NCBI GenBank assembly: GCA_944373145.1 | Contig: CALWAL010000007.1 | Location: forward strand, 26,005 to 90,004 | Length of the DNA stretch: 64,000 nt | Source of the DNA: an uncultured Bacilli bacterium | GTDB taxonomy: Bacteria; Bacillota_I; Bacilli_A; RF39; UBA660 | Reading direction: 5' to 3' | Shown: piece by piece, positions 1-64,000 of the stretch | Layout: every line of letters begins with the position of its first letter | How positions within the stretch are numbered: the stretch's first letter is position 1 | Notes under the pieces: generated by a model | Databases searched by the model: none | Seen by the model: the letters and a program-made list of their open reading frames with translations, nothing else | Told to the model about the DNA's origin: nothing | Translations under genes and position numbers: made by a program

Positions 1-1119
1 CCTAGCATGAGTAAACTTTGCAAAGAAGATGAAGAAGTTAAAGAAAAATGTGCAGAAATTACCAGAAAATTGCAAGATGGTGATTTGGAATATCACCAAT
101 ATTTTGAAAAAATCTGTGAAGTATCAGAAAACGATATTTTGGGAATTTATAAATATTTAGATGTTTCATTTGATTTGTGGTTAGGTGAAAGTGATGCTTA
201 TCCATTTATTCCTAATGTTGAGAAATTATTTTTAGAAAAAGGATTGCTTAAAGAAAGCGAAGGGGCTCTTGTTGTCGATGTCAAAAAAGAAACTGATAAT
301 AAAGAAATTCCACCACTTGTCTTTAAAAAAAGTAACGGAGCATATTTGTATGCTACGACAGATTTAGCCACTATTTACGATCGTGTAACTAATCTTCACC
401 CAGACCACATTTTATATGTAACTGATAGTCGTCAAGCATTACATTTTGAACAAGTTTTTAGAGCTTCAGCCCTAGCTTCCTTAGCACCTTACCAAATGTT
501 TGAACATTTAGGTTATGGAACGGTTAATGGTCAAGACGGAAAACCTTATAAAACGCGTAGTGGGGATTCTCCTAAACTTCAAAACTTATTTAACCAAGCC
601 CGTGAGATTTTAATTTCAAAAAAAGAAACTAATTCTAATATGAAAGACGAAGATATTGATAAGATTGTTAATGCAGTTTTAAAATTTGCAGATTTGCAAA
701 ACAATCGAGAGAGAGATTATATTTTTGATATTAGTAAATTTTCAGAAACTGTTGGTAAAACAGGACCATATATTTTATATACTTATCTTAGACTTCAAAA
801 AATTATTGGTAATATCGATATTAATATTAATAATTTTTCAAATAATATATATAATAATTATGATCGCGATTTACGATTAAAGTTAATTGAATTACATTAT
901 TCATTTAATAGTGCTTATCAATATAGAATGCCACATTATATTGCAGATTATGTATATGATGTTTGTGTTTTAGCCAATGCATTCTACCAAAATAACCGTA
1001 TAAATGGTTTAGAAGACGAAGAAAAGAAACATGATTGGATGACTTTGTTAGGACTTACTAACAAAATTATTAAAGAAATGTTATCTTTATTAGTTATAGA
1101 AATACCTACAGAGATGTAG
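1..1119 (+). CDS. argS: Arginyl-tRNA ligase, 5'-truncated by the window edge
   Basis: Frame is open from base 1. It has the ArgRS motifs KSNGAYLYATTDLA, YVTDSRQALHF, a KMSKS-like KPYKTRSG and the DALR anticodon domain (GKTGPYILYTYLR). Confidence 0.95.
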   Translation, partial: PSMSKLCKEDEEVKEKCAEITRKLQDGDLEYHQYFEKICEVSENDILGIYKYLDVSFDLWLGESDAYPFIPNVEKLFLEKGLLKESEGALVVDVKKETDNKEIPPLVFKKSNGAYLYATTDLATIYDRVTNLHPDHILYVTDSRQALHFEQVFRASALASLAPYQMFEHLGYGTVNGQDGKPYKTRSGDSPKLQNLFNQAREILISKKETNSNMKDEDIDKIVNAVLKFADLQNNRERDYIFDISKFSETVGKTGPYILYTYLRLQKIIGNIDININNFSNNIYNNYDRDLRLKLIELHYSFNSAYQYRMPHYIADYVYDVCVLANAFYQNNRINGLEDEEKKHDWMTLLGLTNKIIKEMLSLLVIEIPTEM

Positions 1120-1134
1120 ATAGTGGAGGAATTT

Positions 1135-1572
1135 ATGAGTTTAAAAGAAATGTCACAAGACGAATTAGAATTATTATCTTATGCCGATTTAACGGAAATG
1201 ATTTTATTAGAAAATAAACATGCGATGAATACGCCAAGTATTTTCCGTCAAATATGTGATTTATTGGGTCTTACTGATGAAGATTACACTAATAAAATTG
1301 GGGATTTTTATACATCGCTTACAACTGATAAAAGATTTTTACTTTTAGAAGGTGCTGAATGGGATTTAAAAGACCGTCATGTTATTGATATTGTTGTTGA
1401 AGATGACGATGAAGAAGATGATGAAGAAATAGAAGAAAAAATGGATGAAGAAGTAAGTTTAGAGGACGAAGAAGTAGAAGAAAATTATGATGATGAAGAC
1501 ACGCTAGATGATGATACTGATGATTTAGATGATTTAGTAGTTATGAGTGATGATGAAATTGAAGGGGAATAA
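1135..1572 (+). CDS. rpoE: DNA-directed RNA polymerase delta subunit
   Basis: IGDFYTSLTTDKRF...WDLK N-domain plus a long D/E tail. GGAGG RBS precedes the ATG at 1135. Confidence 0.92.
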   Translation: MSLKEMSQDELELLSYADLTEMILLENKHAMNTPSIFRQICDLLGLTDEDYTNKIGDFYTSLTTDKRFLLLEGAEWDLKDRHVIDIVVEDDDEEDDEEIEEKMDEEVSLEDEEVEENYDDEDTLDDDTDDLDDLVVMSDDEIEGE

Positions 1573-1586
1573 GCCCTTCTTTTTTA
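1561..1586 (+). terminator. Rho-independent terminator after rpoE
   Basis: GAAGGG...CCCTTC stem followed by a T-run. Confidence 0.7.
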
Positions 1587-1592
1587 TTATAA

Positions 1593-1625
1593 AAAATAAA
1601 CTGACGTAATAAGTCAGTTTATTTT
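1593..1625. promoter_or_regulatory. Perfect 13-bp inverted repeat (operator or second terminator) upstream of the XRE-ABC gene
   Basis: AAAATAAACTGAC-gtaataa-GTCAGTTTATTTT. Confidence 0.5.
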
Positions 1626-1661
1626 AAAGCAAAATATGTTATGATGAGATTGGTGATAGAT

Positions 1662-2642
1662 ATGGATCAAATTAAAATGGGACAATTTATTAGTGAATTA
1701 AGAAAAGAAAAAGGATTAACGCAAAAAGATATTGGAGATAAATTAAACATAACGGATAATTCTGTTTCTAAATGGGAAAGAGGTATTAATGCTCCAGATA
1801 TATATTATTTAGGACCATTATCAGAAATTTTAGGTGTAAGTGTGAAAGAATTGTTAAATGGTGAAAGAAATATTCGTAAAAGAAAAATAAAAAAAGCTGA
1901 TAAAAAAATTGTATTAGAGACTAAAAATTTATCTAAAAATTTTGGAAATAAGAAAATCCTTAAAGCGATAAATATGAAGATTTATGAAGGAGATATCGTT
2001 GGACTGATTGGGCCTAATGGGGCGGGGAAAACAACTTTTATAAAAACAATATTAAATCTTTATAAGGAAAGAGAAGGAGAAGTGTTTATTTGTGGGATAA
2101 ATATTGATCAAGATTTTGAGAAAGCTATTTCGAATGTTGGATGTGTAATTGAAAATCCTGATTTATATCCTCATTTAAGCGGATACAAAAATATCAAGAT
2201 AGTATCACTTTTAAACAATATTAAAGATGATGAATATATTGAAAAGATTGTTAAATTGTTTAAATTAAATGCTAGAATTAAAGACAAAGTAAAAAAATAT
2301 TCACTTGGTATGAAACAAAGATTAGGTATCGTCTGTGCTCTAATTAAAAAACCTAAATTATTAATATTAGATGAACCAACTAACGGGCTTGATCCTCTAG
2401 GGATAAAGGAATTAAGAGATATAATTAAAAATATAAGTGAGGATATGAATGTAACTGTATTAATTAGTAGTCATATATTATCTGAAATAGAAAACATTTG
2501 TGATCGAATTGTTATTATTGATAATGGATATATAATTGACGAAATTGATATTGATGATATGAAGTCACATGAAATATCTTTAGAGCAAGAATTTCTGAAG
2601 TTAACTAGTGGTACAGTTGGGCAAATTGGCGGTGAATTATGA
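1662..2642 (+). CDS. XRE-family HTH domain fused to an ABC transporter ATP-binding domain
   Basis: N-terminus LRKEKGLTQKDIGDKLNITDNSVSKWERG is an HTH_3. It is followed by Walker A GPNGAGKTT, signature YSLGMKQR, Walker B LLILDEP and the H-loop SSH. Start placed at ATG 1662 behind a GGTGA RBS. Confidence 0.88.
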   Translation: MDQIKMGQFISELRKEKGLTQKDIGDKLNITDNSVSKWERGINAPDIYYLGPLSEILGVSVKELLNGERNIRKRKIKKADKKIVLETKNLSKNFGNKKILKAINMKIYEGDIVGLIGPNGAGKTTFIKTILNLYKEREGEVFICGINIDQDFEKAISNVGCVIENPDLYPHLSGYKNIKIVSLLNNIKDDEYIEKIVKLFKLNARIKDKVKKYSLGMKQRLGIVCALIKKPKLLILDEPTNGLDPLGIKELRDIIKNISEDMNVTVLISSHILSEIENICDRIVIIDNGYIIDEIDIDDMKSHEISLEQEFLKLTSGTVGQIGGEL

Positions 2643-4165
2643 AAATTATAAATCTTGTGAAGTGCGAATTTATTAAGAATTATACTTTTAAAAAAATTAT
2701 AGGTGTACTTATAATATTGATTTTTTCAGTTGTTGGAGTAACAGCGTCCCAAGAATATTGCTTTTCATATAGTTCTTCAGTCACAACTGAACTTGATTAT
2801 TTTGAAAATGAATATCAATTTATTTTAGAGTATCCAAGTGAAGATGTTGATTATCAATTGTATCAAGAATATATATTGCCTAAGACAATTTCGGCTTACA
2901 AAAAATTATTGACATTAGAAGATTGTGAAGAATTTAATTATGAAAGTTGGCAATTAACATTAACAAGAGAAAAAATCAGTTTAGAAAAACAATTATATTT
3001 TATTGATAAATATTTAAATAAAGAATTTGTATCTTTAGAGTGGCTTGAACATGATGAAGCTTTATCTGCTGTTAAAGTATTATCTAATTTAAATAGTGAT
3101 GAGTTACTAGTACGTAAAGATGAAATTAATAATATAATTAAGCAATATGATTTATTAATTACTGAAAATAAATTTTATAAGTATGTCGAGTATGAAATAA
3201 GTAAATATGAAAATAATGGTGTATCACTGATAATAAATGATACTAATATTAGTATGTTCCAAAAAATTGTAAATAAGAAAATAGAATCTGAAAGACATTA
3301 TTATGTTTTAAATATATATAGTTTACTTAATTTTGTTTCAACTGGTTATGATAGTAAATATGTAGAAAAAATAGCTAAAGAAGAAAAGGCAAAATATAAA
3401 AGTATATTAGAGTATGCAATAAAAAATGATATTAAACATGATTTATCTAATAATGGTATTGTAGATATGAATAGTGATTATTTTTATATGACTTCTAAAA
3501 AAGTAGTTAATCAAATTTTTAGTTTAAGCATTGTAATTATGATTTTAGTTATTTTAACTAGTGGTGATATAGTTAGTAAAGAACACAGTTTAGGAACAGA
3601 AAGAATGATTATGACTTCTCCCAATAAAAGATGGAAAATATTACTTAGTAAATTTATCTATATGGTTTTAAATGTGTATATTATGTGGTTTATAGCACTT
3701 TTATTATTGTCAATATATGCTAGTGTAAAATATGGAGTTATTGATTTATTTACACCAAAATTAATATATTTTAATAATAAAGTTATAGAAGTAAATTATT
3801 ATTTATATATAATAATAAAATTATTTTATGTGAGTATACCAGTTATTTCACTAATAACGCTTGTTTTTATGTTATCCACCATTACACTAAATACAACAAT
3901 TACAGTGGGAATTGCGATGGCTATGACTGTTATATCCCCATTTTTATGGTACTTTATTCAACAATTTAAAATAATTTTATTAGCATACACTCCAATACCT
4001 TACTTTATGTTCAGCCAAGTAATAAACTTAAATGTAAACTATTTAAAAACTATGGAATTTACAATGATATCTGAAAGTTATGGAATATTTATTTCTATAT
4101 TAACTATTGTTGTATGTTATATAATTTCACTTGTCGTATATATTAAAAGAGACGTAAAAAACTAA
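2639..4165 (+). CDS. ABC-2 type transporter permease with large extracellular loop
   Basis: N-terminal TM, long loop, then about five TMs. GDIVSKEHSLGT..MIMTSPNKRWKILLSK motif. ATGA overlap with the ATPase gene. Confidence 0.85.
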   Translation: MKIINLVKCEFIKNYTFKKIIGVLIILIFSVVGVTASQEYCFSYSSSVTTELDYFENEYQFILEYPSEDVDYQLYQEYILPKTISAYKKLLTLEDCEEFNYESWQLTLTREKISLEKQLYFIDKYLNKEFVSLEWLEHDEALSAVKVLSNLNSDELLVRKDEINNIIKQYDLLITENKFYKYVEYEISKYENNGVSLIINDTNISMFQKIVNKKIESERHYYVLNIYSLLNFVSTGYDSKYVEKIAKEEKAKYKSILEYAIKNDIKHDLSNNGIVDMNSDYFYMTSKKVVNQIFSLSIVIMILVILTSGDIVSKEHSLGTERMIMTSPNKRWKILLSKFIYMVLNVYIMWFIALLLLSIYASVKYGVIDLFTPKLIYFNNKVIEVNYYLYIIIKLFYVSIPVISLITLVFMLSTITLNTTITVGIAMAMTVISPFLWYFIQQFKIILLAYTPIPYFMFSQVINLNVNYLKTMEFTMISESYGIFISILTIVVCYIISLVVYIKRDVKN

Positions 4166-4243
4166 GTCTTTTTTACTTCTTTGTTTTTCTTGCTTTAAAG
4201 AAGACTTTATAGTATAATTTTGTTGTTCGGAAAGGAGATAAGT

Positions 4244-5299
4244 ATGATAGAGAGATTAGAAACGATAGAGAAGCGCTTTAATGAAATAACTGAAGAATTA
4301 ACGAAGCCTGAGACTTTATCTAATATTAAACTTACTTTAGAACTTAATAAAGAGCAAGCAAGTTTAAAAGATACCTATGATGCTTTTCAAATATACAAAC
4401 GTATTTTAGCGGATATAGAAGCAGCTACTGAAATGTTAAAAGATCCTAGTATGGGAGAATTTGCTAAAGAAGAGTTATCTAATTTGCAAACAGAGAAAGC
4501 TAATATGGATGCTAAATTAGAGATTCTATTATTGCCAAAAGACCCTAATGATGGTAAAAATGTTATTATTGAAATTAGAGGTGCAGCCGGTGGTGATGAA
4601 GGAAATATTTTTGCGGGAGATTTATTTAGAATGTATTCCAAATATGCTGAACATCAAGGATGGAAGATTGAAGTATATACGGAAGAACCAGGTGAATCTG
4701 GTGGATATTCTCAAATTGAATTTTTGGTTAAAGGAGATAACGTTTATTCTAAATTAAAATATGAATCAGGTGCTCATCGTGTTCAACGGGTTCCAGAAAC
4801 AGAATCTCAAGGAAGAGTTCATACTTCAACAGCTACTGTTTTAGTAATGCCTGAGGCTGAAGAAGTTGATTATGCTTTAGATATGAATGAAGTGCGTGTT
4901 GATATTACAAGAAGTTCTGGATGTGGTGGTCAGGGTGTAAATACAACTGATAGTGCGGTTCGTCTAACTCATATTCCAACAGGTTTAGTTGTATATTCAC
5001 AAACAGAACGTTCACAAATAAAAAACAAGGAAAAAGCTATTAAAATATTACAAACTCGTCTTTATAATTTAAAAATGGAAGAACGTGAAGCTGAATTAGG
5101 AGCTGAACGTAAAAGTAAGATTGGTACAGGCGATCGCAGTGAAAAAATAAGAACATATAACTATCCACAAAATCGTGTTACAGATCATCGTATTGGTTTT
5201 ACAACAAAACAATTGGATAGGGTCATGGAAGGTGCTTTAGATGAAATTATTGAAGCTTTAATTAATGAAGATCAAACACGTAAATTAAGGGGCGAATAG
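4244..5299 (+). CDS. prfA: Peptide chain release factor 1
   Basis: GGQ motif (GCGGQGVNTTDSAVR), PxT (VPET) and RTYNYPQ. AAGGAG RBS precedes ATG 4244. Confidence 0.97.
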   Translation: MIERLETIEKRFNEITEELTKPETLSNIKLTLELNKEQASLKDTYDAFQIYKRILADIEAATEMLKDPSMGEFAKEELSNLQTEKANMDAKLEILLLPKDPNDGKNVIIEIRGAAGGDEGNIFAGDLFRMYSKYAEHQGWKIEVYTEEPGESGGYSQIEFLVKGDNVYSKLKYESGAHRVQRVPETESQGRVHTSTATVLVMPEAEEVDYALDMNEVRVDITRSSGCGGQGVNTTDSAVRLTHIPTGLVVYSQTERSQIKNKEKAIKILQTRLYNLKMEEREAELGAERKSKIGTGDRSEKIRTYNYPQNRVTDHRIGFTTKQLDRVMEGALDEIIEALINEDQTRKLRGE

Positions 5300-5339
5300 A
5301 AAGTAAAAACTTTCTTTTTTACTATGTAGAAGGAGTCTT

Positions 5340-6053
5340 ATGAGTGATCGAGAATATTTAAAAAAATATTTAAAACCCGATTTATTAGAACAAGGTTTAA
5401 AGCGATTGGAAAATGGCGAGCCAGTTCAATATATTATTGGTAATGTTGATTTTTATGGATATAAATTTGAGATTGATAAAAGGGTTTTAATTCCTCGCTT
5501 TGAAACTGAAGAATTAATTGAAAAGACTATTAATTATTTAAAATCGTTTCCAGATAATGTAAAAATTATTGATTTAGGTACCGGTAGTGGTTGTATTGCT
5601 ATTACATTAAAAAAATTATTACCTCAAGCATCAATAACAGCGGTTGATATATCAGAGCAAGCTTTAGAAGTGGCTAGAGTTAATGCTTCTAATTTGAAGG
5701 CTGATATTACTTTTATTAAAAGTGATATGTTAGATGGAGTTGATGGAACTTTCGATGTTATTATTTCAAATCCTCCATATATTGCTTATGATGAAGAAAT
5801 AATGAAAATAGTTAAAAATAATGAGCCTAAACAAGCTTTATATGCTGCAAATGAAGGCTTATATTACTATGAACAAATATTAAAAAATTGTCCTAAATAT
5901 TTGCAAAATAAATTTCTTATTGCTTTTGAAATTGGGCAAACACAAGGAGAAAAAATTAAATCTTTGGCTTATAAATATTTAGACAATATTACAGTTGACA
6001 TTGTTAAAGATATACAAGGTTTAGACCGGTTCATTTTCATTAAGAATAACTAA
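5340..6053 (+). CDS. prmC: Release factor glutamine N5-methyltransferase (short N-domain)
   Basis: VLIPRFETE, DLGTGSGCIA and NPPY motifs. Lies directly after prfA. Confidence 0.93.
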   Translation: MSDREYLKKYLKPDLLEQGLKRLENGEPVQYIIGNVDFYGYKFEIDKRVLIPRFETEELIEKTINYLKSFPDNVKIIDLGTGSGCIAITLKKLLPQASITAVDISEQALEVARVNASNLKADITFIKSDMLDGVDGTFDVIISNPPYIAYDEEIMKIVKNNEPKQALYAANEGLYYYEQILKNCPKYLQNKFLIAFEIGQTQGEKIKSLAYKYLDNITVDIVKDIQGLDRFIFIKNN

Positions 6054-6370
6054 AAAAGGTTATTCTTTTATTAATGATAAAGTTATTAAAAATAATGAGA
6101 TAGAAGATAGTTCTAAATTTAAATGTGCATTAGGTCAAATTATTATACTTATCATATTTGATTATAAAACTTTAATGATTTTGTTTATAATTTCATTAGT
6201 AGTTTTATTTATTGTAAATATTTTTAGTAAATTCCAATTGCATAGAAATAAATAGATGATATCTCGATTTTTATGCTTTGAAAAAATAGATAATTCCAAA
6301 TCTATTTTTTTATTAAACGTTACTTTTTTTTAGGCAATTGTGTTATAATGTTACTTGTGTAGGTGATGGT

Positions 6371-6988
6371 ATGATAGATGAAGAAGTAGTAAATTTTTAC
6401 GGGTATCCACTTAAAGTTAATCGCTATGTTTTAACACCAAGTGTTGAAACAGAACAATTAATATCGAGAACAATTAATAATTTAGTTGATTTTGATTGCC
6501 CTAAAATTGCTGATATTGGAACGGGTAGTGGGTGCATTGGCATTGCTTTAAAAAAAGAAATTAATTGTGATGTAACTTTAGTTGATATTAGTAATAAGGC
6601 TTTAGATGTTGCTGAGTATAATGCTAAAGAAAATGAAGCTGACGTTGAGTTATTATTAGGCAGTTTTTTAGAACCTTTGACTGCAAAATATGACTGTATT
6701 ATTTCTAATCCAATGTACTTATCTTATGGTGATGATGTGGCTGAGATTGTAGCTCGTTCAGAACCTGTTATCGCTCATTATCAGGGGACTGACGGTTTAG
6801 CGTGTTATGATGCTATCTTAAAAGATGCCAAGAAACATTTGAAAGATCATTTTTTAATTGCTTTTCAACTAGGAGATACGCCTGTTATACCATTACAAAA
6901 AAAGATAAAACAGTATTTTCCAACTGAGCAGGTATGGATAGAACAAGATATGAATAAACGTGATATGTTTTTATTTATTAGAGGTTAG
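6371..6988 (+). CDS. Second HemK/PrmC-like SAM-dependent methyltransferase (NPMY variant)
   Basis: VLTPSVETE, DIGTGSGCIG and SNPMY. Colinear with the upstream PrmC but lacks its N-terminal helices. Confidence 0.8.
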   Translation: MIDEEVVNFYGYPLKVNRYVLTPSVETEQLISRTINNLVDFDCPKIADIGTGSGCIGIALKKEINCDVTLVDISNKALDVAEYNAKENEADVELLLGSFLEPLTAKYDCIISNPMYLSYGDDVAEIVARSEPVIAHYQGTDGLACYDAILKDAKKHLKDHFLIAFQLGDTPVIPLQKKIKQYFPTEQVWIEQDMNKRDMFLFIRG

Positions 6989-6990
6989 TT

Positions 6991-7608
6991 ATGGATTTAT
7001 GGCAATATGAAAAAGAATTATTTAAGCAAAATATTAATATTATTGGTGGTGTTGACGAAGTAGGACGTGGTCCTTTAATAGGACCTGTTGTTGCTGCTTG
7101 CTGTGTTTTGCCTGCTGATTTTGAATTAGATGGATTAACAGATTCTAAAAAATTAAGTGAGAAAAAAAGAGAAAAGTTTTATGATTATATTATTGAACAT
7201 TGTGTAGCTTATGGCGTAGGTATTATTTCACCTGAAGTAATTGATGAAGTAAATATTTATGAAGCGACTAAATTAGCAATGAAAGAGGCTATTAAACAGG
7301 TTCAAAAGCAAATTAAACTTGAATATGTGTTAATAGATGCAATGCCTCTTGATTTAGATATTCCAACTAATTCGATTATTAAAGGTGATGCTAAAAGCAT
7401 TAGTATTGCTGCTGCTTCTGTTATAGCAAAAGTTACTAGGGATCGAATGATGACTGAATTGGATAAAGAATATCCAGAATATGGTTTTGCGAAACATAAA
7501 GGGTATCCCACTAAAGCACATATTGAAGCAATCCATCAATATGGTTTAATTGATGGTTATCGCAAAACATATGGACCAGTTAAGGAAGTATTGGAGGTAT
7601 GTAAATGA
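6991..7608 (+). CDS. rnhB: Ribonuclease HII
   Basis: GVDEVGRGPL, DSKKL, IDA, KGDAKS.SIAAASVIAKVTRD and HKGYPT. Confidence 0.96.
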   Translation: MDLWQYEKELFKQNINIIGGVDEVGRGPLIGPVVAACCVLPADFELDGLTDSKKLSEKKREKFYDYIIEHCVAYGVGIISPEVIDEVNIYEATKLAMKEAIKQVQKQIKLEYVLIDAMPLDLDIPTNSIIKGDAKSISIAAASVIAKVTRDRMMTELDKEYPEYGFAKHKGYPTKAHIEAIHQYGLIDGYRKTYGPVKEVLEVCK

Positions 7609-8537
7609 AAGTATTTTTAATTTCTCATATCGCTGATGCTGATGGTATTATGCCAGTTATTTTATCTAAATTAGTATTTAAGGATTTAGAGTATAAACTG
7701 TTAGAAAATAGCGAAGTAGAAGATTTTATGAGTAATGCTTTTAATGATAATTTTTTTGATAAATATGATCAAGTTTTTATGACTGATTTATGTATTAGTG
7801 AAACATTAGCTGAAAAAATTAATAATTCATCATTTAAAGATAAGTTTCAAGTACTTGATCACCATATTTCTGGTATTGAACTTAACCGTTATTCATTTAT
7901 TACGGTTATTGATGAAGAAAATGGGGTAAAAGAGAGTGGAACTTCTCTTTATTATAAATATTTATTAAAGCATTATCCTATTAAAATTTTAGCGCGACCT
8001 TCTGTATCTGTTATGGTTTCTTTGGTTAGACTTGGTGACACTTGGGAGTGGAAAAAATATAATCGTGAAGATGCACGTCATTTAATGACTATTCTAAGTT
8101 ATTATGGCGTAGAAAAATTTATTAATAACTATGTTGATTTTTTATTAGCTAATGATGAATTTTATTATACTGAAACTGAAAAAATGTTAATTGAAACGGA
8201 TTGTAAACGTATGAATGATTATATTGAAAATAAAAAGTCCCAAGTTATTTTTAAAGAGATTAAAGGATATAAAACGGGTATCGTTTTTGCTGAATTATAC
8301 CGTAGTGAACTTGGGAGTGCTTTAGCAGAATTTTATTCTGATGTCGACTTAATTATTGTAATCAATTTAAGTCGTAGTATTAGTTATCGTTCAGTTAAGG
8401 ATAACATTAATGTAAATGAATTTGCCCAGTCTTTTGGCGGTAAAGGGCATCAAAAAGCTTCTGGTAGCCCACTACCTTTAGGTTTAAAAGAAAATATTAT
8501 TAATTACATTTTTGGGAGGGACAACAATGAATATTAA
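7605..8537 (+). CDS. DHH/DHHA1 family phosphoesterase (oligoribonuclease-like)
   Basis: SH.ADADG, TDL, LDHH and C-terminal GGKGHQKASG. Confidence 0.85.
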   Translation: MKVFLISHIADADGIMPVILSKLVFKDLEYKLLENSEVEDFMSNAFNDNFFDKYDQVFMTDLCISETLAEKINNSSFKDKFQVLDHHISGIELNRYSFITVIDEENGVKESGTSLYYKYLLKHYPIKILARPSVSVMVSLVRLGDTWEWKKYNREDARHLMTILSYYGVEKFINNYVDFLLANDEFYYTETEKMLIETDCKRMNDYIENKKSQVIFKEIKGYKTGIVFAELYRSELGSALAEFYSDVDLIIVINLSRSISYRSVKDNINVNEFAQSFGGKGHQKASGSPLPLGLKENIINYIFGRDNNEY

Positions 8538-9042
8538 TTGTATTAAAGTTGGTTATTTAAGAACGAATTGTTATATTTTAGAAAAAGATAATAAAGTTTT
8601 AGTTTTTGATCCAGCGGATGAATATTTACGTATTAAAGAAGTAATTGGCGATAACGAGGTTGTTGGTGTTATTATTACGCATCATCATCCTGATCATGTT
8701 GGCGCTTTAGAGTATTTTGATGCGGATGTAATTTATGATTTTTATAATTTAGAAGAAGGCGTAAATGAAATTGGCCCATTTAAATTTGAAATTATTTATA
8801 CACCAGGTCATAAAGAAGATTCGATTACAACTTATTTCAAAGATTATAAATTTATGATTACTGGTGATTTTTTATTTTATCAAAGTATTGGGCGAACTGA
8901 TTTTCCAGGAGGAAGCAATGAAGCGATGATATCATCGTTAAAAAAGATTATTGACTATCCTAACGATGTGATGATTTATCCTGGGCATGGCAAACCATCT
9001 GTTTTAGGTAATGAAAAAACCTATATAGTATCTTTACTTTAA
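8527..9042 (+). CDS. MBL-fold metallo-hydrolase (glyoxalase II-like)
   Basis: THHHPDHVG, TPGH, TGDFLF and YPGHG. Confidence 0.9.
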   Translation: MNINCIKVGYLRTNCYILEKDNKVLVFDPADEYLRIKEVIGDNEVVGVIITHHHPDHVGALEYFDADVIYDFYNLEEGVNEIGPFKFEIIYTPGHKEDSITTYFKDYKFMITGDFLFYQSIGRTDFPGGSNEAMISSLKKIIDYPNDVMIYPGHGKPSVLGNEKTYIVSLL

Positions 9043-9074
9043 AATAAAAGAATGTTATAATAAACTTGTTTTGA

Positions 9075-9290
9075 AAAAGCGAAGATGAAAGAGTAGTAAC
9101 AAATTAACTGATTAATAGAGAGTTCATGGTTGGTGGAAAATGAATATGAGGTATTTGTGAATTCACTTTCTAGCATTATAAAAGAAAATTTATAACGGTG
9201 ACGCGTTATAGTCTTAAGGCTAGTTTTGCTAGTGAATTAAGGTGGTACCACGTCAATCACGTCCTTATTAGGATGTGATTTTTTTTATAA
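9075..9290 (+). promoter_or_regulatory. Phe-specific T-box riboswitch leader
   Basis: AGAGAG and GGTTGGTGGAAA stem-I motifs. Specifier GAA-TTC-AC (UUC = Phe) at 9162-9164. T-box AATTAAGGTGGTACCACG at 9235-9252. Terminator AATCACGTCCT-tatt-AGGATGTGATT-T7 lies directly upstream of pheS. Confidence 0.93.
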
Positions 9291-9300
9291 GGAGGTCATT

Positions 9301-10341
9301 ATGGAAAATAAAGAAGAAATATTAAAAAATTTAAAAGAAAAATTAGATAGTGTTACTAATTTAAATAGTTTAAATGATGTTAAAACAGAATTTTTAGGTA
9401 AAAAAGGAAGTATAACTGCACTTTCTTCAATAATTGGTTCCTTACCAGTTGAGGAAAAGAAAACTTTTGGGGCTGAGTTAAATAAATTAAAGGCTGAAGC
9501 AACATCATTATTAGAAAGTAAAAGAGAAGAAATTGAAACTAAAATTTTAAATGAAAAATTGGCTAATGAAAAAATTGATATTAGTTTACCTAGTACGAAA
9601 CTACCAGTAGGAGCACCAAATATTTTGGAACATTTAATAGAAGAAGTAGAAGAAGTATTTATGTCAATGGGGTATGATGTGGTCGATGGGCCAGAAATTG
9701 AAGAAGATAAATATAATTTTGAATTATTAAATATTCCAAAGGGGCATCCAGCACGTGATGCGCAAGATACTTTTTATATTGAAGACGAAACAATTTTATT
9801 ACGTAGTCAAACATCTCCAGTACAAGTTAGAACGATGTTAAGTACTGACGGTAATACTCCAGTTAGAATGATTTGCCCTGGTAAAACTTATAGAAGAGAT
9901 GCTGATGATGCAACACATTCACATCAATTTATGCAAATAGAAGGTTTATTAGTTGATAAAAATATTAGTTTATCTGATTTAAAGGGAACTTTTGATGTGA
10001 TTGCTAAAAAATTATTTGGAGAAGATTGTCGTACTCGTTTTAGACCAAGTTATTACCAGTTTACGGAACCATCAGTTGAAACGGATATTTCTTGCTTTAA
10101 ATGTCATGGTGAAGGATGTTCACTTTGTAAAAATACTGGGTGGATAACGGTATCAGGTGCTGGTATGGTTCACCCTAATGTTCTTCGTAACTGCGGTTAT
10201 GATCCTAATGTTTGGAGTGGGTTCGCTTTCGGTTTCGGGGCTGAACGTTTAGCAATGCTAAAGTATGGAATTAATGATATTCGAACATTCTATCAAACGG
10301 ATTTGAGAGAATCCGCAACATTCGATAGAAAGGAGGCTTAA
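9301..10341 (+). CDS. pheS: Phenylalanyl-tRNA ligase alpha subunit
   Basis: HPARDAQDTFY, LLRSQTSPVQ, FRPSYYQFTEPS and FAFGFGAERLAMLKYG. Confidence 0.97.
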   Translation: MENKEEILKNLKEKLDSVTNLNSLNDVKTEFLGKKGSITALSSIIGSLPVEEKKTFGAELNKLKAEATSLLESKREEIETKILNEKLANEKIDISLPSTKLPVGAPNILEHLIEEVEEVFMSMGYDVVDGPEIEEDKYNFELLNIPKGHPARDAQDTFYIEDETILLRSQTSPVQVRTMLSTDGNTPVRMICPGKTYRRDADDATHSHQFMQIEGLLVDKNISLSDLKGTFDVIAKKLFGEDCRTRFRPSYYQFTEPSVETDISCFKCHGEGCSLCKNTGWITVSGAGMVHPNVLRNCGYDPNVWSGFAFGFGAERLAMLKYGINDIRTFYQTDLRESATFDRKEA

Positions 10342-10342
10342 A

Positions 10343-12718
10343 ATGATAAGCTTAAATTGGGTAAAAGATTATGTTGATCTTACTGGCGAAGATTTAAAAG
10401 AATTGGCTGTTAAAGTTACTAAAGCGGGGGTCAATGTTGAAAAAGTTATTGATAATCATATTAATAATCTGGTTATCGGTGAAGTTATTGAGTGTGTGGA
10501 CCATCCTGACAGTGATCATTTGCACTTATGTCAAGTTAATGTTGGCGATTATGTAACTCAAATTGTTTGTGGAGCTCCTAATGTTCGTAAGGGCCTTAAG
10601 GTTATTGTTGCTTTACCAGGTTGTATTTTACCTGGTGGCGTGGAAATTAAGGCTGGCAAAATTCGTGGTCAAGAGTCAAATGGAATGCTTTGTGCTTTAT
10701 GCGAAGTAGGCGTTGAAGAGCGGACTGAAGAAAATTTTAATAAAGGTATTGAAGAAGTAAAATCGCCTTTAAAACCAGGAAGCGATGCCAATGAATATTT
10801 AGGTATAGATGATGTTTTATATGAGTTAGATGTTCATAAACATCGTAATAACGATTGCTATTATCATTTAGGTTTTGCTTATGAAATTGGTTGTATTATT
10901 AATAAGCCTGTTGTAGAACCAAATAAAGACTATAAAGAAATAAAAGAAAATACAAAAGATTATGTTGATTTGAGTGTCGAGACATCTAAATGCCCGTATT
11001 ATAACTGTAAAATGGTTAAGGATGTTAAAATTAAGGAATCACCTGATTTTATTAAAAAGAGATTAATTGCAGCTGGAATGCGTCCAATTAATAATGTTGT
11101 AGATATTTCTAATTATGTCATGTTAGAGTATGGTCAACCATTACATTTCTTCGACAAAAATAAATTAGGAAATAAAATTTTAGTTAGAGATGCTAAAGAT
11201 GATGAAGAAATTATTACTTTAGATGGAAATAAACGTATTTTAAAAAGTAGTGATATTGTTATTACTGATGGTGATAAACCAATTTGTATTGCCGGAGTTA
11301 TGGGTGGTTTGAATACTGATGTTGATGAGAATACTAAAGACATTTTAATTGAAAGTGCTGTTTTTGATGCTGTAAGTATACGTTATACTGCATCTCGTTT
11401 AGATTTGCGTAGTGAAGCTTCAACACGTTATGGTAAAGGATTAAATTATGAATATACGTCTGCTGCTTTAGCACGTGCATGTCATTTATTAGAAAAATAT
11501 GCAGATGCTAAAATTTTAAGTGGTATTGTTCAATATGATCAAGTAGATCGTACACCAAAGATTGTAACATTTGTAACTTCAGAAGTTAATTCACTACTAG
11601 GTATTGAACTAACTGATCAAGATGTTGAAACCGAATTAAAACGATTAGATTTTCCATACAAAATTAAAAAAGGCGAATTTACTGTAACAATTCCAAATCG
11701 TCGTTTAGATATTGATCCGAATGTTAATGATATTGCTGAAGAAATTGGAAGATTGTATGGTTACCATAATTTAGAATCGACTTTACCAGTTATTCCAACA
11801 AGAAGAGGTGTATATGTTGGTGATGTTAAAATTCGTAAAGAAGCATCTAAAAGGTTGCGTACTTTAGGGCTTACAGAAACTAAAACTTATACATTGACAA
11901 GTGCAGAAATGTCCACTAAGTTTAGATATGAAGATAAAATCCAAGTAGTATTGCCAAATCCAATGAGTATGGATAAATCTGTTGTTAGAACTAGTCTTTT
12001 GCCTTCATTAATGAATGTTTATGAATATAATAATGCACGTCATGTTAAAAATGTTTTATTATATGAGATAGCTAAAACATATGATGCCTCTTATAATGAA
12101 GACAGCAAAATTGCCATCTTAATGAAAGGTAGCTATTTAATTCAAGAATGGCAACATAAAACGATTAAATGTGATTTTTATACCATTAAAGGTGTAGTAG
12201 AAAATTTATTAGATTATTTAGGTTTTAAAAATAGATATACATTTGAAGTCACTGATGCAGCCGATATGCATCCTGGAATGAGTGCTAAAATTTTGTTAGA
12301 TCGTGAACCAATAGGTATTGTGGGTCGCGTGCATCCAAGTATGGCTAAAGATGAAATTTATGTAGCTGAATTATCTTTGACTACTATTTATAATAAACAG
12401 ATTAAACCAATTAAATTTAAGGAGGCGTCTAAGTATCCAGAAATTAATAAGGATTTAGCATTTATTGTTAAAAAAGATGTAACAGCTGGAACATTATTAC
12501 AACAAATCAAAAAATCTGGTGGTAAATTATTAGTTAATGTTGACATATTTGATGTTTATGTTGGCGATAATATTGGTGATGATGAAAAGTCAGTTGCTTT
12601 TTCACTTACTTTTCAAGATTCTAACCGTACTTTGAATGATTCAGAAGTAATGGAAGTGTTTAATAAAATTATTCATGATGTAGAAACTAAAGTAGGTGCT
12701 GTTTTAAGAAATAAATAG
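10343..12718 (+). CDS. pheT: Phenylalanyl-tRNA ligase beta subunit
   Basis: tRNA-binding OB domain (QIVCGAPNV, SNGMLC), B3/4, B5 (DIAEEIGRLYGY) and FDX-ACB domain. Confidence 0.97.
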   Translation: MISLNWVKDYVDLTGEDLKELAVKVTKAGVNVEKVIDNHINNLVIGEVIECVDHPDSDHLHLCQVNVGDYVTQIVCGAPNVRKGLKVIVALPGCILPGGVEIKAGKIRGQESNGMLCALCEVGVEERTEENFNKGIEEVKSPLKPGSDANEYLGIDDVLYELDVHKHRNNDCYYHLGFAYEIGCIINKPVVEPNKDYKEIKENTKDYVDLSVETSKCPYYNCKMVKDVKIKESPDFIKKRLIAAGMRPINNVVDISNYVMLEYGQPLHFFDKNKLGNKILVRDAKDDEEIITLDGNKRILKSSDIVITDGDKPICIAGVMGGLNTDVDENTKDILIESAVFDAVSIRYTASRLDLRSEASTRYGKGLNYEYTSAALARACHLLEKYADAKILSGIVQYDQVDRTPKIVTFVTSEVNSLLGIELTDQDVETELKRLDFPYKIKKGEFTVTIPNRRLDIDPNVNDIAEEIGRLYGYHNLESTLPVIPTRRGVYVGDVKIRKEASKRLRTLGLTETKTYTLTSAEMSTKFRYEDKIQVVLPNPMSMDKSVVRTSLLPSLMNVYEYNNARHVKNVLLYEIAKTYDASYNEDSKIAILMKGSYLIQEWQHKTIKCDFYTIKGVVENLLDYLGFKNRYTFEVTDAADMHPGMSAKILLDREPIGIVGRVHPSMAKDEIYVAELSLTTIYNKQIKPIKFKEASKYPEINKDLAFIVKKDVTAGTLLQQIKKSGGKLLVNVDIFDVYVGDNIGDDEKSVAFSLTFQDSNRTLNDSEVMEVFNKIIHDVETKVGAVLRNK

Positions 12719-12800
12719 GAAGTATAACTTCCTTTTATTTTACTTAAATTGTTTTTTCTTTCAATTTGTGTTATGATTAAAAATAGTTAGGAGTAGCATT

Positions 12801-13844
12801 ATGAAGCAAAAATTTAAAATTGTCTTAAGTGTGGTTGTTTTAATAGCGATTATGGTTCTAATTGTTATCAGTTTACCTGAGGCCGAAGATCATTTTGAAA
12901 GAAAACTTCTTTACGAAATCAATTATTTTGATGAAAAAGATCCTGGTTCTAAATATAATATTAGTATTTATAACGATAATATTGAAATATTAGAATATAA
13001 ATTGTGTGATAGTTGTGAAAATGACGAGCCGGTTAAATACTCTTTAAAATATTCAAATAATCATTTAGAACAAGTAGAAAAATTTGTTAAAGAAGAGTTA
13101 GAAATGAGTGAACAAGAAGTTAAGACTATTTATAAAAAAAATCTAAATGATTATCAAAATGCTGTGTTATTGTCATTGGTACAAGGTGAGGAATATTTTG
13201 ATATAAGTGTTCAAAAATATGATTACAAAATTGTATATACTGCAGATGACGATTTAGAATATTTTATTTTTGTTAATGATAATCAAATAATGGTAAAAAA
13301 AGTTAATTATAATACGGATTTTGAAATTATTAAAAATAGTAGTTATGAAGTTGATTTTAAAGATGACAATATAAAAATGATTATGGATTATGTTATTCAA
13401 GAATCTAAAATCCAAGATAAAAAAGAAATTTATAAAACAGCCTCTTTATATAAAAATGAAAAAAACATTATTTTAAGTTTAATAAATAATGATGAATCTT
13501 ATTTAGAAGAAAAGCCGGTTAACCTTTTATACCAAATTTCTTTTAGTGGTGTTAATTGCTTAACTCCTATACTAAGATTGTATGATGATAATACTTATGA
13601 ATATTATTATACTTATTCAACGGTGGCAAAAGAAATTGAACCTAAAGTAGGTATTTATGATTATTCTTTGGAAAATATAATTGATAATTTAAATAAGTAT
13701 GAAACTGAAGACATTGGTCCTATGTATATTATTACTGATTATAATAATAAAGAGTATACTACACCAGCTTCAAACAAAGAATTAAACAAGTTATTAACAG
13801 AGCTTAACATTGATTTAACAACTTGCCTTATTGTTCAAGCTTAG
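12801..13844 (+). CDS. Hypothetical membrane-anchored or secreted protein with internal duplication
   Basis: N-terminal hydrophobic helix. Two similar blocks end in NLNDYQNAVLLSLVQGEEYF and SLYKNEKNIILSLINNDESYL. Confidence 0.7.
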   Translation: MKQKFKIVLSVVVLIAIMVLIVISLPEAEDHFERKLLYEINYFDEKDPGSKYNISIYNDNIEILEYKLCDSCENDEPVKYSLKYSNNHLEQVEKFVKEELEMSEQEVKTIYKKNLNDYQNAVLLSLVQGEEYFDISVQKYDYKIVYTADDDLEYFIFVNDNQIMVKKVNYNTDFEIIKNSSYEVDFKDDNIKMIMDYVIQESKIQDKKEIYKTASLYKNEKNIILSLINNDESYLEEKPVNLLYQISFSGVNCLTPILRLYDDNTYEYYYTYSTVAKEIEPKVGIYDYSLENIIDNLNKYETEDIGPMYIITDYNNKEYTTPASNKELNKLLTELNIDLTTCLIVQA

Positions 13845-13927
13845 CAACTGTATCTACAGTTGCTTTTTTCATTGAATTACTTTATTAAATATGATATTAT
13901 TTAAGATAGTGAGAGTAGGTGTAGGTT

Positions 13928-14995
13928 ATGGGAAATGATATTTTTTCGGCATTTATTGATAAGAGTAAAAATATGATTTTAGAATACGCTAATACTTTTT
14001 TTAAATATACTATTAATAATAAAAATAAAATCACAAAAACTTTATCTAATATTATTGATATATATATAGATAATTATTATTTGAGGATTAATAATGATTT
14101 TGAAGAAGTTGAAGAATTATTTAGTGTTCAAAAAAGTAAAGATTTATTACTTCGTAAAACGTTATCATCTACGGTTCAATTTTATCGACTTAATAATTTG
14201 AATGATAAAATTGAAAGAGATAAAGCGACAATTATTTTAATTTCTAATGTCATTTATTTAGGTATTTGTTTAAGTGATAAATGTTTTAAACTTTATACAG
14301 GTGAAGCTGATGTTATTGTAGAACAGTTTGTGAATAAATATCATACTAAAATCAGAATTAAAAATTATGAAGAGTACGATGAAATGCTAGAAAGTTTAAT
14401 ATCTATTACGAAAAAAAATATGCATAGTCTTAAGAAAGCTTTCAAATTATTTGATGGAACAAATTATGCTATTCAAGTAAAAAAAATTATGGATTATGAT
14501 AATAAATATTTAGTAGAACCTATTTATGATATTAAGTTATTATCAAAATATAGTGATAATGAAATTGATAGTGCAATTGATAAAAACATTATTTTAGAAC
14601 ATTCTATTATAAGTTTAGAACAAACTATTTTAAAAGTTGTTTATGATTTCCTAAAAGGAATTCACAATACACAATATTTTTTAGAAATGCCTATTGAAAT
14701 ATTCGAACGTCAAAAATATAGTAAAATTTTATCAGAAATTTTTAAGATAGAATGTATTAAAAAAAATGTGGTAGTGGTTTTAAAACATGACGATATTGTA
14801 GAAGATAAAGATACAATTGCCTCTTTAAAAAGACAAAATTATGTTTTAGCGCTCAATCATATTGACATATTAAAGGTTAATGAACAAAGTTTTACTAATT
14901 TTGATTATCTTTTTGTCAATCAACAGTTTTTAGAAACACATGAGGGATATCAAGAAATATGGAGAGCTCAAGGCATTAATTTTATTATTAGTTAG
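13928..14995 (+). CDS. Hypothetical protein, possible degenerate EAL-like C-terminus
   Basis: Long ORF with RBS. The family call is only a pattern resemblance. Confidence 0.65.
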   Translation: MGNDIFSAFIDKSKNMILEYANTFFKYTINNKNKITKTLSNIIDIYIDNYYLRINNDFEEVEELFSVQKSKDLLLRKTLSSTVQFYRLNNLNDKIERDKATIILISNVIYLGICLSDKCFKLYTGEADVIVEQFVNKYHTKIRIKNYEEYDEMLESLISITKKNMHSLKKAFKLFDGTNYAIQVKKIMDYDNKYLVEPIYDIKLLSKYSDNEIDSAIDKNIILEHSIISLEQTILKVVYDFLKGIHNTQYFLEMPIEIFERQKYSKILSEIFKIECIKKNVVVVLKHDDIVEDKDTIASLKRQNYVLALNHIDILKVNEQSFTNFDYLFVNQQFLETHEGYQEIWRAQGINFIIS

Positions 14996-15004
14996 GATGA
15001 TTTT

Positions 15005-15964
15005 ATGAATAAAAGACTGTTAGATTTTATACTTTCAATATCTGAAGATAACTATGATGAATTTATTAAACAAACTAATTTGAGTGTTGAAGGTGATAAT
15101 AATCTTAATCTTGCTCCAATAGATTATTCTTGGATTGATATTGTCGAAAAGTATATACCATTTTTAAAAAATGCGGTTTTTAACCCTTATCAAGAAATAT
15201 TAGATGTTGGTGACTCTAAAAAATTATATGAAAATCGTTTTTTAATTTCTTTAATTTTAAAATTAGACAATTTTATTAATGAAAAATATCGTGAATTATT
15301 AGAACGTTTAAGACTGTCTGATAAAAAAGAATTAATAGTTAAAAGTCAAACTTTTTTGGAATTAGAAAATGTTGAGATTGAATTTAAAATTAAATCATGC
15401 TGTAAAAAAGATGATCAAGGAAGTGCTTATGGATTAAGCGCACAAGAACGAATTGAACGTTTATTAGATGTTTTACAAAATATTAGTGAATCGTCTTTCT
15501 TTAAGTCATTAAAAGATGTTCGATTAGTTGGATCGCCAATTCATCGTACGAATGTAATTTTAGAGGATCAAAACTTTAAAAAATTATTAGAACTTTGGGA
15601 TTTTTTAGAAAACTATCTTTTGATTCGCAAGACATTTTATAATAAAAAAGTTCAAGCTAAACAAAAAGATAGTTTTGAACGTAAACTTGAAAATATTTGT
15701 TTTATAAATTATCAACTGCTTCATCAAGAGAACTTAAATAGTAGTACCGAAGATTATTATCGTTCCTTTTTAGAACAAATCATAGAAAATCTAGTTAAAG
15801 ATAGTTCGATGGATAGTAAAACATTTAAAAAAATTGTTAACAAAAAGTTTGAAGAAGCATATTTAAAGAAGCAAAACAAAAAGAAAAATATTCAGGCAAT
15901 ATTTTACAAAAGTATTGATTCTTATCAGAAGCAAATTAAAGATGCTATTAGATGTTTAAAATGA
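15005..15964 (+). CDS. DUF2357-like hypothetical protein
   Basis: DYSWIDIVEKYIPFL, YENRFLISLI and RTNVILEDQNFKKLLELWDFL resemble DUF2357 proteins. Confidence 0.6.
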   Translation: MNKRLLDFILSISEDNYDEFIKQTNLSVEGDNNLNLAPIDYSWIDIVEKYIPFLKNAVFNPYQEILDVGDSKKLYENRFLISLILKLDNFINEKYRELLERLRLSDKKELIVKSQTFLELENVEIEFKIKSCCKKDDQGSAYGLSAQERIERLLDVLQNISESSFFKSLKDVRLVGSPIHRTNVILEDQNFKKLLELWDFLENYLLIRKTFYNKKVQAKQKDSFERKLENICFINYQLLHQENLNSSTEDYYRSFLEQIIENLVKDSSMDSKTFKKIVNKKFEEAYLKKQNKKKNIQAIFYKSIDSYQKQIKDAIRCLK

Positions 15965-16021
15965 CATCTTTTTTGTTTGACACCTTTAAGGTATAATGCT
16001 ACAATTACCTTAGGTGATAAC

Positions 16022-18175
16022 ATGCTTGTAGATGTTTTAGTTGAAATTAAAGCTAAACAAATTGTTCAGACTTTTACTTATCAGGTACCGTCTTATTTAT
16101 TGAATGAAGTAGCCCTCGGTAAACGAGTTATGGTTCCTTTTGGCACCCGTACATTAGAAGGTTTTATTTTGCAAATATATGATAAAACTGTTAATTTAGA
16201 ATTTGAGTTAAGAGATTTGATTGATGTTATTGACGAAGAACCAGTATTAAATAAAGAATTATTAGAACTAGGCGAATATATTAGTAAGAAAACTTTATGT
16301 AATTTGATTGCAGCTTATCAGACAATGCTTCCAAAGGCATTAAAGGCTAAACATGGAGTAGAAGTTTCTAAAAAGTATGTTACGTATCTTAAATTAGTTA
16401 AAAATGATTATATTCCAACTACAGAAAAGCAAAGGTTGTTAATAGAACAATTAAAAAGTGGCGATGTTGCTAAAAGTGAAATTATTAATTTTAATTCATT
16501 AAAAACTTTGATTAAAAAAGGAATTGTTACAGAATATAAAGTTGAGCAATATCGTTTATTTAATGAAGATACAACCATTAAAGAAAAAATTGCTTTATCG
16601 GAAGAACAAAAAAATGCTATTGATAAGATTTTGAAATATCAAAATATTTTCAAACCGTTTTTACTGTATGGTGTAACTGGAAGTGGCAAAACAGAAGTTT
16701 ATTTAAATGCTATTGATCATATGTTAAAAATTGGAAAAGAAGCAATCGTTTTAGTACCAGAGATAAGCTTAACTCCTCAATTGGTAAACCGTTTTAGAAA
16801 AAGGTTTGGTAATAAAGTGGCTATTCTTCACTCTCGTTTAAGTGATGGTGAACGTTATGATGAGTGGCGTAAAATTGAGAGAAAAGAGGTAAACATTGCG
16901 ATTGGTGCTCGAAGTGCTATTTTCGCACCTTTTACTAATTTAGGAATTATTATTGTTGATGAGGAACATACAGCAACATACAAACAAGAAAATACTCCTA
17001 AATATAGTGCTAACGATGTAGCTTTATATCGTGGAAAATATCATCAATGCCCAGTTGTTTTTGGCAGCGCAACGCCTTCAATTGAAAGTTATACGCGTGC
17101 TAAGACAGGTATTTATGAATTACTAACTATGAAAAAAAGAATTAATAATAAATTGCCACAAGTAAAACTTATTGATATGAAAGAAAGTATTAAAAATGGT
17201 TATAAAGTAATTTCAAAAGAATTATACAAGGCTTTAGAAAGATGTTTTGCAAATGGTGAACAAGCTATTTTGCTTTTAAATAGACGAGGATATTCAACAA
17301 CTGTAATGTGTCACGAATGTGGATATAAAATTACTTGTCCTGCGTGTGACATTCCTTTAACGTACCATAAACGAAATAATATTATGAAATGTCATTATTG
17401 TAATTATACGACCTCTAAAAGTTATATTTGCCCAGAGTGTGGCAGTAAAAATATTAATGAATTTGGCATGGGAACTGAAAAATTAGAAGAAATTTTAAAA
17501 GAGATGTTTCCTAGTGTTAAAATCGTTCGAATGGATGTTGATACCACTTCTAAGAAGGGGAGTCATGAAAGAATAATTTCTGCTTTTGCCGAAAAAAAAT
17601 ATCAACTTTTATTGGGAACCCAAATGATTGCTAAAGGATTAGATTTTTATGATGTGACTGTGGTAGGTGTTATCAATGGTGATGCTAGCTTAAATGTTCC
17701 GGATTTTAGAAATGCCGAGCGAACTTTTTCCTTGTTAAATCAAGTAGCTGGTCGTGCAGGAAGATCTCATAAAATAGGTCAAGTTTTTATACAAGGTTTT
17801 AATTTAAATCATTATAGTATCATTAATGCAGCAATGCACAATTATGAAGCATTTTATGAAGAAGAGATGCGTATTAGAAAGGTTTTAAAATATCCTCCTT
17901 TTTATAATTTATCCATCATTAAGATTGTTGGCAATGATTATGATTTATGTATACGTGAAGGAGAAAAAATACAGAAATACTTATCTCAAAAATTAGTTAA
18001 TGATATTGTTTTAGGGCCAACAAGTTCGTTAACTCCTAAAATAAATAATAAATATTATATTCAAATAATGATTAAATATAAAAATACAAAAGAAATAATG
18101 ACACCTTTTAGATTTATTCAAGAAAAGTATCGAAACAATCAAAAAATTATGGTAGATTTTGATGTTAGTGCTTAA
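16022..18175 (+). CDS. priA: Primosomal protein N' (replication restart helicase)
   Basis: GVTGSGKTEVY, DEEH, LLNRRGY, four CxxC and GTQMIAKGLDF. ATG 16022 follows an AGGTGA RBS. Confidence 0.96.
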   Translation: MLVDVLVEIKAKQIVQTFTYQVPSYLLNEVALGKRVMVPFGTRTLEGFILQIYDKTVNLEFELRDLIDVIDEEPVLNKELLELGEYISKKTLCNLIAAYQTMLPKALKAKHGVEVSKKYVTYLKLVKNDYIPTTEKQRLLIEQLKSGDVAKSEIINFNSLKTLIKKGIVTEYKVEQYRLFNEDTTIKEKIALSEEQKNAIDKILKYQNIFKPFLLYGVTGSGKTEVYLNAIDHMLKIGKEAIVLVPEISLTPQLVNRFRKRFGNKVAILHSRLSDGERYDEWRKIERKEVNIAIGARSAIFAPFTNLGIIIVDEEHTATYKQENTPKYSANDVALYRGKYHQCPVVFGSATPSIESYTRAKTGIYELLTMKKRINNKLPQVKLIDMKESIKNGYKVISKELYKALERCFANGEQAILLLNRRGYSTTVMCHECGYKITCPACDIPLTYHKRNNIMKCHYCNYTTSKSYICPECGSKNINEFGMGTEKLEEILKEMFPSVKIVRMDVDTTSKKGSHERIISAFAEKKYQLLLGTQMIAKGLDFYDVTVVGVINGDASLNVPDFRNAERTFSLLNQVAGRAGRSHKIGQVFIQGFNLNHYSIINAAMHNYEAFYEEEMRIRKVLKYPPFYNLSIIKIVGNDYDLCIREGEKIQKYLSQKLVNDIVLGPTSSLTPKINNKYYIQIMIKYKNTKEIMTPFRFIQEKYRNNQKIMVDFDVSA

Positions 18176-18232
18176 TTTTATTTGTTTTGTTCTAAAAATG
18201 TGCTATAATGTGTATTAGAGAGTAAAGAGGTT

Positions 18233-18652
18233 GTGCTTATGCGTGATGAATTAGTAAATAAATGGAGAAGTTCACTTATTTTACGTAGTGAACCAACAGA
18301 AGAAATAGAAATTTTACAACCATTAGCTGATAAAGATATTGAAGTTGAAAAAGAACTTTTAAAACGTGAACGCAAGAAATTAGAGGTTGAAAAAGATTTA
18401 GCGTATGAACGAATTCAATTGGAATTTGAAACATTAAGACAGGAAAGGGAATGTTTTGAAAGAATGCGGCGTCAATATGAAAAACAGCGAAAGTTGGATG
18501 AAGAAAGTTTTCAAGCGGTAAAATTAGAATTTGAAAAGTATAAAGAATTAGAAAAGCAAAAATTACAATTAGAAACTAAAGAGATGTTAAATAATTGTCA
18601 CAATTTTAAAGAGTTTTTTGATGATTATCGCGGCGATAATAAAATGTCTTAA
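18233..18652 (+). CDS. Hypothetical coiled-coil protein
   Basis: E/K/R-rich heptad pattern. Confidence 0.7.
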   Translation: MLMRDELVNKWRSSLILRSEPTEEIEILQPLADKDIEVEKELLKRERKKLEVEKDLAYERIQLEFETLRQERECFERMRRQYEKQRKLDEESFQAVKLEFEKYKELEKQKLQLETKEMLNNCHNFKEFFDDYRGDNKMS

Positions 18653-18667
18653 TAAAGAGGTGAATTT

Positions 18668-19759
18668 ATGAGTTCAAAAGTAAACACAGCTAACGATGAT
18701 ATATTAAATGAAATTATAGGTATTGAATATGAAGATGATGATGCTTTAACTTTACTTGATGATGAAGAAGCAGTGACGACAGTTAAAGAAGAAGATGAAG
18801 ATTTAGCTTCTTTTTATGCTGAAACCAAAGAACCAGTACAACCAGTTAAAAGAAATGTAGATTTGTATACTGAACAGACAGTTACAAAACCAGAAGTAGA
18901 AATAAAAAATGAATCAGTGCCTTCAAAAGTAGAGAATAAAACCCCTACCTTACATACTACAGTAACTCCAAATAAGGATGTTAATGCTTCTAAAGAAAAT
19001 ATTTATCAAAACAAATTAGATCAATTAGCTACTAATATTGATGCATACTTAAATGGCTCTTTAGAAAGCCGAAAAGATGATGTTAAGGTTGAAAAGATGA
19101 ATTCTGTTGTTGTTGAGGCTCCAAAAGTTATTCCAAAACCTGTTTCTGCCCAACCTGAAACAATTAAAACCCCTGGCTTTAATCAGATGTCAGCGCCTGA
19201 GGTTAAAGAAACAGTTAAAAGTACAAATAATTTAGAACAGTTATTTGCAAAAGTTTCCGATAATGTACGTGGAGCTAGCGATGTTAAACGGAAAATGGAA
19301 GAACGATATCGTGAATTACAGAGATTATATGACGAATTTGAAAAAAAGAAAAAAGCTGATTATGCAGAAATTAATGCTTATAAAGATGAAGTATATAATA
19401 AACTAAAAGTTCGCAAAGAAGAAATAGATGAGCAAGCTCGTAAACTAAAAGTAGAACAAGATATTTTAGCAAATCAGAAGAAACAATTTGAAACAGAAAA
19501 ATTGAGAATTAAAGACGATGCTAAAAAGAAAGAAGAAGAACTTTTAAATGCATTTAAAGAACGTGAAAAAAATATTGAGCAAGTTGAGAATGGCTTAATT
19601 AGACGTAAAGAACAATTAGATGTTGAAAAAGCTAATATTGCTAAGGCTAAAGCTGAATGTGAACAAGAGAAAAAGGAATTGGCAGATAATTTGGTTAAAT
19701 TTAATCAATTGGTTGATGACTTTACCAAGGGTGTAGATCGTTTTAGTGAGAATAATTAA
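18668..19759 (+). CDS. Hypothetical protein with acidic N-terminus, P/T-rich linker and C-terminal coiled coil
   Basis: Long ORF with GAGGTGA RBS. Composition-based domain layout. Confidence 0.72.
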   Translation: MSSKVNTANDDILNEIIGIEYEDDDALTLLDDEEAVTTVKEEDEDLASFYAETKEPVQPVKRNVDLYTEQTVTKPEVEIKNESVPSKVENKTPTLHTTVTPNKDVNASKENIYQNKLDQLATNIDAYLNGSLESRKDDVKVEKMNSVVVEAPKVIPKPVSAQPETIKTPGFNQMSAPEVKETVKSTNNLEQLFAKVSDNVRGASDVKRKMEERYRELQRLYDEFEKKKKADYAEINAYKDEVYNKLKVRKEEIDEQARKLKVEQDILANQKKQFETEKLRIKDDAKKKEEELLNAFKEREKNIEQVENGLIRRKEQLDVEKANIAKAKAECEQEKKELADNLVKFNQLVDDFTKGVDRFSENN

Positions 19760-19816
19760 TCAAGCGAATGCTTGATTTTTTAAATATAAAAAAGGTATAA
19801 TTAAATTGGTGATAGT

Positions 19817-20962
19817 ATGGTGTATTTAAGTATCGTAAATGGTCGAAATCAAAATGAGTTAGTTAAATTGTATGAGGGTGAAATTTACGAAATTGATCGC
19901 TTGACTATTAATTTTATTTCATCTGACGATATTAGAAAAAGGTATAAAGCTAAGTTAGCTGAATTTAAAAAGAAATATCCGCATGCAGCTGATGGTGCGG
20001 TTAGAATTTATGGCGATGGTGTATACAGTGAAAATGGACAACGCGTTTTATATAAAAAGCATAAAGTTGCTTTTAATCATATTATTAAAGATAAACACTT
20101 TTTGAGATGGACTAGTGAGCGTGATTTATCTGGACGATATGGCCGTGTTATTAAAGATGTATATATTTTACGTGGTATAACACAATTTCATCGCGAAATA
20201 ACAAGAATTAATCAATACATTAAGGAATTAAAAAGAAAAGATAAAGAAGATACGGGGTTAACAGGTGGTAGTAAACGATATTATTTGTTTATGAGAGCTT
20301 TATTGAATCGCTATGAAGAATATCGAAAAATTTACCATAAGCCAAGTATTGATGAAATATGGAAAGAACATTTAAGAAAACTAGATTCTAGTAAAACTAA
20401 ACTTGTAAAAAAACCAATTAAACCAAGTTCAATTATTAAAGAAGATGTTTCTTTAGAAGAATATGACCATGAAGAGTTTGATATTAAACTTGAGTATGAA
20501 GAACCATTATATGAATTTTTTACAGGTGATTATTTTGAACAGTATTATGGAAATATTTTTGTAGATGATGAACTAGTCATTTTAACTGATACACCAAAGA
20601 TAGAAAATAATCAAAGAGTGGCTTCAATTATTAATGCTACTGAAATTTGTTATAATGGGATTATTACGATTGGAAATATGAAAAGAATTAATGCTGAGAT
20701 AAACGATTCTTTTAATCAAGCACAAATTATTATTTTTTATGTTGAAAATGATAGCCAACATTTAGAACTATTATTAGCAATAGCTAAAGTGAATCATGCC
20801 AAAATATTGTTAGTTACTAACGATTTAGAATTATTACAAAAATATCAAAAACGTTATAAGAATATTATTCCTTTATTTGATAATGGTGAAGTTAAATTAG
20901 AAAAAATGATAGCCGACTTTTTTGCTGAGGAATATCGTCAAGCACGAGGTTATCATAAATGA
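19817..20962 (+). CDS. Hypothetical protein
   Basis: 381-aa ORF with RBS, overlapping the xerC start (ATGA). Confidence 0.7.
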   Translation: MVYLSIVNGRNQNELVKLYEGEIYEIDRLTINFISSDDIRKRYKAKLAEFKKKYPHAADGAVRIYGDGVYSENGQRVLYKKHKVAFNHIIKDKHFLRWTSERDLSGRYGRVIKDVYILRGITQFHREITRINQYIKELKRKDKEDTGLTGGSKRYYLFMRALLNRYEEYRKIYHKPSIDEIWKEHLRKLDSSKTKLVKKPIKPSSIIKEDVSLEEYDHEEFDIKLEYEEPLYEFFTGDYFEQYYGNIFVDDELVILTDTPKIENNQRVASIINATEICYNGIITIGNMKRINAEINDSFNQAQIIIFYVENDSQHLELLLAIAKVNHAKILLVTNDLELLQKYQKRYKNIIPLFDNGEVKLEKMIADFFAEEYRQARGYHK

Positions 20963-21840
20963 AAAAAACGGTTTTAGACTTTTTAGAAATTTTAGAATTT
21001 GAAAAAAATTATTCTCATAATACTATTTTGAATTATCGTGATGATTTAGAACTATTTATAACTTTTTTAAATGAAATTGGTTATGACAATTTTAAAGTTG
21101 ATTATCAAATTATCAGACAGTATTTATCATACCTTTATGAGCATAAATATACGAATAAAAGCATTGCTAGGCATATTAGTTCTCTTCGTAGTTTCTTTAA
21201 ATATTTATTAAAAACAGGCTTGATTGAAAATAATCCTATGACTTTGATATCTAACCCTAAAGTAGAAAAAAAATTACCTAAGTTTGTTCCGTATAAGGAG
21301 TTGGACCAATTGTTAAATATTTTTGATGGTGATACTCCATTAGATTGTCGAAATTCTTTGATTTTAGAACTTTTATATGCTACAGGCATTCGAGTTAGTG
21401 AATTAATTAATATTAAATTGAATGATATTGATTTTAAAAGATGTGAAATTAAAATTTTAGGAAAGGGTAATAAAGAACGAATTGTATTATTTGGTAGTCG
21501 TTGCTTGAATCTTTTAAACCGATATTTAGAGTTGTTTTATGATAAATATAATATCAATCATACCGATTATTTATTATTGGGAGTAAGAGGAAATAAAATA
21601 AATGACCGAGAAGTAAGAAAAATTATAAATTTAGCAGTAGATAAAGCAGGAATTAAATTAAATATTTCACCTCACGTTTTGCGCCATACTTTTGCAACAC
21701 ATATGCTGAATGAAGGCGCTGATTTGAGAAGTGTACAACAACTTTTAGGGCATGAATCATTAAGCACGACAACAATATATACACATGTTTCAAATGAGCG
21801 ATTGCGAAATATTTATCTACATAGTCATCCAAGAGCTTAG
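20959..21840 (+). CDS. xerC: Chromosomal tyrosine recombinase XerC/XerD type
   Basis: LLYATGIRVSEL, KGNKERIV, HVLRHTFATHML, DLRSVQQLLGH and TTTIYTHV. Confidence 0.8.
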   Translation: MKKTVLDFLEILEFEKNYSHNTILNYRDDLELFITFLNEIGYDNFKVDYQIIRQYLSYLYEHKYTNKSIARHISSLRSFFKYLLKTGLIENNPMTLISNPKVEKKLPKFVPYKELDQLLNIFDGDTPLDCRNSLILELLYATGIRVSELINIKLNDIDFKRCEIKILGKGNKERIVLFGSRCLNLLNRYLELFYDKYNINHTDYLLLGVRGNKINDREVRKIINLAVDKAGIKLNISPHVLRHTFATHMLNEGADLRSVQQLLGHESLSTTTIYTHVSNERLRNIYLHSHPRA

Positions 21841-21851
21841 GGGGGATTTAT

Positions 21852-22373
21852 ATGTATTGCGATGATATTAATAAACTCTATAGTGAAAAAAGAGAGGCCA
21901 AACGATTAATTATAATTGATTTTTTAAAAATATATATTCAATTAAAATTATTTTTTCCAAGTTTACTTGAAGAAAGGCAAAAACTTGTTAAATTAGTACA
22001 ATTATATTTAGATTGTGATGCTAATGAAGCAGAAGTGTTATCATCAATTAAAAAACAATATGGTATTTTAGATGAACATGAGGGAGTTGATGTTTTACTT
22101 GATGATTTCGATGTAATGGCAGAGAATTTATACGAACATTGTCAAGAAAGCTTTGGTGATTATGAAGATTTTCTTGCTATGTATGGTGACTTTATTGATA
22201 AATTGATAGCTAAAATAAGTGGTAAAAATTTAGAAGATGTTGATCGTTATAGATATATTATGACACCGCGCAAGATTAATTTTCCATTATTTAGTCAAGA
22301 ATATAAAAATAAGATTTTAATGATGTTACCGACTTTACCAAGCGAGGGGGAAGATTTTAATGGCGAAGCTTAG
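21852..22373 (+). CDS. Hypothetical protein
   Basis: 173-aa ORF lying operon-like between xerC and tdk. Confidence 0.65.
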   Translation: MYCDDINKLYSEKREAKRLIIIDFLKIYIQLKLFFPSLLEERQKLVKLVQLYLDCDANEAEVLSSIKKQYGILDEHEGVDVLLDDFDVMAENLYEHCQESFGDYEDFLAMYGDFIDKLIAKISGKNLEDVDRYRYIMTPRKINFPLFSQEYKNKILMMLPTLPSEGEDFNGEA

Positions 22374-22941
22374 TTTTAGATATGGTGCGATGAATTGTGG
22401 TAAAACAACAGCTCTTCTACAAGTGGCACATAATTATAAGGAAAAAGGATTAAAAGCGTTAATTGTTAAACCATCAATTGATACTAAAGGTGGCAAATGT
22501 ATTGTATCAAGATTAGGTATAAAAAAGAAAGTCGATGTTTGGCTAAGACCTAAGGATAATGTTAGAGAAGTTATTGACTTTAAGAATGTCGCCTGCATTT
22601 TAGTGGATGAGGCACAATTCTTAACGCCAGCTCAAGTTAATGATTTTTGGCTTGTCACAAAACTTTATGATATTCCAGTTATTTGCTATGGTTTAAGGAC
22701 TACATTTCAAACTAAATTTTTTAGAGGTAGTGCACCACTTATGGAATTAGCTGATGATTTAGAGGAGTTGGTAACTATTTGTAAGTGTGGTGCGAAGGCT
22801 AAATTTCAGGGCCGTAAAGTCAATGGTGTTTTCGTTACTGAAGGTGGTGAAGTCGCAATTGATGGTGAAAATGAGGTTACTTATGAATCGTTGTGTGGTA
22901 AATGCTATATTGAAGAAGTTCTCGGTATTCATGAACTGTAA
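22360..22941 (+). CDS. tdk: Thymidine kinase
   Basis: YGAMNCGKTT, DEAQF, YGLRTTF and zinc-binding C.CG...LCGKCY. Confidence 0.95.
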   Translation: MAKLSFRYGAMNCGKTTALLQVAHNYKEKGLKALIVKPSIDTKGGKCIVSRLGIKKKVDVWLRPKDNVREVIDFKNVACILVDEAQFLTPAQVNDFWLVTKLYDIPVICYGLRTTFQTKFFRGSAPLMELADDLEELVTICKCGAKAKFQGRKVNGVFVTEGGEVAIDGENEVTYESLCGKCYIEEVLGIHEL

Positions 22942-23037
22942 ATAAGAAAAAATTTTTTATGATTTTCTTCTTTTTTCTTGCCTCGAACATTTAGAACTGT
23001 TATAATAACGTTGTACACATAAAGGAGGAATTATAGA

Positions 23038-25671
23038 ATGAAATTTGTATACTTATTCAAAGAAGGTAATGCAGATATGAGAAACCTTCTAGGTGGTAAG
23101 GGTGCTAATTTAGCGGAAATGACTAATTTAGGATTACCAATTCCACAAGGTTTTACTGTTACGACAGAAGCTTGTACTGATTACTATAAAAATGATAAAA
23201 CAATTTCTAGTGAAATTGAAGAACAAATTTATACTGCTCTTCATGAATTAGAAAAAATGCAAGGCAAGACCTTTGGAGATGTTAATGATCCACTATTAGT
23301 ATCTGTAAGAAGCGGTGCACGTGCATCAATGCCAGGAATGATGGATACAATCTTAAATTTAGGTTTAAATGATGAAGCAGTAGAAGGATTTGCAGCAAAA
23401 ACTGGTAACCCACGTTTTGCATATGATTCTTATCGCCGTTTTATTCAAATGTATTCTGATGTAGTTATGGAAGTAAATAAATCATTCTTCGAAAAAATTA
23501 TTGATGAGTTAAAAGAAGAAAAAGGCATTAAGTATGATACTGAAATGACTGTTGAAGATTTACAAGAATTAGTAAAAAGATTTAAAAAGGTTTATAGTGA
23601 CCATATGAATGGTGCAGAGTTCCCACAAGATCCAAAAGAGCAATTAATGGGAGCTGTTAAAGCTGTATTTAGATCTTGGGATAATCCACGTGCTATTGTA
23701 TATCGCCGTATGAACGATATTCCAGGTGACTGGGGAACAGCTGTAAATGTTCAAGCAATGGTATTTGGTAATATGGGAGATACATCTGGTACAGGTGTAG
23801 CATTTACAAGAAATCCATCTACCGGTGAAAAAGGTATTTATGGAGAATATTTAATTAATGCTCAAGGCGAAGATGTTGTTGCTGGTGTTAGAACTCCTCA
23901 ACCAATTACTAAATTAGCTGAAGATATGCCTGAAGTTTATGAAGAATTTATGGCTATTGCTCATAAACTAGAAAACCATTATCGTGATATGCAAGATATG
24001 GAATTTACTATTCAAGAAGGAAAATTGTATTTCTTACAAACTCGTAATGGTAAAAGAACCGCACATGCAGCTATTCAAATTGCTTGCGATTTAGTTGATG
24101 AAGGTATGATTACGAAAGAAGAAGCAATTTTAAGAATTGAGGCTAAATCATTAGATCAATTATTGCATCCAACTTTTGATACTGAAAGTTTAAAAAATGG
24201 CGAAGTTATTGGTTCTGCTTTACCAGCATCTCCAGGTGCTGCTGCTGGTTATGTAGTATTTACTGCTGAAGAAGCTAAAGTTTTAGGTAAAGGCGGAAAA
24301 GGTGACCGTGTTATTTTAGTTCGTTTAGAAACTACACCAGAAGATATTGAAGGTATGGTTGCCGCTCAAGGTATTTTAACAGTTCGTGGAGGTATGACAT
24401 CACATGCTGCAGTTGTTGCTCGTGGTATGGGTACTTGTTGTGTATCAGGTTGTGGTGAAATTGTTATTAATGAAGAAGCTAAAGAATTTACTTTAGGCGG
24501 ATATACTTTCCATGAAGGTGATTATATTTCATTAGATGGATCTACAGGTAAGATTTATAAAGGAGATATTGAAACTAAAGAGGCAAGTGTTAGTGGCAAT
24601 TTTGGACGCATTATGGCATGGGCAGATGAAGTTAGAACTTTAAAAGTTCGTACAAATGCCGATAATCCACGTGACACTAAGAAAGCTTTAGAATTAGGGG
24701 CTGAGGGCATTGGTTTATGTCGTACAGAGCACATGTTCTTCGATGAAGTTAGAATTCCAAAAATCAGAAAAATGATTTTATCCGAAACTGTTGAAGCACG
24801 TGAAGCTGCTTTAAATGAATTAATTCCATTCCAAAAAGGCGATTTCAAAGAAATGTACAAGGCTTTAAATGGTCTACCAATGACTGTACGTTATTTAGAT
24901 CCACCACTACATGAATTTTTACCAACAGCTGAAGCCGATATTATTGCTCTTGCTAATGAAATGGGTGTTACGGTTGAACATTTAAAGAATAAATGTAATG
25001 ATTTACATGAATTTAACCCAATGATGGGACACAGAGGTTGCCGTTTAGCTGTAACTTATCCTGAGATTGCTAAAATGCAAACTAGAGCTTTAATGGAAGC
25101 TGCAATTGAAGTAAGTGAAGAAGAAAATATAACTATAGTTCCTGAAATTATGATTCCTTTAGTTGGCGAGGTTAAAGAATTAAAATTTGTAAAAAACATT
25201 GTAGTTGAAACTGCTGAATTAGTTAAGAAAGAGAAAAATTCAAATATTGAATACCATATTGGTACAATGATTGAAATTCCAAGGGCTGCTTTAACTGCCG
25301 ATAAGATTGCTGAAGAGGCTGAGTTCTTCTCATTTGGTACAAATGACTTAACACAAATGACATTTGGATTCTCAAGAGATGATGCTGGTAAGTTCTTAGA
25401 TGCATATTATCAAAATAAAATTTATGAATCAGATCCATTTGCTAAATTAGATCAAACAGGTGTTGGTCAATTAGTTAAAATGGCTGTTGAAAAGGGACGT
25501 GCAACTAGACCAAATATTAAATTAGGTATTTGTGGTGAACATGGAGGAGAACCAAGTAGTGTTGAATTCTGCCACAATCTAGGATTAACTTATGTTTCTT
25601 GTAGTCCATTTAGAGTACCAATTGCACGTTTAGCTGCTGCACAAGCTGTAATCAAAAATGGGAGGAACTAG
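23038..25671 (+). CDS. ppdK: Pyruvate, phosphate dikinase, with the C-terminal VIKNGRN supplied by the integrated element
   Basis: GGKGANLAEM, LVSVRSGA, GGMTSHAAVVARG (phospho-His), GIGLCRTEHMF and GICGEHGG. Confidence 0.97.
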   Translation: MKFVYLFKEGNADMRNLLGGKGANLAEMTNLGLPIPQGFTVTTEACTDYYKNDKTISSEIEEQIYTALHELEKMQGKTFGDVNDPLLVSVRSGARASMPGMMDTILNLGLNDEAVEGFAAKTGNPRFAYDSYRRFIQMYSDVVMEVNKSFFEKIIDELKEEKGIKYDTEMTVEDLQELVKRFKKVYSDHMNGAEFPQDPKEQLMGAVKAVFRSWDNPRAIVYRRMNDIPGDWGTAVNVQAMVFGNMGDTSGTGVAFTRNPSTGEKGIYGEYLINAQGEDVVAGVRTPQPITKLAEDMPEVYEEFMAIAHKLENHYRDMQDMEFTIQEGKLYFLQTRNGKRTAHAAIQIACDLVDEGMITKEEAILRIEAKSLDQLLHPTFDTESLKNGEVIGSALPASPGAAAGYVVFTAEEAKVLGKGGKGDRVILVRLETTPEDIEGMVAAQGILTVRGGMTSHAAVVARGMGTCCVSGCGEIVINEEAKEFTLGGYTFHEGDYISLDGSTGKIYKGDIETKEASVSGNFGRIMAWADEVRTLKVRTNADNPRDTKKALELGAEGIGLCRTEHMFFDEVRIPKIRKMILSETVEAREAALNELIPFQKGDFKEMYKALNGLPMTVRYLDPPLHEFLPTAEADIIALANEMGVTVEHLKNKCNDLHEFNPMMGHRGCRLAVTYPEIAKMQTRALMEAAIEVSEEENITIVPEIMIPLVGEVKELKFVKNIVVETAELVKKEKNSNIEYHIGTMIEIPRAALTADKIAEEAEFFSFGTNDLTQMTFGFSRDDAGKFLDAYYQNKIYESDPFAKLDQTGVGQLVKMAVEKGRATRPNIKLGICGEHGGEPSSVEFCHNLGLTYVSCSPFRVPIARLAAAQAVIKNGRN
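25641..25648 (+). other. attL core (ACAAGCTG) inside the ppdK 3' end
   Basis: Identical 8-mer at 39182-39189, extending to ACAAGCTGnnATCAAA at both sites. Confidence 0.8.
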
Positions 25672-25740
25672 TAATAGTCGATAATTCCTTGATTTTACAG
25701 GGTTTTATCAAGTTACTTTTTAATCCAAATTAGATAATTT

Positions 25741-25792
25741 AAGACTAAATCTAAATATATCGTCGCATATATTTACGGATTTAGTCTTTTTT
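25741..25792 (+). terminator. Element-supplied terminator for ppdK
   Basis: AAGACTAAATC-TAAATATA...TATATTTA-cg-GATTTAGTCTT followed by TTTT. Confidence 0.7.
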
Positions 25793-25831
25793 CGTGGAAT
25801 TCTGCGATGAAGAAATGGAGGTAATTACTGG

Positions 25832-26305
25832 GTGAAATTGATGTATTCTAGGCCAATATTAAGGGATTTATCGCAGGGCGCACGTATAGCTTTTGTAAGG
25901 CAGTTTAGGGCGAAGACACAGGATGAAATAGCTGGTTTGTTAGGTGCAACTGGCGAATGCAGAAGAAGGACTATGACAAGATATGAAAAGGGGGATAGAA
26001 ATCCTACCACAGCAAGAGCCAAGCTTATTGCTGAATTATTAAATGTTAATTATCATGCCATTAAGCAATATGATTACAAAGAACCATTGGATTTTATCTA
26101 TACTTTGTTATGGATGGAGGAGTTACTGCCTAATTATCATTTTGATGTAGATGATGTATTTATTACTGATGTGGATTTCCTTAATACTATTAATGCCTTT
26201 CTGAAAGAATGGGAGATTATGAAGAGAAAGAGAAAGAATAGGGAGATTAAGTATTCAACTTACATTGAGTGGAAGCTATCATATTCTTTCGAGGACAGAA
26301 AATGA
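25832..26305 (+). CDS. XRE-family HTH transcriptional regulator
   Basis: IAFVRQFRAKTQDEIAGLLG...MTRYEKGDRNP. ATGA overlap with the parB-like gene. Confidence 0.8.
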   Translation: MKLMYSRPILRDLSQGARIAFVRQFRAKTQDEIAGLLGATGECRRRTMTRYEKGDRNPTTARAKLIAELLNVNYHAIKQYDYKEPLDFIYTLLWMEELLPNYHFDVDDVFITDVDFLNTINAFLKEWEIMKRKRKNREIKYSTYIEWKLSYSFEDRK

Positions 26306-27141
26306 ATGGTACTAAAGTTATTAAGATAGTGGATATAGAACCGTTTAAGGATCATCCATTTATAGTTGAAGTTGATGACTCGTTGAAAGAATTGGCACAG
26401 AGTATTATGGAGAATGGTTTATTAAATCCTATTATTGTAAGAGAGAAAGGTAGTAAGTATGAGATGGTTTCTGGTCATAGAAGATTAAAAGCATTAGAGA
26501 TGAATGGTGCTGATGAAGTAGACGCATTTGTTAAAGCTTTATCCGATGATGAAGCTACTATATTTATGGTTGACTCTAATCTTCAAAGAGAGAAGATACT
26601 TCCTAGTGAAAGGGCATTTGCATATAAGATGAAGATGGATGCTTTAAAGCACCAAGGCAAAGCTTTGTCTCCTAAGGGAACAAAATCACATTCGGTCGAT
26701 GAGATAGCAGATACAAAGACTCAGGTCTTTCGTTATATAAGACTTACTTACTTGATTCCGGAACTGTTAAAGATTGTTGATGATACTGCTAGGACTAACG
26801 ATAAGCACAATATAACAATGGGTATTAGACCTGCTGTAGAATTGTCTTACTTGAGTAAGGATGAGCAAAAGTTGGTGTATTCAGAGATGATTTATGATGA
26901 TTTAAGTCCTTCACATGCACAAGCAATCCGAATAAGGAAGTTGAGTGAGAAGAAGAAACTAGATGCAGACAAGCTAGAGAAGATATTATTGGAGAAGAAG
27001 GGAAACCAACATGAGCAGATATCTTTTAATAAGGAGAATATAGAGAGTGTTTTGCCTTATGATCTGCTTAAGAGAGATAAGCGTTATATTGAAGAATATA
27101 TTATTGAAGCTATTAAGGCATATAAGAAGGGTAATAGATAG
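26302..27141 (+). CDS. ParB/RepB/Spo0J-family protein
   Basis: PFKDHPF, LAQSIMENGLLNPIIVR, YEMVSGHRR (ParB box) and NLQRE.ILPSERAFAY. Confidence 0.9.
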   Translation: MNGTKVIKIVDIEPFKDHPFIVEVDDSLKELAQSIMENGLLNPIIVREKGSKYEMVSGHRRLKALEMNGADEVDAFVKALSDDEATIFMVDSNLQREKILPSERAFAYKMKMDALKHQGKALSPKGTKSHSVDEIADTKTQVFRYIRLTYLIPELLKIVDDTARTNDKHNITMGIRPAVELSYLSKDEQKLVYSEMIYDDLSPSHAQAIRIRKLSEKKKLDADKLEKILLEKKGNQHEQISFNKENIESVLPYDLLKRDKRYIEEYIIEAIKAYKKGNR

Positions 27142-27149
27142 ACAATGTA

Positions 27150-27177
27150 AAAGGAAAGAGAGCTTTCTCTTTCCTTT
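27150..27177. terminator. Bidirectional terminator between parB and the convergent MTase gene
   Basis: AAAGGAAAGAGA-gctt-TCTCTTTCCTTT. Confidence 0.8.
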
Positions 27178-29407
27178 AGTTTTCTTCATCTTCTTCAACT
27201 GTTTCCATATCGTTAAATAGTTTCTTTGTATTTGTGTGATACCTATATTGGTATACTTCTAGTTCTCTTTTAAGAGCTAATTCAAGTTCTGTATATTTCG
27301 CTTCCATTAGTGTTAGCAATAGACAAATATCTGCTTGAGCACCTAGTGGAATAACCGGAATTGTTAATTGTCTAAAGTCTTCAAGTGTAATATAGTTAGT
27401 AGGTGAAGAAGTGTTGTTATAGTATCTTTTGATATGTTTATTGATTTTTTCTACAAAGTAGTCTGATTCTAATACATATCTTAGATATGCGGGTGATACT
27501 TCGTCTTCTATATTTTTAAATGGTCTTAATCGAAATACACTATCCGAGAATATAAAGTTAGGTTTTTGTACTATAGCTGCCTTAGTACCTTTTGAGTAAA
27601 TAGCGAATAATACATCATCCTTTTTCAACTTTCCTTTACTAATGAACTCATCTAAGTCTTCTTTTCTTATTCTTTCTGTATGAATAGTTTTGTTTTCTTT
27701 GATATACATTAGCGAACTGTCTTCCATAACAGCACCATTTTGTATTTCCTTTGTTGTAATATAACGATATGGGAAATTATCGTTGGTATCTATTTTCATG
27801 TCTTTTATTTTAGAACCAATAGTTATATCGGCAACATTAACTAGTGGAATCATTTTAATTTGATTGCTTTGTTTTAGTTGTTCTAAAGTATTGACTATAC
27901 ATTTGTTAACCCTTTTAATTTGTGTATTATACTTTAAACGTGATTTGTAATTAGCTTCTTCTTCATTCTCGTAAATGAAATCAGATAAGCATACATCTTC
28001 AATAGTTGTAAATGTGTGTTCTTTTTTATAATTAATGTAGTCACAAATATTTAATGAATATTTGTGATTTGCTATTTCTTCTGGAGTTGCTAAGTACGAT
28101 AGGTTGTCTATGCTCTTTCTACCTAATATAAGTTCTATGATGTTATCTATATTTTCATCACTAAAAGTTACTTGATTACTATTCTTAGTGCATATGTTAC
28201 CTGCATCAACAAATAATATATTGTTGTCTGTTTTGTTTTTTCGAATCAGAAACAGACATGTACCGGTATCAGTTCTTAGGAACATCTTTCTAGGTAGTAG
28301 TATTATTGTATCTATTTGATTGCTATCAACTAAATGTTTTTTTACTGCGGTTTCTTCAGGATTTGTTCTGGATAACATGTTTGGTGTGTCAATTGCCAAT
28401 GCTAATCCATTTTTATTTAGTGTGTATATGATGTGGTATATGAATGCCCAATCAGCTAACTCTTTATTAGGAAGAGGTTTGTCATTGAATCTCTCGTCGT
28501 CTTCTCGCAAAGCTGATTTATTCCAAGGTATTCCAAATGGTGGGTTAGCAAATATCAAATCGTACTTTTCTTTTTCTTCTTTATCATAAGTTAGCAATGT
28601 ATCACATTGAGAAATTTTAAAGTCCCTTACATTATGTATTATCATATTCATTCTACACAACATAGCAGGTATTGCATTTAATTCTTTGCCATAGAAAGGT
28701 ATAGTATTGTTAAATCTTGCATATTCGGTTAATAATGAACCACTTCCACAAGTAGGATCGTAGATGTTATTAGGATCAGTGATATATTGGTCTGAAATCT
28801 TTTTTAATAGTTTTACTATTGATGGTTGAGTATAGAATATGCCATTTTTAAGACTCATGGTATTGTTTGTATCTTTATTGTTTAGTAAGAATTCAAAGAT
28901 ATTACCAAATAAGTCATAATCAGATTTGTTAATGTCATAGTCAACATCTGATATAGCTTTTAATATGGTTGAATATATATTACTCCTTATATTTTGACTA
29001 GTTCCAATACCTTCTGCTTCAGTATCTATGTTTCTAAAGATTTCACATATCTCATATTTAGAAGACTGCTTGATATTCTTGAATATTGAGTTTAATGTTG
29101 AATCTAAACGACTACTATTCAATTCTTTTGCTACAATATTTTGGAATAAGTCTTCTGGGTATATGAAGAAATCTATATCACTTTGTACTTGAGATTTATA
29201 TGCTTCTGCCTCATTGTTATTTAGTTCAATATAATTTACATTGAAGCTAGTTTGAATATGCTTGATTATGCTTTCGGAAAGAAAGCGGTAGAATAAGATT
29301 AAGTATATGTATTTTTCATAACTAGTTATATCCTGACCTTTGTTATATCCTGTCAAAGCTTTTTTTAAGTTTTTTGTGATTGTTCCAACACTTTTCATTC
29401 TTCCCAT
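27176..29407 (-). CDS. Type I-like N6-adenine DNA methyltransferase (HsdM) fused to a single HsdS-like target recognition domain
   Basis: HsdM N-domain, FYTQP, DPTCGSGSLL (motif I) and ANPPFG (motif IV). The C-terminus has a TRD pattern (RYITTKEI, LKKDDVLF, YLRYVLES, FRQLTIPVIPLGAQ) plus a long helix. Confidence 0.85.
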   Translation of the reverse strand: MGRMKSVGTITKNLKKALTGYNKGQDITSYEKYIYLILFYRFLSESIIKHIQTSFNVNYIELNNNEAEAYKSQVQSDIDFFIYPEDLFQNIVAKELNSSRLDSTLNSIFKNIKQSSKYEICEIFRNIDTEAEGIGTSQNIRSNIYSTILKAISDVDYDINKSDYDLFGNIFEFLLNNKDTNNTMSLKNGIFYTQPSIVKLLKKISDQYITDPNNIYDPTCGSGSLLTEYARFNNTIPFYGKELNAIPAMLCRMNMIIHNVRDFKISQCDTLLTYDKEEKEKYDLIFANPPFGIPWNKSALREDDERFNDKPLPNKELADWAFIYHIIYTLNKNGLALAIDTPNMLSRTNPEETAVKKHLVDSNQIDTIILLPRKMFLRTDTGTCLFLIRKNKTDNNILFVDAGNICTKNSNQVTFSDENIDNIIELILGRKSIDNLSYLATPEEIANHKYSLNICDYINYKKEHTFTTIEDVCLSDFIYENEEEANYKSRLKYNTQIKRVNKCIVNTLEQLKQSNQIKMIPLVNVADITIGSKIKDMKIDTNDNFPYRYITTKEIQNGAVMEDSSLMYIKENKTIHTERIRKEDLDEFISKGKLKKDDVLFAIYSKGTKAAIVQKPNFIFSDSVFRLRPFKNIEDEVSPAYLRYVLESDYFVEKINKHIKRYYNNTSSPTNYITLEDFRQLTIPVIPLGAQADICLLLTLMEAKYTELELALKRELEVYQYRYHTNTKKLFNDMETVEEDEEN

Positions 29408-29539
29408 TATAACACCTCCATTTAATCAGTAAATATTATACCACTTTTTAACCGATTTTAGAATGTAACTACAATAATCAATGTTATTAGTTTAAATATC
29501 CCAATCTATATATCTGTCTTTTTGATTAGTCAAAATATA

Positions 29540-29558
29540 TCCCAAGTAACACTAGGGA
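29540..29558. promoter_or_regulatory. Operator-like palindrome, copy 1
   Basis: TCCCAAGTaacACTAGGGA, 17/19 identical to 36924-36942. Confidence 0.6.
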
Positions 29559-29662
29559 AGTTTTTGAAGTGAATTATGATGGTTGAATGTGCTCAGAAAT
29601 GTTTTAGTTTTTATAATAATTAATACCACTTTTTGTATATTTTAGAGTAAATTGGTTACTAA

Positions 29663-29844
29663 ATTTCGTACAATACTATGACAATTGTTAGATTACCTTT
29701 CGAGTTTATTATGGTGTTTTTTACTTTTTTGATAGTTTAGTGAAAAATGTCTTTTAGATTTCGTATAGTAATGTGACAGTTGATGGATTGTCTGGTTAGT
29801 TCTTCACCTTCACAACTTTTAAGATAATCCATCAATAATTGTCA
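29663..29844. repeat. Imperfect 32-bp direct repeat plus long inverted repeat
   Basis: 29663-29694 and 29758-29789 match at 25/32. TGACAGTTGATGGATTGTC (29774-29792) is inverted, with a small insertion, at 29823-29844. Confidence 0.55.
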
Positions 29845-30290
29845 GTTTAATTTTATATTACTATGATGGTTGATGAATCATCGGATTTACAGCGACGTTT
29901 TTACAACTTAGTGCGAGATTGCCAACTCGTTAAACGCAATAACAATACTAAAGATACTAATACTAATAATCAAAACATTAATTTTAATAAGAATATTAAC
30001 AAGAGAAAGATAAAAGATAATATTCAGTGATCTAGACGGTATTTTGTAATTTAGAGAATGGGGATATTTAAACATTAAGAACACAGGAACCCCAATTATA
30101 TTTATAGTATCGACGTACAATTTCACTAGAAGATGTATATGCAGATATAAGATGATTATTTTATTTGATTAAGCTGGTCAAGCGGAGATTTTGAAGTGAC
30201 TATGGTTATTTATACTAGTTTTGCTTTAAAGTCTCTCAAACCGGTTTAAAGTTGCTAAATATTTTGAATTTAGAGAGGATTTGAGAATGT

Positions 30291-30680
30291 ATGAAAGCAC
30301 ATTGGATTGTTAAACTTAAGAATCCATTTAATGGAATGAAGCTGGTTGCTTATGAAGATGGACGTGTCTATGTTGGTGGAACTGGACCTTTAATTGGTAA
30401 GCTTAAATCAACTTCTATGAAGAAAATTAGATATTACATCAACGAGTATGCCCATTATATCAAGATAGTTGGATATGAAGTTCAGGATATATATGGATTT
30501 ATAGCCAAGTTCTGGGATAATAGCAATGTTAAGCGTGATGACCTGACGGTTAAAGGTTGGCCTTACGAGCGTGAATTCCTAGAGATTATATTTAACAAGA
30601 ATTCATATCGTAAGTTTTTGATTGGTGATGGTGAGTTTGTTTCTATTATGCATGATTATTTATTAACTTCGTTAGATTAA
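30291..30680 (+). CDS. Hypothetical protein
   Basis: 129-aa ORF with a GAGG RBS upstream. Confidence 0.65.
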   Translation: MKAHWIVKLKNPFNGMKLVAYEDGRVYVGGTGPLIGKLKSTSMKKIRYYINEYAHYIKIVGYEVQDIYGFIAKFWDNSNVKRDDLTVKGWPYEREFLEIIFNKNSYRKFLIGDGEFVSIMHDYLLTSLD

Positions 30681-30695
30681 GCATGCAGAGGAATG

Positions 30696-30900
30696 AAACT
30701 GGTTTTGTTTTTATCAGCAACTGCTGCAGGTAAAACTGGTTCTGGGGATCGTTGCATGAAGCGTTGCTTGATTCGGTGGATCCGGCGTAGCTTGTAGGAG
30801 AGCAAGTTACCGGTTTTACCTAATCCTATTTGTAAGAACATTACCTAGTGGTATTTATACTTTTATATGGATTTTTAGTGCAACGAAGTGTGGGTTGCCT
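30696..30900. other. GC-enriched structured non-coding segment of unknown function
   Basis: 13-bp stem AGGTAAAACTGGT/ACCGGTTTTACCT (30728-30821) encloses sub-hairpins. A GCAAC...GTTGC hairpin lies near 30880-30898. Confidence 0.45.
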
Positions 30901-31012
30901 TTTCTGCTGTCTTCACAATGTGCTGGAGTAAGTAATAATATTTATATTCTGTTCTATTTCCTATTGATTAAGTTTTACTTTTAAGGTTAAATACAAAATC
31001 AAAGGTGAATAG

Positions 31013-31360
31013 ATGATGAAAGATACAAAGATAGATAGATATATTGATAAATCACTTCTTCCAAAACATCACTATATAACACTAGAACTAGTTAGAAGGA
31101 AGTTTATCAGCAGTGAATCGGATTTTGATTTATACCTGTATGATGCTCTATTTGAAGAATTATTGTTGAGATATGACTTTAAGACAGTTATAGTTGCAAC
31201 AAATTACGTTGCTACGAGAGTTAAACAGCAGCAATTTTGCTCGGAAGATGGAGCCAAGATCGAGAACTTATATGCCTATTTTAGGTCTTCTATTACATTT
31301 AACCTAAGAAAGATTACTAATCAGATAGATTTTGATTGGTTGAATGATGATTATGATTGA
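31013..31360 (+). CDS. Hypothetical protein, possibly resembling a replication-initiator C-terminal domain
   Basis: 115-aa ORF with AAGGTGA RBS and an IENLYAYFRSSI motif. Confidence 0.6.
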   Translation: MMKDTKIDRYIDKSLLPKHHYITLELVRRKFISSESDFDLYLYDALFEELLLRYDFKTVIVATNYVATRVKQQQFCSEDGAKIENLYAYFRSSITFNLRKITNQIDFDWLNDDYD

Positions 31361-31593
31361 TTTCCTTATAGTTTTTCTACCTTTTTTAGGGTTTTTGCAG
31401 CTTTTTTATATATTTTAGTAGAACATCCTATTGTAGAAATGTCCTGCTATTATGAGAAAAATATTACGATTTTGAAACGTCTTGATTTTTGCTTCTTTTC
31501 TCTGTTAGTGGGTATTTCTATTACTTTGTTCGAAAGATTCTTCAAATGGGCAGAGAATGCCGAATCAGGTGGTTATTTGAGAGGAGTTGTACT

Positions 31594-32025
31594 ATGAGAA
31601 CTTGGCTGGTTAAGCTTGAAAGATACGATAAGAACTGGATTACCTTGTATGATGATGCAAATGTATTAACCTATGGAAGAAAGAAACCTTATGTTTTGAA
31701 GAAATCAGCGATGGAAATGGTACAAGAATTGATTAGTGAGTATTCTGCTGATGATTCAACTGCTGATTTTGATCAAGATTGCATTATCAAATGTAATATC
31801 AATCCGAAACTAGTGAGCCATAATCGTTTGTTTTTTAATCAGATGGTGGCAATATTATTTGATTTTAGAAATATTAAGCATCCAGATAGTCGTCTAGGTC
31901 CTATATTAGAGGAAATAGAACGTTTAAGAGCAGATGGAACACTACAAGAGATGATAGACACAGATGGTCAAGATGCTGTTATAGAACAATTAATTATGAA
32001 TTTTAGTGATAGAGATAGCGATTAA
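31594..32025 (+). CDS. Hypothetical protein
   Basis: GAGGAG RBS precedes ATG 31594. A terminator follows. Confidence 0.65.
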   Translation: MRTWLVKLERYDKNWITLYDDANVLTYGRKKPYVLKKSAMEMVQELISEYSADDSTADFDQDCIIKCNINPKLVSHNRLFFNQMVAILFDFRNIKHPDSRLGPILEEIERLRADGTLQEMIDTDGQDAVIEQLIMNFSDRDSD

Positions 32026-32122
32026 TGAGTGATTGCTCTCTTTTTATTTGGTTTTAGAGATGAATTATATGTTTATTTTATCAACTTTTTATGGTACAAC
32101 ATGGTTAGTATGGAGGTAAAAT

Positions 32123-32443
32123 ATGTTTAGACCTAAGACTGATGATGACATTACTGAAGAAGAATTTGTAACGATATTATCACCTTTCGTTGATAAATGT
32201 CATGAATACATAGAGAAGAAACTTATTCCAGTATATGTTGCTTACTATATAGCAGAAGCATACAATACAAGTTCTTTAGAAGAGGATACTTATGATATTT
32301 TCATAAACTCTGCCTTATGTTCATTTAATATTGAACCTGCTAATTATGAAACTATCAAATCTGATACTACAAAGCTGCTAGAGGATGAATATCACTTAAG
32401 AGTAATAAGCGAAGATCCACTAGATTTTGAAAGAATATTCTGA
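32123..32443 (+). CDS. Hypothetical acidic protein
   Basis: GGAGGT RBS, 106 aa. Confidence 0.65.
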   Translation: MFRPKTDDDITEEEFVTILSPFVDKCHEYIEKKLIPVYVAYYIAEAYNTSSLEEDTYDIFINSALCSFNIEPANYETIKSDTTKLLEDEYHLRVISEDPLDFERIF

Positions 32444-32567
32444 TCCTATGTTATTTGACAATAGATGCTTTAGTTGGAATTATAGTTTAAGAATTATTGT
32501 TTATTTCATTTAAATAGCTGTATAATTATTTAAAGCACGTTATTATACAAAGCGGATGGTGATGTAA

Positions 32568-32795
32568 TTGAATAAGCTTATTCTTGAGTTTCCTACATTC
32601 GAAGAGATAAAAGAAGTTTTATCTAAGGAACTACCTGATATCATTGAGATAACATTTAAGAGTCAAGAAAACAATGCTAAAGAGTTTGAAATAATATATT
32701 ATTTGGTTAATTGTACTGATTACTTTTTTGAATCGTTAACGCCAACTGATGATTCACGTACAAACTTTATAGCACACTTTAAAAGGAAGAGTTAA
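32568..32795 (+). CDS. Hypothetical protein
   Basis: 75-aa ORF with TTG start and GGTGA RBS. Its stop lies in a bidirectional terminator (32781-32808). Confidence 0.55.
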   Translation: MNKLILEFPTFEEIKEVLSKELPDIIEITFKSQENNAKEFEIIYYLVNCTDYFFESLTPTDDSRTNFIAHFKRKS

Positions 32796-32824
32796 TTCTC
32801 TTCCTTTTCTATGATTAATAGACT

Positions 32825-33097
32825 TTAATCGATTTTTTTTGTTACGTTACTAGATTCTGGTTCTTCAAATAATTTTGATAACGGTATTCCAAGAACTTTA
32901 GCAAACTTATATGTAGTACCGATACTTGCTGTTTGAAATACTTTTTCAGATTCAAGATTTTTTATGAAACTCAAAGCATACAAACTTTTTTCAGCGAGTT
33001 GTTCTTGTGTCATACCTGCCTCTTTTCTATACTTTTTTAGATTTTTAGCTAATATTGTGTAAGCATAGTTTTCATCAATTTGGTTTTTATTATTCAT
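32825..33097 (-). CDS. XRE-family HTH regulator, divergent from the zinc-ribbon genes
   Basis: LAKNLKKYRKEAGMTQEQLAEKS...FIKNLES...AKVLGIPLSKLF. Confidence 0.88.
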   Translation of the reverse strand: MNNKNQIDENYAYTILAKNLKKYRKEAGMTQEQLAEKSLYALSFIKNLESEKVFQTASIGTTYKFAKVLGIPLSKLFEEPESSNVTKKID

Positions 33098-33277
33098 TTG
33101 TCCCACCCATAACAATTATCTCAATAATAAGTTAAATATTTAGTATGTTGTTCGTAGACTTTTGTGGTATAATAATTATATAGTAAGTTGTTTTCATGGA
33201 AGTAGTTTAATGATTTTGTTTACCGAAATATTTGAAGATAGTAGCTTTTATGAAGAAAGTTAGTGATGGTGATTGAT

Positions 33278-33814
33278 ATGGCATTAATTAAATGTGTTGA
33301 GTGCGGAAAAGAGATTAGTGATACAACCGATATATGCGTTCATTGTGGTGCACCTACTTCTATTTCAACTAAGCGTAACGATAATGTTGTTACTAAATCT
33401 AAGAGGAACAATAAACGTAACATCGTCATTTTTATTGTTGTATGTTTATTAGTTTTTTGTATTGTAATTATTGTTGTACCTTTTTTTATAAACCTTAGAA
33501 ATAAGGATATATTAGCTTCTGATACCTTAGATGCTGAATATTCAGCACCTGAGCTAGAATATATTTATGGGGATGCGATGAGAGTTATATTTGAATTTAA
33601 AGATGATGGAACAGCAATTTATCAACGTTGCAATGCTAAAACTGATGCTTGTGCAGATCCTCATTCATATACTTATAAGAAATACGGATTAGATGTAGAT
33701 ATTTATGGCAGTGGTAATAACCTTTTATATGATTGTTCTTTAAAAGACTCTGGCAAGTTTCTAAATTGCTACGATATGAGTGGTCAATATCAAGATTATG
33801 CAAAGACTAATTAA
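33278..33814 (+). CDS. Zinc-ribbon header protein 1 (single TM plus extracellular domain)
   Basis: MALIKCVECGKEISDTTDICVHCGAP, followed by a TM helix IVIFIVVCLLVFCIVIIVVPFFI. Confidence 0.8.
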   Translation: MALIKCVECGKEISDTTDICVHCGAPTSISTKRNDNVVTKSKRNNKRNIVIFIVVCLLVFCIVIIVVPFFINLRNKDILASDTLDAEYSAPELEYIYGDAMRVIFEFKDDGTAIYQRCNAKTDACADPHSYTYKKYGLDVDIYGSGNNLLYDCSLKDSGKFLNCYDMSGQYQDYAKTN

Positions 33815-33841
33815 TTTAAGAGTAAGAAAGGAAGGAAAATT

Positions 33842-34192
33842 ATGGCACTAATTAAATGTAAAGAATGTGGAAAAGAGATTAGTGATACTGCTAATGAATG
33901 TGTTCATTGTGGATGTCCTTTAGGTAAAGTGAAGTTCTATACTTCTAATAATTGGACAGGTATAGCGAGTAGATATATTATCTCTAATAATAATGGACAA
34001 GTTCTTGCTAAACTAAAAGGTGGCGAAGAATTTGAAATAAATATTGATGAAGATACCAAATTTTATGTTCGATGCAATACTACTCTTAGCAGAAAAAAAC
34101 ATGAAGTTGTAGCATATGCATGTAAGATTAATAAGTTTCTAGTCGAAATAACTTTTATGGGAGCAAGTACTCGTGTATCAGAGATTAATTAA
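33842..34192 (+). CDS. Zinc-ribbon header protein 2 (soluble beta-rich tail)
   Basis: MALIKCKECGKEISDTANECVHCGCP. No TM. Confidence 0.8.
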   Translation: MALIKCKECGKEISDTANECVHCGCPLGKVKFYTSNNWTGIASRYIISNNNGQVLAKLKGGEEFEINIDEDTKFYVRCNTTLSRKKHEVVAYACKINKFLVEITFMGASTRVSEIN

Positions 34193-34212
34193 TATTTTAA
34201 AGGAGGAAAATT

Positions 34213-34665
34213 ATGGCATTAATTAAATGTAAGAGTTGTGGTAAAGAAATTAGCGATAAGTCTACTAAATGTGTTCATTGTGGTTGTGATACTGATTATT
34301 CAATTACATATTTTTGTTCTGAGTGTGGTAAAGAGTTTGATAACATTAAATGTATGAATTGTGGTTATTCTCCTAATAATAAGAAAGATACTACTAATCA
34401 ATCAGCGAATGTTGGTTTTAATTTTAAACCATTATTAATAAGTTTAGCAGTAGGAATTATTACTTTTATTATCATGTCCTATGTTGAAGGGATTTTTATT
34501 GTGGACATATCTGTGTCAATAATACTATTTTTAACTTGTTTGGGAGCTCTAACTGGTTCTTTGGATGATTTTGTTGATACAATGGACGATTTTCATGCAA
34601 GTACAGATAAAGATCCTTATAAAAGAGCTTTGTACAAGGAAATTAAGAAGAATAACAAGAAGTAA
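34213..34665 (+). CDS. Zinc-ribbon header protein 3 (double zinc ribbon plus two TMs)
   Basis: MALIKCKSCGKEISDKSTKCVHCGCD, second ribbon CSECG...CMNCG, then two hydrophobic segments. Confidence 0.8.
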   Translation: MALIKCKSCGKEISDKSTKCVHCGCDTDYSITYFCSECGKEFDNIKCMNCGYSPNNKKDTTNQSANVGFNFKPLLISLAVGIITFIIMSYVEGIFIVDISVSIILFLTCLGALTGSLDDFVDTMDDFHASTDKDPYKRALYKEIKKNNKK

Positions 34666-34721
34666 TTGCTATAAAAGACTATTTACTATGGTACAATATA
34701 CTTAACTGAGGAGGTTCAATT

Positions 34722-35420
34722 ATGACTAAAAAAATTGGAATTAAGAAAATTGAAACTAGTATTCCTTGTGATGTTTTTGTTTCGAGTATAGATGGAATCG
34801 TTGGTGCATCAAAAGGTGTTAATCTAGATGTTTACTTCACTTCTAAGAAAATTTATGAATTAGAAGATACCATGTTTGTTGTACTTGACATGTATGATGG
34901 TACCGGTGAAATGAAAGCTTTATTAGTGGGTAATAGAGATAAAGAATTTACTTCACTAGTTGATGGTATTAAGATTGATGCCGATGTAAGATATAGAATA
35001 AGTGGTAATGTTTCTATACCTTCTGACACTGATGATGTGGAGTTACCTTTTATGAATGATATTAAGAATAATAAGTTGTTTTGTATTTATGCTTTTCAAA
35101 GAAATCCTAAATCAACGTATTGTGAACTAAAACATCTTGCTAGGACAGAGATTGAGAAAGTTCGTGATGGTATAAGTACTGTTCAACAAAGTATTATTGA
35201 TAGTCTTAAGTATGATAAAAGTATTTCTATGGAAGAACTTCATATCATGTATTGTTTTGATGGTGATGGTGGTTTTGATCTAGACATACATCAATTTTAT
35301 GATTTATATGTAAGCCCATTGATAAAGAGTAAAGAAATTAAGGTGTGCAATTTAAAACAATGTTCTAAAGAGAAACCTTTACCAATGCCAGAATTTGAGC
35401 TTATGTATAATTGTAATTAA
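34722..35420 (+). CDS. Hypothetical protein with possible OB-fold
   Basis: GAGGAGG RBS. VLDMYDGTGEMKALL...YRISGNV resembles OB-fold nucleic-acid-binding domains. Confidence 0.6.
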   Translation: MTKKIGIKKIETSIPCDVFVSSIDGIVGASKGVNLDVYFTSKKIYELEDTMFVVLDMYDGTGEMKALLVGNRDKEFTSLVDGIKIDADVRYRISGNVSIPSDTDDVELPFMNDIKNNKLFCIYAFQRNPKSTYCELKHLARTEIEKVRDGISTVQQSIIDSLKYDKSISMEELHIMYCFDGDGGFDLDIHQFYDLYVSPLIKSKEIKVCNLKQCSKEKPLPMPEFELMYNCN

Positions 35421-35486
35421 TAGACAGAGATTAATTCTCTGTTTTTTCTAAAGACGCTGTAATTTTGTTTAATGTATGTTTTAATG

Positions 35487-35678
35487 TAGAAGATGCTACA
35501 TATGCTGTAGTACCTGAAGACAACATCAAGAGGTAGCTCCTCTTGTGAAGATACATGATGTGGTTTGATTCCGGTTAAATCATGGAAGGGTTATAAGTGA
35601 ACGATTGTCCCTAGTGCAGTAAACAAGCGCCGCCATTTAGAACTTTAGCAAGATAGACTTTGTAGTCTGTCTTTTTAT
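35487..35678 (+). ncRNA. Candidate ~190-nt structured non-coding RNA, family unrecognised
   Basis: Possible extended -10 (TGtTTTAAT) upstream, four successive hairpins and an intrinsic terminator AAGATAGACT-ttgt-AGTCTGTCTT-TTT. No ORF. Confidence 0.4.
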
Positions 35679-35831
35679 TTGGCCTAATATGGGTGTAAAC
35701 GAAATCATTTGATTTCTTTTATATTAGAAACTTGTCCAAAATGCGTTGCTTTTTATCTGAATTTAAGTGATTTATATAAACGAAATGTGAAAGATGTTTT
35801 CTTTTACACTTTAGAAAAGAGGTAATTTAAT

Positions 35832-36434
35832 ATGGAAAGCAAAGTATGGGGTTACTGCCGCTGTTCCACCAACGATTCAAAACAAGATGTCAAGTATCAG
35901 ATTGATGCATTAATTGATAAAGGTGTAGATATATCTAATATAAGGTATGAGTATATTTCTGGTAGGAAGGAACATAGACCTGGACTTGATGCACTGTTAG
36001 AAGAAATGAATGAGGGTGATACTTTAATAGTTACTGATATTACTCGTTTGTGTAGGAATACAAAGGTTTTGTGTGAAATAATTGATTTGATTATTGCAAA
36101 GAAATTTAGGCTTATTGTTGGAAGTATTGATATAGATTGTAGGAATGGTAGTTTAGATCCTATGATTGAAGGTATGCTAAAAATTAACGCGGTTTTTGGG
36201 GAGATGGAAGCAAAACTGAAAATACATCAAATCCATTTAGGATTAGCTACAGCTGTTAAGGCTGGTAAGAAGTTAGGACGTCCTAAGTCAACTTATGATG
36301 ATATTCCAAAGGTGTTTATGCAGTATTATCCTAAGTATAAGAATGGAACTCTAAACAAAATGGCTTTTGCTAGAGTTACTCAATTATCGTATCCAACTAT
36401 TTATAAGTACCTAGATATTGTTGAGAATGCTTAG
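35832..36434 (+). CDS. Small serine recombinase (resolvase/invertase family)
   Basis: GYCRCST catalytic motif, EYISG...RPGL, GDTLIVTDITRLCR, GKKLGRP and C-terminal HTH. Confidence 0.93.
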   Translation: MESKVWGYCRCSTNDSKQDVKYQIDALIDKGVDISNIRYEYISGRKEHRPGLDALLEEMNEGDTLIVTDITRLCRNTKVLCEIIDLIIAKKFRLIVGSIDIDCRNGSLDPMIEGMLKINAVFGEMEAKLKIHQIHLGLATAVKAGKKLGRPKSTYDDIPKVFMQYYPKYKNGTLNKMAFARVTQLSYPTIYKYLDIVENA

Positions 36435-36569
36435 TAGTAGTTATTATTAAGAGAACTTTTTGCTAAAGTTTTCTTTTTTTTTGATTAATCTGAGTTTTAT
36501 TCAAAATATTTCGTATAACAGTATAGTTGCTTTTTCCATAATGGGCAACTAGAAAGTAAGGTGATTTGT

Positions 36570-36893
36570 ATGAATTATGGTTATTATGTAAAAGGAAGAA
36601 GTGAGATGGAAAATTGGGATACTTATTATGATGTGTATTGTTATGTCCCAGATGACGAGAAAATCTTTTGCGACGAAATAGGCAGTAGTAAAAATTTGGA
36701 TTATCTTCTTGATATTATGGGAGAAGGTGATAGCCTTCATCTCACTAATCTCTTTGATTTAGGAAGAAGTTGGGATAAGGTTATTAAGGCTTTGTACATT
36801 CTTAATGATAATAATATTAGATTGTTTGTTATGAACGATGAGGTTAATCTTGATGATGTAATATATGTAATTACAGGTGCCGAAGTAGCTTAA
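36570..36893 (+). CDS. Degenerate resolvase-like protein lacking the catalytic YxRxS motif and the HTH
   Basis: IFCDE...LDYLLDIMGEGDSLHLTNLFDLGRS...IRLFV matches the resolvase core. The N-terminus reads MNYGYYVKGRS. AAGGTGA RBS precedes ATG 36570. Confidence 0.65.
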   Translation: MNYGYYVKGRSEMENWDTYYDVYCYVPDDEKIFCDEIGSSKNLDYLLDIMGEGDSLHLTNLFDLGRSWDKVIKALYILNDNNIRLFVMNDEVNLDDVIYVITGAEVA

Positions 36894-36923
36894 TAAGCTA
36901 CTTTTTTAATGTTTGATTTTTAT

Positions 36924-36942
36924 TCCCAAGTAGGACTAGGGA
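36924..36942. promoter_or_regulatory. Operator-like palindrome, copy 2
   Basis: TCCCAAGTaggACTAGGGA, upstream of the microprotein-integrase genes. Confidence 0.6.
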
Positions 36943-37145
36943 GAATTTTCACACTATTGTCTGGTAAGGATGTACGTATGTCTTTTAGTGAGAATATTTA
37001 TGTATTAATGCTTGATAATTCGCTGTTTTTATAAGGTTTTTAGCACTTTTTTCAACTTTTTGCATTTAAAATTGCGAAACGCCTGACACAAATCGTAACA
37101 ACTAACAAGCTCGTTTGAGAGTTTTGGAAAGTGTGGTGGATTATT

Positions 37146-37307
37146 GTGTCTAATAGGATTGATTTCAAACTTAGTGATTCAAATAAGAAAATACTTAATA
37201 TGAATCTTGCTGTTGAGATTATTAGAAACTTATTATTTGTAAATGAAGTTATAACTTCAGAAGAGTTTCAAAATGTTATTAAGTGTGCTAATCGTAGTGT
37301 CAAATGA
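37146..37307 (+). CDS. 53-aa SHOCT-like microprotein upstream of the integrase (absent from the ORF track)
   Basis: GTG start behind GGTGGA. Sequence is MSNRIDFKLSDSNKKILNMNLAVEIIRNLLFVNEVITSEEFQNVIKCANRSVK*. Confidence 0.55.
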   Translation: MSNRIDFKLSDSNKKILNMNLAVEIIRNLLFVNEVITSEEFQNVIKCANRSVK

Positions 37308-37351
37308 TTGTATAAAAGATATTAAGATTAAAATAGAGGTGAGAAATTATT

Positions 37352-39079
37352 ATGGATTCAATATGTTTTTATGCTCGTGTTTCCACGAAGCATGAATCTC
37401 AATTATATTCTTTTGAGAACCAAGTTCAATTATATGATATGTTTTTAGTAGAGCATTCTCATGAGAATTGGGAAGTATATGATAGATATTTTGACAAAGG
37501 TATAACAGGTACTTCGATGAAAAAGCGTAAGGGTTTTTTAAGGATGATAGATGATGCTAAACGTGGTTGCTTTAATACTATTATAACCCGTGAGGCTTCT
37601 CGTTTTGCAAGAAATGTTCAAGATACTCTTAATGTTTCAATTGATCTTGTTGAGAGAGGTATTAGACTTATTTTTATTGAAGATAAGCTAGATACAAAAC
37701 AAGATGAAGATTGGAAAAGTAGATTAACACAACTTGCTATTGATGCTGAAAAGCATTCAAAAACACAATCAGTCAACGCTAAAGCAGGTCAAAAAATATC
37801 TAGAGCGAAACATGTATTATATGGTAATGGGAATGTATTAGGTTATGATAGAGTAGGAAAGGAATATGTCATTAATGCTGAGCAAGCTAAGGTTGTTAGA
37901 TTGATTTTTGATATGTGTTTACGTGGAAGCGGAAGTAGAGATATTCAATACGAACTAGAGAAGAAAAACTATCTTACATCAACCGGTTTAGAGAACTGGA
38001 ACGTTGCAACCATCACAAGAATACTTCGTAACTCGATATATTGTGGTACTGTTGTTTACAATAAAAGTTATAGTAGTGATTATTTACATCAAAAGCGTAT
38101 TCTTAATAAAGGAGAAGTAGAGCAACTCGTTGTAGAAGATAGAGTTCCGGCAATTGTTTCTAAAGAAGATTTTGCTAGAGCACAGGAGATACTTGATAGC
38201 CATAAAACTAATAATAAAGGTGTAGTGACTACGGTTGGGAAACCACCGACTACTATCTTTGGGAAGAAACTCAAATGTAGTTGTGGATATAGTATGCAGA
38301 AAAAGAAATATCATACATATAAGGATGGACATACTGCCTATTGTTATCAATGCTATGACCAAGTAAATAGAGGCTCTTTTACCTCTAGAAAGAAACACGG
38401 TGTAAGTGTTGAAGGTGTTTGTGATACAAAAATAATTCCAGATTGGAAATTGAAATTAGCATCCTATACTATATTTGATATGTTAATTGATAGAAGAGAG
38501 GATATTATCGATATTATAGATAAACTACTAGAATCAGCGGTTGATGATGATAAAAATCTTCTATGTAGTGAGCAGGAGTTTTATGAAAAAGAAATAGAAG
38601 CCTTGAAGAGAAGGATATCTAAGTTAATGGATTTATATACTAATGAATATATAACTCTGAATGAGTTTAACGAAAAGAAGAAAGAAATAGATACCACAAT
38701 GAATGAATATAATGCTAAACTAAACAAACTTATAACTAATAAGTGTATAACTCCAAAAACAATTAGTGAACGTTTAGCTGAATGTAAAGATATAATTACT
38801 AATAGTTTTATGAATTATAAAGATGGAACTACATATGAGTTGTTAGTAGATTCTTTTGTTGATAGAATTATTGTAAGTAATGATAAGCTTGAATGGCATA
38901 TGAGATTAACAAAAGAAATTAAAATGCCGCTTGATGATGTTATAAGAGAGAAAGAAGTGTTTATAGGTACATTATCACTTACTAAAGATGACGCTACATA
39001 TTATTCTAAGTATTGCAATGATTTATCTAGAGTATGCTTTGATAAAGCATTGCTGGTTGATATATATCTTATGTTCTGA
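37352..39079 (+). CDS. Large serine recombinase (integrase)
   Basis: FYARVST...Q, YFDKGITGT, REASRFAR, LGYDR, recombinase domain (ILRNSIYCG), zinc ribbon (KCSCG...YCYQC) and coiled coil. Confidence 0.95.
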   Translation: MDSICFYARVSTKHESQLYSFENQVQLYDMFLVEHSHENWEVYDRYFDKGITGTSMKKRKGFLRMIDDAKRGCFNTIITREASRFARNVQDTLNVSIDLVERGIRLIFIEDKLDTKQDEDWKSRLTQLAIDAEKHSKTQSVNAKAGQKISRAKHVLYGNGNVLGYDRVGKEYVINAEQAKVVRLIFDMCLRGSGSRDIQYELEKKNYLTSTGLENWNVATITRILRNSIYCGTVVYNKSYSSDYLHQKRILNKGEVEQLVVEDRVPAIVSKEDFARAQEILDSHKTNNKGVVTTVGKPPTTIFGKKLKCSCGYSMQKKKYHTYKDGHTAYCYQCYDQVNRGSFTSRKKHGVSVEGVCDTKIIPDWKLKLASYTIFDMLIDRREDIIDIIDKLLESAVDDDKNLLCSEQEFYEKEIEALKRRISKLMDLYTNEYITLNEFNEKKKEIDTTMNEYNAKLNKLITNKCITPKTISERLAECKDIITNSFMNYKDGTTYELLVDSFVDRIIVSNDKLEWHMRLTKEIKMPLDDVIREKEVFIGTLSLTKDDATYYSKYCNDLSRVCFDKALLVDIYLMF

Positions 39080-39181
39080 CAACTAAGTAATACACTTAGT
39101 TGTTTTTATGTTATAATAATGTAGTAATATTTAGATGTAGTCTGATATGTGATATATCTTCCTCTTATATCCTACAACCGT

Positions 39182-39189
39182 ACAAGCTG
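39182..39189 (+). other. attR core of the large element, which is also the left core of the relic island
   Basis: ACAAGCTG, followed in frame by AIKEKNNK* (stop 39213-39215) and a terminator at 39230-39262. Confidence 0.8.
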
Positions 39190-39373
39190 CTATCAAAGAA
39201 AAAAACAATAAATAACACATAATAAATATAGACTGAGATTAAAATTAATCTTAGTCTTTTTTGATATGTGATAGTAAAAGATAACAATATATATAATGTT
39301 AAAATATCTTTTTATAGTATAATAGAATTAATAGATAAATAGTAATTTATTGTTATGATTGGAGGAAAAGAAA

Positions 39374-39727
39374 ATGGGAAAAGTAATTGTATTATTTGAG
39401 GTTACAATAAAAGATGGAAAGAAAGATGATTATTTAAAGAGAGCTGAAATCTTAAAAGCACATTTAAAGAATATGAAAGGTTTTATATCTGCTGAAAGAT
39501 TTCAATCTTTAGCAAGCGAAAAGAAAGTATTAAGTATGACAGTATGGGAAAATGAGGAAAGCGTTCAAATTTGGAGAAATTTATCTGAACATAGAGAAAG
39601 CCAATTAGCAGGTAGAATGGAAGATTTTGAAGATTACAAAATAACAGTAGTTACACCAATTCGTGAATATGGAATGAATGATAGAACTAATGCACCTAAA
39701 GATTCAAATGAATATTTTAACGTATAA
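39374..39727 (+). CDS. Antibiotic biosynthesis monooxygenase (ABM)-family protein
   Basis: GFISAERF, SMTVWENEES...WRNLSEHRESQ..GR. GGAGG RBS. Confidence 0.85.
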   Translation: MGKVIVLFEVTIKDGKKDDYLKRAEILKAHLKNMKGFISAERFQSLASEKKVLSMTVWENEESVQIWRNLSEHRESQLAGRMEDFEDYKITVVTPIREYGMNDRTNAPKDSNEYFNV

Positions 39728-39754
39728 TAATTATGCCAGAAAGAGTTATAATTT

Positions 39755-40390
39755 ATGAATAATTATTTTGAATATGGAGATAAAGAAATAAATTATCTAA
39801 AAAACAAAGATAAAAAATTAGCAAAAGTAATTGATAATTTAGGTTTTGTTGAAAGACCAGTAGATACAGATATATTTGAATCAATAGTTCATATGATGGT
39901 TGGACAACAAATTTCAACAAAGGCACATAAAACTATTTGGAAAAGAATGTTAGATTATTATAATATAGTGAAACCTATAAATATTTCAAAAACAAGCATA
40001 GGACAAATGCAAAGTTTTGGAATGACATATATAAAAGCTAACAATATTATAAATTTTTCAAATAAAGTATTAAATAATGAAATAAACCTTGAAGAACTTA
40101 ATAATAAAACAGATAATGAAGTAATAAGAGAGTTATCAAATATAGATGGTATTGGAGAATGGACAGCAGAAATGATAAGGCTACATTCAATGCAAAGAAA
40201 AGATATATTTAGTTATAAAGATTTAGCGATTCATAGAGGGCTAAAACTGATATATCATCATAAGAAAATTGACAAAAAGCTATTTGATAAATATAAAAAA
40301 AGATTTAGCCCTTATGGTAGTATAGCAAGCATTTATATATGGGCAGTAGCAGGATGTAAAATACCGAATTTAGAGGAGGTTTTGGAATGA
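39755..40390 (+). CDS. alkA: DNA-3-methyladenine glycosylase II (AlkA, HhH-GPD family)
   Basis: MVGQQIS and helix-hairpin-helix LSNIDGIGEWTAEM...DLAIHRG, FSPYGSIASIYIW. Confidence 0.85.
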   Translation: MNNYFEYGDKEINYLKNKDKKLAKVIDNLGFVERPVDTDIFESIVHMMVGQQISTKAHKTIWKRMLDYYNIVKPINISKTSIGQMQSFGMTYIKANNIINFSNKVLNNEINLEELNNKTDNEVIRELSNIDGIGEWTAEMIRLHSMQRKDIFSYKDLAIHRGLKLIYHHKKIDKKLFDKYKKRFSPYGSIASIYIWAVAGCKIPNLEEVLE

Positions 40391-40926
40391 TATATACGAC
40401 ACACTATAAAGCTCCAGTAGGAGATATATTGTTAGCAAGTAAAGATGAAAAGCTAATTGGATTATGGATTGAAGGACAAAAGTATTATCTATCTAATTTA
40501 AAAGAAGAAATACAAGAAAATGATAAAGATGAAACATTGGTAAAAACCAAAAAATGGTTAGATAGATATTTTAATGGAGAAAAGCCTAAAATAGATGAAT
40601 TAGATTTAGCACCAATAGGAAGTGATTTTAGACAAGAAGTATGGAAAATATTATGCAAGATCCCTTATGGAGAAGTAACTACTTATAATGATATATCAAA
40701 AGAAATTGCTGAAAAAAGAGGAATAAAAAGAATGTCTGCACAAGCTGTGGGTGGTGCAGTAGGTCATAATCCTATTTCAATTATTATTCCTTGTCATAGA
40801 GTTGTAGGAACAAATGGTAGTTTAACAGGATATGCAGGAGGAATAAATAAAAAGATATTTTTACTAAAACACGAATATGTAAATATGAGTAATTTGTTTG
40901 TTCCAAAGAAAGGAACTGCTCTATGA
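40387..40926 (+). CDS. ogt: Methylated-DNA--protein-cysteine methyltransferase
   Basis: IPYGEVTTY, AQAVGGAVGHNP and active site IIPCHRV. Confidence 0.93.
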   Translation: MIYTTHYKAPVGDILLASKDEKLIGLWIEGQKYYLSNLKEEIQENDKDETLVKTKKWLDRYFNGEKPKIDELDLAPIGSDFRQEVWKILCKIPYGEVTTYNDISKEIAEKRGIKRMSAQAVGGAVGHNPISIIIPCHRVVGTNGSLTGYAGGINKKIFLLKHEYVNMSNLFVPKKGTAL

Positions 40927-41465
40927 AAAGGTGTAAATGGTGTAATCTAAATAATCCAAATTATATTGAATACCACGATAACGAATGGTGCAGACCAAAC
41001 TTTGATGATAAGTATTTATATGAAATGCTAATATTGGAGTCTTTTCAAGCAGGATTATCTTGGGAATGTGTTTTAAATAAAAGGGATAGTTTTAGAAAAG
41101 CATTTGATAATTTTGATATTGATAAAGTTTGCTCTTATGATGAAAATAAGATAAACGAATTATTGAATAATAAAGGCATTATTAGAAATAAATTAAAAAT
41201 AAAAGCAAGTATAAATAATAGTATAATCTTCAAAACGATAGTTAATGAATATGTGACATTCCATAATTATTTAAAATCATTTACACAAGATAAAACAATT
41301 TATGAAATAGATAAAACAGGTAACGAATTGTCTGATAATATATCAAATGACCTAAAAAAACGAGGAATGAAATTTGTAGGAAGTACAATTATATATTCTT
41401 ATTTACAGGCAATAGGGGTTATCTATTCACACGATGAAGAATGTAGTTTGTATAAAGCAAATTAG
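40923..41465 (+). CDS. tag: DNA-3-methyladenine glycosylase I
   Basis: RCKWC, YHDNEW, LESFQAGLSW and FVGSTIIYSYLQAIG...H. Confidence 0.93.
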   Translation: MKRCKWCNLNNPNYIEYHDNEWCRPNFDDKYLYEMLILESFQAGLSWECVLNKRDSFRKAFDNFDIDKVCSYDENKINELLNNKGIIRNKLKIKASINNSIIFKTIVNEYVTFHNYLKSFTQDKTIYEIDKTGNELSDNISNDLKKRGMKFVGSTIIYSYLQAIGVIYSHDEECSLYKAN

Positions 41466-41592
41466 AGCGACAACTTACAATTTATCAAGTAGATGAAAAA
41501 ATATTTTTTGGTACAATTAAGATGCGTATTGAAAAAATAAGCCAAATAGTATTTGTTTTTGACAAAAAACACTCCACGAATATTACAGTGCT

Positions 41593-41626
41593 ACAAGCTA
41601 CAGTTAAAGAAAAATTAAACAAATAA
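41593..41626 (+). other. Third att core plus probable native ppdK 3' end (QA-TVKEKLNK*)
   Basis: ACAAGCT at 41593-41599, in-frame tail ending at TAA 41624-41626, followed by a strong terminator and resumption of backbone genes. Confidence 0.72.
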
Positions 41627-41646
41627 TCGAAGGCAATTTAATAGTT

Positions 41647-41676
41647 AAAAGCAAGCTAAGATATTAGCTTGCTTTT
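41647..41676 (+). terminator. Probable native ppdK terminator
   Basis: Perfect 13-bp stem AAAAGCAAGCTAA-gata-TTAGCTTGCTTTT. Confidence 0.85.
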
Positions 41677-41785
41677 AATGTAATTTTGTATAGTGTTTGT
41701 AGGATTTGATATTCGGCAAAATTTTTATTCTTTTAATTGCTTTTATTAATACTTTTGTATTATAATTATAGTAGGTGATACAAGA

Positions 41786-42682
41786 ATGAAAATATTGTGT
41801 ATAGGACATGCGGCTTATGATATTACCACTCCTGTCGATAGCTTCCCAGTTGAGAATACAAAAAATAGAGTTCAGGAACGTATTGAATGTGGTGGTGGAC
41901 CTGCTGGAACAGCTGCATATCTTTTAGGTAAATGGGGGATGGAAACTTATTTTGCTGGCATTGTTGGTGATGATTTATATGGACATAATATTGCTAAAGA
42001 ATATGCTACAGTTGGTGTAAATACGGATTATTTACAAATTAGTTCACAGCACACGACAACATCAAGTTATATAATTGCTAATCGCGAAAATGGTAGCAGA
42101 ACAATACTTACATATAGACCTAGTTCGATGAAGATGAACCCAGTTAAGATTGACATCAATCCAGACATGATTATTATTGACGGTCAAGAACCTGAAGTGT
42201 CAGCGCAAGTGTTACGTGATAATCCAAATGCGATTAGTATTATTGATGCGGGACGCGATCGCAAAGAAATTAGAGATTTGTGCAAAATGGTTACTTATGT
42301 AGCTTGTTCGAAAGATTTTGCTCAATTAGTAAGCGGTATTTCAATTTATGATGATGAAAGTTTAAATTATGCTTTTAAAAAATTAGAAGAAGAGTTTAAC
42401 ACTAAAATTATTATTACGTTGGAAGCCACTGGTTGTGCTTATCGTAACGAATCAGGTAAAGTGGAAATTGTTCCTTCTATAAAAGTTAAAGCGATTGATT
42501 CAACTGGTGCTGGCGATATTTTTCATGGAGCTTTGGGGTATGCTTTAGCACTTAAATGGCCGTTGCCGGAGGCTTTAAGATTTGCCAATATTGCTGGAGC
42601 GATGTCTGTAACTCGTATAGGTGGTCGCAATTCAATTTTTGAATTAGATGAAATGTTAGAAGTTTATAATGAAATTAAGTGA
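41786..42682 (+). CDS. PfkB/ribokinase-family carbohydrate kinase
   Basis: GGGPAGTAAY.LGKWG and AIDSTGAGDIFHGA. Confidence 0.9.
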   Translation: MKILCIGHAAYDITTPVDSFPVENTKNRVQERIECGGGPAGTAAYLLGKWGMETYFAGIVGDDLYGHNIAKEYATVGVNTDYLQISSQHTTTSSYIIANRENGSRTILTYRPSSMKMNPVKIDINPDMIIIDGQEPEVSAQVLRDNPNAISIIDAGRDRKEIRDLCKMVTYVACSKDFAQLVSGISIYDDESLNYAFKKLEEEFNTKIIITLEATGCAYRNESGKVEIVPSIKVKAIDSTGAGDIFHGALGYALALKWPLPEALRFANIAGAMSVTRIGGRNSIFELDEMLEVYNEIK

Positions 42683-42941
42683 TGTTATTTTTATTAATTC
42701 CTTTCCTACTTTAGATTTGCACGGATATGATCGTGATAGTGCAAGAGTTAAAATATTGGAATTTATTAGCGACAACATAGTAATGGGGAATGAATTTATT
42801 ACCATTATTCACGGTGTAGGAAGTGGAACTCTTCGAAGGGAAGTAGATGAGACATTAAGAAAAAATCGAAATGTTGTTGAACATCAAATATTTCGTGCCA
42901 ATAATGGTTGCACAATCGTTAGATTAGTAAAATTTAAATAA
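42669..42941 (+). CDS. Stand-alone Smr-domain protein
   Basis: LDLHG and IIHGVGSGTLR. Confidence 0.88.
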   Translation: MKLSDVIFINSFPTLDLHGYDRDSARVKILEFISDNIVMGNEFITIIHGVGSGTLRREVDETLRKNRNVVEHQIFRANNGCTIVRLVKFK

Positions 42942-43005
42942 CTTGACAATGTGATGGTTTTGTGTTAGAATATGCAACATCTCATTGAAAAGGGGGAGAG
43001 TATTT

Positions 43006-44457
43006 ATGTATGAAGAAAGAAGAGATAGCTTTTCAATTAGGGATTTATGTTTACAAATATTATTTATAGTACTATTTGTATTAATTTTAATTATGTTATT
43101 CCCTACAAAAGGCTACGTAAAAAAAGCAATTCAAGATAATCAAGTAGAAGTTCAATCAGGATATGACATAGAACAATTGGCGGTATTATACAATCAAATA
43201 TTTGCTAATAATATGGCAGCTATGAAAGATGCTGCAATCGGTTATTATACAAACGAAAGATTGCCACAAAAAGTAGGCGATACTGACAAGATGACATTAC
43301 AAGAAATGTATGATTTACATTTAGTATTAAAATTATACGATAAAGATAACAAGGCTTGTAGCCCTACTGATTCATATGTTGAAATTACTAAATACGATGA
43401 GGAGTATCGTTTAAAAGTAAATTTAAGTTGTGGTAGTGATGAAGACTATATAATTGTATATTTAGGATGTTACGATTATTGTGAGGCTACAGGTGTTTGT
43501 GAAAAACAAGTAACAACGACAACGCCGGTGAAAAAGCCTGATAAACCATCAAAGCCAAGTGACCCTGATGATAAACCATCAAATCCAGATCCGGAGCCAG
43601 AAGATAAATTATGTGAATATAAGAAGGTTACGGATGGTAAATGGGGAGAATATGGCTCTTGGTCAAAATGGTCAACGGAAAAAGTAACAGAGACTGAGGC
43701 AAGAGATGTCGAAACCAAAACAGAAAAAGTGGTAACTGGATATACAACTGTTAAAAAGAAAGTCGGAACAAAAACAGAAACGTATATTGAAAAGTACACT
43801 ACTTCAAAATATATATCAGGTTATACAACTGAAAAATATATATCAGGGTATACGACTGAAAAATATCAATCTGGAACAACAACTCAAAAAGTAGCAGTTG
43901 GAACTAAAAAAGTTCAAGTTGGTACGACAACCAAAGAAACGGTAAAAAAAGTACCAGCCGGAACAACGACTGTTTATGTGTCTTCTGGTTCAGGAACAAC
44001 TGTTCCTAATAGTACTAGCGAGTATATTTATGTAAAAACAGGATCAAAGACTAGTCAAAGTTGTTCAAGTTGTGCAACTGTAACTACTTATACATGGGAT
44101 AAGTATAAAGTTACAACTGTTTATAAAACAGAAACAGTAACGGAAAAAGTTCCTGTATATTCTGTAGAAACAGTTTATGAGACTAAAACAGTGCCAGTAT
44201 ATTCAACTAGAAAGGTACCAGTATACTCAACTAAAAAGGTACCAGTATATTCAACAAAGAAAACACCAGTATACGCAACAAGAGAAGTTGCTGTATATGA
44301 AAATGTAAAAGTTGCAGTTTATGATACGGTTACATATTATCGTTATAGAACAAGAAAATATATCGGTGGAACAACAGATATTAAATGGAGTACTTGTGAT
44401 CCGGTAGATAAGAACTTAATTAATAAAGGTTACTATTTAACAGGTAATGTAAAGTAA
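43006..44457 (+). CDS. Membrane-anchored surface protein with pilin-like N-domain and repeat-rich beta stalk
   Basis: N-terminal TM, Cys-containing globular part, P/D/K linker and T/K/V/Y-rich repeats. Confidence 0.75.
   Translation: MYEERRDSFSIRDLCLQILFIVLFVLILIMLFPTKGYVKKAIQDNQVEVQSGYDIEQLAVLYNQIFANNMAAMKDAAIGYYTNERLPQKVGDTDKMTLQEMYDLHLVLKLYDKDNKACSPTDSYVEITKYDEEYRLKVNLSCGSDEDYIIVYLGCYDYCEATGVCEKQVTTTTPVKKPDKPSKPSDPDDKPSNPDPEPEDKLCEYKKVTDGKWGEYGSWSKWSTEKVTETEARDVETKTEKVVTGYTTVKKKVGTKTETYIEKYTTSKYISGYTTEKYISGYTTEKYQSGTTTQKVAVGTKKVQVGTTTKETVKKVPAGTTTVYVSSGSGTTVPNSTSEYIYVKTGSKTSQSCSSCATVTTYTWDKYKVTTVYKTETVTEKVPVYSVETVYETKTVPVYSTRKVPVYSTKKVPVYSTKKTPVYATREVAVYENVKVAVYDTVTYYRYRTRKYIGGTTDIKWSTCDPVDKNLINKGYYLTGNVK
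43807..43875 (+). repeat. 27-bp coding tandem repeat (KYISGYTTE)
   Basis: Two near-identical units plus a partial third. Confidence 0.8.
44191..44286 (+). repeat. 24-bp coding tandem repeat (VPVYSTKK)
   Basis: Four consecutive units, followed by two diverged ones. Confidence 0.8.
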
Positions 44458-44565
44458 GGATAAAAGAGGCGACTGAGTCGTCTTTTTTATTTGACAGCAC
44501 TAAACTAATATGCTATCATAAAAGTAGAATAAGATAGTATAATATTATAATAGGAGGGGTGTATT

Positions 44566-44985
44566 ATGAAGGAAACATATTTATTTGACTACGTTAATGA
44601 AAATGAATTTAAAAAACTAGAACGTTCATTAAAAAAGTATAATATGCTTGCCTATAAAAAATTATATTTTGAGTATTATCCATCATTAAAAAATGGAAAT
44701 TTTATTGGAAAATTGATTTCAACTAATAAAAAGAATGGAACTCAGACATATGAATTAAAATTGCCAACGGATGCTTTATTTTCAAAAGTTCATGGTGACC
44801 TTAGATTATATTATTTAGTATACGAAAAAGAAAAAATTGTTATGTTAGATAAATTGGAACCGGTTGAAATATTGAGTGAAGGACATGCTAGTGAACTTGT
44901 TACATATAAGGGTGTTATGGTTTCTAAACAACACTCTGATAAAGATATGTTTAAAATTAATTTATTAAATATGTTAGATAAATAA
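44566..44985 (+). CDS. Hypothetical protein, possible RelE/ParE-like fold
   Basis: Own promoter (TTGACA...TATCAT) and AGGAGG RBS. YELKL...GDLRLYYLV...IVML pattern. Confidence 0.65.
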   Translation: MKETYLFDYVNENEFKKLERSLKKYNMLAYKKLYFEYYPSLKNGNFIGKLISTNKKNGTQTYELKLPTDALFSKVHGDLRLYYLVYEKEKIVMLDKLEPVEILSEGHASELVTYKGVMVSKQHSDKDMFKINLLNMLDK

Positions 44986-45016
44986 AAAGTATTAGAATTG
45001 ATTTCCAATACTTTTT

Positions 45017-45667
45017 TTATGATATATATGATCCACAATATTGACAACGACCGACTTTTTCTTCTATTTTATTACTAGCTCCACAGTTTTTACATGTGAC
45101 AACTCGTGTCAAAACATTTTTGATGCTATTTAATTCTTCAATATATCCTTCAGGTAAATAAATTTTATTTCTTTTTTCATCAATAACATAGCGTTCTAAA
45201 TATCTTTTATCAATTAATGTGTTTAAATCTTTAATTACTTTGTTTTTAGATAAATGAATTGCTGCGCTAATACCACTTAAGTCTTCTATTCTTTTGTTGA
45301 CAATAAGGTCAATATATTTTCGATATCTTCTAGCTTTAAGTTTGTTATATACTCCTAAAATAAATAGAATTATTCCAATAATTGTGTGAAATAAACTAAA
45401 ATTGTATAATAAATCTATTTCTTCTTTTTTATATTCCGCCAAAGTTGTCGCATACCAATATAACCCACTTAATGCAAAAAAGATAATTCCCAAAATAATT
45501 AATGTGTTACCAATTTTAAATAAGTTGCGCCTATGCAAGAATGTTCTTCGAAGCAAAAGGAATATAGCTATAGGTGGAAATATAAAAAGCATTGCAATAA
45601 TAAATATCCAACTGTCAAAAAAGTAATCTCTATCGGGAATACCATATATTTTATTGTTTTTTTCCAT
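45017..45667 (-). CDS. Membrane protein with C-terminal zinc ribbon
   Basis: Three hydrophobic segments and a terminal CKNCG...CQYCG. Confidence 0.75.
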   Translation of the reverse strand: MEKNNKIYGIPDRDYFFDSWIFIIAMLFIFPPIAIFLLLRRTFLHRRNLFKIGNTLIILGIIFFALSGLYWYATTLAEYKKEEIDLLYNFSLFHTIIGIILFILGVYNKLKARRYRKYIDLIVNKRIEDLSGISAAIHLSKNKVIKDLNTLIDKRYLERYVIDEKRNKIYLPEGYIEELNSIKNVLTRVVTCKNCGASNKIEEKVGRCQYCGSYIS

Positions 45668-45760
45668 ATCATCACCTTAACTATAATTATATAACGATAT
45701 ATTTATATGTTCAATATGCAATTAATAAAAAAAGCTGATATATCAGCTTTTTAATTCAAA

Positions 45761-45845
45761 TGGTGCGAGTGAAGGGACTTGAACCCCCATGCCTTGCGGC
45801 GCTAGATCCTAAGTCTAGTGCGTCTGCCAATTTCGCCACACTCGC
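45761..45845 (-). tRNA. tRNA-Leu(TAG)
   Basis: Reverse complement GCGAGTG...CTAGA-CTTAGGA-TCTAG...GGTTCAAGTCC...CACTCGC-ACCA, with a long variable arm. Confidence 0.95.
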
Positions 45846-45848
45846 AAG

Positions 45849-45925
45849 TGGTGGATCTTGTAGGACTCGAACCTACGACCGCCCGGTTATGAGCCGGATG
45901 CTCTAACCAACTGAGCTAAAGATCC
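45849..45925 (-). tRNA. tRNA with CAT anticodon, Ile2 (lysidine) type
   Basis: GGATCTTTAGCTCAGTTGGTTAGAGC...CTCATAA...GGTTCGAGTCC...GATCCACCA matches the Bacillus Ile2 pattern rather than elongator or initiator Met. Confidence 0.9.
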
Positions 45926-46132
45926 ATCAACAAGTACTTTTATAATATATCACAATTAAATGATGAATGCAATAGAAATAAATAATTTTATAGATAATTT
46001 TAAGTATTTATTAATTGTAAAAAGTTGATTATTATGCTATAATTTACTTGTACTATTGATTATTATTTAGATTTGACAAACAAAGGAAAAGATGATAATA
46101 TATACGCTATCTTTAAGAGAAGGGGGATATAT

Positions 46133-47803
46133 ATGTTAAGATTAATTCAAGTAAATGTTGAAAAATTAAAAAAATTGTTTGGTACGGAGAAGAAAATAGA
46201 TAAAAAAGGTATTTTTGGGAAAAGGGCAGTAGCTATTGCTTTTGCTTCAGTTGTTACTGTAAGTTCGCTAACTGGATGTGGTAGTAATCAAGATGTAGCT
46301 AGCAATACATCGACACCAGATACTTCATCCATTAATAGTTCGGATGTTGGAACAGCATCGTCTACTGAAAGTACAGGAATTGAAGTTGCTGATGGATTTG
46401 TAATAGGTGTGAACGATACTTATTCAATTACAGACTGGGATAATTTTGTTGATAACAGTTTGGATATTGTTAATGGAAAAATTAATAATACTGATGAAGA
46501 GCGTTTTAGGGTTGCTTTATCGGTTTTAAATGTCGAATATCTTGCTGATAATGGTGAAAAAGTTTTAGCAGAACAGTTCGGACTTGGAACTGATGTTGAA
46601 AGTGTTTTAAATGCATATTACAGTTTGACATCACAAGTCCGTGAATATAATACAGAAATTGATAACGTTGATGAATATTTAGCATATTCAAATTTATTAT
46701 TAGATACTAAAGATCAAGCTATTTTAAAACAATTAGAAAGTTATGCTAAAGAAGTAATTTCTTTAAAAGCTGATTTAACTGATGAAAATAAAGAACGCAT
46801 TCAAGAAATTTTTGATATTGTTTATGCCTTTGCTAATGGAACTGGAACTATTGATGTTGAAATAAATGGTAGTATGGAACAAATTGCTGAAATTGATTTA
46901 TCAAGAGGGGGAATTCTTGCTGCTGAAAATGTTGTTCAAACTATTTCTGTTATGAGTCAGAATATTGTTGAACAAGATAAGAGAGAGGCCTTAGATGGCG
47001 AGTTACGTTCTCAAGATACTTTAGCAAAAATTCAAGAGTTAATCATCAAGTATCAAACATTAGGCGGTATAAGGGAAGTTAATGTAGAAAGACAACAAGA
47101 AGTTTTTGATAATTATACTAAAGGCTTTGCTATTGTTTTAAGTGAATTAAAAGAGATTGGTTGTACAGAAGAGGAAGCAAAAGCTTTATATACATTAACT
47201 AATATTGATTATTTTGTTGATTCTATGGAAAGTCAAAATGTCTTTGAATTAATTTATAAAGATGGTATTGACATTAATGAATTATTTAAAAGTGCGGAAG
47301 CAGCCGTTGCTAAAATTGTTAAATATAATGATTCTAAAGAAGATATTAATGAAATATATGATATGGCTCGTTTGGTTATGACTGATGTTGAAGATGCAAT
47401 TTCTTTAAGAGCGTTATCACAGACTGCTTATAATGTAACTTCGAGTGATGCTAATGTTTCTTCTAGTGCAGTTAGTATCATTAAGGGCTACTCACAATAT
47501 TCATCAGAAGTTACTGTTGACTATAAAACAGAGGAAGCTGATGGTACTCTAGTTGAACATTCACTTGATAAAAATGCTTTAAGTAAAGGAGCAACACAAA
47601 TTATTGATTTCTATACTTATTATTCAGTAATGAATCATAAGAGTGTTTATGGAGCTACAGCAGATGCAATTTTACCATTAGTAGATGGTAGTCAAAATGG
47701 CTTTAGCCCATATGATGAAATTGTGTTAATGGTTGATGATTACTGTGCTGATAGAAATGTAGCGGTGTACAATTATCAAATTGGAGAAAATATCCAAAAA
47801 TAA
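46133..47803 (+). CDS. Putative lipoprotein with two tandem homologous domains
   Basis: Long basic leader, hydrophobic stretch, lipobox SLTGC and S/T linker. Confidence 0.7.
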   Translation: MLRLIQVNVEKLKKLFGTEKKIDKKGIFGKRAVAIAFASVVTVSSLTGCGSNQDVASNTSTPDTSSINSSDVGTASSTESTGIEVADGFVIGVNDTYSITDWDNFVDNSLDIVNGKINNTDEERFRVALSVLNVEYLADNGEKVLAEQFGLGTDVESVLNAYYSLTSQVREYNTEIDNVDEYLAYSNLLLDTKDQAILKQLESYAKEVISLKADLTDENKERIQEIFDIVYAFANGTGTIDVEINGSMEQIAEIDLSRGGILAAENVVQTISVMSQNIVEQDKREALDGELRSQDTLAKIQELIIKYQTLGGIREVNVERQQEVFDNYTKGFAIVLSELKEIGCTEEEAKALYTLTNIDYFVDSMESQNVFELIYKDGIDINELFKSAEAAVAKIVKYNDSKEDINEIYDMARLVMTDVEDAISLRALSQTAYNVTSSDANVSSSAVSIIKGYSQYSSEVTVDYKTEEADGTLVEHSLDKNALSKGATQIIDFYTYYSVMNHKSVYGATADAILPLVDGSQNGFSPYDEIVLMVDDYCADRNVAVYNYQIGENIQK

Positions 47804-47876
47804 AAATACCGAAAGGTATTTTTTTTATCGATTATTATTATAATATGATATAATAATTACATGAAGGAGTGATAGG

Positions 47877-49262
47877 ATGAGATTATATAATACTCTCAGT
47901 CATCGTGTAGATGATTTTGTTCCTTATAATGCTAATGAAGTGACAATGTATACATGTGGACCAACTGTGTATCATTTTGCCCATATTGGTAATTTAAGGA
48001 CTTATATTTTCGAAGATATTTTAGAAAAAAGTTTAAAATATTTGGGGTATAATGTTAAGCGATGTATGAATATCACTGATGTTGGTCATTTGTCTAGTGA
48101 TTCCGATTCTGGCGAAGATAAAATGTTGAAGGGAGCTAAAAGAGAACACAAATCTGTTTTAGAAATAGCTGATTTTTATACTAAAGCATTTATGTCCGAT
48201 TGTGATAAATTAAATATTCGTTGGCCAGATATTGTGTCTCCGGCAACGCAAAATATTGATGAATACATTAAAATTATTACCGTTTTGTTAGATAAGGAAT
48301 TAGCTTATATTTCTGGAGGAAATGTATATTTTGATACGTCAAAGTTAAAAGATTATTATGTGTTAACTAATCATAAAGAAAATGAAATGGTAGTTGGCGT
48401 TCGTGAAAGTGTTGAAGAGGATAGCAATAAACGAAATCAAGCTGATTTTGTTTTATGGTTTACAAAATCAAAGTTTGAAGATCAAGAACTAAAATGGGAT
48501 AGTCCATGGGGATACGGGTATCCTGGATGGCATATTGAGTGCTCTGGTATTAGTATGAAGTATTTAGGAGAAAATTTAGATATTCATTGTGGAGGAGTTG
48601 ATAATATTTTTCCACATCATACTAATGAAATTGCTCAGTCTGAAGGCTATTTAGGGCATCCTTGGTGTAAATATTGGGTACATGGTGAGCATCTAAACGA
48701 TCAAGAAGGTAAAATGAGTAAGTCAAAAGGTGAATTTTTAACTGTATCTTTGTTAGAAAGTAAAGGATATAATCCACTTGGATATCGTTTTATGTGTTTA
48801 AATAGCCATTACCGTAAACAGTTAATGTTTACTTATGATGCTTTAGATAATGCTTTAAATGCTTATGATAAGTTAAAAAAGAAAGTATCTTCTCTAGGAA
48901 ATAATGAGGATGCAACAAATACTGAAGCGTTTGATAATAAATTTAAAGAAGCTTTAGCAAACGATTTGAATACTTCTTTAGCGCTTACCATTTTATATGA
49001 TGTTTTAAAAAGCGATTTAAGTAATGCTCAAAAAAGATATTTAGTTAATAAATTTGACACTGTATTATCTCTTGATCTGACCGAAAAAGTTGCTAGTCTT
49101 GATAGTGAGTTAGTTAAATATATTGAAGAAAAGATTGAAGAACGTAAATTAGCAAAACAAAATAAAGATTTTGCTTTAGCTGATCATATTCGTGATGAAC
49201 TGTTAGAACGAGGCGTTATTATTAAAGATACTAGAGAAGGTACAGTTTACGAAATAAGGTGA
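47877..49262 (+). CDS. cysS: Cysteinyl-tRNA ligase
   Basis: MYTCGPTVY..AHIGN, PGWHIECS, FPHHTNE and KMSKS. Confidence 0.97.
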   Translation: MRLYNTLSHRVDDFVPYNANEVTMYTCGPTVYHFAHIGNLRTYIFEDILEKSLKYLGYNVKRCMNITDVGHLSSDSDSGEDKMLKGAKREHKSVLEIADFYTKAFMSDCDKLNIRWPDIVSPATQNIDEYIKIITVLLDKELAYISGGNVYFDTSKLKDYYVLTNHKENEMVVGVRESVEEDSNKRNQADFVLWFTKSKFEDQELKWDSPWGYGYPGWHIECSGISMKYLGENLDIHCGGVDNIFPHHTNEIAQSEGYLGHPWCKYWVHGEHLNDQEGKMSKSKGEFLTVSLLESKGYNPLGYRFMCLNSHYRKQLMFTYDALDNALNAYDKLKKKVSSLGNNEDATNTEAFDNKFKEALANDLNTSLALTILYDVLKSDLSNAQKRYLVNKFDTVLSLDLTEKVASLDSELVKYIEEKIEERKLAKQNKDFALADHIRDELLERGVIIKDTREGTVYEIR

Positions 49263-49266
49263 TAAA

Positions 49267-49956
49267 TTGATATATGGATTAGAAACGATATTTACATTAT
49301 TTTTAGCGCTTATTGCTTTTGTAATTGTTATTGCAGCACAAGTTTATTTATCTTCAACTTATAAAAAAGGTAAAGAAGTTAGAAACAGTGTGGGATTAAG
49401 TGGGTGTGAGGTTGCGCGAAAAATATTAGATAGTAATGGTTTAACAGATGTTTATGTTGTTCAAACAGAAGGGACTTTGTCTGACCATTATGATCCTAAA
49501 CGTAAAGTTATTCGCTTGTCAAAAGATATTTTTCATGGAACAACAGTAGCTGCAGCCGCTGTAGCCGCCCATGAGTGTGGCCACGCCATCCAAGATAAAG
49601 ATAATTATACTTTTATGCGTATTAGGGGGGCACTAGTTCCTTTTGTAAATTTGATAACTTATATTGGCTATATTGCTCTAATAATTTCTTTGTTTGCTGG
49701 AATTACAGGTTATTTAACAATTTCTATTGGTTTGATTATAGTAGCTTTGGTATTTCAATTTATAACGTTACCAGTTGAATTTGATGCATCCAGAAGAGCT
49801 CTAAATGAAATTGAACGTCTATCTTTAGTGGCACCTAATGAGCATGAACTTTCTAAAACGGTTTTACGCGCGGCTGCTTTAACTTATGTAGCCTCATTAA
49901 TTTCAACAATACTTGATTTATTGAGATTGGTTATTATGTTCAATGATCGTGATTGA
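49267..49956 (+). CDS. Putative membrane zinc metallopeptidase (YugP-like)
   Basis: LSDHYDP, AAHECGHAIQ, TLPVEFDASRRA and AALTYVA. Confidence 0.88.
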   Translation: MIYGLETIFTLFLALIAFVIVIAAQVYLSSTYKKGKEVRNSVGLSGCEVARKILDSNGLTDVYVVQTEGTLSDHYDPKRKVIRLSKDIFHGTTVAAAAVAAHECGHAIQDKDNYTFMRIRGALVPFVNLITYIGYIALIISLFAGITGYLTISIGLIIVALVFQFITLPVEFDASRRALNEIERLSLVAPNEHELSKTVLRAAALTYVASLISTILDLLRLVIMFNDRD

Positions 49957-50007
49957 GAATTAATTTAATTAATTCTTTTTTTATGTTATAATGTTCTCGG
50001 TGATAGA

Positions 50008-50880
50008 ATGGATGGCGTTTTTTTAGTTGACAAGGAAGCGGGAGTTACTAGCCGTGATGTTGTAAATGAAATTATAAAAAAAACAGCGACTAGTAAAGTT
50101 GGTCATACGGGAACATTGGATCCTTTAGCAACTGGTGTTTTAGTAATTTGTGTTGGTAAGGCAACTAAATTAGTTGACTATTTGTCTAGTGTAGATAAAA
50201 CATATATTGCTGAGATAACATTGGGACTTGAAACGGATACTTTAGATTGTGAAGGAAGTATAAAGAATGAAAAATTTGTATCATGTTCGGATGAAGAGAT
50301 TATTAAGGCTATATTTTCAATGAAAGGAAAATATGAACAAGAAGTTCCACTTTATTCAGCGGTTAAAGTTAATGGAAAAAGATTATATGAGTATGCTCGC
50401 GAGGGCTTGAAAGTTGAGTTACCTAAACGTGAAGTTCAAATTTTTGATATTAAATTATCTTCGCCAATTAAACGATATGATGGCAAAATTATTTTTTCTA
50501 TTGAATGCCGTGTTAGTAAGGGTACTTATATTAGAAGTTTAGTTCGTGATATTGCATTAAAATTACATACAATTGGAATTATGAGCAAACTAAGAAGAGT
50601 CAAACAAGGACGATTTAGCGTTGAAAACTGTAAAAAAATTGATGATATACGTATTAAAGACATGATAGGAATTAGAGATTTATTAAGTGACTTGCCAACA
50701 GTTACTGTTGACAATGGCTTGAAAAAAGACATATTAAATGGTAAAATATTAGATAGTTTATATAATAATAATCAGGTATTATTTGTTGATCAAAATAATT
50801 TTGCTTTAGCAATTTATCATATTTATGATAAAGACAAGACTAAGTTAAAACCATATATAATGATAGGAGGAATAAAATGA
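50008..50880 (+). CDS. truB: tRNA pseudouridine(55) synthase
   Basis: KVGHTGTLDPLATGVL, YSAVKVNGKRLY and SKGTYIRSL. Confidence 0.96.
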   Translation: MDGVFLVDKEAGVTSRDVVNEIIKKTATSKVGHTGTLDPLATGVLVICVGKATKLVDYLSSVDKTYIAEITLGLETDTLDCEGSIKNEKFVSCSDEEIIKAIFSMKGKYEQEVPLYSAVKVNGKRLYEYAREGLKVELPKREVQIFDIKLSSPIKRYDGKIIFSIECRVSKGTYIRSLVRDIALKLHTIGIMSKLRRVKQGRFSVENCKKIDDIRIKDMIGIRDLLSDLPTVTVDNGLKKDILNGKILDSLYNNNQVLFVDQNNFALAIYHIYDKDKTKLKPYIMIGGIK

Positions 50881-51761
50881 CATTAGTAATATTGGCGGCC
50901 GGTTTAGGAAGTCGCTTTGGGGGATTGAAACAAATTGAACCAGTTGGTCCAAATGGGGAATTTATTATTGATTATTCTATTTATGATGCAATAAGAGCTG
51001 GCTTTGATAAAGTTGTATTTATTATTAAAGAGGATATTTATGATGTTTTTCGAAATACAATAGGTAAACGTATTGAGGGAAAAATTGAAGTAGAATACGC
51101 TTTTCAAAGTTTAGATGTTATTCCAGAAGGTATTGTTTTGCCTAGTAATCGTGTTAAACCATTGGGAACGGCACAAGCATTATATTGTGCGTTAGATAAA
51201 ATTGATGGACCTTTTGCCATAATTTCGGCAGATGATTTTTATGGTAAAGAATCTTTTGAATTATTAGGCCAATCTTTAAAAAATAATCATGAATTTAGTG
51301 TTATTGGCTACCAATTAGGAAATACTTTAGCTGAAACAGGTGCTGTAAAGCGTGGCGTTTGTTTTAGTGAGAATGGAATTTTAACTAAAATTATTGAAAG
51401 TAAAGTTGAACGTGTTAATGGTATTATATCTTGTGAACCAATAGATGGGGGAGCAAAGTACACTGTTTGTGAAGAACATCCTGTTTCTATGCTTATGTAT
51501 GGAATGCAGACCGATATTTTTAATTATTTGCGCAATGATATTAAAGACTTCTTTAACAAAAATAAAGATAATTTAGATAAGTGTGAATATTATTTACCAC
51601 AAGTTTTAAGTGATTACAGCAAAAATTGTAATGTTGATGTTAAGTTAATTATGACTCCAGCTGTATGGCGAGGAGTGACTTATGCGGCAGATTTAAATGA
51701 TTTAAAAGAATATATTAGAGAGTTGATAGATAAAGGAGTGTATCCGGAAAATCTATATTAG
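50877..51761 (+). CDS. Sugar-phosphate nucleotidyltransferase-family protein
   Basis: LVILAAGLGSRFGGLKQ, KPLGT.QAL and ISADDFYG. Confidence 0.85.
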   Translation: MTLVILAAGLGSRFGGLKQIEPVGPNGEFIIDYSIYDAIRAGFDKVVFIIKEDIYDVFRNTIGKRIEGKIEVEYAFQSLDVIPEGIVLPSNRVKPLGTAQALYCALDKIDGPFAIISADDFYGKESFELLGQSLKNNHEFSVIGYQLGNTLAETGAVKRGVCFSENGILTKIIESKVERVNGIISCEPIDGGAKYTVCEEHPVSMLMYGMQTDIFNYLRNDIKDFFNKNKDNLDKCEYYLPQVLSDYSKNCNVDVKLIMTPAVWRGVTYAADLNDLKEYIRELIDKGVYPENLY

Positions 51762-53636
51762 GTGATGATTATGTTTGTTGATTTAGGTGCATTTGATAAT
51801 GAAAAAAATTTATATAATCAGAGGGTAGAGAATCTTAAAAATACTGTAACAAACCCTCAAGTTTTAGAACGACAATTAGAAGAAGAGCGTTTAAAATTTA
51901 AGGGGATTACAAGAAAATACTTAAGTGTGGCTTTAGCGACACTTAAAGAAGTGTTTAATATTGATTATTCTTTATATAAAGTTGGGCGTGATGTAGATGC
52001 TAATTTCAAAACAATTGAAACAACAGTCCAAAAAACCCAAACTGAAATTGTTAATGATATGAATGAATTTGTCAAGAAGGCTAATGGGATGAATTTAGAG
52101 GCATATAAAATTAATAAATTAAATATTGCTATTAGGGTTATTATGTCTTATGTTGATGATGTGGCTATTAATGAGGATGAAAATAAAGAGTTTTATTTGA
52201 ATCACTCTAAAGTAATTGCAAGTTCAGTAGATATGCCAGTAACTAAAAAAGTTGAACAAGCGCCTCAACAACCGGTGACAGTGCAACATAATCCATATGC
52301 TAATCAGCCACTAAGCCCCGGAACATTGTCGCCTCAACAGAAAGTAAATAATGAGCCCTTAGTTGATCCTTTTGCTAGTATTTATGCTGGAACTATGGTA
52401 ACCACTCCGGCAACTACGCCATCAGGTCAACCAATAACTACTAATAATACTTCGAGTGTTTATCAAATGAATAATCAGCAAACGATATCAATAAATGAAA
52501 ATAATGCAGGTAATTCAACATCTATATTTGGTGATACTTTCCAATCTTCAAATGAATATTCGAGTTTAGAGCAAACATCTCAATCACAAAATTTTGTTAA
52601 TCAATCTGCACCAACGGTCAATAATAGTTTTGGTCAGGTTGTTAGCAACCCTAGTCCTAACCCGGTTTTGAATAATCCTTTTCAAGATCAAATGAGTAAT
52701 GCCTATCAACCAACTGTGAATAATTTTGCAAATTCTAATGTAAATAATAATTATAATCAAAATAATGCGATGTTTAAACAATTATTAATGCCAGATGCTG
52801 GAATGACCAGTTCTATACCAGCACAAGCAACTCCGGAAATAAATACTAGTAATTTAAATCAAGCGGTGTCAAATCAAGTTGTTATTCCAAATCAAGATTT
52901 AATTAAAACAAACAATATTGTTTTAGGTAGCGAAAAAATTGCAATTGTTTTTCAAATTATTTCGGCTATATTGATTCCAATTTTATCTTTAATAAGCGCA
53001 GCCTGTTTATATTTTATCTTAAATTCGGACGCTATTAATAAGTTTATAGCTGATATGCCTAGTGCACTTACAAATATAGCTTTATTTTTAGTAATAGCAA
53101 CTATTTGTCTTTTATTATCAGGCCCAATAATAGCTTTAGCACGTAAACGAACTGCTTATGTTGTGCGATATTTGATTGCTCCAGCGTTATTATCAATTCC
53201 TACTATGAATTTATTGATGGAATTGGTAGGAAAAATAAAAATTGATTCTATGGAAACAATGACACAGATTATAGGAATTTTAGTAATTGCAATGCCTATT
53301 TATTTTGCGTTTATAATATTTTTATTAATTCGTGGATTTGTAAATGGAAATGGCGATGTTCGTATTCAAGCCCCAAAATGGACTATTTTTGATAAGTTAG
53401 GAATGCTATTTGTCATCTATTTTTTAGTCATACCAGGTATTTATATGATTTGTAGTATTATAGGTTTAAATATTAAATTTTTAAATGATGCTTTAGAAAT
53501 TATTTATTTTACTAATAATGAAGATATTTCACAATATATAGAACCATTGTTTACTATTGGGTCACCAATTATAGCAGCATTAGGGATGATTCTTAGATCT
53601 ATTATTATTTTTAAAAATAGTAGAAAAAGGGCATAA
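51762..53636 (+). CDS. Hypothetical protein with N/Q/P-rich low-complexity middle and multi-TM C-terminus
   Basis: 624-aa ORF with about six TMs at the C-terminus. Confidence 0.7.
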   Translation: MMIMFVDLGAFDNEKNLYNQRVENLKNTVTNPQVLERQLEEERLKFKGITRKYLSVALATLKEVFNIDYSLYKVGRDVDANFKTIETTVQKTQTEIVNDMNEFVKKANGMNLEAYKINKLNIAIRVIMSYVDDVAINEDENKEFYLNHSKVIASSVDMPVTKKVEQAPQQPVTVQHNPYANQPLSPGTLSPQQKVNNEPLVDPFASIYAGTMVTTPATTPSGQPITTNNTSSVYQMNNQQTISINENNAGNSTSIFGDTFQSSNEYSSLEQTSQSQNFVNQSAPTVNNSFGQVVSNPSPNPVLNNPFQDQMSNAYQPTVNNFANSNVNNNYNQNNAMFKQLLMPDAGMTSSIPAQATPEINTSNLNQAVSNQVVIPNQDLIKTNNIVLGSEKIAIVFQIISAILIPILSLISAACLYFILNSDAINKFIADMPSALTNIALFLVIATICLLLSGPIIALARKRTAYVVRYLIAPALLSIPTMNLLMELVGKIKIDSMETMTQIIGILVIAMPIYFAFIIFLLIRGFVNGNGDVRIQAPKWTIFDKLGMLFVIYFLVIPGIYMICSIIGLNIKFLNDALEIIYFTNNEDISQYIEPLFTIGSPIIAALGMILRSIIIFKNSRKRA

Positions 53637-53663
53637 AAAAAGGAAGAATTAGTTCTTCTTTTT

Positions 53664-54281
53664 TTATAATTTACGATATAATCCAATTGCTCTTCCTAAA
53701 ATTGTCACGTTATTTAAAATTATTGGTGCCATCGTATCATTTTCTGGTTGTAAACGAAAATAATTTTTTTCCTTATAAAAAGTCTTGAGCGTTACTTCAT
53801 TTTCTTCTGTCATAGCTACAACAATTTCACCATTACGCGCTACGCTTCTTTTTTCAACAATAATAATATCGCCATCGTGGATACCCGCATTAATCATACT
53901 TTCACCGTTTACTTCTAAAGTAAAAACTTCTTTACCTTTGGGTATTAAATATGATGGTATTGAAAAAAAATTATCGGGATTCTCAATCGCTTCAATTGGA
54001 GATCCGGCTGTTATTTTTCCTAATAATGGAACTTCAGCAACCTGTTCATCTTTATTATTAAATTCGTTATCAACCATTAATTCAATTGTTCGATTTTTAT
54101 TCGAACCTTTTTTTATGTAACCTTTATCAGCTAAACCATCTAAATGTGCCTGAATTGTAGCTGGGGAGGAAACGTTCAAAGCCTCCGCTATTTCTCTTAC
54201 GGTTGGTGGATAGCCATGTGATACAATATATTCTTTAATAAACTGTAAAGTATCTTCTTGGCGTTTAGTTAATTTTTCCAT
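53664..54281 (-). CDS. lexA: SOS repressor LexA
   Basis: GYPPTVREIA, ITAG cleavage site, GESM (Ser) and TLK (Lys). Confidence 0.96.
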   Translation of the reverse strand: MEKLTKRQEDTLQFIKEYIVSHGYPPTVREIAEALNVSSPATIQAHLDGLADKGYIKKGSNKNRTIELMVDNEFNNKDEQVAEVPLLGKITAGSPIEAIENPDNFFSIPSYLIPKGKEVFTLEVNGESMINAGIHDGDIIIVEKRSVARNGEIVVAMTEENEVTLKTFYKEKNYFRLQPENDTMAPIILNNVTILGRAIGLYRKL

Positions 54282-54305
54282 ATATTCCTCCTTAATACTA
54301 TAGTT

Positions 54306-54345
54306 ATTTTAACACATTCAATTGTAAATGTCAAACAAATGTTTG
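54306..54345 (-). promoter_or_regulatory. lexA sigma-A promoter with overlapping SOS box
   Basis: Minus strand TTGACA (54334-54329)-17 nt-TAAAAT (54311-54306). The palindrome CAAAC-aaat-GTTTG (54332-54345) overlaps the -35. Confidence 0.78.
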
Positions 54346-54364
54346 ATAATGTTAAGAAAAAGCG

Positions 54365-54393
54365 TTGACACGAATATTTGTTCGTGTTAAAAT
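54365..54393 (+). promoter_or_regulatory. Sigma-A promoter with an SOS box in the spacer
   Basis: TTGACA (54365-54370), spacer carrying CGAAT-attt-GTTCG (54371-54384), then TAAAAT (54388-54393). The Bacillus consensus is CGAAC-N4-GTTCG. Confidence 0.85.
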
Positions 54394-54417
54394 AAATTTA
54401 AAGATAGGAGTGATAAT

Positions 54418-54564
54418 ATGAATTTTCTTAAAAATAATATTATGGGATTGGTTTTCATTATAACGGTGTTTAGTATTACTTGTTTTGGTGCTTGGAGTAA
54501 TGCAAAGATGGAATATAATAGTCACATAGAGGAAGAGGAATATTTAGAAATAAATTTATATTAA
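54418..54564 (+). CDS. 48-aa single-TM microprotein, SOS-regulated, in the YneA/SosA position (absent from the ORF track)
   Basis: AGGAGTGA RBS. Sequence is MNFLKNNIMGLVFIITVFSITCFGAWSNAKMEYNSHIEEEEYLEINLY*. Confidence 0.72.
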   Translation: MNFLKNNIMGLVFIITVFSITCFGAWSNAKMEYNSHIEEEEYLEINLY

Positions 54565-54623
54565 GAATATTTATTGTTTTTTAAAAATTTGATATAATGT
54601 ATTAATATGATAGGAGGAACAAG

Positions 54624-56603
54624 ATGAATGATAATATGTTAGTAGCAAGTATTAGGGGACTTGGAATTGACATGATTAATCAAGCTAAATCTGGGCATCC
54701 CGGAATTGTTTTAGGCGCAGCGCCTATTTTGTATACATTATATAAAAATCATCTAAATATTAATGCAAGTGATAGTACTTGGATTAATCGTGATCGATTT
54801 GTCATGTCGGCTGGTCACGGTTCTGCACTGCTATATTCAGTTTTATTTGTTTGTGGATATGGAATAACAATTGATGATTTAAAAAATTTCCGTCATATAG
54901 GGTACAAAACTCCTGGACATCCTGAATATGGAATAACGCCTGGTGTTGATTGCTCAACAGGACCGTTAGGGCAAGGAATTGCTAATGCTGTAGGAATGGC
55001 TTTAGGACAAAAAATTTTGAAAGAAAGATATCGAATTGATCAATCAAAATCATTAGTTGATTATGATGTTTATGCTTTAGTTGGTGATGGCGATTTAATG
55101 GAAGGTATTTCTTATGAAGCTTGTTCACTAGCTGGTACTTTGAAGCTTAATAATTTAATTGTTTTGTATGATTCTAATGGAATTAGTTTAGATGGGCCTA
55201 CTTCTAAAACTTTTAACGAAAATGTTCGCGCTCGTTTTGAAGCTATGGGATGGGATACTTATCTAGTTAAAGATGGTAATAAGATTGGAGATATTGATAA
55301 AGCTATAAGTAAGGCTAAAAAGTCTAATAAACCATCTTTAATTGAAGTTAAGACGGTTATTGGTTATGGCTCTATGCTAGCTGGAACTTCAACTGTTCAT
55401 GGTAAACCATTAGATGATGCTGATATTGAGCAATTAAAAAAACAGTTAGGTTTACCAAATGAACCTTTTTATGTTAATGTAGAAGAATTTAGTCATTTGC
55501 GTAATCATATTGCTAATCGTGTTAATCCAAAATATATGGAGTGGAATGATAACTATCAAGCTTATGTACGCTTATGTGGTGGTGATTCAACTTTAGCTGG
55601 CTATTTATTTAATAATGATTTTAATTATGATTTAATTAATTTAGATTGGAAGTTTCCAACTAGTTTAAAGCAAGCTTTACGTGATACTAACAATGTTTTT
55701 ATTAATTATTTAAATCGCAACATTAAGACCATTGCTGGAGGGTCAGCTGATTTAGCATCAACGACTAAAACATATGTAAAAGAATTAGCCGATATTGATG
55801 CTAATAATTTTAATGGTAATAATATTTGGTTTGGGGTTAGAGAACATGCGATGGGAGCTATTTTAAATGGTATGGCTTTAGTAGGTGTCAAAGCTTATGG
55901 TTCAACTTTTTTAAGTTTTGTTGATTATTTAAAGCCGGCTATGCGTATGTCAGCTCTTATGAAATTACCTGTTATTTATATTTTTACTCATGACTCTATT
56001 TCTATCGGTCCAGATGGCCCAACACACCAGCCTATTGAACAATTAGCTCTTATGCGTTCAATACCGGGAATGAAGGTTTATCGCCCAGCTGATGCCAAAG
56101 AGTTACTAGGCTGTTGGCAAGCAATTTTAAATACTAATCATAACCCAAGTGCATTAGTTTTAAGTCGTAATGAGGTTGATTTGTTAAAGGAGTCAAAAGC
56201 TTTAGAAACATTAAACGGAGGTTATATTTTACATCATGAAACAACTGCGTTAAAAGCAATTTTAGTAGCAACCGGAACTGAAACTCACACTGCTTTGCAT
56301 ATTGCATATGAATATGAACGTGCAGGTGAAGGAGGAATCAGAGTTGTCAGCATGCCTTGTTTAGAAAAATTTTTAGAAACTGATCAAAATTACCAAGAAA
56401 GTGTATTACCACCAGGATATCGAAAGATTATTATTGAGGCAGGCAGTTCTTTTGGTTGGCATCGGATTATGAAAGATTATGATGGTATTATTTCTTTGGA
56501 TACTTTTGGTGTTAGTGGCACTAAAGATGAAGTATTGCAAGCTATGAATTTTAGTTATCAACAAATATTTACTCGTGTACAAGAATTACTTGTTAAAAAG
56601 TAG
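54624..56603 (+). CDS. tkt: Transketolase
   Basis: [40 protein letters not shown] and THDS...DGPTHQP. Confidence 0.96.
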
Positions 56604-56694
56604 TTCTTTTTTTATTCTTTATTACGTAATATTTAATAAGTCTTGTATTTTTAGTCATTATTTAGTAAAATATTCACTGAAAGGAATTGATAAT

Positions 56695-56913
56695 ATGGGT
56701 CTTTTAGTTGATGTATTACAAATATTAATTGGTGTTGTAATTGGCGCAGTAATTGGATTTTTTATAGCTCGTAAGTATATGAAAAAATATATTAAGCAAA
56801 ATCCTCCTATCAATGAACAGATGATAAAGGCGATGATGATGCAAATGGGAAGAACACCAAGCCAAAAACAAATTAATCAAATGATGAAATCAATGACTAA
56901 GTATATGGACTAG
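56695..56913 (+). CDS. yneF: UPF0154/YneF-family small membrane protein
   Basis: TM followed by [29 protein letters not shown]. Start at ATG 56695 behind AAGGA. Confidence 0.9.
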
Positions 56914-56924
56914 TCATTTTTTTA

Positions 56925-58148
56925 TTGTTAGGAAGTGGTTTGTTGAATTTAAAAATGATTCAAAAAGTAATTAATGCATCAGATAAATATGATTTAGATT
57001 TAGAAATAACTGGAATAAGCACAAATAGTTTAGATATTCAAGCAGGTAATATTTTTTTAACTATTAATTCAGGCTATTTATATATTGATGATGCAATTAA
57101 AAAGGGAGCTGTGGCTATAATAACGGAAAAGGAAAATATCAAAGCTAATGTTCCGGTTTTATATGTATGTAATACAAAAAAGGCTTTAAAAACTTTAGCT
57201 AGTTATTTTCGAAGTATATATCACGGTAAAGTGATTGCAATTACCGGTAGTAATGGTAAAACATCAACTAAAGAATTGTTAAAGTATGCTTTAGCAAAAC
57301 ATTATCGCGTTTTAGCTAATCCAAATAGTGAAAATAATATTTTGGGCATTTCAAAAACTTTATTGAAATTAACTGATGAGTATGATTTTTTAATTCTTGA
57401 ATTAGGAATGAACCATAAAGGTGAAATTAAAGAGTTATCACATTTAATTAAACCAGATATCGGCATTATTACTAATATTGGATCATCACACATTGGTATT
57501 TTAGGAAGCAAAGAAAATATCTTTAAGGCTAAAATGGAAATTTTAGAAGGAAATTCAAAAATAAATTTATATGTAAATGGTGATGATCCTTTTTTAAAAC
57601 AAGTTCAAGCTATTAAAGTTTTACCTAAAATAGAATATCCAAATATCAATAAATATAATAGTGCACTTGTATCAGCTTATTTAAAAGATTTAGGATATGA
57701 AGAAGCTGAAATAAAAGACTTGATGGAAAGTTTTCCAGGAATTGCTTCGCGATTAACAAGATATTATTATGATAAACATATTGTCATAGATGATGCTTAT
57801 AATGCCTCTTATGAATCGTTTCTTGAAGGACTTGCCAAATTAAAGCAGTATAATTGTCGAAAGATTGTTATTTTTGGCGATATGTTAGAATTAGGCTCTT
57901 TTAGTGAATATTATCATCAATTGGTTTATGATGAATTAAAAAAAATAGACAACGTTTTAGTTATTACAATCGGCAATGAAACAAAATTTTTAAATAATGA
58001 ATTTCATTTTTTATCGTTATTAGATTTAGAAAAATATCTTTTAAATTTTGATTGGAATAATGATGATATTGTTTACTTAAAAGCTTCACATAAAATAAAT
58101 TTATCATCATTAATTAACTTTTTTAATAACTTGTGGTTAGATAAATAG
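56925..58148 (+). CDS. murF: UDP-N-acetylmuramoyl-tripeptide--D-alanyl-D-alanine ligase
   Basis: AITGSNGKTSTKE, LELGMNHKGEI, DDAYNAS and FGDMLELG. Confidence 0.88.
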   Translation: MLGSGLLNLKMIQKVINASDKYDLDLEITGISTNSLDIQAGNIFLTINSGYLYIDDAIKKGAVAIITEKENIKANVPVLYVCNTKKALKTLASYFRSIYHGKVIAITGSNGKTSTKELLKYALAKHYRVLANPNSENNILGISKTLLKLTDEYDFLILELGMNHKGEIKELSHLIKPDIGIITNIGSSHIGILGSKENIFKAKMEILEGNSKINLYVNGDDPFLKQVQAIKVLPKIEYPNINKYNSALVSAYLKDLGYEEAEIKDLMESFPGIASRLTRYYYDKHIVIDDAYNASYESFLEGLAKLKQYNCRKIVIFGDMLELGSFSEYYHQLVYDELKKIDNVLVITIGNETKFLNNEFHFLSLLDLEKYLLNFDWNNDDIVYLKASHKINLSSLINFFNNLWLDK

Positions 58149-58192
58149 GTAAAAAAGCAAAGATAATGATAAAAAGATAGTATTTAAATTAA

Positions 58193-60188
<1,996 letters not shown>

Positions 60189-60557
60189 TTAATTCCTTTT
60201 TGTTTGCTTTGAAATACCAATCATTCCGCCTAGCGATGAAGTTATTAAAACTAATAAATAATAGATAAGGTTTTTTAAATTGAAAAGATTATAGAAAATA
60301 AGATTTAAAAGTATGAAAATAAAAATATAAATTAGGCCTATTTCTAAACCCTCTAAATATCCTCTTTTAGAAGCTTTTTTTCCTTGTTTATATGAACCAA
60401 TTAAAATAGCTCCCAAAATAATTAAAATTTGAGTAATAGTTAAAATTTTATCATTTAAAATATTAAAATAACTTAGAATAGTTGTAAATAAAATGGCAAC
60501 AACAAGAAAAATCATTGATGGGAGAAGATTAATTAATAATAATTTTATTTGTTTCAT
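60189..60557 (-). CDS. Small four-TM membrane protein (TIGR04086/DUF3792-like)
   Basis: GKKASKRGYLEGLEIG and terminal SSLGGMIG. Confidence 0.75.
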   Translation of the reverse strand: MKQIKLLLINLLPSMIFLVVAILFTTILSYFNILNDKILTITQILIILGAILIGSYKQGKKASKRGYLEGLEIGLIYIFIFILLNLIFYNLFNLKNLIYYLLVLITSSLGGMIGISKQTKRN

Positions 60558-60659
60558 AAAATCACCTAATTAAATTTATGCTGCTTTTAATATAATATAA
60601 CTTTCTTGACTAAAAATTTGGTCTAAAGTATAATTTAAATATAAGGGTATGGTGTGATT

Positions 60660-61508
60660 ATGGCGAAGAAAAAGTTTAATTTAAAAAAAGCTTTTCAAAA
60701 AGACCGATTACTTTGCTTCGAAATTTTTATTTCAATAATAATTTTCATATTTGTAATTTTTTTAATGGTGTTTTCTATATGTGATAAAAAATATATTGTT
60801 AAATTTAATTCTAATGGCGGTTCTATAGTTACTTCAAAACGCATAAGATATAATAGAACTATCAAAGAGCCACAACCCCCTATACGTGATGGTTATCAAT
60901 TTATAGGATGGTATTACGATAATGAAAAGTTTTCTTTTGATACTAAGATAAAGGATAATTTAGAATTAGAAGCTAAATGGAAAAAAATTATTACAAGTCA
61001 GATTACTGATATAAAGTTAGATTATCAAGATTTTACTATTTTACCAAATAAAGAATTGCAATTGATACCTAAAATTACTAGTTCTTCGTCTGATAATGAA
61101 AAACTTTATTGGGATAGCAGTGATAGTTCTGTCGTGGAAGTTGATAGTAACGGTTTAATTAAAACTAAAAAAGAAGGAGAGACTCTTATTACAGTAAGTA
61201 CGCTTAACGGACTAAATGATCAAATTAAGGTTACAGTCAGTGCGGATGCAGTACCAATAAATGCATTACAATTTAAAACAGATATTATTTTACTTTATAA
61301 AGATTATAAGCGTTCTTTAGAAATAATAGTTACTCCGAATAATTATTCAAATAGAAATATGATATGGGAAAGTAGTGATTCTAGTATTGTTGAAGTTAAT
61401 GCAGATGGTGTTGTTACGGGTTTAGAAGTTGGTGAGGCATATATAACAGTTACTTCTTTAGATGGGCGAATAAAAGCTAAATGTAAAGTAAATGTTATTG
61501 AGGCATGA
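60660..61508 (+). CDS. Surface protein with one InlB B-repeat and two Ig-like (Big_2) domains
   Basis: TM, FNSNGGS...P.RDGYQFIGWY and two W.SSDSSVVEV.. repeats. Confidence 0.85.
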   Translation: MAKKKFNLKKAFQKDRLLCFEIFISIIIFIFVIFLMVFSICDKKYIVKFNSNGGSIVTSKRIRYNRTIKEPQPPIRDGYQFIGWYYDNEKFSFDTKIKDNLELEAKWKKIITSQITDIKLDYQDFTILPNKELQLIPKITSSSSDNEKLYWDSSDSSVVEVDSNGLIKTKKEGETLITVSTLNGLNDQIKVTVSADAVPINALQFKTDIILLYKDYKRSLEIIVTPNNYSNRNMIWESSDSSIVEVNADGVVTGLEVGEAYITVTSLDGRIKAKCKVNVIEA

Positions 61509-61648
61509 AAATACGACTTTTAAGCCTTTTTTATAGTTTGTTAGCTGGGTAATATATTGACTAAAATATCCAATATTGATAAAATTAAGATGTAAAAATA
61601 GGAAAGTAGGAGAAAGCTAAGTAACAATTTTTTTGAAAGGAAGGTACT

Positions 61649-63622
61649 ATGGGAGACAATAAAAAGAGAAAAAAAGTTTCTATTTTTGATGAGGATTTTG
61701 AAAGTGAATTGGAAGAATTAAAAAAATTAGACGAGGAAACAGAAGAAATAGAAGAGTTGGAAGAAAATTCAAAATATGAAACTGTAAATCAATCAGAAAA
61801 GAAACATAAAAATGTTCGTGATGACGAAAAAACTGGCGTTGAAGAGGGAAAAAATAAGAAAAGGGAACAAACTAAATCAAATGACGATGAAGATGTAGAT
61901 GATTTTGTTAAAGCTTTTAATAAGAAGAAAGAATCAAAATCTATAGCGGAAGACGATAAAGATTTATGGGAAAGCAAGAAAATGAAAAAAGATGTATCAG
62001 AAAAAAAGGATATTAAAAAGATTGAAAAAACTTTTATGGAAGATGACGATGAAGATAATGGTAATTCTTCCATAATTGGAAAAATTATTTTTGGAATTGT
62101 TATATTGGTTATTATCATTATTTTACTATTTAAAGCTTGCAATAAAGGGGCTGATGAATATAGGGTTATATTTGACTCAAATGGCGGTAGCGAGGTTGCT
62201 AGTTTAGTTGTTAAGGCGGACGGAACGATAAAAGAACCAGAAGCACCAACTAAGGAAGGATATGATTTTGCTGGTTGGTATTATAATGATACTGAATTTG
62301 ATTTTAATACTCCTATTACCAACGATATCACACTAGAAGCACGTTGGGTTGAAGCTGAAAATGTTCCAGTTAGCGGAGTTGAAGTTGATCAAAACTCATT
62401 AGAGTTGAGCCCAGGAAGCACATCAAAAATCGTGGCAACAGTTAAGCCGGATACAGCTAAAGATAAATCATTAACATGGGTAAGCAGTAATCCTGATGTT
62501 GCTACAGTTGATGAGCAAGGTAATATTAAAGGTGTTAAAGTTGGTAGTGCTGTAATCACAGTAACAACTAATGATGGTGCATTTACGGCGACTGTTAAAG
62601 TAACAGTAAGCGAAGATATTGTAGCTGTAACTGGTGTGTCTTTAAATAAAAGCAGTTTAGCTTTAGGACCTAATGAAAGTGCCAATTTAGTTGCAAATGT
62701 AACACCAAGTAATGCATCTAATAAGGGGGTTACATGGACAAGCAGTAATACGAGTATTGCAACCGTATCATCAACAGGAACGGTAACAGCATTAAAAGAT
62801 GGGACAGTAACAATTACGGCAACAACCAAGGATGGCTCATTTACAGCGACAGCAACGGTTACTGTCAAAACAGTTAAGGTAACGGGTATTAGTGTTAATA
62901 AAACAACAGTTAGCGTTAAAGAAGGAAAAGTTTCTAAAGTTGTAGCAACTGTATCACCAAGTAATGCTACAAATAAAAATGTAACTTGGTCTAGTGCTAA
63001 TTCAGGTATTGCAAAAGTTTCATCTACTGGAGTTATTACAGGAGTTAAAGAGGGTACAACAACAATAACTGTTAAAACAGCTGATGGTAACTATACTAAG
63101 ACAATCAATGTAACTGTTTTGCCAATAGTTGAAGCAAAAAGTGTGGCGATTAGTGGTAATACGTCAGGAACTGAAGGTGGTAAAATTACTTTAAAAGCAA
63201 TTATTAATCCATCGGACACTGATGATAAGACGGTTACATGGACAAGTAGTAATACAAGTATTGCAACGGTATCGTCAACCGGTGTTGTAACTTTAAAGAA
63301 AGCAGGAACTGTCACAATTACTGCTGAAACAAAAAATGGTAAAAAAGCAACACATACAATTACTATTAAAGAAAAAGCTGCAAGTTATGCTATTATTTTA
63401 ACTGCCTTAAAAGATGAGCTTGGTAGTGTAACACAATATTCAATATTAGTTACTAAAAATGGTTCAGAATTTAAAGATTTTAAAGGATTTAATTATCAAG
63501 GAACTGCGGGCCGACCAGAGGGTACAATACCGGCTACAATTATTGATAAAAATGTTAAATCAGTGGATTTAGTTTTAAGTGATGGTACAACAGCAAAAGA
63601 TGTTCCAATTAGTTATAAATAG
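61649..63622 (+). CDS. Surface protein with charged cytoplasmic N-terminus, TM, InlB B-repeat and about five Big_2 domains
   Basis: FDSNGGS...PTKEGYDFAGWY and repeated VTWTSSNTSIATVSSTG.V units. Confidence 0.88.
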   Translation: MGDNKKRKKVSIFDEDFESELEELKKLDEETEEIEELEENSKYETVNQSEKKHKNVRDDEKTGVEEGKNKKREQTKSNDDEDVDDFVKAFNKKKESKSIAEDDKDLWESKKMKKDVSEKKDIKKIEKTFMEDDDEDNGNSSIIGKIIFGIVILVIIIILLFKACNKGADEYRVIFDSNGGSEVASLVVKADGTIKEPEAPTKEGYDFAGWYYNDTEFDFNTPITNDITLEARWVEAENVPVSGVEVDQNSLELSPGSTSKIVATVKPDTAKDKSLTWVSSNPDVATVDEQGNIKGVKVGSAVITVTTNDGAFTATVKVTVSEDIVAVTGVSLNKSSLALGPNESANLVANVTPSNASNKGVTWTSSNTSIATVSSTGTVTALKDGTVTITATTKDGSFTATATVTVKTVKVTGISVNKTTVSVKEGKVSKVVATVSPSNATNKNVTWSSANSGIAKVSSTGVITGVKEGTTTITVKTADGNYTKTINVTVLPIVEAKSVAISGNTSGTEGGKITLKAIINPSDTDDKTVTWTSSNTSIATVSSTGVVTLKKAGTVTITAETKNGKKATHTITIKEKAASYAIILTALKDELGSVTQYSILVTKNGSEFKDFKGFNYQGTAGRPEGTIPATIIDKNVKSVDLVLSDGTTAKDVPISYK

Positions 63623-63646
63623 TAAAAAGGATTGGAGAAGAAGAAA

Positions 63647-64000
63647 ATGAAAAAATATAGTAAATATTTATTTGTAAGCATATTGTCTTTCTTCTTCTCT
63701 TTAACTATTACATATGCCAAGGAATACACTCTAACAGAATTGGCAGAGAGAGTTAAGGAGATAGAACCAAATGCAAGTTATGTTTATGTTATAGGTGAGT
63801 ATGCTTTTACATCAAGTCACATTTTATCAACTCAGGATGCTATGTTAGCGGCACGTTCGATTAAAGTTAATGATGTTAGTGGAGCTGTTGAAGGGGATCC
63901 AATATTTGATGAAATGGCAATTGTTTTTTTAAATGGAATTGTTGATAGTAATTTTGATTTAGTAAATTTTGAATTTAGGAATGCTATTGTTGGAGATGCA
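63647..64000 (+). CDS. Secreted protein, 3'-truncated by the window edge
   Basis: GGAG RBS, signal-peptide-like MKKYSKYLFVSILSFFFSLTITYA, and a frame open to base 64000. Confidence 0.7.
   Translation, partial: MKKYSKYLFVSILSFFFSLTITYAKEYTLTELAERVKEIEPNASYVYVIGEYAFTSSHILSTQDAMLAARSIKVNDVSGAVEGDPIFDEMAIVFLNGIVDSNFDLVNFEFRNAIVGDA

Follow-up and report, generated by a model that had tools for sequence, protein, structure and literature searches.

The interval 35447–35680 of the 64,000-nt stretch of DNA analysed here (the window) probably holds a self-contained small non-coding RNA gene that is new, narrowly distributed and borne by a mobile element; we put the probability of this reading at roughly 58%. 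The predicted transcript would be about 190 nt long, some 130 nt of which form a conserved core; it would start near 35492, fold into three hairpins (H1, H2 and H3) and a long stem (P4), possibly with a pseudoknot, and end at its own terminator. The module appears to be accessory cargo, comparable to a phage 'moron', in a variable slot between a cargo operon and recombinase/backbone genes. Its carriers are likely to form a family of integrative or plasmid-like elements in uncultured small-genome gut Bacilli.

Genomic setting and anatomy of the module

The host genome is metagenome-assembled (1.29 Mb, 28% G+C) and comes from an uncultured gut Bacilli-type bacterium. The RNA module is part of an integrated element with a large serine recombinase gene at its end; Pfam and PHROG scans confirmed the gene content of this element. 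Around the module, three zinc-ribbon genes are followed by a 232-aa ORF, a 411-nt non-coding stretch and the gene of a 200-aa small resolvase/invertase (Table 1). The AlphaFold model of the 232-aa protein has a pLDDT of 45 and its sole confident part gives weak OB-fold matches; most homologues of the 232-aa gene stand without the RNA beside them. Among relatives, replication genes, for example that of a DnaB-like helicase, adjoin the slot occupied by the module.

Table 1. Positions in the window of the module, its parts and the neighbouring genes.
Feature	Position	Strand	Description	Basis
232-aa ORF	34722–35420		no assigned function; directly 5′ of T1	
T1, terminator of the 232-aa gene (left boundary)	35423–35446	+	ACAGAGA-TTAAT-TCTCTGT (7-bp stem) and T6	sequence, hairpin list
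Whole module	35447–35680	+	from after T1 to the end of T2	
Putative extended −10	35477–35485	+	TGtTTTAAT	sequence only
H1	35494–35512	+	7-bp hairpin TGCTACA/TGTAGTA, loop UAUGC	MFE fold
H2	35527–35545 (two outer pairs: 35524–35547)	+	6–7-bp hairpin CAAGAGG/CCTCTTG, loop UAGCU	
H3	35554–35584	+	10-bp G-U-rich stem, 35559–35568 with 35575–35584, loop UUCCGGU	MFE, RNAalifold
H3, alternative register	35554–35559 with 35579–35584	+	6 bp, CAUGAU/AUCAUG	
Possible pseudoknot	35588–35590 with 35609–35611	+	GGG with CCC (first bases of the P4 loop)	proposed topology
P4	35597–35608 with 35623–35633	+	stem GUG-AA-CGAUUGU / ACAAGCG-C-CGC	RNAalifold, pair counts
AAGCGCCGCCA	35626–35636	+	in the G+C-rich 3′ domain	
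T2, intrinsic terminator (right boundary)	35650–35680	+	10-bp stem, 4-nt loop, U5	
200-aa small resolvase/invertase gene	35832–36434	+	150 nt 3′ of the module	
Large serine recombinase gene	37352–39079		end of the integrated element	

The boundaries are sharp. T1 follows immediately on the stop codon that ends the 232-aa ORF, where the first-pass annotation of this DNA had placed it, and is kept in all RNA-carrying loci. At the other end, what had been described as a clean intrinsic terminator, T2, was called by a terminator scan and reproduced in the MFE fold; in the region as a whole the scan found three terminator-like sites, against 0.3 expected in shuffles. Single-sequence MFE folding also reproduced H1, H2 and H3 at the positions first given for them, and AAGCGCCGCCA is present as noted. 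The GC-rich 'AAGCGCCGCC' (GCGCCGC) proved to be the 3′ strand of P4, a stem that was absent from the structure proposed at first. The TGAAGA/GGAAG linkers, which had been thought to recur between the hairpins, are not conserved, and only GTGAAGATAC is invariant.

The promoter suggested earlier, TGnTTTAAT, is present and conserved in 7 of 8 alleles (the TG is lost in locus L042), but it amounts to an extended −10 only and was not called as a promoter by a sigma-70 consensus scan. Transcription would be expected to start near 35491–35493, at AAGAUG.

Strand specificity and folding

The folded strand is the + strand, with an MFE of −51.5 kcal/mol versus −39.5 kcal/mol for the − strand. Taken by itself, the folding energy of the window allele does not reach significance (z = −1.68; 9 of 200 shuffles fold as well); that of the L009 allele does, none of 200 shuffles being as good (z = −3.18). 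H3 relies on four G-U pairs, available on the + strand only, and it disappears when the sequence is folded with DNA parameters, which favours RNA over single-stranded or duplex DNA; H1, H2 and P4 also form under DNA parameters, with a DNA z-score of −2.0. The G+C content of the core, 42%, compares with 26.5% for the intergenic DNA of this genome and places it in the top 3.2% of intergenic windows. Intergenic windows with a higher G+C content include a tRNA-gene stretch and a second ORF-free stretch of the element, near 30680–30900.

Some of these properties would also suit a cis-acting element, sso-like or oriT-like, that is used as single-stranded DNA in replication or transfer. Like the ssoA-type origins of rolling-circle plasmids and ICEs, the module is non-coding, strand-specific, extensively folded and about 150–200 nt long; the stems that persist as DNA and the replication genes beside the slot in relatives fit such a role, and the H2 loop, TAGCT, may recall the CS-6 motif of ssoA. 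Unlike ssoA, however, the module has a rho-independent terminator on the same strand at each end, with T2 replaced by another in the divergent copy G601 described below; this arrangement is expected for a transcript and not for an origin, and the conserved G-U-rich H3 folds only as RNA. Furthermore, neither Pfam nor PHROG models detected a rolling-circle Rep or relaxase in the element or its relatives, in which several ORFs are unannotated, and the region is absent from most of the sister elements. We therefore consider a single-stranded DNA element of this type very unlikely.

Comparative support for the fold

To gather relatives of the module, the neighbouring proteins and a conserved pattern served as search anchors. 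About 25 contigs carry it, in three allele classes that are 80–88% alike; the window type and the L009 type share 85–88% core identity, with a few single-base variants within each. Eight distinct core sequences were aligned (alignment A8) and the pairing of each stem was followed across them.

Changes that preserve pairing were found in every hairpin. In H1, a G-U pair of some alleles is G-C in others. At two positions of H2 both partners have changed, A-U being exchanged for G-C in one pair and G-C for A-U in the other; these full compensations separate the window/L042 type from the L009/G601 type. The hairpin is a perfect palindrome in all sequences except L042, where there is one U-U mismatch. 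H3 in its 10-bp register shows three wobble-compatible changes; in G601, the substitutions GA>AG and UC>CU count either as two wobble-compatible changes in this register or as two full compensations in the CAUG/CAUG register.

For the fourth hairpin of the first-pass annotation, in which GGG and CCC flanked an ATAA/TTGT stem, the outcome was divided. The GGG/CCC pairing covaries, a G-C pair of the window alleles being U-A in the L009-type alleles and G601, with all cells paired, but ATAA/TTGT is mismatched in 5 of the 8 sequences, and P4 is favoured in its place. The consensus of P4 is GUG-AA-CGAUUGY / RCAAKCG-C-CRC; it closes a 14-nt loop in which AGUGCAGUAA is invariant. One of its pairs covaries (C-G / U-A), another changes from U-G to U-A in L042 and G601, and G601 carries a compensatory inserted U-A pair, one U having been added to the 5′ strand and one A to the 3′ strand. 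Pairing in the stem fails at two points: the window allele has an A-G mismatch and L044 a C-A mismatch. Because CCC lies within the P4 loop, GGG/CCC can coexist with P4 only as a pseudoknot.

In the refined structure, 98% of cells are paired, compared to 35–45% in slid controls, and four pairs have changed on both sides, compared to 0–1. As this structure was built on the same sequences, the test was repeated with the hairpins of the first-pass annotation, which had been fixed from one sequence. Expected values were obtained by placing the same substitutions at random, and the P values refer to double changes. Between the window and L009 alleles (41 pairs, with the terminator), 3 double changes kept pairing where 0.26 were expected, and 2 pairs were broken where 6.8 were expected (P = 0.001). 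For the cores of the window allele and G601 the corresponding values were 4 versus 0.42 and 1 versus 5.3 (P = 0.0005), and for those of L009 and G601 they were 1 versus 0.24 and 1 versus 4.2 (P = 0.22). Substitutions that disrupt a stem are 3–5 times rarer than expected.

The collection of homologues for covariation, a check that had been proposed at the outset, thus yielded compensatory changes in the stems, although from only three allele classes; few evolutionary events therefore lie behind the compensations, which may have been inherited together. In a hairpin as short as H2, the appearance of compensation could also stem from template-switch correction of a quasi-palindrome; such mutation is not a likely explanation of the covariation in P4 or in the long-range GGG/CCC pairing. 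Taken together, these comparisons point to modest but real support for the fold.

The module moves between gene contexts

The module is autonomous and moves between gene contexts. It lies 3′ of the 232-aa gene in the window and in L009, L023, L042 and L044, and 3′ of an extra 199-aa gene in L024 and L025. Downstream of it are found the 200-aa resolvase, an unrelated 205-aa resolvase (L025, L043 and L044), a tyrosine recombinase (G601) or an IS (L010 and L049). Homology ends exactly at the T-tracts of T1 and T2, and T2 is retained before two different resolvase types. In L010 and L049, two independent copies, an IS3-family element has inserted in the loop of T2.

Conversely, resolvases are found with no RNA upstream in L011–L013, L017 and L055–L064. 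In L017, T1 is joined directly to the upstream region of the resolvase, the RNA being missing between them. In other relatives the slot is filled differently, by 199-aa and 90-aa ORFs in L014 and L026 and by a 26-aa ORF with its own promoter and terminator in L020. These varied contents mark the slot as a cargo hot spot, and the occurrence of resolvases without the module indicates that it serves them neither as a leader nor as a res site.

The layout alone might suggest otherwise. As in attenuation leaders and riboswitches, a structured domain is followed by an intrinsic terminator and then by a co-oriented gene, and a recombinase gene on the same strand follows in every context, at 150 nt in the window and 45 nt in G601, so that T2 could be imagined to control its expression in cis. 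Unlike such leaders, the module has no fixed downstream gene: the recombinases that follow it are unrelated, of both serine and tyrosine types, the same resolvases exist without it, and in L010 and L049 the IS separates it from the resolvase. The 150-nt spacer contains the resolvase's own upstream region, and its conservation does not depend on the presence of the RNA. Neither the alignments nor the G601 fold revealed a conserved sequence that could pair with the 5′ arm of the terminator as an antiterminator, and the terminator of G601, swapped for another, is entirely different. A cis-regulatory leader of the attenuator or riboswitch-like kind accordingly commands little credence.

Position and inverted repeats also recall a site in DNA, either a res/hix recombination site or an operator, that would be bound by the neighbouring serine recombinases or by a repressor. 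As with res/hix sites, the module lies immediately 5′ of a small resolvase/invertase gene; H2 is a perfect palindrome in all sequences but L042, and the window P4 loop holds TCCCTAGT, an exact half-site of the element palindrome TCCCAAGTAGGACTAGGGA. Against this, the module is tied to no single recombinase and assorts independently of the resolvase, and its pairing is strand-asymmetric, H3 relying on G-U pairs that make no DNA palindrome. The hairpin sequences are unrelated to one another, and neither a shared half-site motif nor a family of repeated half-sites was found in the region. Nor does the half-site in P4 co-vary with TCCCAAGTAGGACTAGGGA, which is invariant. In view of these differences, a recombination or binding site is highly improbable.

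A divergent copy retains the core alone

A covariance model built from the first alleles detected a further copy, G601, with a score of 103 bits among a sample of 401 genomes of the order. Its core, about 85% identical, is all that it retains, running from AAGAUG through H2, H3 and P4 to CGCCACC. H1 is missing, which indicates that H1 is dispensable for the core. A promoter-like site, TTGACT-N18-ATTAAT, differs from that of the window and is placed to start transcription at the same AAGAUG; the consensus scan likewise did not call it. T2 is replaced by a different extra hairpin and terminator. The copy sits between an ORF of a 145-aa family and the gene of a 323-aa tyrosine recombinase, which lies 45 nt downstream on the same strand. 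A core that outlives the exchange of its promoter, its terminator and both its neighbours would have the look of a functional transcribed unit. In G601 the RNA is not separated from the upstream ORF by a terminator, so it may be a 3′-UTR product in this copy.

Coding potential and known families

Stop codons interrupt all six frames of the region, and the alleles differ by 1-nt indels that throw every frame out of register. The notion that the region is a decayed or very small protein-coding gene draws on the presence of short ATG-initiated frames and on a 24-nt match to H1 inside the gene of a CxxC protein in another genome (L031). However, tblastn and tblastx searches, the latter against all related loci and the host genome, found no coding remnant beyond an 8-residue stretch at H1, and the short frames have no ribosome-binding site. 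With the frames broken in this way, we find a coding origin scarcely credible. A reading with TGA as Trp was dropped: no frame is conserved, and translation with table 11 leaves the host genes intact.

The first-pass annotation could match the region to no riboswitch, ribozyme, tRNA, 6S or SRP family, and had recommended a search of Rfam. The Rfam 15 covariance models gave nothing in the region at gathering thresholds, in agreement with that view; the best sub-threshold match, to SraG, reached 20 bits against a threshold of 50, lay on the opposite strand and was driven by T1. ARAGORN found no tRNA or tmRNA in the region, its only calls being tRNA-Leu and tRNA-Met at 45761–45925. A T-loop-like GGUUUGAUUCC lies 55 nt away from GCCGCCA. 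Nothing in the analysis points to a ribozyme.

Three further candidates were set aside. Ends of a MITE or transposon do not fit, as terminal inverted repeats and target duplications are absent around the module. A ToxI-like type III antitoxin does not fit either, as tandem repeats are absent from 35447–35680 and the downstream genes are recombinases. An RNA anti-CRISPR that mimics a CRISPR repeat was rejected because a crude repeat scan of the genome shows no CRISPR-like array.

The first proposal for this region, an independent element-encoded non-coding RNA, is supported by the autonomy of the module, its own terminator, its compensatory changes and its lack of an ORF, but its promoter is weak.

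Distribution and dispensability

When about 1500 genomes, sampled from the family, the order, the class and the relatives of G601, were searched with covariance models, the RNA was recovered only in its own genome and in G601, 2 of about 1500. Additional matches in L031 and L077 fall inside ORFs and are spurious. The RNA was not found in 16 loci anchored on the tyrosine recombinase or in further loci with homologues of the 232-aa protein. The module had no match in blastn searches of phage and plasmid collections, and pattern scans of IMG/VR together with a protein-anchored scan found no true copies. The RNA is present in a minority of sister elements; its absence from most relatives, and the tolerance of an IS in its terminator, indicate that it is dispensable.

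Such a distribution raises the question of whether the region is functionless intergenic filler, in which chance hairpins hitch-hike on a recently spread element and the compensations arise from templated mutation and a small number of lineages. Several observations are compatible with this: conservation is not higher in the core (85–88% identity) than in its flanks (91–99% for neighbouring genes); the alleles fall into three classes only; the RNA is sporadic and dispensable, IS insertion included; and the folding energy of the window allele (z = −1.68) is unexceptional. On the other hand, the 14-nt loop of P4 and the long-range GGG/CCC pairing are poor substrates for template switching, yet they covary. 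G601 keeps the core precisely while its surroundings are all different, disruptive substitutions in stems fall 3–5 times below expectation, and a G+C content of 42% is out of keeping with AT-rich spacer DNA. On balance we judge filler to be unlikely, and continue to favour a small RNA gene.

Possible modes of action

For a small RNA gene of this kind, the likeliest mode would be action in trans as a stable structured riboregulator. Its invariant single-stranded segments, the P4 loop AGUGCAGUAA, the linker GUGAAGAUACAU and ACAACA, may contact RNA or protein. In a blastn-short search of the entire host genome, no complementarity to the RNA of at least 14 nt was found anywhere, and RNAduplex predictions against 1284 start regions and the whole element were no better than those for shuffled RNAs. 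Pairing of the P4 loop with TCCCAAGTAGGACTAGGGA was rejected as a target: the palindrome is invariant in loci with either RNA allele, so the two do not co-vary.

A more adventurous and rather doubtful alternative gives the core a compact tertiary fold, made of H2, H3, P4, the GGG/CCC pseudoknot and an invariant 10-nt loop, in place of a simple antisense regulator. Such a fold might serve as a decoy or sponge that is traded between elements and titrates a protein of host defence or one that binds nucleic acids, with the weakly OB-fold-like 232-aa protein as a candidate partner, or it might belong to a new class of RNAs that bind a ligand or are catalytic.

Small RNAs of genomic islands and prophages are known from Firmicutes, for example the Spr RNAs of S. 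aureus pathogenicity islands, such as SprD, and prophage sRNA 'morons'. Like these, the module is a stand-alone unit of 100–200 nt on a mobile element, with several hairpins, its own rho-independent terminator, no ORF and a sporadic, accessory distribution. Unlike these, it has no similarity to them in sequence or in Rfam, and it appears to combine a possible pseudoknot with a long internal-loop stem where they have simple seed-bearing hairpins. To our knowledge, essentially no riboregulators have been described from this uncultured small-genome gut Bacilli lineage, in which the module, if transcribed, would represent a new family of small RNAs carried by mobile elements. It behaves like a protein 'moron', with boundaries and a terminator of its own and movement between backbones, and illustrates neatly how non-coding cargo is exchanged. 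For now it is of limited practical use, the family being narrow and the RNA dispensable. The elements themselves were found in chicken, human and ruminant metagenomes.

A swap point between cargo and recombinase genes

In the window and in related loci, the slot separating the cargo operon from the recombinase is a swap point. Its contents range from nothing to the RNA alone, a 199-aa ORF with the RNA, 199-aa and 90-aa ORFs together, or a 26-aa ORF that has its own promoter and terminator, and the recombinase encoded 3′ of it varies as well, being either a resolvase (200, 205 or 243 aa) or a tyrosine recombinase of 315–323 aa. Homology breaks around the slot fall at terminator T-tracts.

Terminator hairpin loops appear to be the target of an IS3-family element encoding OrfA (119 aa, HTH) and OrfB (269 aa, rve). 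Two independent copies are inserted at the identical TTG within the loop of T2, the RNA's own terminator, in loci L010 and L049; their orientations are opposite, and the RNA alleles carried by the two loci differ. The same element occupies the loop of T1, the hairpin at the left edge of the RNA module, in locus L043.

Genes and sequence motifs of the element

The cargo operon of some sister elements (L025 and L065–L071) opens with a PDDEXK_4 protein similar (E 2e-18) to PDC-S26, one of PADLOC's candidate defence families, so the variable cargo may be linked to defence. The 232-aa protein encoded upstream of the RNA had no match in Pfam, PHROG or PADLOC, and AlphaFold models it poorly (pLDDT 45). 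Its better-predicted part, residues 30–100, gave weak matches to OB-fold domains and nothing else (the PolC OB domain, RMI1/2, aminoacyl-tRNA-synthetase anticodon-binding domains and RPA).

Every related element examined carries one or two copies of an invariant palindrome, TCCCAAGTAGGACTAGGGA, 3′ of the resolvase. An exact half-site lies in the loop of the window's RNA (35608–35615) and is missing from the other RNA alleles.

The T-box leader and the tRNA pair are ordinary host features. The RNA's element contains a second ORF-free stretch rich in G+C, at 45% where intergenic DNA averages 26.5%. It ranks among the genome's top intergenic windows for G+C and may represent an origin or a further structured RNA.

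Locations of features in the window and in related loci (L numbers)
Feature	Location	Remarks
T-box leader	9073–9269	105 bits
Palindrome	29540–29558; 36924–36942; L011:3659 and 4672	
ORF-free, G+C-rich stretch	30680–30900	
232-aa protein gene	34722–35420	
Variable slot	35421–35831	equivalents in L014, L017, L020, L025, L026, L065, L075
tRNA-Leu(TAG) and tRNA-Met genes	45761–45925	adjacent; minus strand
IS3-family element, T2 loop	L010:1490–2828	equivalent to 35660
IS3-family element, T2 loop	L049:3443–4790	equivalent to 35660
IS3-family element, T1 loop	L043:1–200	equivalent to 35434
PDDEXK_4 protein (401 aa)	L025:483–1688; also L065–L071	first gene of operon

Follow-up and report, generated by a model that had tools for sequence, protein, structure and literature searches.

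A four-gene module at the integrase end of an island

The window, meaning the whole stretch of 64,000 nucleotides that was analyzed, carries four co-oriented genes on its + strand: a small serine recombinase (resolvase), a 107-aa ORF referred to here as the mini, a short ORF (orf58), and a large serine recombinase (LSR) (Table 1). An earlier note on this DNA had described a cluster of three recombinase-type genes. All three are present and co-oriented on the + strand, but a fourth conserved gene directly upstream of the LSR, orf58, had been overlooked; with this extra 53/58-aa ORF, the cluster is a four-gene module. The resolvase matches PF00239 (E 6e-25) and PHROG 125, 'DNA invertase' (E 9e-42), and the LSR has the Pfam Resolvase and Recombinase domains. 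The mini could start at GTG 36561 (110 aa) or ATG 36570 (107 aa), and the ATG was selected because the homologues all open with MNYGY and GTG 36561 lies inside the RBS AAGGTGA (36558-36564). The features previously ascribed to the mini gene were recovered, namely this RBS, an intact open frame, and a terminator-like hairpin at the stop codon.

Table 1. Positions of the module genes, regulatory features, and island junctions in the window
Feature	Position	Strand	Description
Left junction core GCACAAGC	25639-25646	+	Inside the last ppdK codons; same core at the right end
Inverted half-site cluster AAACGAAAT / AAAAGAAAT	35693-35809		Directly upstream of the resolvase gene
Resolvase, small serine recombinase (resolvase/invertase type)	35832-36434	+	200 aa, intact; GYCRCST, TRLCR, C-terminal HTH
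Resolvase-mini intergenic region	36435-36569	+	Nearly invariant in every module variant
mini	36570-36893	+	107-aa serine recombinase core, catalytically dead; net charge -13
Intrinsic-terminator-like hairpin and T-run	36882-36904	+	Overlaps the mini stop codon
Palindromic motif TCCCAAGTAGGACTAGGGA	36925-36943		Conserved in divergent modules; two copies in the mini-less L081
orf58	37146-37307	+	53 aa from GTG 37146, with GGTGG RBS; 58 aa from GTG 37131
LSR (integrase)	37352-39079	+	575 aa, intact; FYARVST, Recombinase domain, CxC...CxxC motif, coiled-coil-like stretch
Right junction core ACAAGC	39182-39187	+	Displaced original ppdK tail beyond (to about 39216)

The module lies at the integrase end of an island inserted at the 3' end of ppdK. 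The island DNA to the right of the left core supplies a replacement ppdK tail with a stop codon (to 25671), and the 575-type loci are all identical up to ...CCGTACAAGC, after which they split into differing ppdK-tail-like sequences. The two junction cores therefore delimit an island of 13.5 kb (about 25647-39187). The LSR protein recurs unchanged at ppdK junctions in several hosts, and the ppdK islands carry variable restriction-modification cargo. A search of the genus for an empty ppdK site found none; its members have diverged too far, and G016 is different left of 39666.

The half-site cluster ahead of the resolvase contains a 26-bp palindrome (35696-35721) and the inverted repeats I7 and I25. 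The motif AWAMGAAAT has 23 matches window-wide, 4 of them within 820 bp at this cluster. The cluster is well conserved across module variants and may represent res-like binding sites for the resolvase. The region between the resolvase and the mini contains a terminator-like hairpin of the resolvase (judged by eye), a palindrome with an ACGAAAT motif (36497-36518), and, ahead of the mini, a promoter-like -35/-10 (36500-36527, 9/12 match). It shows 99% identity, compared with 85–89% in the flanking genes; the differences across 10 loci amount to four substituted columns and short indels, mostly in T runs. As a candidate RNA element, it gave no Rfam match, and its fold z-score of -0.87 was not significant. 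In L074 and L075 an IS is inserted between the mini and orf53, and because it separates the two, the mini is considered a transcription unit of its own, with its own near-invariant promoter region and terminator. An invertible segment, by which the resolvase would flip itself or the mini promoter, was also considered; palindromic sites flank the resolvase, yet about 20 contigs share one orientation.

The mini as a catalytically dead serine recombinase core

The mini scored 15.7 bits (E 0.017) against Pfam PF00239, which does not reach the gathering cut-off of 23.3. The profile of the mini family, however, matched the Sin catalytic domain (E 4.7e-9) and gamma-delta resolvase (E 1e-3) in the PDB. 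The AF2 model of the mini (pLDDT 83.7) was used for a Foldseek search, and the top 30+ matches were all serine recombinase catalytic domains (resolvase, Sin, Tn3, Gin), with TM values of 0.63–0.75. Despite the sub-threshold Pfam score, profile and predicted fold together make a solid case for true homology between the mini and the serine recombinase catalytic domain. It shares the fold of the small serine recombinases (Sin, gamma-delta/Tn3, Hin/Gin; PF00239), with sequence homology over residues of about 4–100, and the structural motifs common to both are the N-terminal beta-strand M-x-YGY, YYD, GD, and LG. The N-terminal MNYGY is also found in genuine Bacilli resolvases such as that of L079. 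Named families for the mini or orf58 were sought in NCBIfam and PHROG, and none was found; in Pfam, orf58 had no match and the mini had only the sub-threshold Resolvase match.

The earlier note had called the mini catalytically dead, and the alignment bears this out. The motifs it quoted are accurate, both YYVKGRS at the site of YxRxS and GDSLHLTNLFDLGR. None of the 13 minis has the nucleophilic Ser, the position being occupied by G, T, R, N, E, or L; the four genuine recombinases in the same alignment keep R-x-S, whereas the window mini reads GYYVKGR. The equivalent of R8 is Val in the window, and that of R68 is Asp, within a conserved DLG motif, so that R71 is the only one of three catalytic Arg residues kept in the clade of the window mini. 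The protein ends at residue 107, and its last helix spans residues 94–102 of the AF2 model. Profile positions up to about 101 align with gamma-delta residues up to about 109, leaving helix E as a stub of about its first 10 residues, and no match to an HTH was obtained with Pfam. As the catalytic and DNA-binding parts of the small serine recombinases are lost, the mini is a homologue of these enzymes and not a recombinase; judging from its residues, it cannot cut DNA. The window mini is very acidic (net charge -13, pI 4.07), but the family ranges from -13 to +9 with pI values up to 9.7, and thus no one biophysical mode is obvious. DNA mimicry was rejected as a family property for the same reason.

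Maintenance of the mini gene

The mini was intact in 22 loci representing 9 nucleotide alleles, with no stop codon, frameshift, or truncation. The alleles are free of indels at up to 15% nucleotide divergence, whereas the much less diverged surrounding intergenic DNA carries them. In a tree of 13 sampled minis and 28 real catalytic domains, the minis formed one clade (support 98/96), and homologues at only 25–35% identity retain size, fold motifs, and position. Unlike the minis, truncated true resolvases (L050, L079) retain YxRVST and DRLGR.

Selection was estimated as omega. In the clade of the window mini, the value was 0.61–0.67 with a confidence interval (CI) that includes 1, so recent constraint there is weak or mixed; the module partners gave 0.04–0.10 (resolvase) and 0.04 (LSR). 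Paralogues of the 135- and 142-aa types in other elements gave 0.21–0.30 with CI below 1, and the 139-aa type gave 0.53–0.59 in two divergent comparisons, also with CI below 1, the closest pair excepted. These paralogue values resemble those of the neighboring Xis and Int. Replacements in the mini core were more conservative than random (P 0.013–0.044). Of the signs of a pseudogene that the earlier note had named, random truncations did not occur, and neutral evolution is rejected for the wider family, where omega is significantly below 1, but not for the window clade. Intactness in 22 loci, the single clade, and purifying selection in paralogues indicate a maintained gene and not a decaying fragment.

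Position, exchange, and dispensability of mini relatives

In the sampled loci, mini relatives always lie 0–2 genes upstream of an integrase, serine or tyrosine. In line with the earlier view, the mini belongs to the recombination module. The same four-gene module is present in L017 and L067-L072, with a mini identity of 33–35%. L018 and L051-L055 combine a RecA-like gene with two or three minis, an HTH_17 gene, and a gene for a tyrosine integrase; in L051-L055 the minis number three, and the recombinases annotated by Pfam in the part that is sequenced are all of the tyrosine type. In L021 the mini, located 153 bp past an ATPase gene, is followed by two ORFs and then an LSR. In one genome (G037), a mini and an HTH_17 protein are joined end to end (mini::HTH_17), with a tyrosine integrase gene downstream, and elsewhere HTH_17 is the downstream neighbor of the relatives; this single protein is a gene-fusion hint of joint function. 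The minis of L018, L051-L055, and G037 share an operon with a gene for a RecA/KaiC-like ATPase, whose stop codon they overlap or directly adjoin; such translational coupling in tyrosine-integrase elements could mean that the minis serve something other than site-specific recombination. A small serine resolvase is encoded in the elements of G037 and L021 too, and in the tree the L021 resolvase is the sister of that in the window. The integrase-adjacent contexts are not independent because the mini-bearing elements share a related backbone.

Window and L017 are 98% identical through mini nucleotide 16, after which the identity is lost; the L017 resolvase is 99.5% identical to that of the window, and the mini 35%. 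From these alignments, resolvase and mini alleles evidently recombine freely. The 128-aa mini type falls in a different paralogue clade from the 107-aa type, and the slot is evidently exchangeable, being occupied by two deeply different family members in different islands. Over 22 loci, the 107-aa mini is paired with LSR-575 and the 128-aa mini with LSR-580. Minis with 74% protein identity (26% apart) were found beside LSRs that are 99–100% identical, corresponding to dN values of 0.15 for the mini and 0.004 for the LSR. Such divergence beside a near-identical LSR and orf58 is odd for a partner that needs to fit.

Linkage of the mini to the module, which the earlier note had proposed to check, was constant in all 22 close modules, but did not extend to the related module L081, where the LSR is 59% identical to that of the window. 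L081 consists of the resolvase, a 293-bp gap, orf54, and the LSR; no mini remnant was detected in it, and a hairpin homologous to the mini terminator comes after the resolvase stop. The mini is therefore dispensable. L081 and L082 were the only informative distant modules in the LSR-based locus search. Searching 400 genomes (class-wide) with the mini profile retrieved only ordinary resolvases of ~200 aa, and two short frames that were examined proved to be genuinely truncated active-type resolvases, so minis are rare in species-representative genomes. The phage collection contained no mini, and the matches in the plasmid collection were ordinary Sin-like resolvases. The minis form a real, conserved small family in mobile islands of gut bacteria, and its members have lost the nucleophilic Ser, two of the three conserved Arg, most of helix E, and every DNA-binding part of a serine recombinase.

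orf58 as a candidate directionality factor

Known directionality factors of LSRs (SPbeta SprB, phiC31 gp3, Bxb1 gp47, TP901-1 Orf7) are small and encoded in the element of the integrase, as is the mini; however, the mini is absent from the L081 LSR module and also accompanies tyrosine integrases. orf58 fits better, being directly upstream of the LSR and near in size to SprB, which has 58 aa. Its homologues are 87–98% identical in about 45 contigs, where it is a constant companion of the LSR, and its L081 counterpart (orf54) is about 60% identical. Because L081 drops the mini and keeps orf58, the latter is the better candidate, and from its conservation and position we infer that orf58, not the mini, is likely to be the core directionality factor of the LSR. 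The AF2 model of orf58 has two helices at low confidence (pLDDT 65), too weak for a fold search.

Alternative explanations

The earlier note had proposed that the mini is either a new type of directionality factor or a dominant-negative modulator, and both proposals were weakened by the comparison of loci. As a directionality factor, the mini would bind the second DNA-binding domain and coiled-coil base of the LSR and switch it to excision. Besides size and location, the match of deep mini types to LSR types over 22 loci and the fusion of a relative to an Xis-type HTH are in keeping with this; the type match, however, is a single evolutionary event, and L081, the strongly diverged minis beside near-identical LSRs, the company of tyrosine integrases, and the constant position of orf58 make it quite unlikely. 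The fold itself is not disqualifying, as known factors have many unrelated folds according to the part of PMC12286644 available; no directionality factor with a serine recombinase core was found in the literature searched, including that part. In the dominant-negative proposal, the dead core would assemble with subunits of the resolvase or LSR into mixed dimers or tetramers and block catalysis. The mini has the fold of the catalytic core, two active serine recombinases are encoded beside it, and the G037 and L021 elements each hold a small resolvase as well. The dimer and tetramer contacts in the gamma-delta, Sin, and Hin structures are made by helix E, which is the main pairing route. The mini stops about where this helix starts, a point overlooked by the earlier note in its appeal to oligomerization. 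Together with the shuffled resolvase and mini alleles of L017 and the group L051-L055, in which the Pfam-annotated recombinases are all tyrosine, this renders the dominant-negative proposal highly improbable.

The mini could also be a conflict factor, that is, a fast-evolving decoy or inhibitor directed against a foreign target such as the serine recombinase of a rival element or a host defense. Its local hyper-divergence relative to the LSR, the exchangeable slot behind an invariant promoter region, tandem arrays of 2–3 paralogues in other elements, its presence independent of the type of integrase that the element itself encodes, the variable restriction-modification cargo, and the acidity of the window mini would all suit such a role. 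Acidity is not family-wide, though, the paralogues in tyrosine-integrase elements are under ordinary purifying rather than diversifying selection, and the fusion with the Xis-type HTH of the element itself points inward; we regard a conflict role as rather unlikely. The proximity of minis to RecA/KaiC-like genes, including the 153-bp gap in L021, would be explained if the mini were an accessory subunit of this ATPase or of replication/maintenance machinery and only a leftover passenger in the ATPase-less island of the window. In the ppdK islands (window, L067-L076), the mini is retained although the Pfam-annotated island ORFs include no RecA-like gene, and it has a strongly conserved promoter region of its own there, so this role is very unlikely. 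A functionless, decaying pseudogene of a duplicated resolvase would be consistent with the omega of the window clade, the lack of a mini in L081, and the Pfam score, but is extremely improbable and already largely refuted by the zero stops and indels in 9 alleles, the single clade of distant homologues that keep size, motifs, and position, the significant purifying selection in paralogues, and the conserved RBS, promoter region, and terminator.

Proposed role of the mini

The best overall explanation, offered tentatively, is that the mini serves the excision/integration module as an accessory that is non-catalytic and can be exchanged. Its descriptive part, taken jointly, is held with high confidence: a real family of dead-core genes occupies a slot at the integrase end, which in the window lies between the resolvase and the orf58-LSR operon, and is exchangeable and dispensable. 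The mechanistic part, in which the mini is a modulator acting via a small partner or the integrase and orf58 is the directionality factor, is jointly plausible but short of probable. The mini would catalyze nothing itself but would bind protein and thereby modulate the excision/integration decision of the element. Pairing through the canonical helix-E interface is probably impossible for it, and its route would lead through a small DNA-binding/directionality partner or the integrase instead of poisoning of the neighboring resolvase.

It is conceivable, although rather unlikely, that the family represents a new recombination-control subunit whose dead core supplies the protein contacts in an excision factor made of two halves. 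The DNA-binding half would then be a separate small protein (HTH_17; orf58 in the window) or, in G037, part of a single chain, the partner integrase could be either serine or tyrosine, and swaps of mini alleles behind the invariant promoter might tune the timing or host of excision. In tyrosine-integrase elements, 135-aa minis are located directly upstream of an HTH_17 (Xis) gene and the integrase. The mini itself lacks an HTH, and the window differs in having no HTH_17 gene; the 53/58-aa helical orf58 takes that position.

Large serine integrases are in wide use as tools for genome engineering, and the control of their directionality is under active study. The module offers two candidate small partners, orf58 and the mini, for one integrase with a defined target, the ppdK 3' end. 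If the mini modulates excision, it would be a new type of control part; otherwise, it would be a pseudoenzyme. Non-catalytic reuse of the recombinase fold would be clearly exemplified by a family that accompanies both integrase classes, serine and tyrosine, and in one case is joined to an Xis-type HTH. No description of a conserved family of dead serine recombinase cores without the pairing helix was found in the literature searched. A related arrangement is that of IS607-family TnpA, in which a MerR-type HTH is fused to a serine recombinase core, as described in PMC6188088; the window mini differs in having no HTH. The G037 fusion resembles TnpA in uniting a serine recombinase core and an HTH of MerR/Xis type in one polypeptide. 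TnpA has its HTH at the N-terminus and an active core, whereas the G037 protein has a dead core and the opposite domain order.

A four-gene module contains the mini

The window belongs to a low-GC genome (about 30% GC, 1.29 Mb). In it, the 107-aa serine-recombinase-like ORF (the mini) stands between a small serine recombinase and a large serine recombinase (LSR), together with a small helical ORF, orf58, which was absent from the earlier note. The ATG of the mini lies five bases past the RBS AAGGTGA, and its 3' end falls within a terminator-like hairpin. This agrees with the RBS, open frame and terminator described in the earlier note, and the motifs it cited for the mini were correct. The module recurs in islands that differ in their cargo, which includes restriction-modification systems and zinc-ribbon proteins; it lies at their right end.

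Features of the island and module in the window
Feature	Position	Strand	Description
ppdK core, left	25639-25646		in last ppdK codons
Cargo	25832-29407		HTH, ParB_N protein, 743-aa N6 methylase
Zinc-ribbon genes	33263-34665		three in tandem; 183, 116, 150 aa
Conserved protein	34722-35420		232 aa
ACGAAAT half-sites	35693-35809		inverted; 26-bp palindrome 35696-35721, second pair 35774-35809
Small serine recombinase	35832-36434	+	200 aa; PF00239 E 6e-25; GYCRCST
Palindrome	36497-36518		in invariant intergenic region; overlaps mini -35
Mini	36570-36893	+	107 aa; Pfam match sub-threshold
Hairpin	36882-36904		terminator-like
Palindromic motif	36925-36943		TCCCAAGTAGGACTAGGGA
orf58	37146/37131-37307	+	53/58 aa; helical
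LSR	37352-39079	+	575 aa; Resolvase and Recombinase domains

The mini is a resolvase homologue with a substituted active site

The mini scored 15.7 bits against a Pfam threshold of 23.3. A profile built from the mini plus homologous sequences matched the Sin catalytic domain (E 4.7e-9) and the gamma-delta resolvase (1e-3), and the top 30+ PDB matches of its AF2 model (pLDDT 83.7) were serine-recombinase catalytic domains only (TM 0.63-0.75). Because of these profile and structure matches, its resolvase homology is settled despite the sub-threshold score.

In an alignment of 13 minis with four active recombinases, the nucleophile Ser was substituted in every mini and the R68 equivalent was Asp, within a conserved DLG motif; apart from the window's clade, a single mini kept the R71 equivalent. 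The C-terminus corresponds approximately to the start of helix E, with no HTH. These features agree with the earlier description of the mini as lacking an HTH and predicted to be catalytically dead. In gamma-delta, Sin and Hin, helix E is the part of the structure through which both dimers and tetramers are held together. As the mini stops about where this helix begins, the premise behind the earlier note, that it could co-oligomerise through the resolvase domain, is weak.

The mini is maintained under uneven selection

The mini is no pseudogene. All nine nucleotide-level alleles, from 22 loci, were full length, and truly truncated resolvases met in the searches keep YxRVST and DRLGR. Thirteen minis formed a single clade (98/96 support) separate from 28 real catalytic domains, with the caveat of long branches. 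Only three close homologue clusters were present in a set of 5.8 billion proteins, and an exhaustive profile search detected small homologues of 127-158 aa with 25-35% identity.

Selection is uneven across the family. Omega was 0.61-0.67 in the window clade, with a CI spanning 1 (the close allele set is small), and 0.04-0.10 in the flanking resolvase and LSR; core replacements in the window-clade minis were more conservative than random (P 0.013-0.044). Paralogues in related elements gave 0.21-0.30 for the 135- and 142-aa types and 0.53-0.59, in two divergent comparisons, for the 139-aa type, each with a CI below 1 and with values similar to those of the adjacent Xis and integrase. The random truncations expected of a pseudogene were absent from the alleles. 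The purifying selection sought by the earlier note was seen in the paralogues; in the window clade, the interval includes 1 and is compatible with neutral evolution.

The module evolves as a mosaic around conserved intergenic DNA

Between the window and close module variants (L008-type), the LSR (99-100%) and orf58 (98%) were nearly identical at the protein level and the intergenic regions were 97-99% identical at the nucleotide level; identity of the mini was 74%, with a dN of 0.15 versus 0.004 for the LSR. In L017, a module whose 128-aa mini belongs to a paralogue clade other than that of the window mini, the resolvase and upstream intergenic region were 98% nucleotide-identical to the window, ending exactly at mini nucleotide 16. 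Past this point, protein identity was 35% for the mini, 85% for orf58 and 66% for the LSR.

The 135-bp region from the resolvase stop to the mini ATG was nearly invariant in every module variant; Rfam and fold checks gave no known RNA and no significant fold. It holds a promoter-like site and a palindrome with an ACGAAAT motif, common to the half-sites clustered 5' of the resolvase gene. The half-sites flanking this gene, arranged similarly to hix-hin-hix, are candidates for resolvase binding or for crossover; the orientation did not vary among about 20 contigs. The palindromic motif 3' of the mini terminator is conserved in divergent modules (L017, ~1305-1325) and occurs twice in L081, a related mini-less module (~4548-4566 and 4610-4628).

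orf58, not the mini, tracks the LSR

The L081 module, from an uncultured Bacilli genome, consists of a resolvase, a 293-bp gap, orf54 (the orf58 counterpart, ~60% identical) and an LSR 59% identical to that of the window. No mini remnant was found in it, and its resolvase and the window mini have homologous terminators. Constant mini-LSR linkage, as sought by the earlier note, therefore does not hold. orf58 was 87-98% identical across about 45 metagenomic contigs, directly 5' of the LSR. Since L081 keeps orf54 and the LSR without a mini, orf58 and not the mini tracks the LSR. orf58 is likely to be an LSR directionality factor or co-factor. The folds of known directionality factors are diverse (PMC12286644).

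L074 and L075, otherwise identical islands with the four module genes intact, carry an IS (DDE_Tnp_1 transposase, 476 aa; 8318-9748) that splits the mini from orf53, another orf58 counterpart; the mini and orf53 are therefore separate transcription units.

Minis in other elements and the role of the mini

Other mini-bearing contexts share related backbones and are hence non-independent. In loci L018 and L051-L054, a RecA-like ATPase precedes a tandem of three minis (139, 142 and 135 aa), after which come genes for an Xis of the HTH_17 type and for a tyrosine integrase; L055 is alike with two minis. A resolvase is followed further on by a RecA-like gene, a mini, two ORFs and an LSR in L021, and by a RecA-like gene, an end-to-end mini::HTH_17 fusion and a tyrosine integrase in genome G037.

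The tandem arrays span 5151-6408 in L018, 6152-7408 in L051 and 3978-4795 in L055, with the Xis and integrase after them. In L018 and L051, the stop of the RecA/KaiC-like ATPase gene shares one base with the first mini start codon and the first and second minis overlap by four bases; the ATPase and both minis of L055 are coupled in the same way.

Judged from these sequences, the mini appears to be an accessory of the element's integrase end that is maintained, can be exchanged and has no catalytic activity. The Xis fusion and the fixed position suggest a role in excision/integration control, which the mini would exert by protein contacts. The earlier note had proposed a dominant-negative modulator or a new type of directionality factor. 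A dominant-negative subunit is disfavoured by the missing helix E, the shuffled resolvase alleles and the elements with only tyrosine recombinases among the Pfam-annotated genes of their sequenced part. The directionality-factor idea is weakened, as L081 does without the mini and orf58 is the better candidate. The mini may also take part in conflicts among elements or be tied to the RecA-like ATPase. No description of a dead mini-resolvase family was found in the literature searched.

The LSR is the integrase of a ppdK island

All copies of the module with a 575-aa LSR were identical through ...CCGTACAAGC and then continued into differing ppdK-tail-like sequences; the last codons of the window's ppdK hold the same core. 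The shared core at both ends and the differing tails therefore indicate that the LSR is the integrase of a 13.5-kb island targeting the ppdK 3' end. The insertion point is the core GCACAAGC in the last ppdK codons. The junction regions lie at 25639-25671 (core 25639-25646) and 39182-39216 (core 39182-39187). The island provides a replacement C-terminal tail (..AVIKNGRN, then stop), and the displaced tail (..AAIKEKNNK, then stop) lies at the right end. Other hosts carry identical LSRs at junctions whose ppdK tails are of at least four kinds.

Cargo in this island family is variable and defence-like, with a Type I HsdM/S/R system in L068 and a DEAD helicase and N6_N4 methylase in L014 and L069. 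The window's zinc-ribbon genes have N-termini of the form MALIKC.ECGKEISD and a repeated 89-nt 5' end in common. The conserved 232-aa protein encoded next after them moves with the module (322 aa in L081). A locus from a genome of the same genus (L058, G016:C4) matched the window at 99% identity to the right of 39666 (39666-41493) and showed no relationship on the other side. Positions 39188-39665, including most of the ABM gene, may therefore be variable as well.

Follow-up and report, generated by a model that had tools for sequence, protein, structure and literature searches.

A 48-residue peptide encoded divergently from lexA in an uncultured Bacilli bacterium (GCA_944373145.1, contig CALWAL010000007.1) is the product of a genuine, conserved protein-coding gene that is probably repressed by LexA, and because of its position, regulation and architecture we propose that it is an SOS-induced membrane inhibitor of cell division, a positional analogue of YneA and SosA, with a probability of roughly 0.55. 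The gene lies within a stretch of 64,000 nucleotides that was analysed as a whole and is called the window below. No model in the Pfam and NCBIfam libraries scanned covers the peptide family; the kind of gene is already well known. What is added here is the correlation between a second LexA-type box and the gene, the boxed promoters of displaced copies, the selection and profile statistics, a map of conserved patches, and a group of prophage relatives.

Features of the locus:
53664–54281, reverse strand: lexA, 205 aa, matching Pfam LexA_DNA_bind (1.3e-23) and Peptidase_S24 (6.9e-34), both at full length
54285–54293, reverse strand: ribosome-binding site of lexA, AAGGAGGAA, read from the sequence
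54334–54329 (-35, TTGACA) and 54311–54306 (-10, TAAAAT), reverse strand: lexA promoter, with a 17-nt spacer that includes a TG
54332–54345: lexA-proximal LexA-type box CAAACAAATGTTTG, two mismatches, overlapping the lexA -35 by 3 nt
54365–54370 (-35, TTGACA), 54385–54386 (TG) and 54388–54393 (-10, TAAAAT), forward strand: promoter of the peptide gene, with a 17-nt spacer
54371–54384: LexA-type box CGAATATTTGTTCG, one mismatch to CGAACN4GTTCG, filling the spacer of the peptide gene promoter
54406–54410, forward strand: ribosome-binding site of the peptide gene, AGGAG, 7 nt before the ATG, read from the sequence
54418–54564, forward strand: gene of the 48-aa single-helix membrane peptide, translation MNFLKNNIMGLVFIITVFSITCFGAWSNAKMEYNSHIEEEEYLEINLY
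54590–54598, forward strand: probable own extended -10 promoter of tkt (TGaTATAAT), from the sequence
54624–56603, forward strand: tkt (transketolase), a context gene, Pfam Transketolase_N (4.9e-115)
56695–56913, forward strand: UPF0154/YneF-family context gene, Pfam PF03672 (9.9e-31)

The start codons of lexA and the peptide gene are 136 nt apart, and each of the two divergent promoters matches the consensus at 11 of 12 positions and carries a TG extension. The original prediction had placed a single-helix ORF opposite lexA, a near-consensus promoter with an SOS box in its spacer, a second box over the lexA -35, and the gene order lexA / ORF-tkt-yneF; all of these elements were recovered, the gene order through Pfam matches. 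Its description of the ORF as unannotated did not survive, as public gene sets already list the ORF, without a name, on 27 contigs, and relatives are labelled 'hypothetical protein'. A search of the literature for a description of this peptide family found none.

Conservation of the peptide gene

The comparison set comprised 80 species-level loci retrieved through LexA (63–88% identity), all of them from uncultured gut Bacilli or from assemblies labelled 'Tenericutes'. In 64 of these loci, the gene divergent from lexA is an ORF of 43–53 aa that has a ribosome-binding site and encodes one strongly hydrophobic segment; the distance between the two is usually 123–150 nt. The family profile recovered two more copies, displaced by about 1 kb (loci L062 and L083), which brings the total to 66 of 80 species; when 6,818 six-frame ORFs from the window and the related loci were scored, nothing but the lexA-side ORFs and these two displaced copies matched the profile significantly. 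Fourteen of the 80 species lack the gene near lexA, and it is therefore dispensable or replaceable. Conservation next to lexA, which the original prediction had named as a check, is thus a property of most of the lineage sampled. Within the best-sampled clade (11 species) dN/dS is 0.16 and third-position changes dominate (900 vs 498 and 243), while other orthologue pairs gave dN/dS values of 0.23–0.66.

A profile search of 1.84 billion representative proteins returned 185 clusters at E ≤ 1e-3, and 119 of the 147 new sequences it yielded are 42–51 aa long. Among the matches listed (150 of 185), lengths run from 30 to 78 aa and are mostly 42–51 aa; proteins above this range are for the most part calls extended at the N-terminus, as is one of two 78-aa matches, the other having an apparent 3' extension. 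The family is widespread in an uncultured gut lineage, and its recognition fills an annotation gap in a large group with reduced genomes. The relationship was also followed in the opposite direction, by scanning metagenome contigs with the peptide's own N-terminal motif, which gave nine loci; the metagenome pattern scan used the narrower alignment A2, A1 being too diverse. In seven of the nine, lexA lies divergently upstream, and in five of those seven a box whose core has no more than one mismatch lies at most 110 nt from the ATG. Of the other two, one lies on a contig too short to tell and one (L101) sits in a different context, to which we return below.

The gene that follows the peptide gene varies from locus to locus: it is tkt in some, yneF follows immediately in others, and one clade has an unrelated gene in this place, several listed loci of this last clade having an intrinsic terminator directly after the peptide gene. 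The peptide gene is therefore linked to lexA, not to tkt. Downstream of the orthologues (65 loci), sense-strand promoters are enriched. These observations bear on the reading in which the ORF is no functional gene at all, but a chance ORF or a leader peptide regulating tkt. Such a reading would account for its shortness, for the lack of any family match, and for the result in the window, where a terminator was looked for between the peptide gene and tkt and none was found. It does not accommodate a dN/dS of 0.16, retention in 66 of 80 species or the 185 database clusters, nor does it explain why the ORF is retained where tkt is absent, with its own terminator in several of the loci listed from that clade. 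The conservation data effectively refute it. The public sequencing runs that hold the locus (n = 6) have even-depth assemblies and look like DNA; a search for RNA-labelled public runs holding the locus found none.

LexA-type boxes in the intergenic region

The sequence CGAACN4GTTCG is the published LexA box of Bacillus subtilis and Staphylococcus aureus (PMC9578287). Within the window alone, boxes with up to two mismatches are not enriched (7 found vs 6.1 expected), and the 80 species-level loci were therefore compared. Across these loci, the 20.8 kb immediately preceding lexA contain 53 boxes that depart from the consensus at no more than one position, and the other 541 kb contain 4, a density about 340-fold higher upstream of lexA than elsewhere; of the 4 distant boxes, 2 precede the displaced peptide ORF of L062. 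When the promoters of 65 orthologues were considered, the GAAC-N4-GTTC core was present upstream of the ORF in 50 when up to one mismatch was allowed and in 62 when up to two were. In the remaining three, an additional gene of 60–68 aa lies between the boxed promoter and the peptide gene, and such inserted genes have no Pfam match. The layout seen in the window, in which TTGACA is followed directly by the box and then by a TGn-extended -10, recurs in most of the orthologous promoters listed, with the box about 43–50 nt before the ATG.

The lexA-proximal box has a different distribution. A GTCAAAC-N4-GTTYR motif occurs in nearly all of the related loci listed, including most of those without the peptide gene, and we presume that box CAAACAAATGTTTG is the autoregulatory operator of lexA. 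The 14 loci that lack the peptide gene mostly retain this lexA-proximal box, their divergent gene being tkt, a polA-like gene or another, and no second box with at most one core mismatch was found in any of them. Conversely, in L062 and L083, where an insertion separates the ORF from lexA, the ORF retains its own boxed promoter. We assign the second box to control of the peptide gene and not to autoregulation of lexA for three reasons: the displaced copies keep boxed promoters, no such box with up to one core mismatch occurs in the 14 peptide-less loci, and the gene downstream of the peptide varies.

The arrangement suggests how the gene may be controlled. In undamaged cells, LexA bound to the box between the -35 and -10 elements would block RNA polymerase, and LexA at the second site would autoregulate lexA. 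The lexA translation contains the A-G cleavage motif (ITAGSP), the serine of GESM and the lysine of TLKTF, and we infer that DNA damage would lead to LexA self-cleavage at the A-G site and so to production of a short transcript with a strong ribosome-binding site.

Peptide architecture and alternative roles

The window peptide consists of an N-terminal segment with one lysine (residues 1–7), a hydrophobic stretch of about 20 residues (8–27) and a tail (28–48). This pattern is close to the family median of 7 + 20 + 20 residues, in which the first 20 refers to the run free of charged and amide residues that was taken as the hydrophobic stretch; the average length of family members is 47 residues. 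AlphaFold2 predicts one helix over residues 8–45 and is confident in the membrane part, with a block-mean pLDDT of 95 over residues 11–20. In 80% of members the N-terminal segment is positive; its charge averages +1.3 vs -0.6 for the tail, and by the positive-inside rule the 48-residue product would be expected to insert with its N-terminus inside and its tail outside. The polar tail of the window peptide comprises 21 residues, has a net charge of -5 and ends in LEINLY. The acidic tail noted in the original prediction is thus real in this protein; it is not a trait of the family, whose tails average only -0.6.

Conservation is concentrated in three short patches. The first is the N-terminus, M-K-E-hydrophobic-L-K-S-K; the second lies in the helix and pairs an aromatic position (92% F or Y) with a small residue (54% Gly); the third is the C-terminal end, hydrophobic-x-hydrophobic-Asn-hydrophobic-Lys, in which the Asn is present in 75% of members. 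The middle of the tail is poorly conserved across the family. The window peptide matches all of the patches (F13, S19 and L43-N46-L47-Y48) and scores 47 bits against the family profile. If the proposed function is correct, a family with only three short conserved patches would provide a minimal case of what stops septal wall synthesis.

Comparison with family libraries identified no relative of known function. Scans of Pfam, NCBIfam and PHROGs gave noise-level matches only, the sequences of the PDB gave nothing below E = 0.3, and no SosA or YneA model was among the NCBIfam matches of the family. The peptide had been proposed to lack a LysM domain, and this is consistent with all that was found: the window protein has no Pfam match, LysM is absent from the 25 families listed out of the 38 Pfam families matched (65 members, E ≤ 1), and 48 aa are too few to hold the domain.

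Several features of the sequence could also be read as those of a secreted pro-peptide, in which residues 1 to ~26 would be a Sec signal peptide and the C-terminal 5–6 residues an extracellular DNA-damage alarm of the Phr/PapR/AimP kind. The N-terminal 25–27 residues resemble a Gram-positive signal peptide, with a Lys-rich N-terminal region, a hydrophobic region of 16–20 residues, Gly at mid-helix in 54% of members and small residues at the end of the hydrophobic region (alignment column 38 is small in 73%). The variable middle followed by a conserved C-terminus (Asn 75%) fits as well, and there were three noise-level NCBIfam matches to the signalling pro-peptides NprX and PhrA. However, there is no consistent A-x-A site, and the -3 residue in the window protein would be Phe or Cys. 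The MKE-hydrophobic-LKSK motif and the in-stretch aromatic are conserved beyond what a signal peptide needs, the AlphaFold2 helix is unbroken over residues 8–45, and neither the chromosomal nor the prophage copies have a gene for an RRNPP-type or TPR receptor as a conserved neighbour. We consider a signalling function very unlikely.

A membrane-perturbing peptide induced by the SOS response, like TisB/DinQ or like Fst, TxpA, BsrG and YonT, which are Gram-positive type I toxins with an N-terminal helix and a charged tail, would lower the membrane potential and slow growth or promote persistence after damage instead of acting on the divisome. The size and shape of our peptide (one helix, polar tail) and its LexA-type operator would suit this role, and one family member gives a noise-level match (E = 0.1) to YonT in NCBIfam. 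The Escherichia coli membrane toxins TisB and DinQ are likewise very small hydrophobic peptides encoded by LexA-boxed genes, but they belong to type I toxin-antitoxin systems with antisense RNAs and long structured leaders, whereas the peptide gene has a short leader, no antisense promoter signal and a conserved outer tail. Type I toxin mRNAs are translationally locked, unlike a transcript with a strong ribosome-binding site in a leader of only ~18 nt. Downstream of the orthologues (65 loci), antisense promoters are not enriched (mean best score 8.68 vs 8.72 in shuffled sequence), which as a consensus-only search is a weak test. Also against a toxin are the median length of 20 for a hydrophobic stretch free of charged and amide residues, the conservation of the outer C-terminal motif, and the slot beside lexA, which is that of division inhibitors in Bacilli (PMC6851548). 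On balance, we think a toxin rather unlikely.

The product might also be a membrane protein that is induced by damage but acts elsewhere, perhaps as an adaptor or regulator of a membrane protease, a transporter or a competence function, in which case its position next to lexA would carry no information on division. The established features are regulation and architecture, both derived from sequence, the family matches nothing of known function, and 14 of 80 species do without the gene near lexA. Nonetheless, no conserved partner gene accompanies it, and every characterised small single-helix gene in the Gram-positive lexA slot encodes a division inhibitor (PMC6851548). A role outside division is in our view improbable, and inhibition of division is the reading that we develop below.

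Known division inhibitors and prophage relatives

The SOS division inhibitors that Gram-positive bacteria encode beside lexA (YneA, SosA, ChiZ and DivS) do not resemble one another in sequence, but each has a single helix and an outer C-terminus (PMC6851548). In each of these respects that sequence can address, the peptide appears to belong to the class. The closest likeness is to SosA of S. aureus (PMC6851548), which is also divergent from lexA behind a CGAACN4GTTCG-type box, and which is small, with one N-terminal helix, an outer C-terminal part (predicted here for the peptide) and no LysM domain. SosA is nevertheless longer (77 aa vs 48 aa), with an outer part of ~45 vs ~20 residues, and it is conserved directly behind the helix and, to a lesser degree, at its very C-terminus, whereas the peptide is conserved at its N-terminus, at two positions within the helix and at its C-terminal end. 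No relationship between the two is detectable, a comparison made via family libraries only. The activity, topology and CtpA-dependent turnover of SosA are experimental, whereas the peptide is known from sequence alone.

In B. subtilis the map runs lexA / X ... tkt ... yneF, where X is yneA, and YneA therefore shares its chromosomal slot with the peptide gene. YneA (B. subtilis and Listeria; PMC13396833) also has the same type of SOS box and a single N-terminal helix, but it is ~105 aa long and has a peptidoglycan-binding LysM domain, which the peptide family lacks. The YneA helix binds TM7 of FtsW, and SosA, ChiZ and SidA are predicted to do likewise; YneA nonetheless requires its LysM domain to inhibit, since the helix alone localises without blocking division (PMC13396833). 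For a peptide of 48 residues that lacks LysM, the mechanism of YneA therefore cannot apply in every respect.

SidA of Caulobacter crescentus shows that a bare helix can suffice. It acts on FtsW and, like the peptide, is very small, membrane-embedded and free of any wall-binding domain; it is SOS-induced, as is predicted for the peptide. SidA has 29 aa, its LexA box is GTTCN7GTTC, and it is not known to be encoded beside lexA. Caulobacter is a Gram-negative alphaproteobacterium, and no homology is evident.

A target of this kind is likely to be present, since a Mur ligase gene adjoins yneF within the window and a relative carrying a family member has a SEDS gene (PF01098) ~5 kb from lexA, from which we conclude that the lineage makes peptidoglycan. 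By analogy with YneA, the helix of the peptide may dock on the septal wall-synthesis machinery, either the SEDS polymerase FtsW or its partners. The outer tail of ~20 residues, with its conserved end, might aid inhibition or tag the peptide for proteolytic turnover, as proposed for SosA.

The odd locus from the reciprocal search, L101, carries MKEILKSKMMILFAVFILGIVLVDGFQ... within a prophage-type switch. One strand encodes an M78 ImmA-like peptidase and a CI-like repressor; on the divergent strand a Cro-like gene and an 88-aa gene are followed by the peptide gene and then by DnaD/RepO-like replication genes. The 88-aa gene that precedes the prophage copies has no similarity to the 60–68 aa gene inserted at some chromosomal loci. 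The L101 peptide has 22 database relatives (65–98% identity), and those examined occupy the same position in prophages with serine recombinase, Abi, ERF, NinB and SSB genes. No LexA boxes were found at the prophage loci, and neither viral contigs (searched with alignment A2) nor GenBank phages (searched with the prophage consensus peptide) gave a match, the prophage-like contexts having come from metagenome contigs.

Profile-profile comparison (hhalign) of the prophage and chromosomal families gave probabilities of 96.6% (E 4.8e-10) against alignment A1 and 98.4% (E 5.7e-15) against A2. Values of this kind can be inflated for short hydrophobic proteins, and a comparison of the single L101 peptide with the chromosomal profile gave only 24.5 bits. 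The likeness spans the N-terminus, the helix and the juxtamembrane residues; the tails are unrelated.

The early operon under a CI/ImmA-type switch is where phages keep Kil-type blockers of host division. Known inhibitors from prophage early operons include Kil of lambda, KilR of Rac, DicB of Qin and SfiC of e14, which are mostly cytoplasmic and act on FtsZ. They share with the prophage peptides (alignment A3) the position between Cro-like and replication genes, but have no sequence relationship to them, and the relatives described here are membrane peptides. This position of the prophage copies, together with the class features and the signs of peptidoglycan synthesis described above, leads us to favour the division-inhibitor reading, though a toxin or an exclusion protein could equally be encoded at such a location.

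More tentatively, the shared N-terminal and helix module, MKE-hydrophobic-LKSK followed by a helix with a conserved aromatic and a conserved glycine, could possibly be a minimal unit that blocks synthesis of the septal wall and can be moved between genomes, placed under LexA in the host and under CI/ImmA in phages, with interchangeable tails that set turnover or potency. If so, it would be the smallest effector of a DNA-damage checkpoint in Gram-positive bacteria, and a single division-arrest module would be exchanged between the SOS regulon and prophages. The presence of the helix module in prophage early operons would then link host checkpoint and phage takeover functions, and the prophage copies offer natural tail-swap variants. 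One of the L101 relatives lies in an assembly named Candidatus Fimihabitans.

Variation in the slot beside lexA

Among the 80 related species-level loci fetched through LexA, 14 lack the gene for the single-helix membrane peptide, and these are spread over several separate groups. In one clade, made up of rabbit-gut assemblies (L018, L019, L022, L029 and L031), both the peptide gene and its boxed promoter have been lost; tkt lies directly divergent from lexA across an intergenic region of about 118 nt, and the lexA-proximal box is the sole one left. L050, which also lacks the peptide gene, has a different gene in the position divergent from lexA; this gene is of 144 aa, with an internal start at MERIYNKLVRDNIPNII.... 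Here a box-like AAAACAAATGTTTG, about 90–130 nt upstream of lexA, extends into the -10 of the 144-aa gene, and thus another gene may have been brought under LexA control in the slot of the peptide gene.

Where the peptide gene is retained, its surroundings can also differ. The L062 copy (2265-2429) is separated from lexA by an inserted 274-aa gene, and its promoter still carries two predicted LexA boxes, CGAACAATCGTTTG and CAAACAAGTGTTCG. In five loci (L045, L052, L058, L095 and L098), the boxed SOS promoter is followed first by a further gene and then by the peptide gene:

about 105 to about 300 nt upstream of the lexA start (L045 example): 60–68 aa gene (MEYYTIKDIQLLTGYS...)

With the peptide gene, this gene forms a putative two-gene SOS operon. 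Pfam gives no match for it, and it does not resemble the 88-aa gene preceding the prophage copies.

Prophage relatives and the presumed target class

Peptides with the same N-terminus and helix as the lexA-linked family occur in prophage-type loci, including:

L101:2280-2426, prophage relative
L102:6001-6147, prophage relative
L105:4639-4785, prophage relative

Together with further relatives in L103, L104, L106 and L107, these peptides are 48–49 aa long, and their tail (...KKDLNGVGSQISSQIISKK) is well conserved among them and differs from that of the lexA-linked family. Their genes are found in early operons, with a Cro-like gene on one side and DnaD/ERF/SSB genes on the other. A CI-like repressor gene and one for an M78 ImmA-like peptidase lie opposite these operons, and no LexA box is present in L101–L107.

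L091, a relative that carries a member of the peptide family, also encodes, about 5 kb from lexA:

L091:3776-4927, SEDS-family gene (FtsW/RodA/SpoVE; PF01098)

The lineage thus possesses the presumed target class.

Other features of the window

A box-like site lies away from lexA:

43993-44006, perfect palindrome GGAACAACTGTTCC, LexA core GAAC-N4-GTTC intact, inside ORF 42985-44457

It is probably fortuitous, because box matches across the window occur at chance level. Directly downstream of lexA, and convergent with it, is a long ORF:

51762-53636, opposite strand to lexA, 624-aa ORF

Its product, for which Pfam gives no match, has a long Asn/Gln/Ser-rich middle and several hydrophobic segments in its C-terminal part. 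Many relatives have a weakly similar gene (28–57% identity) in the same position.
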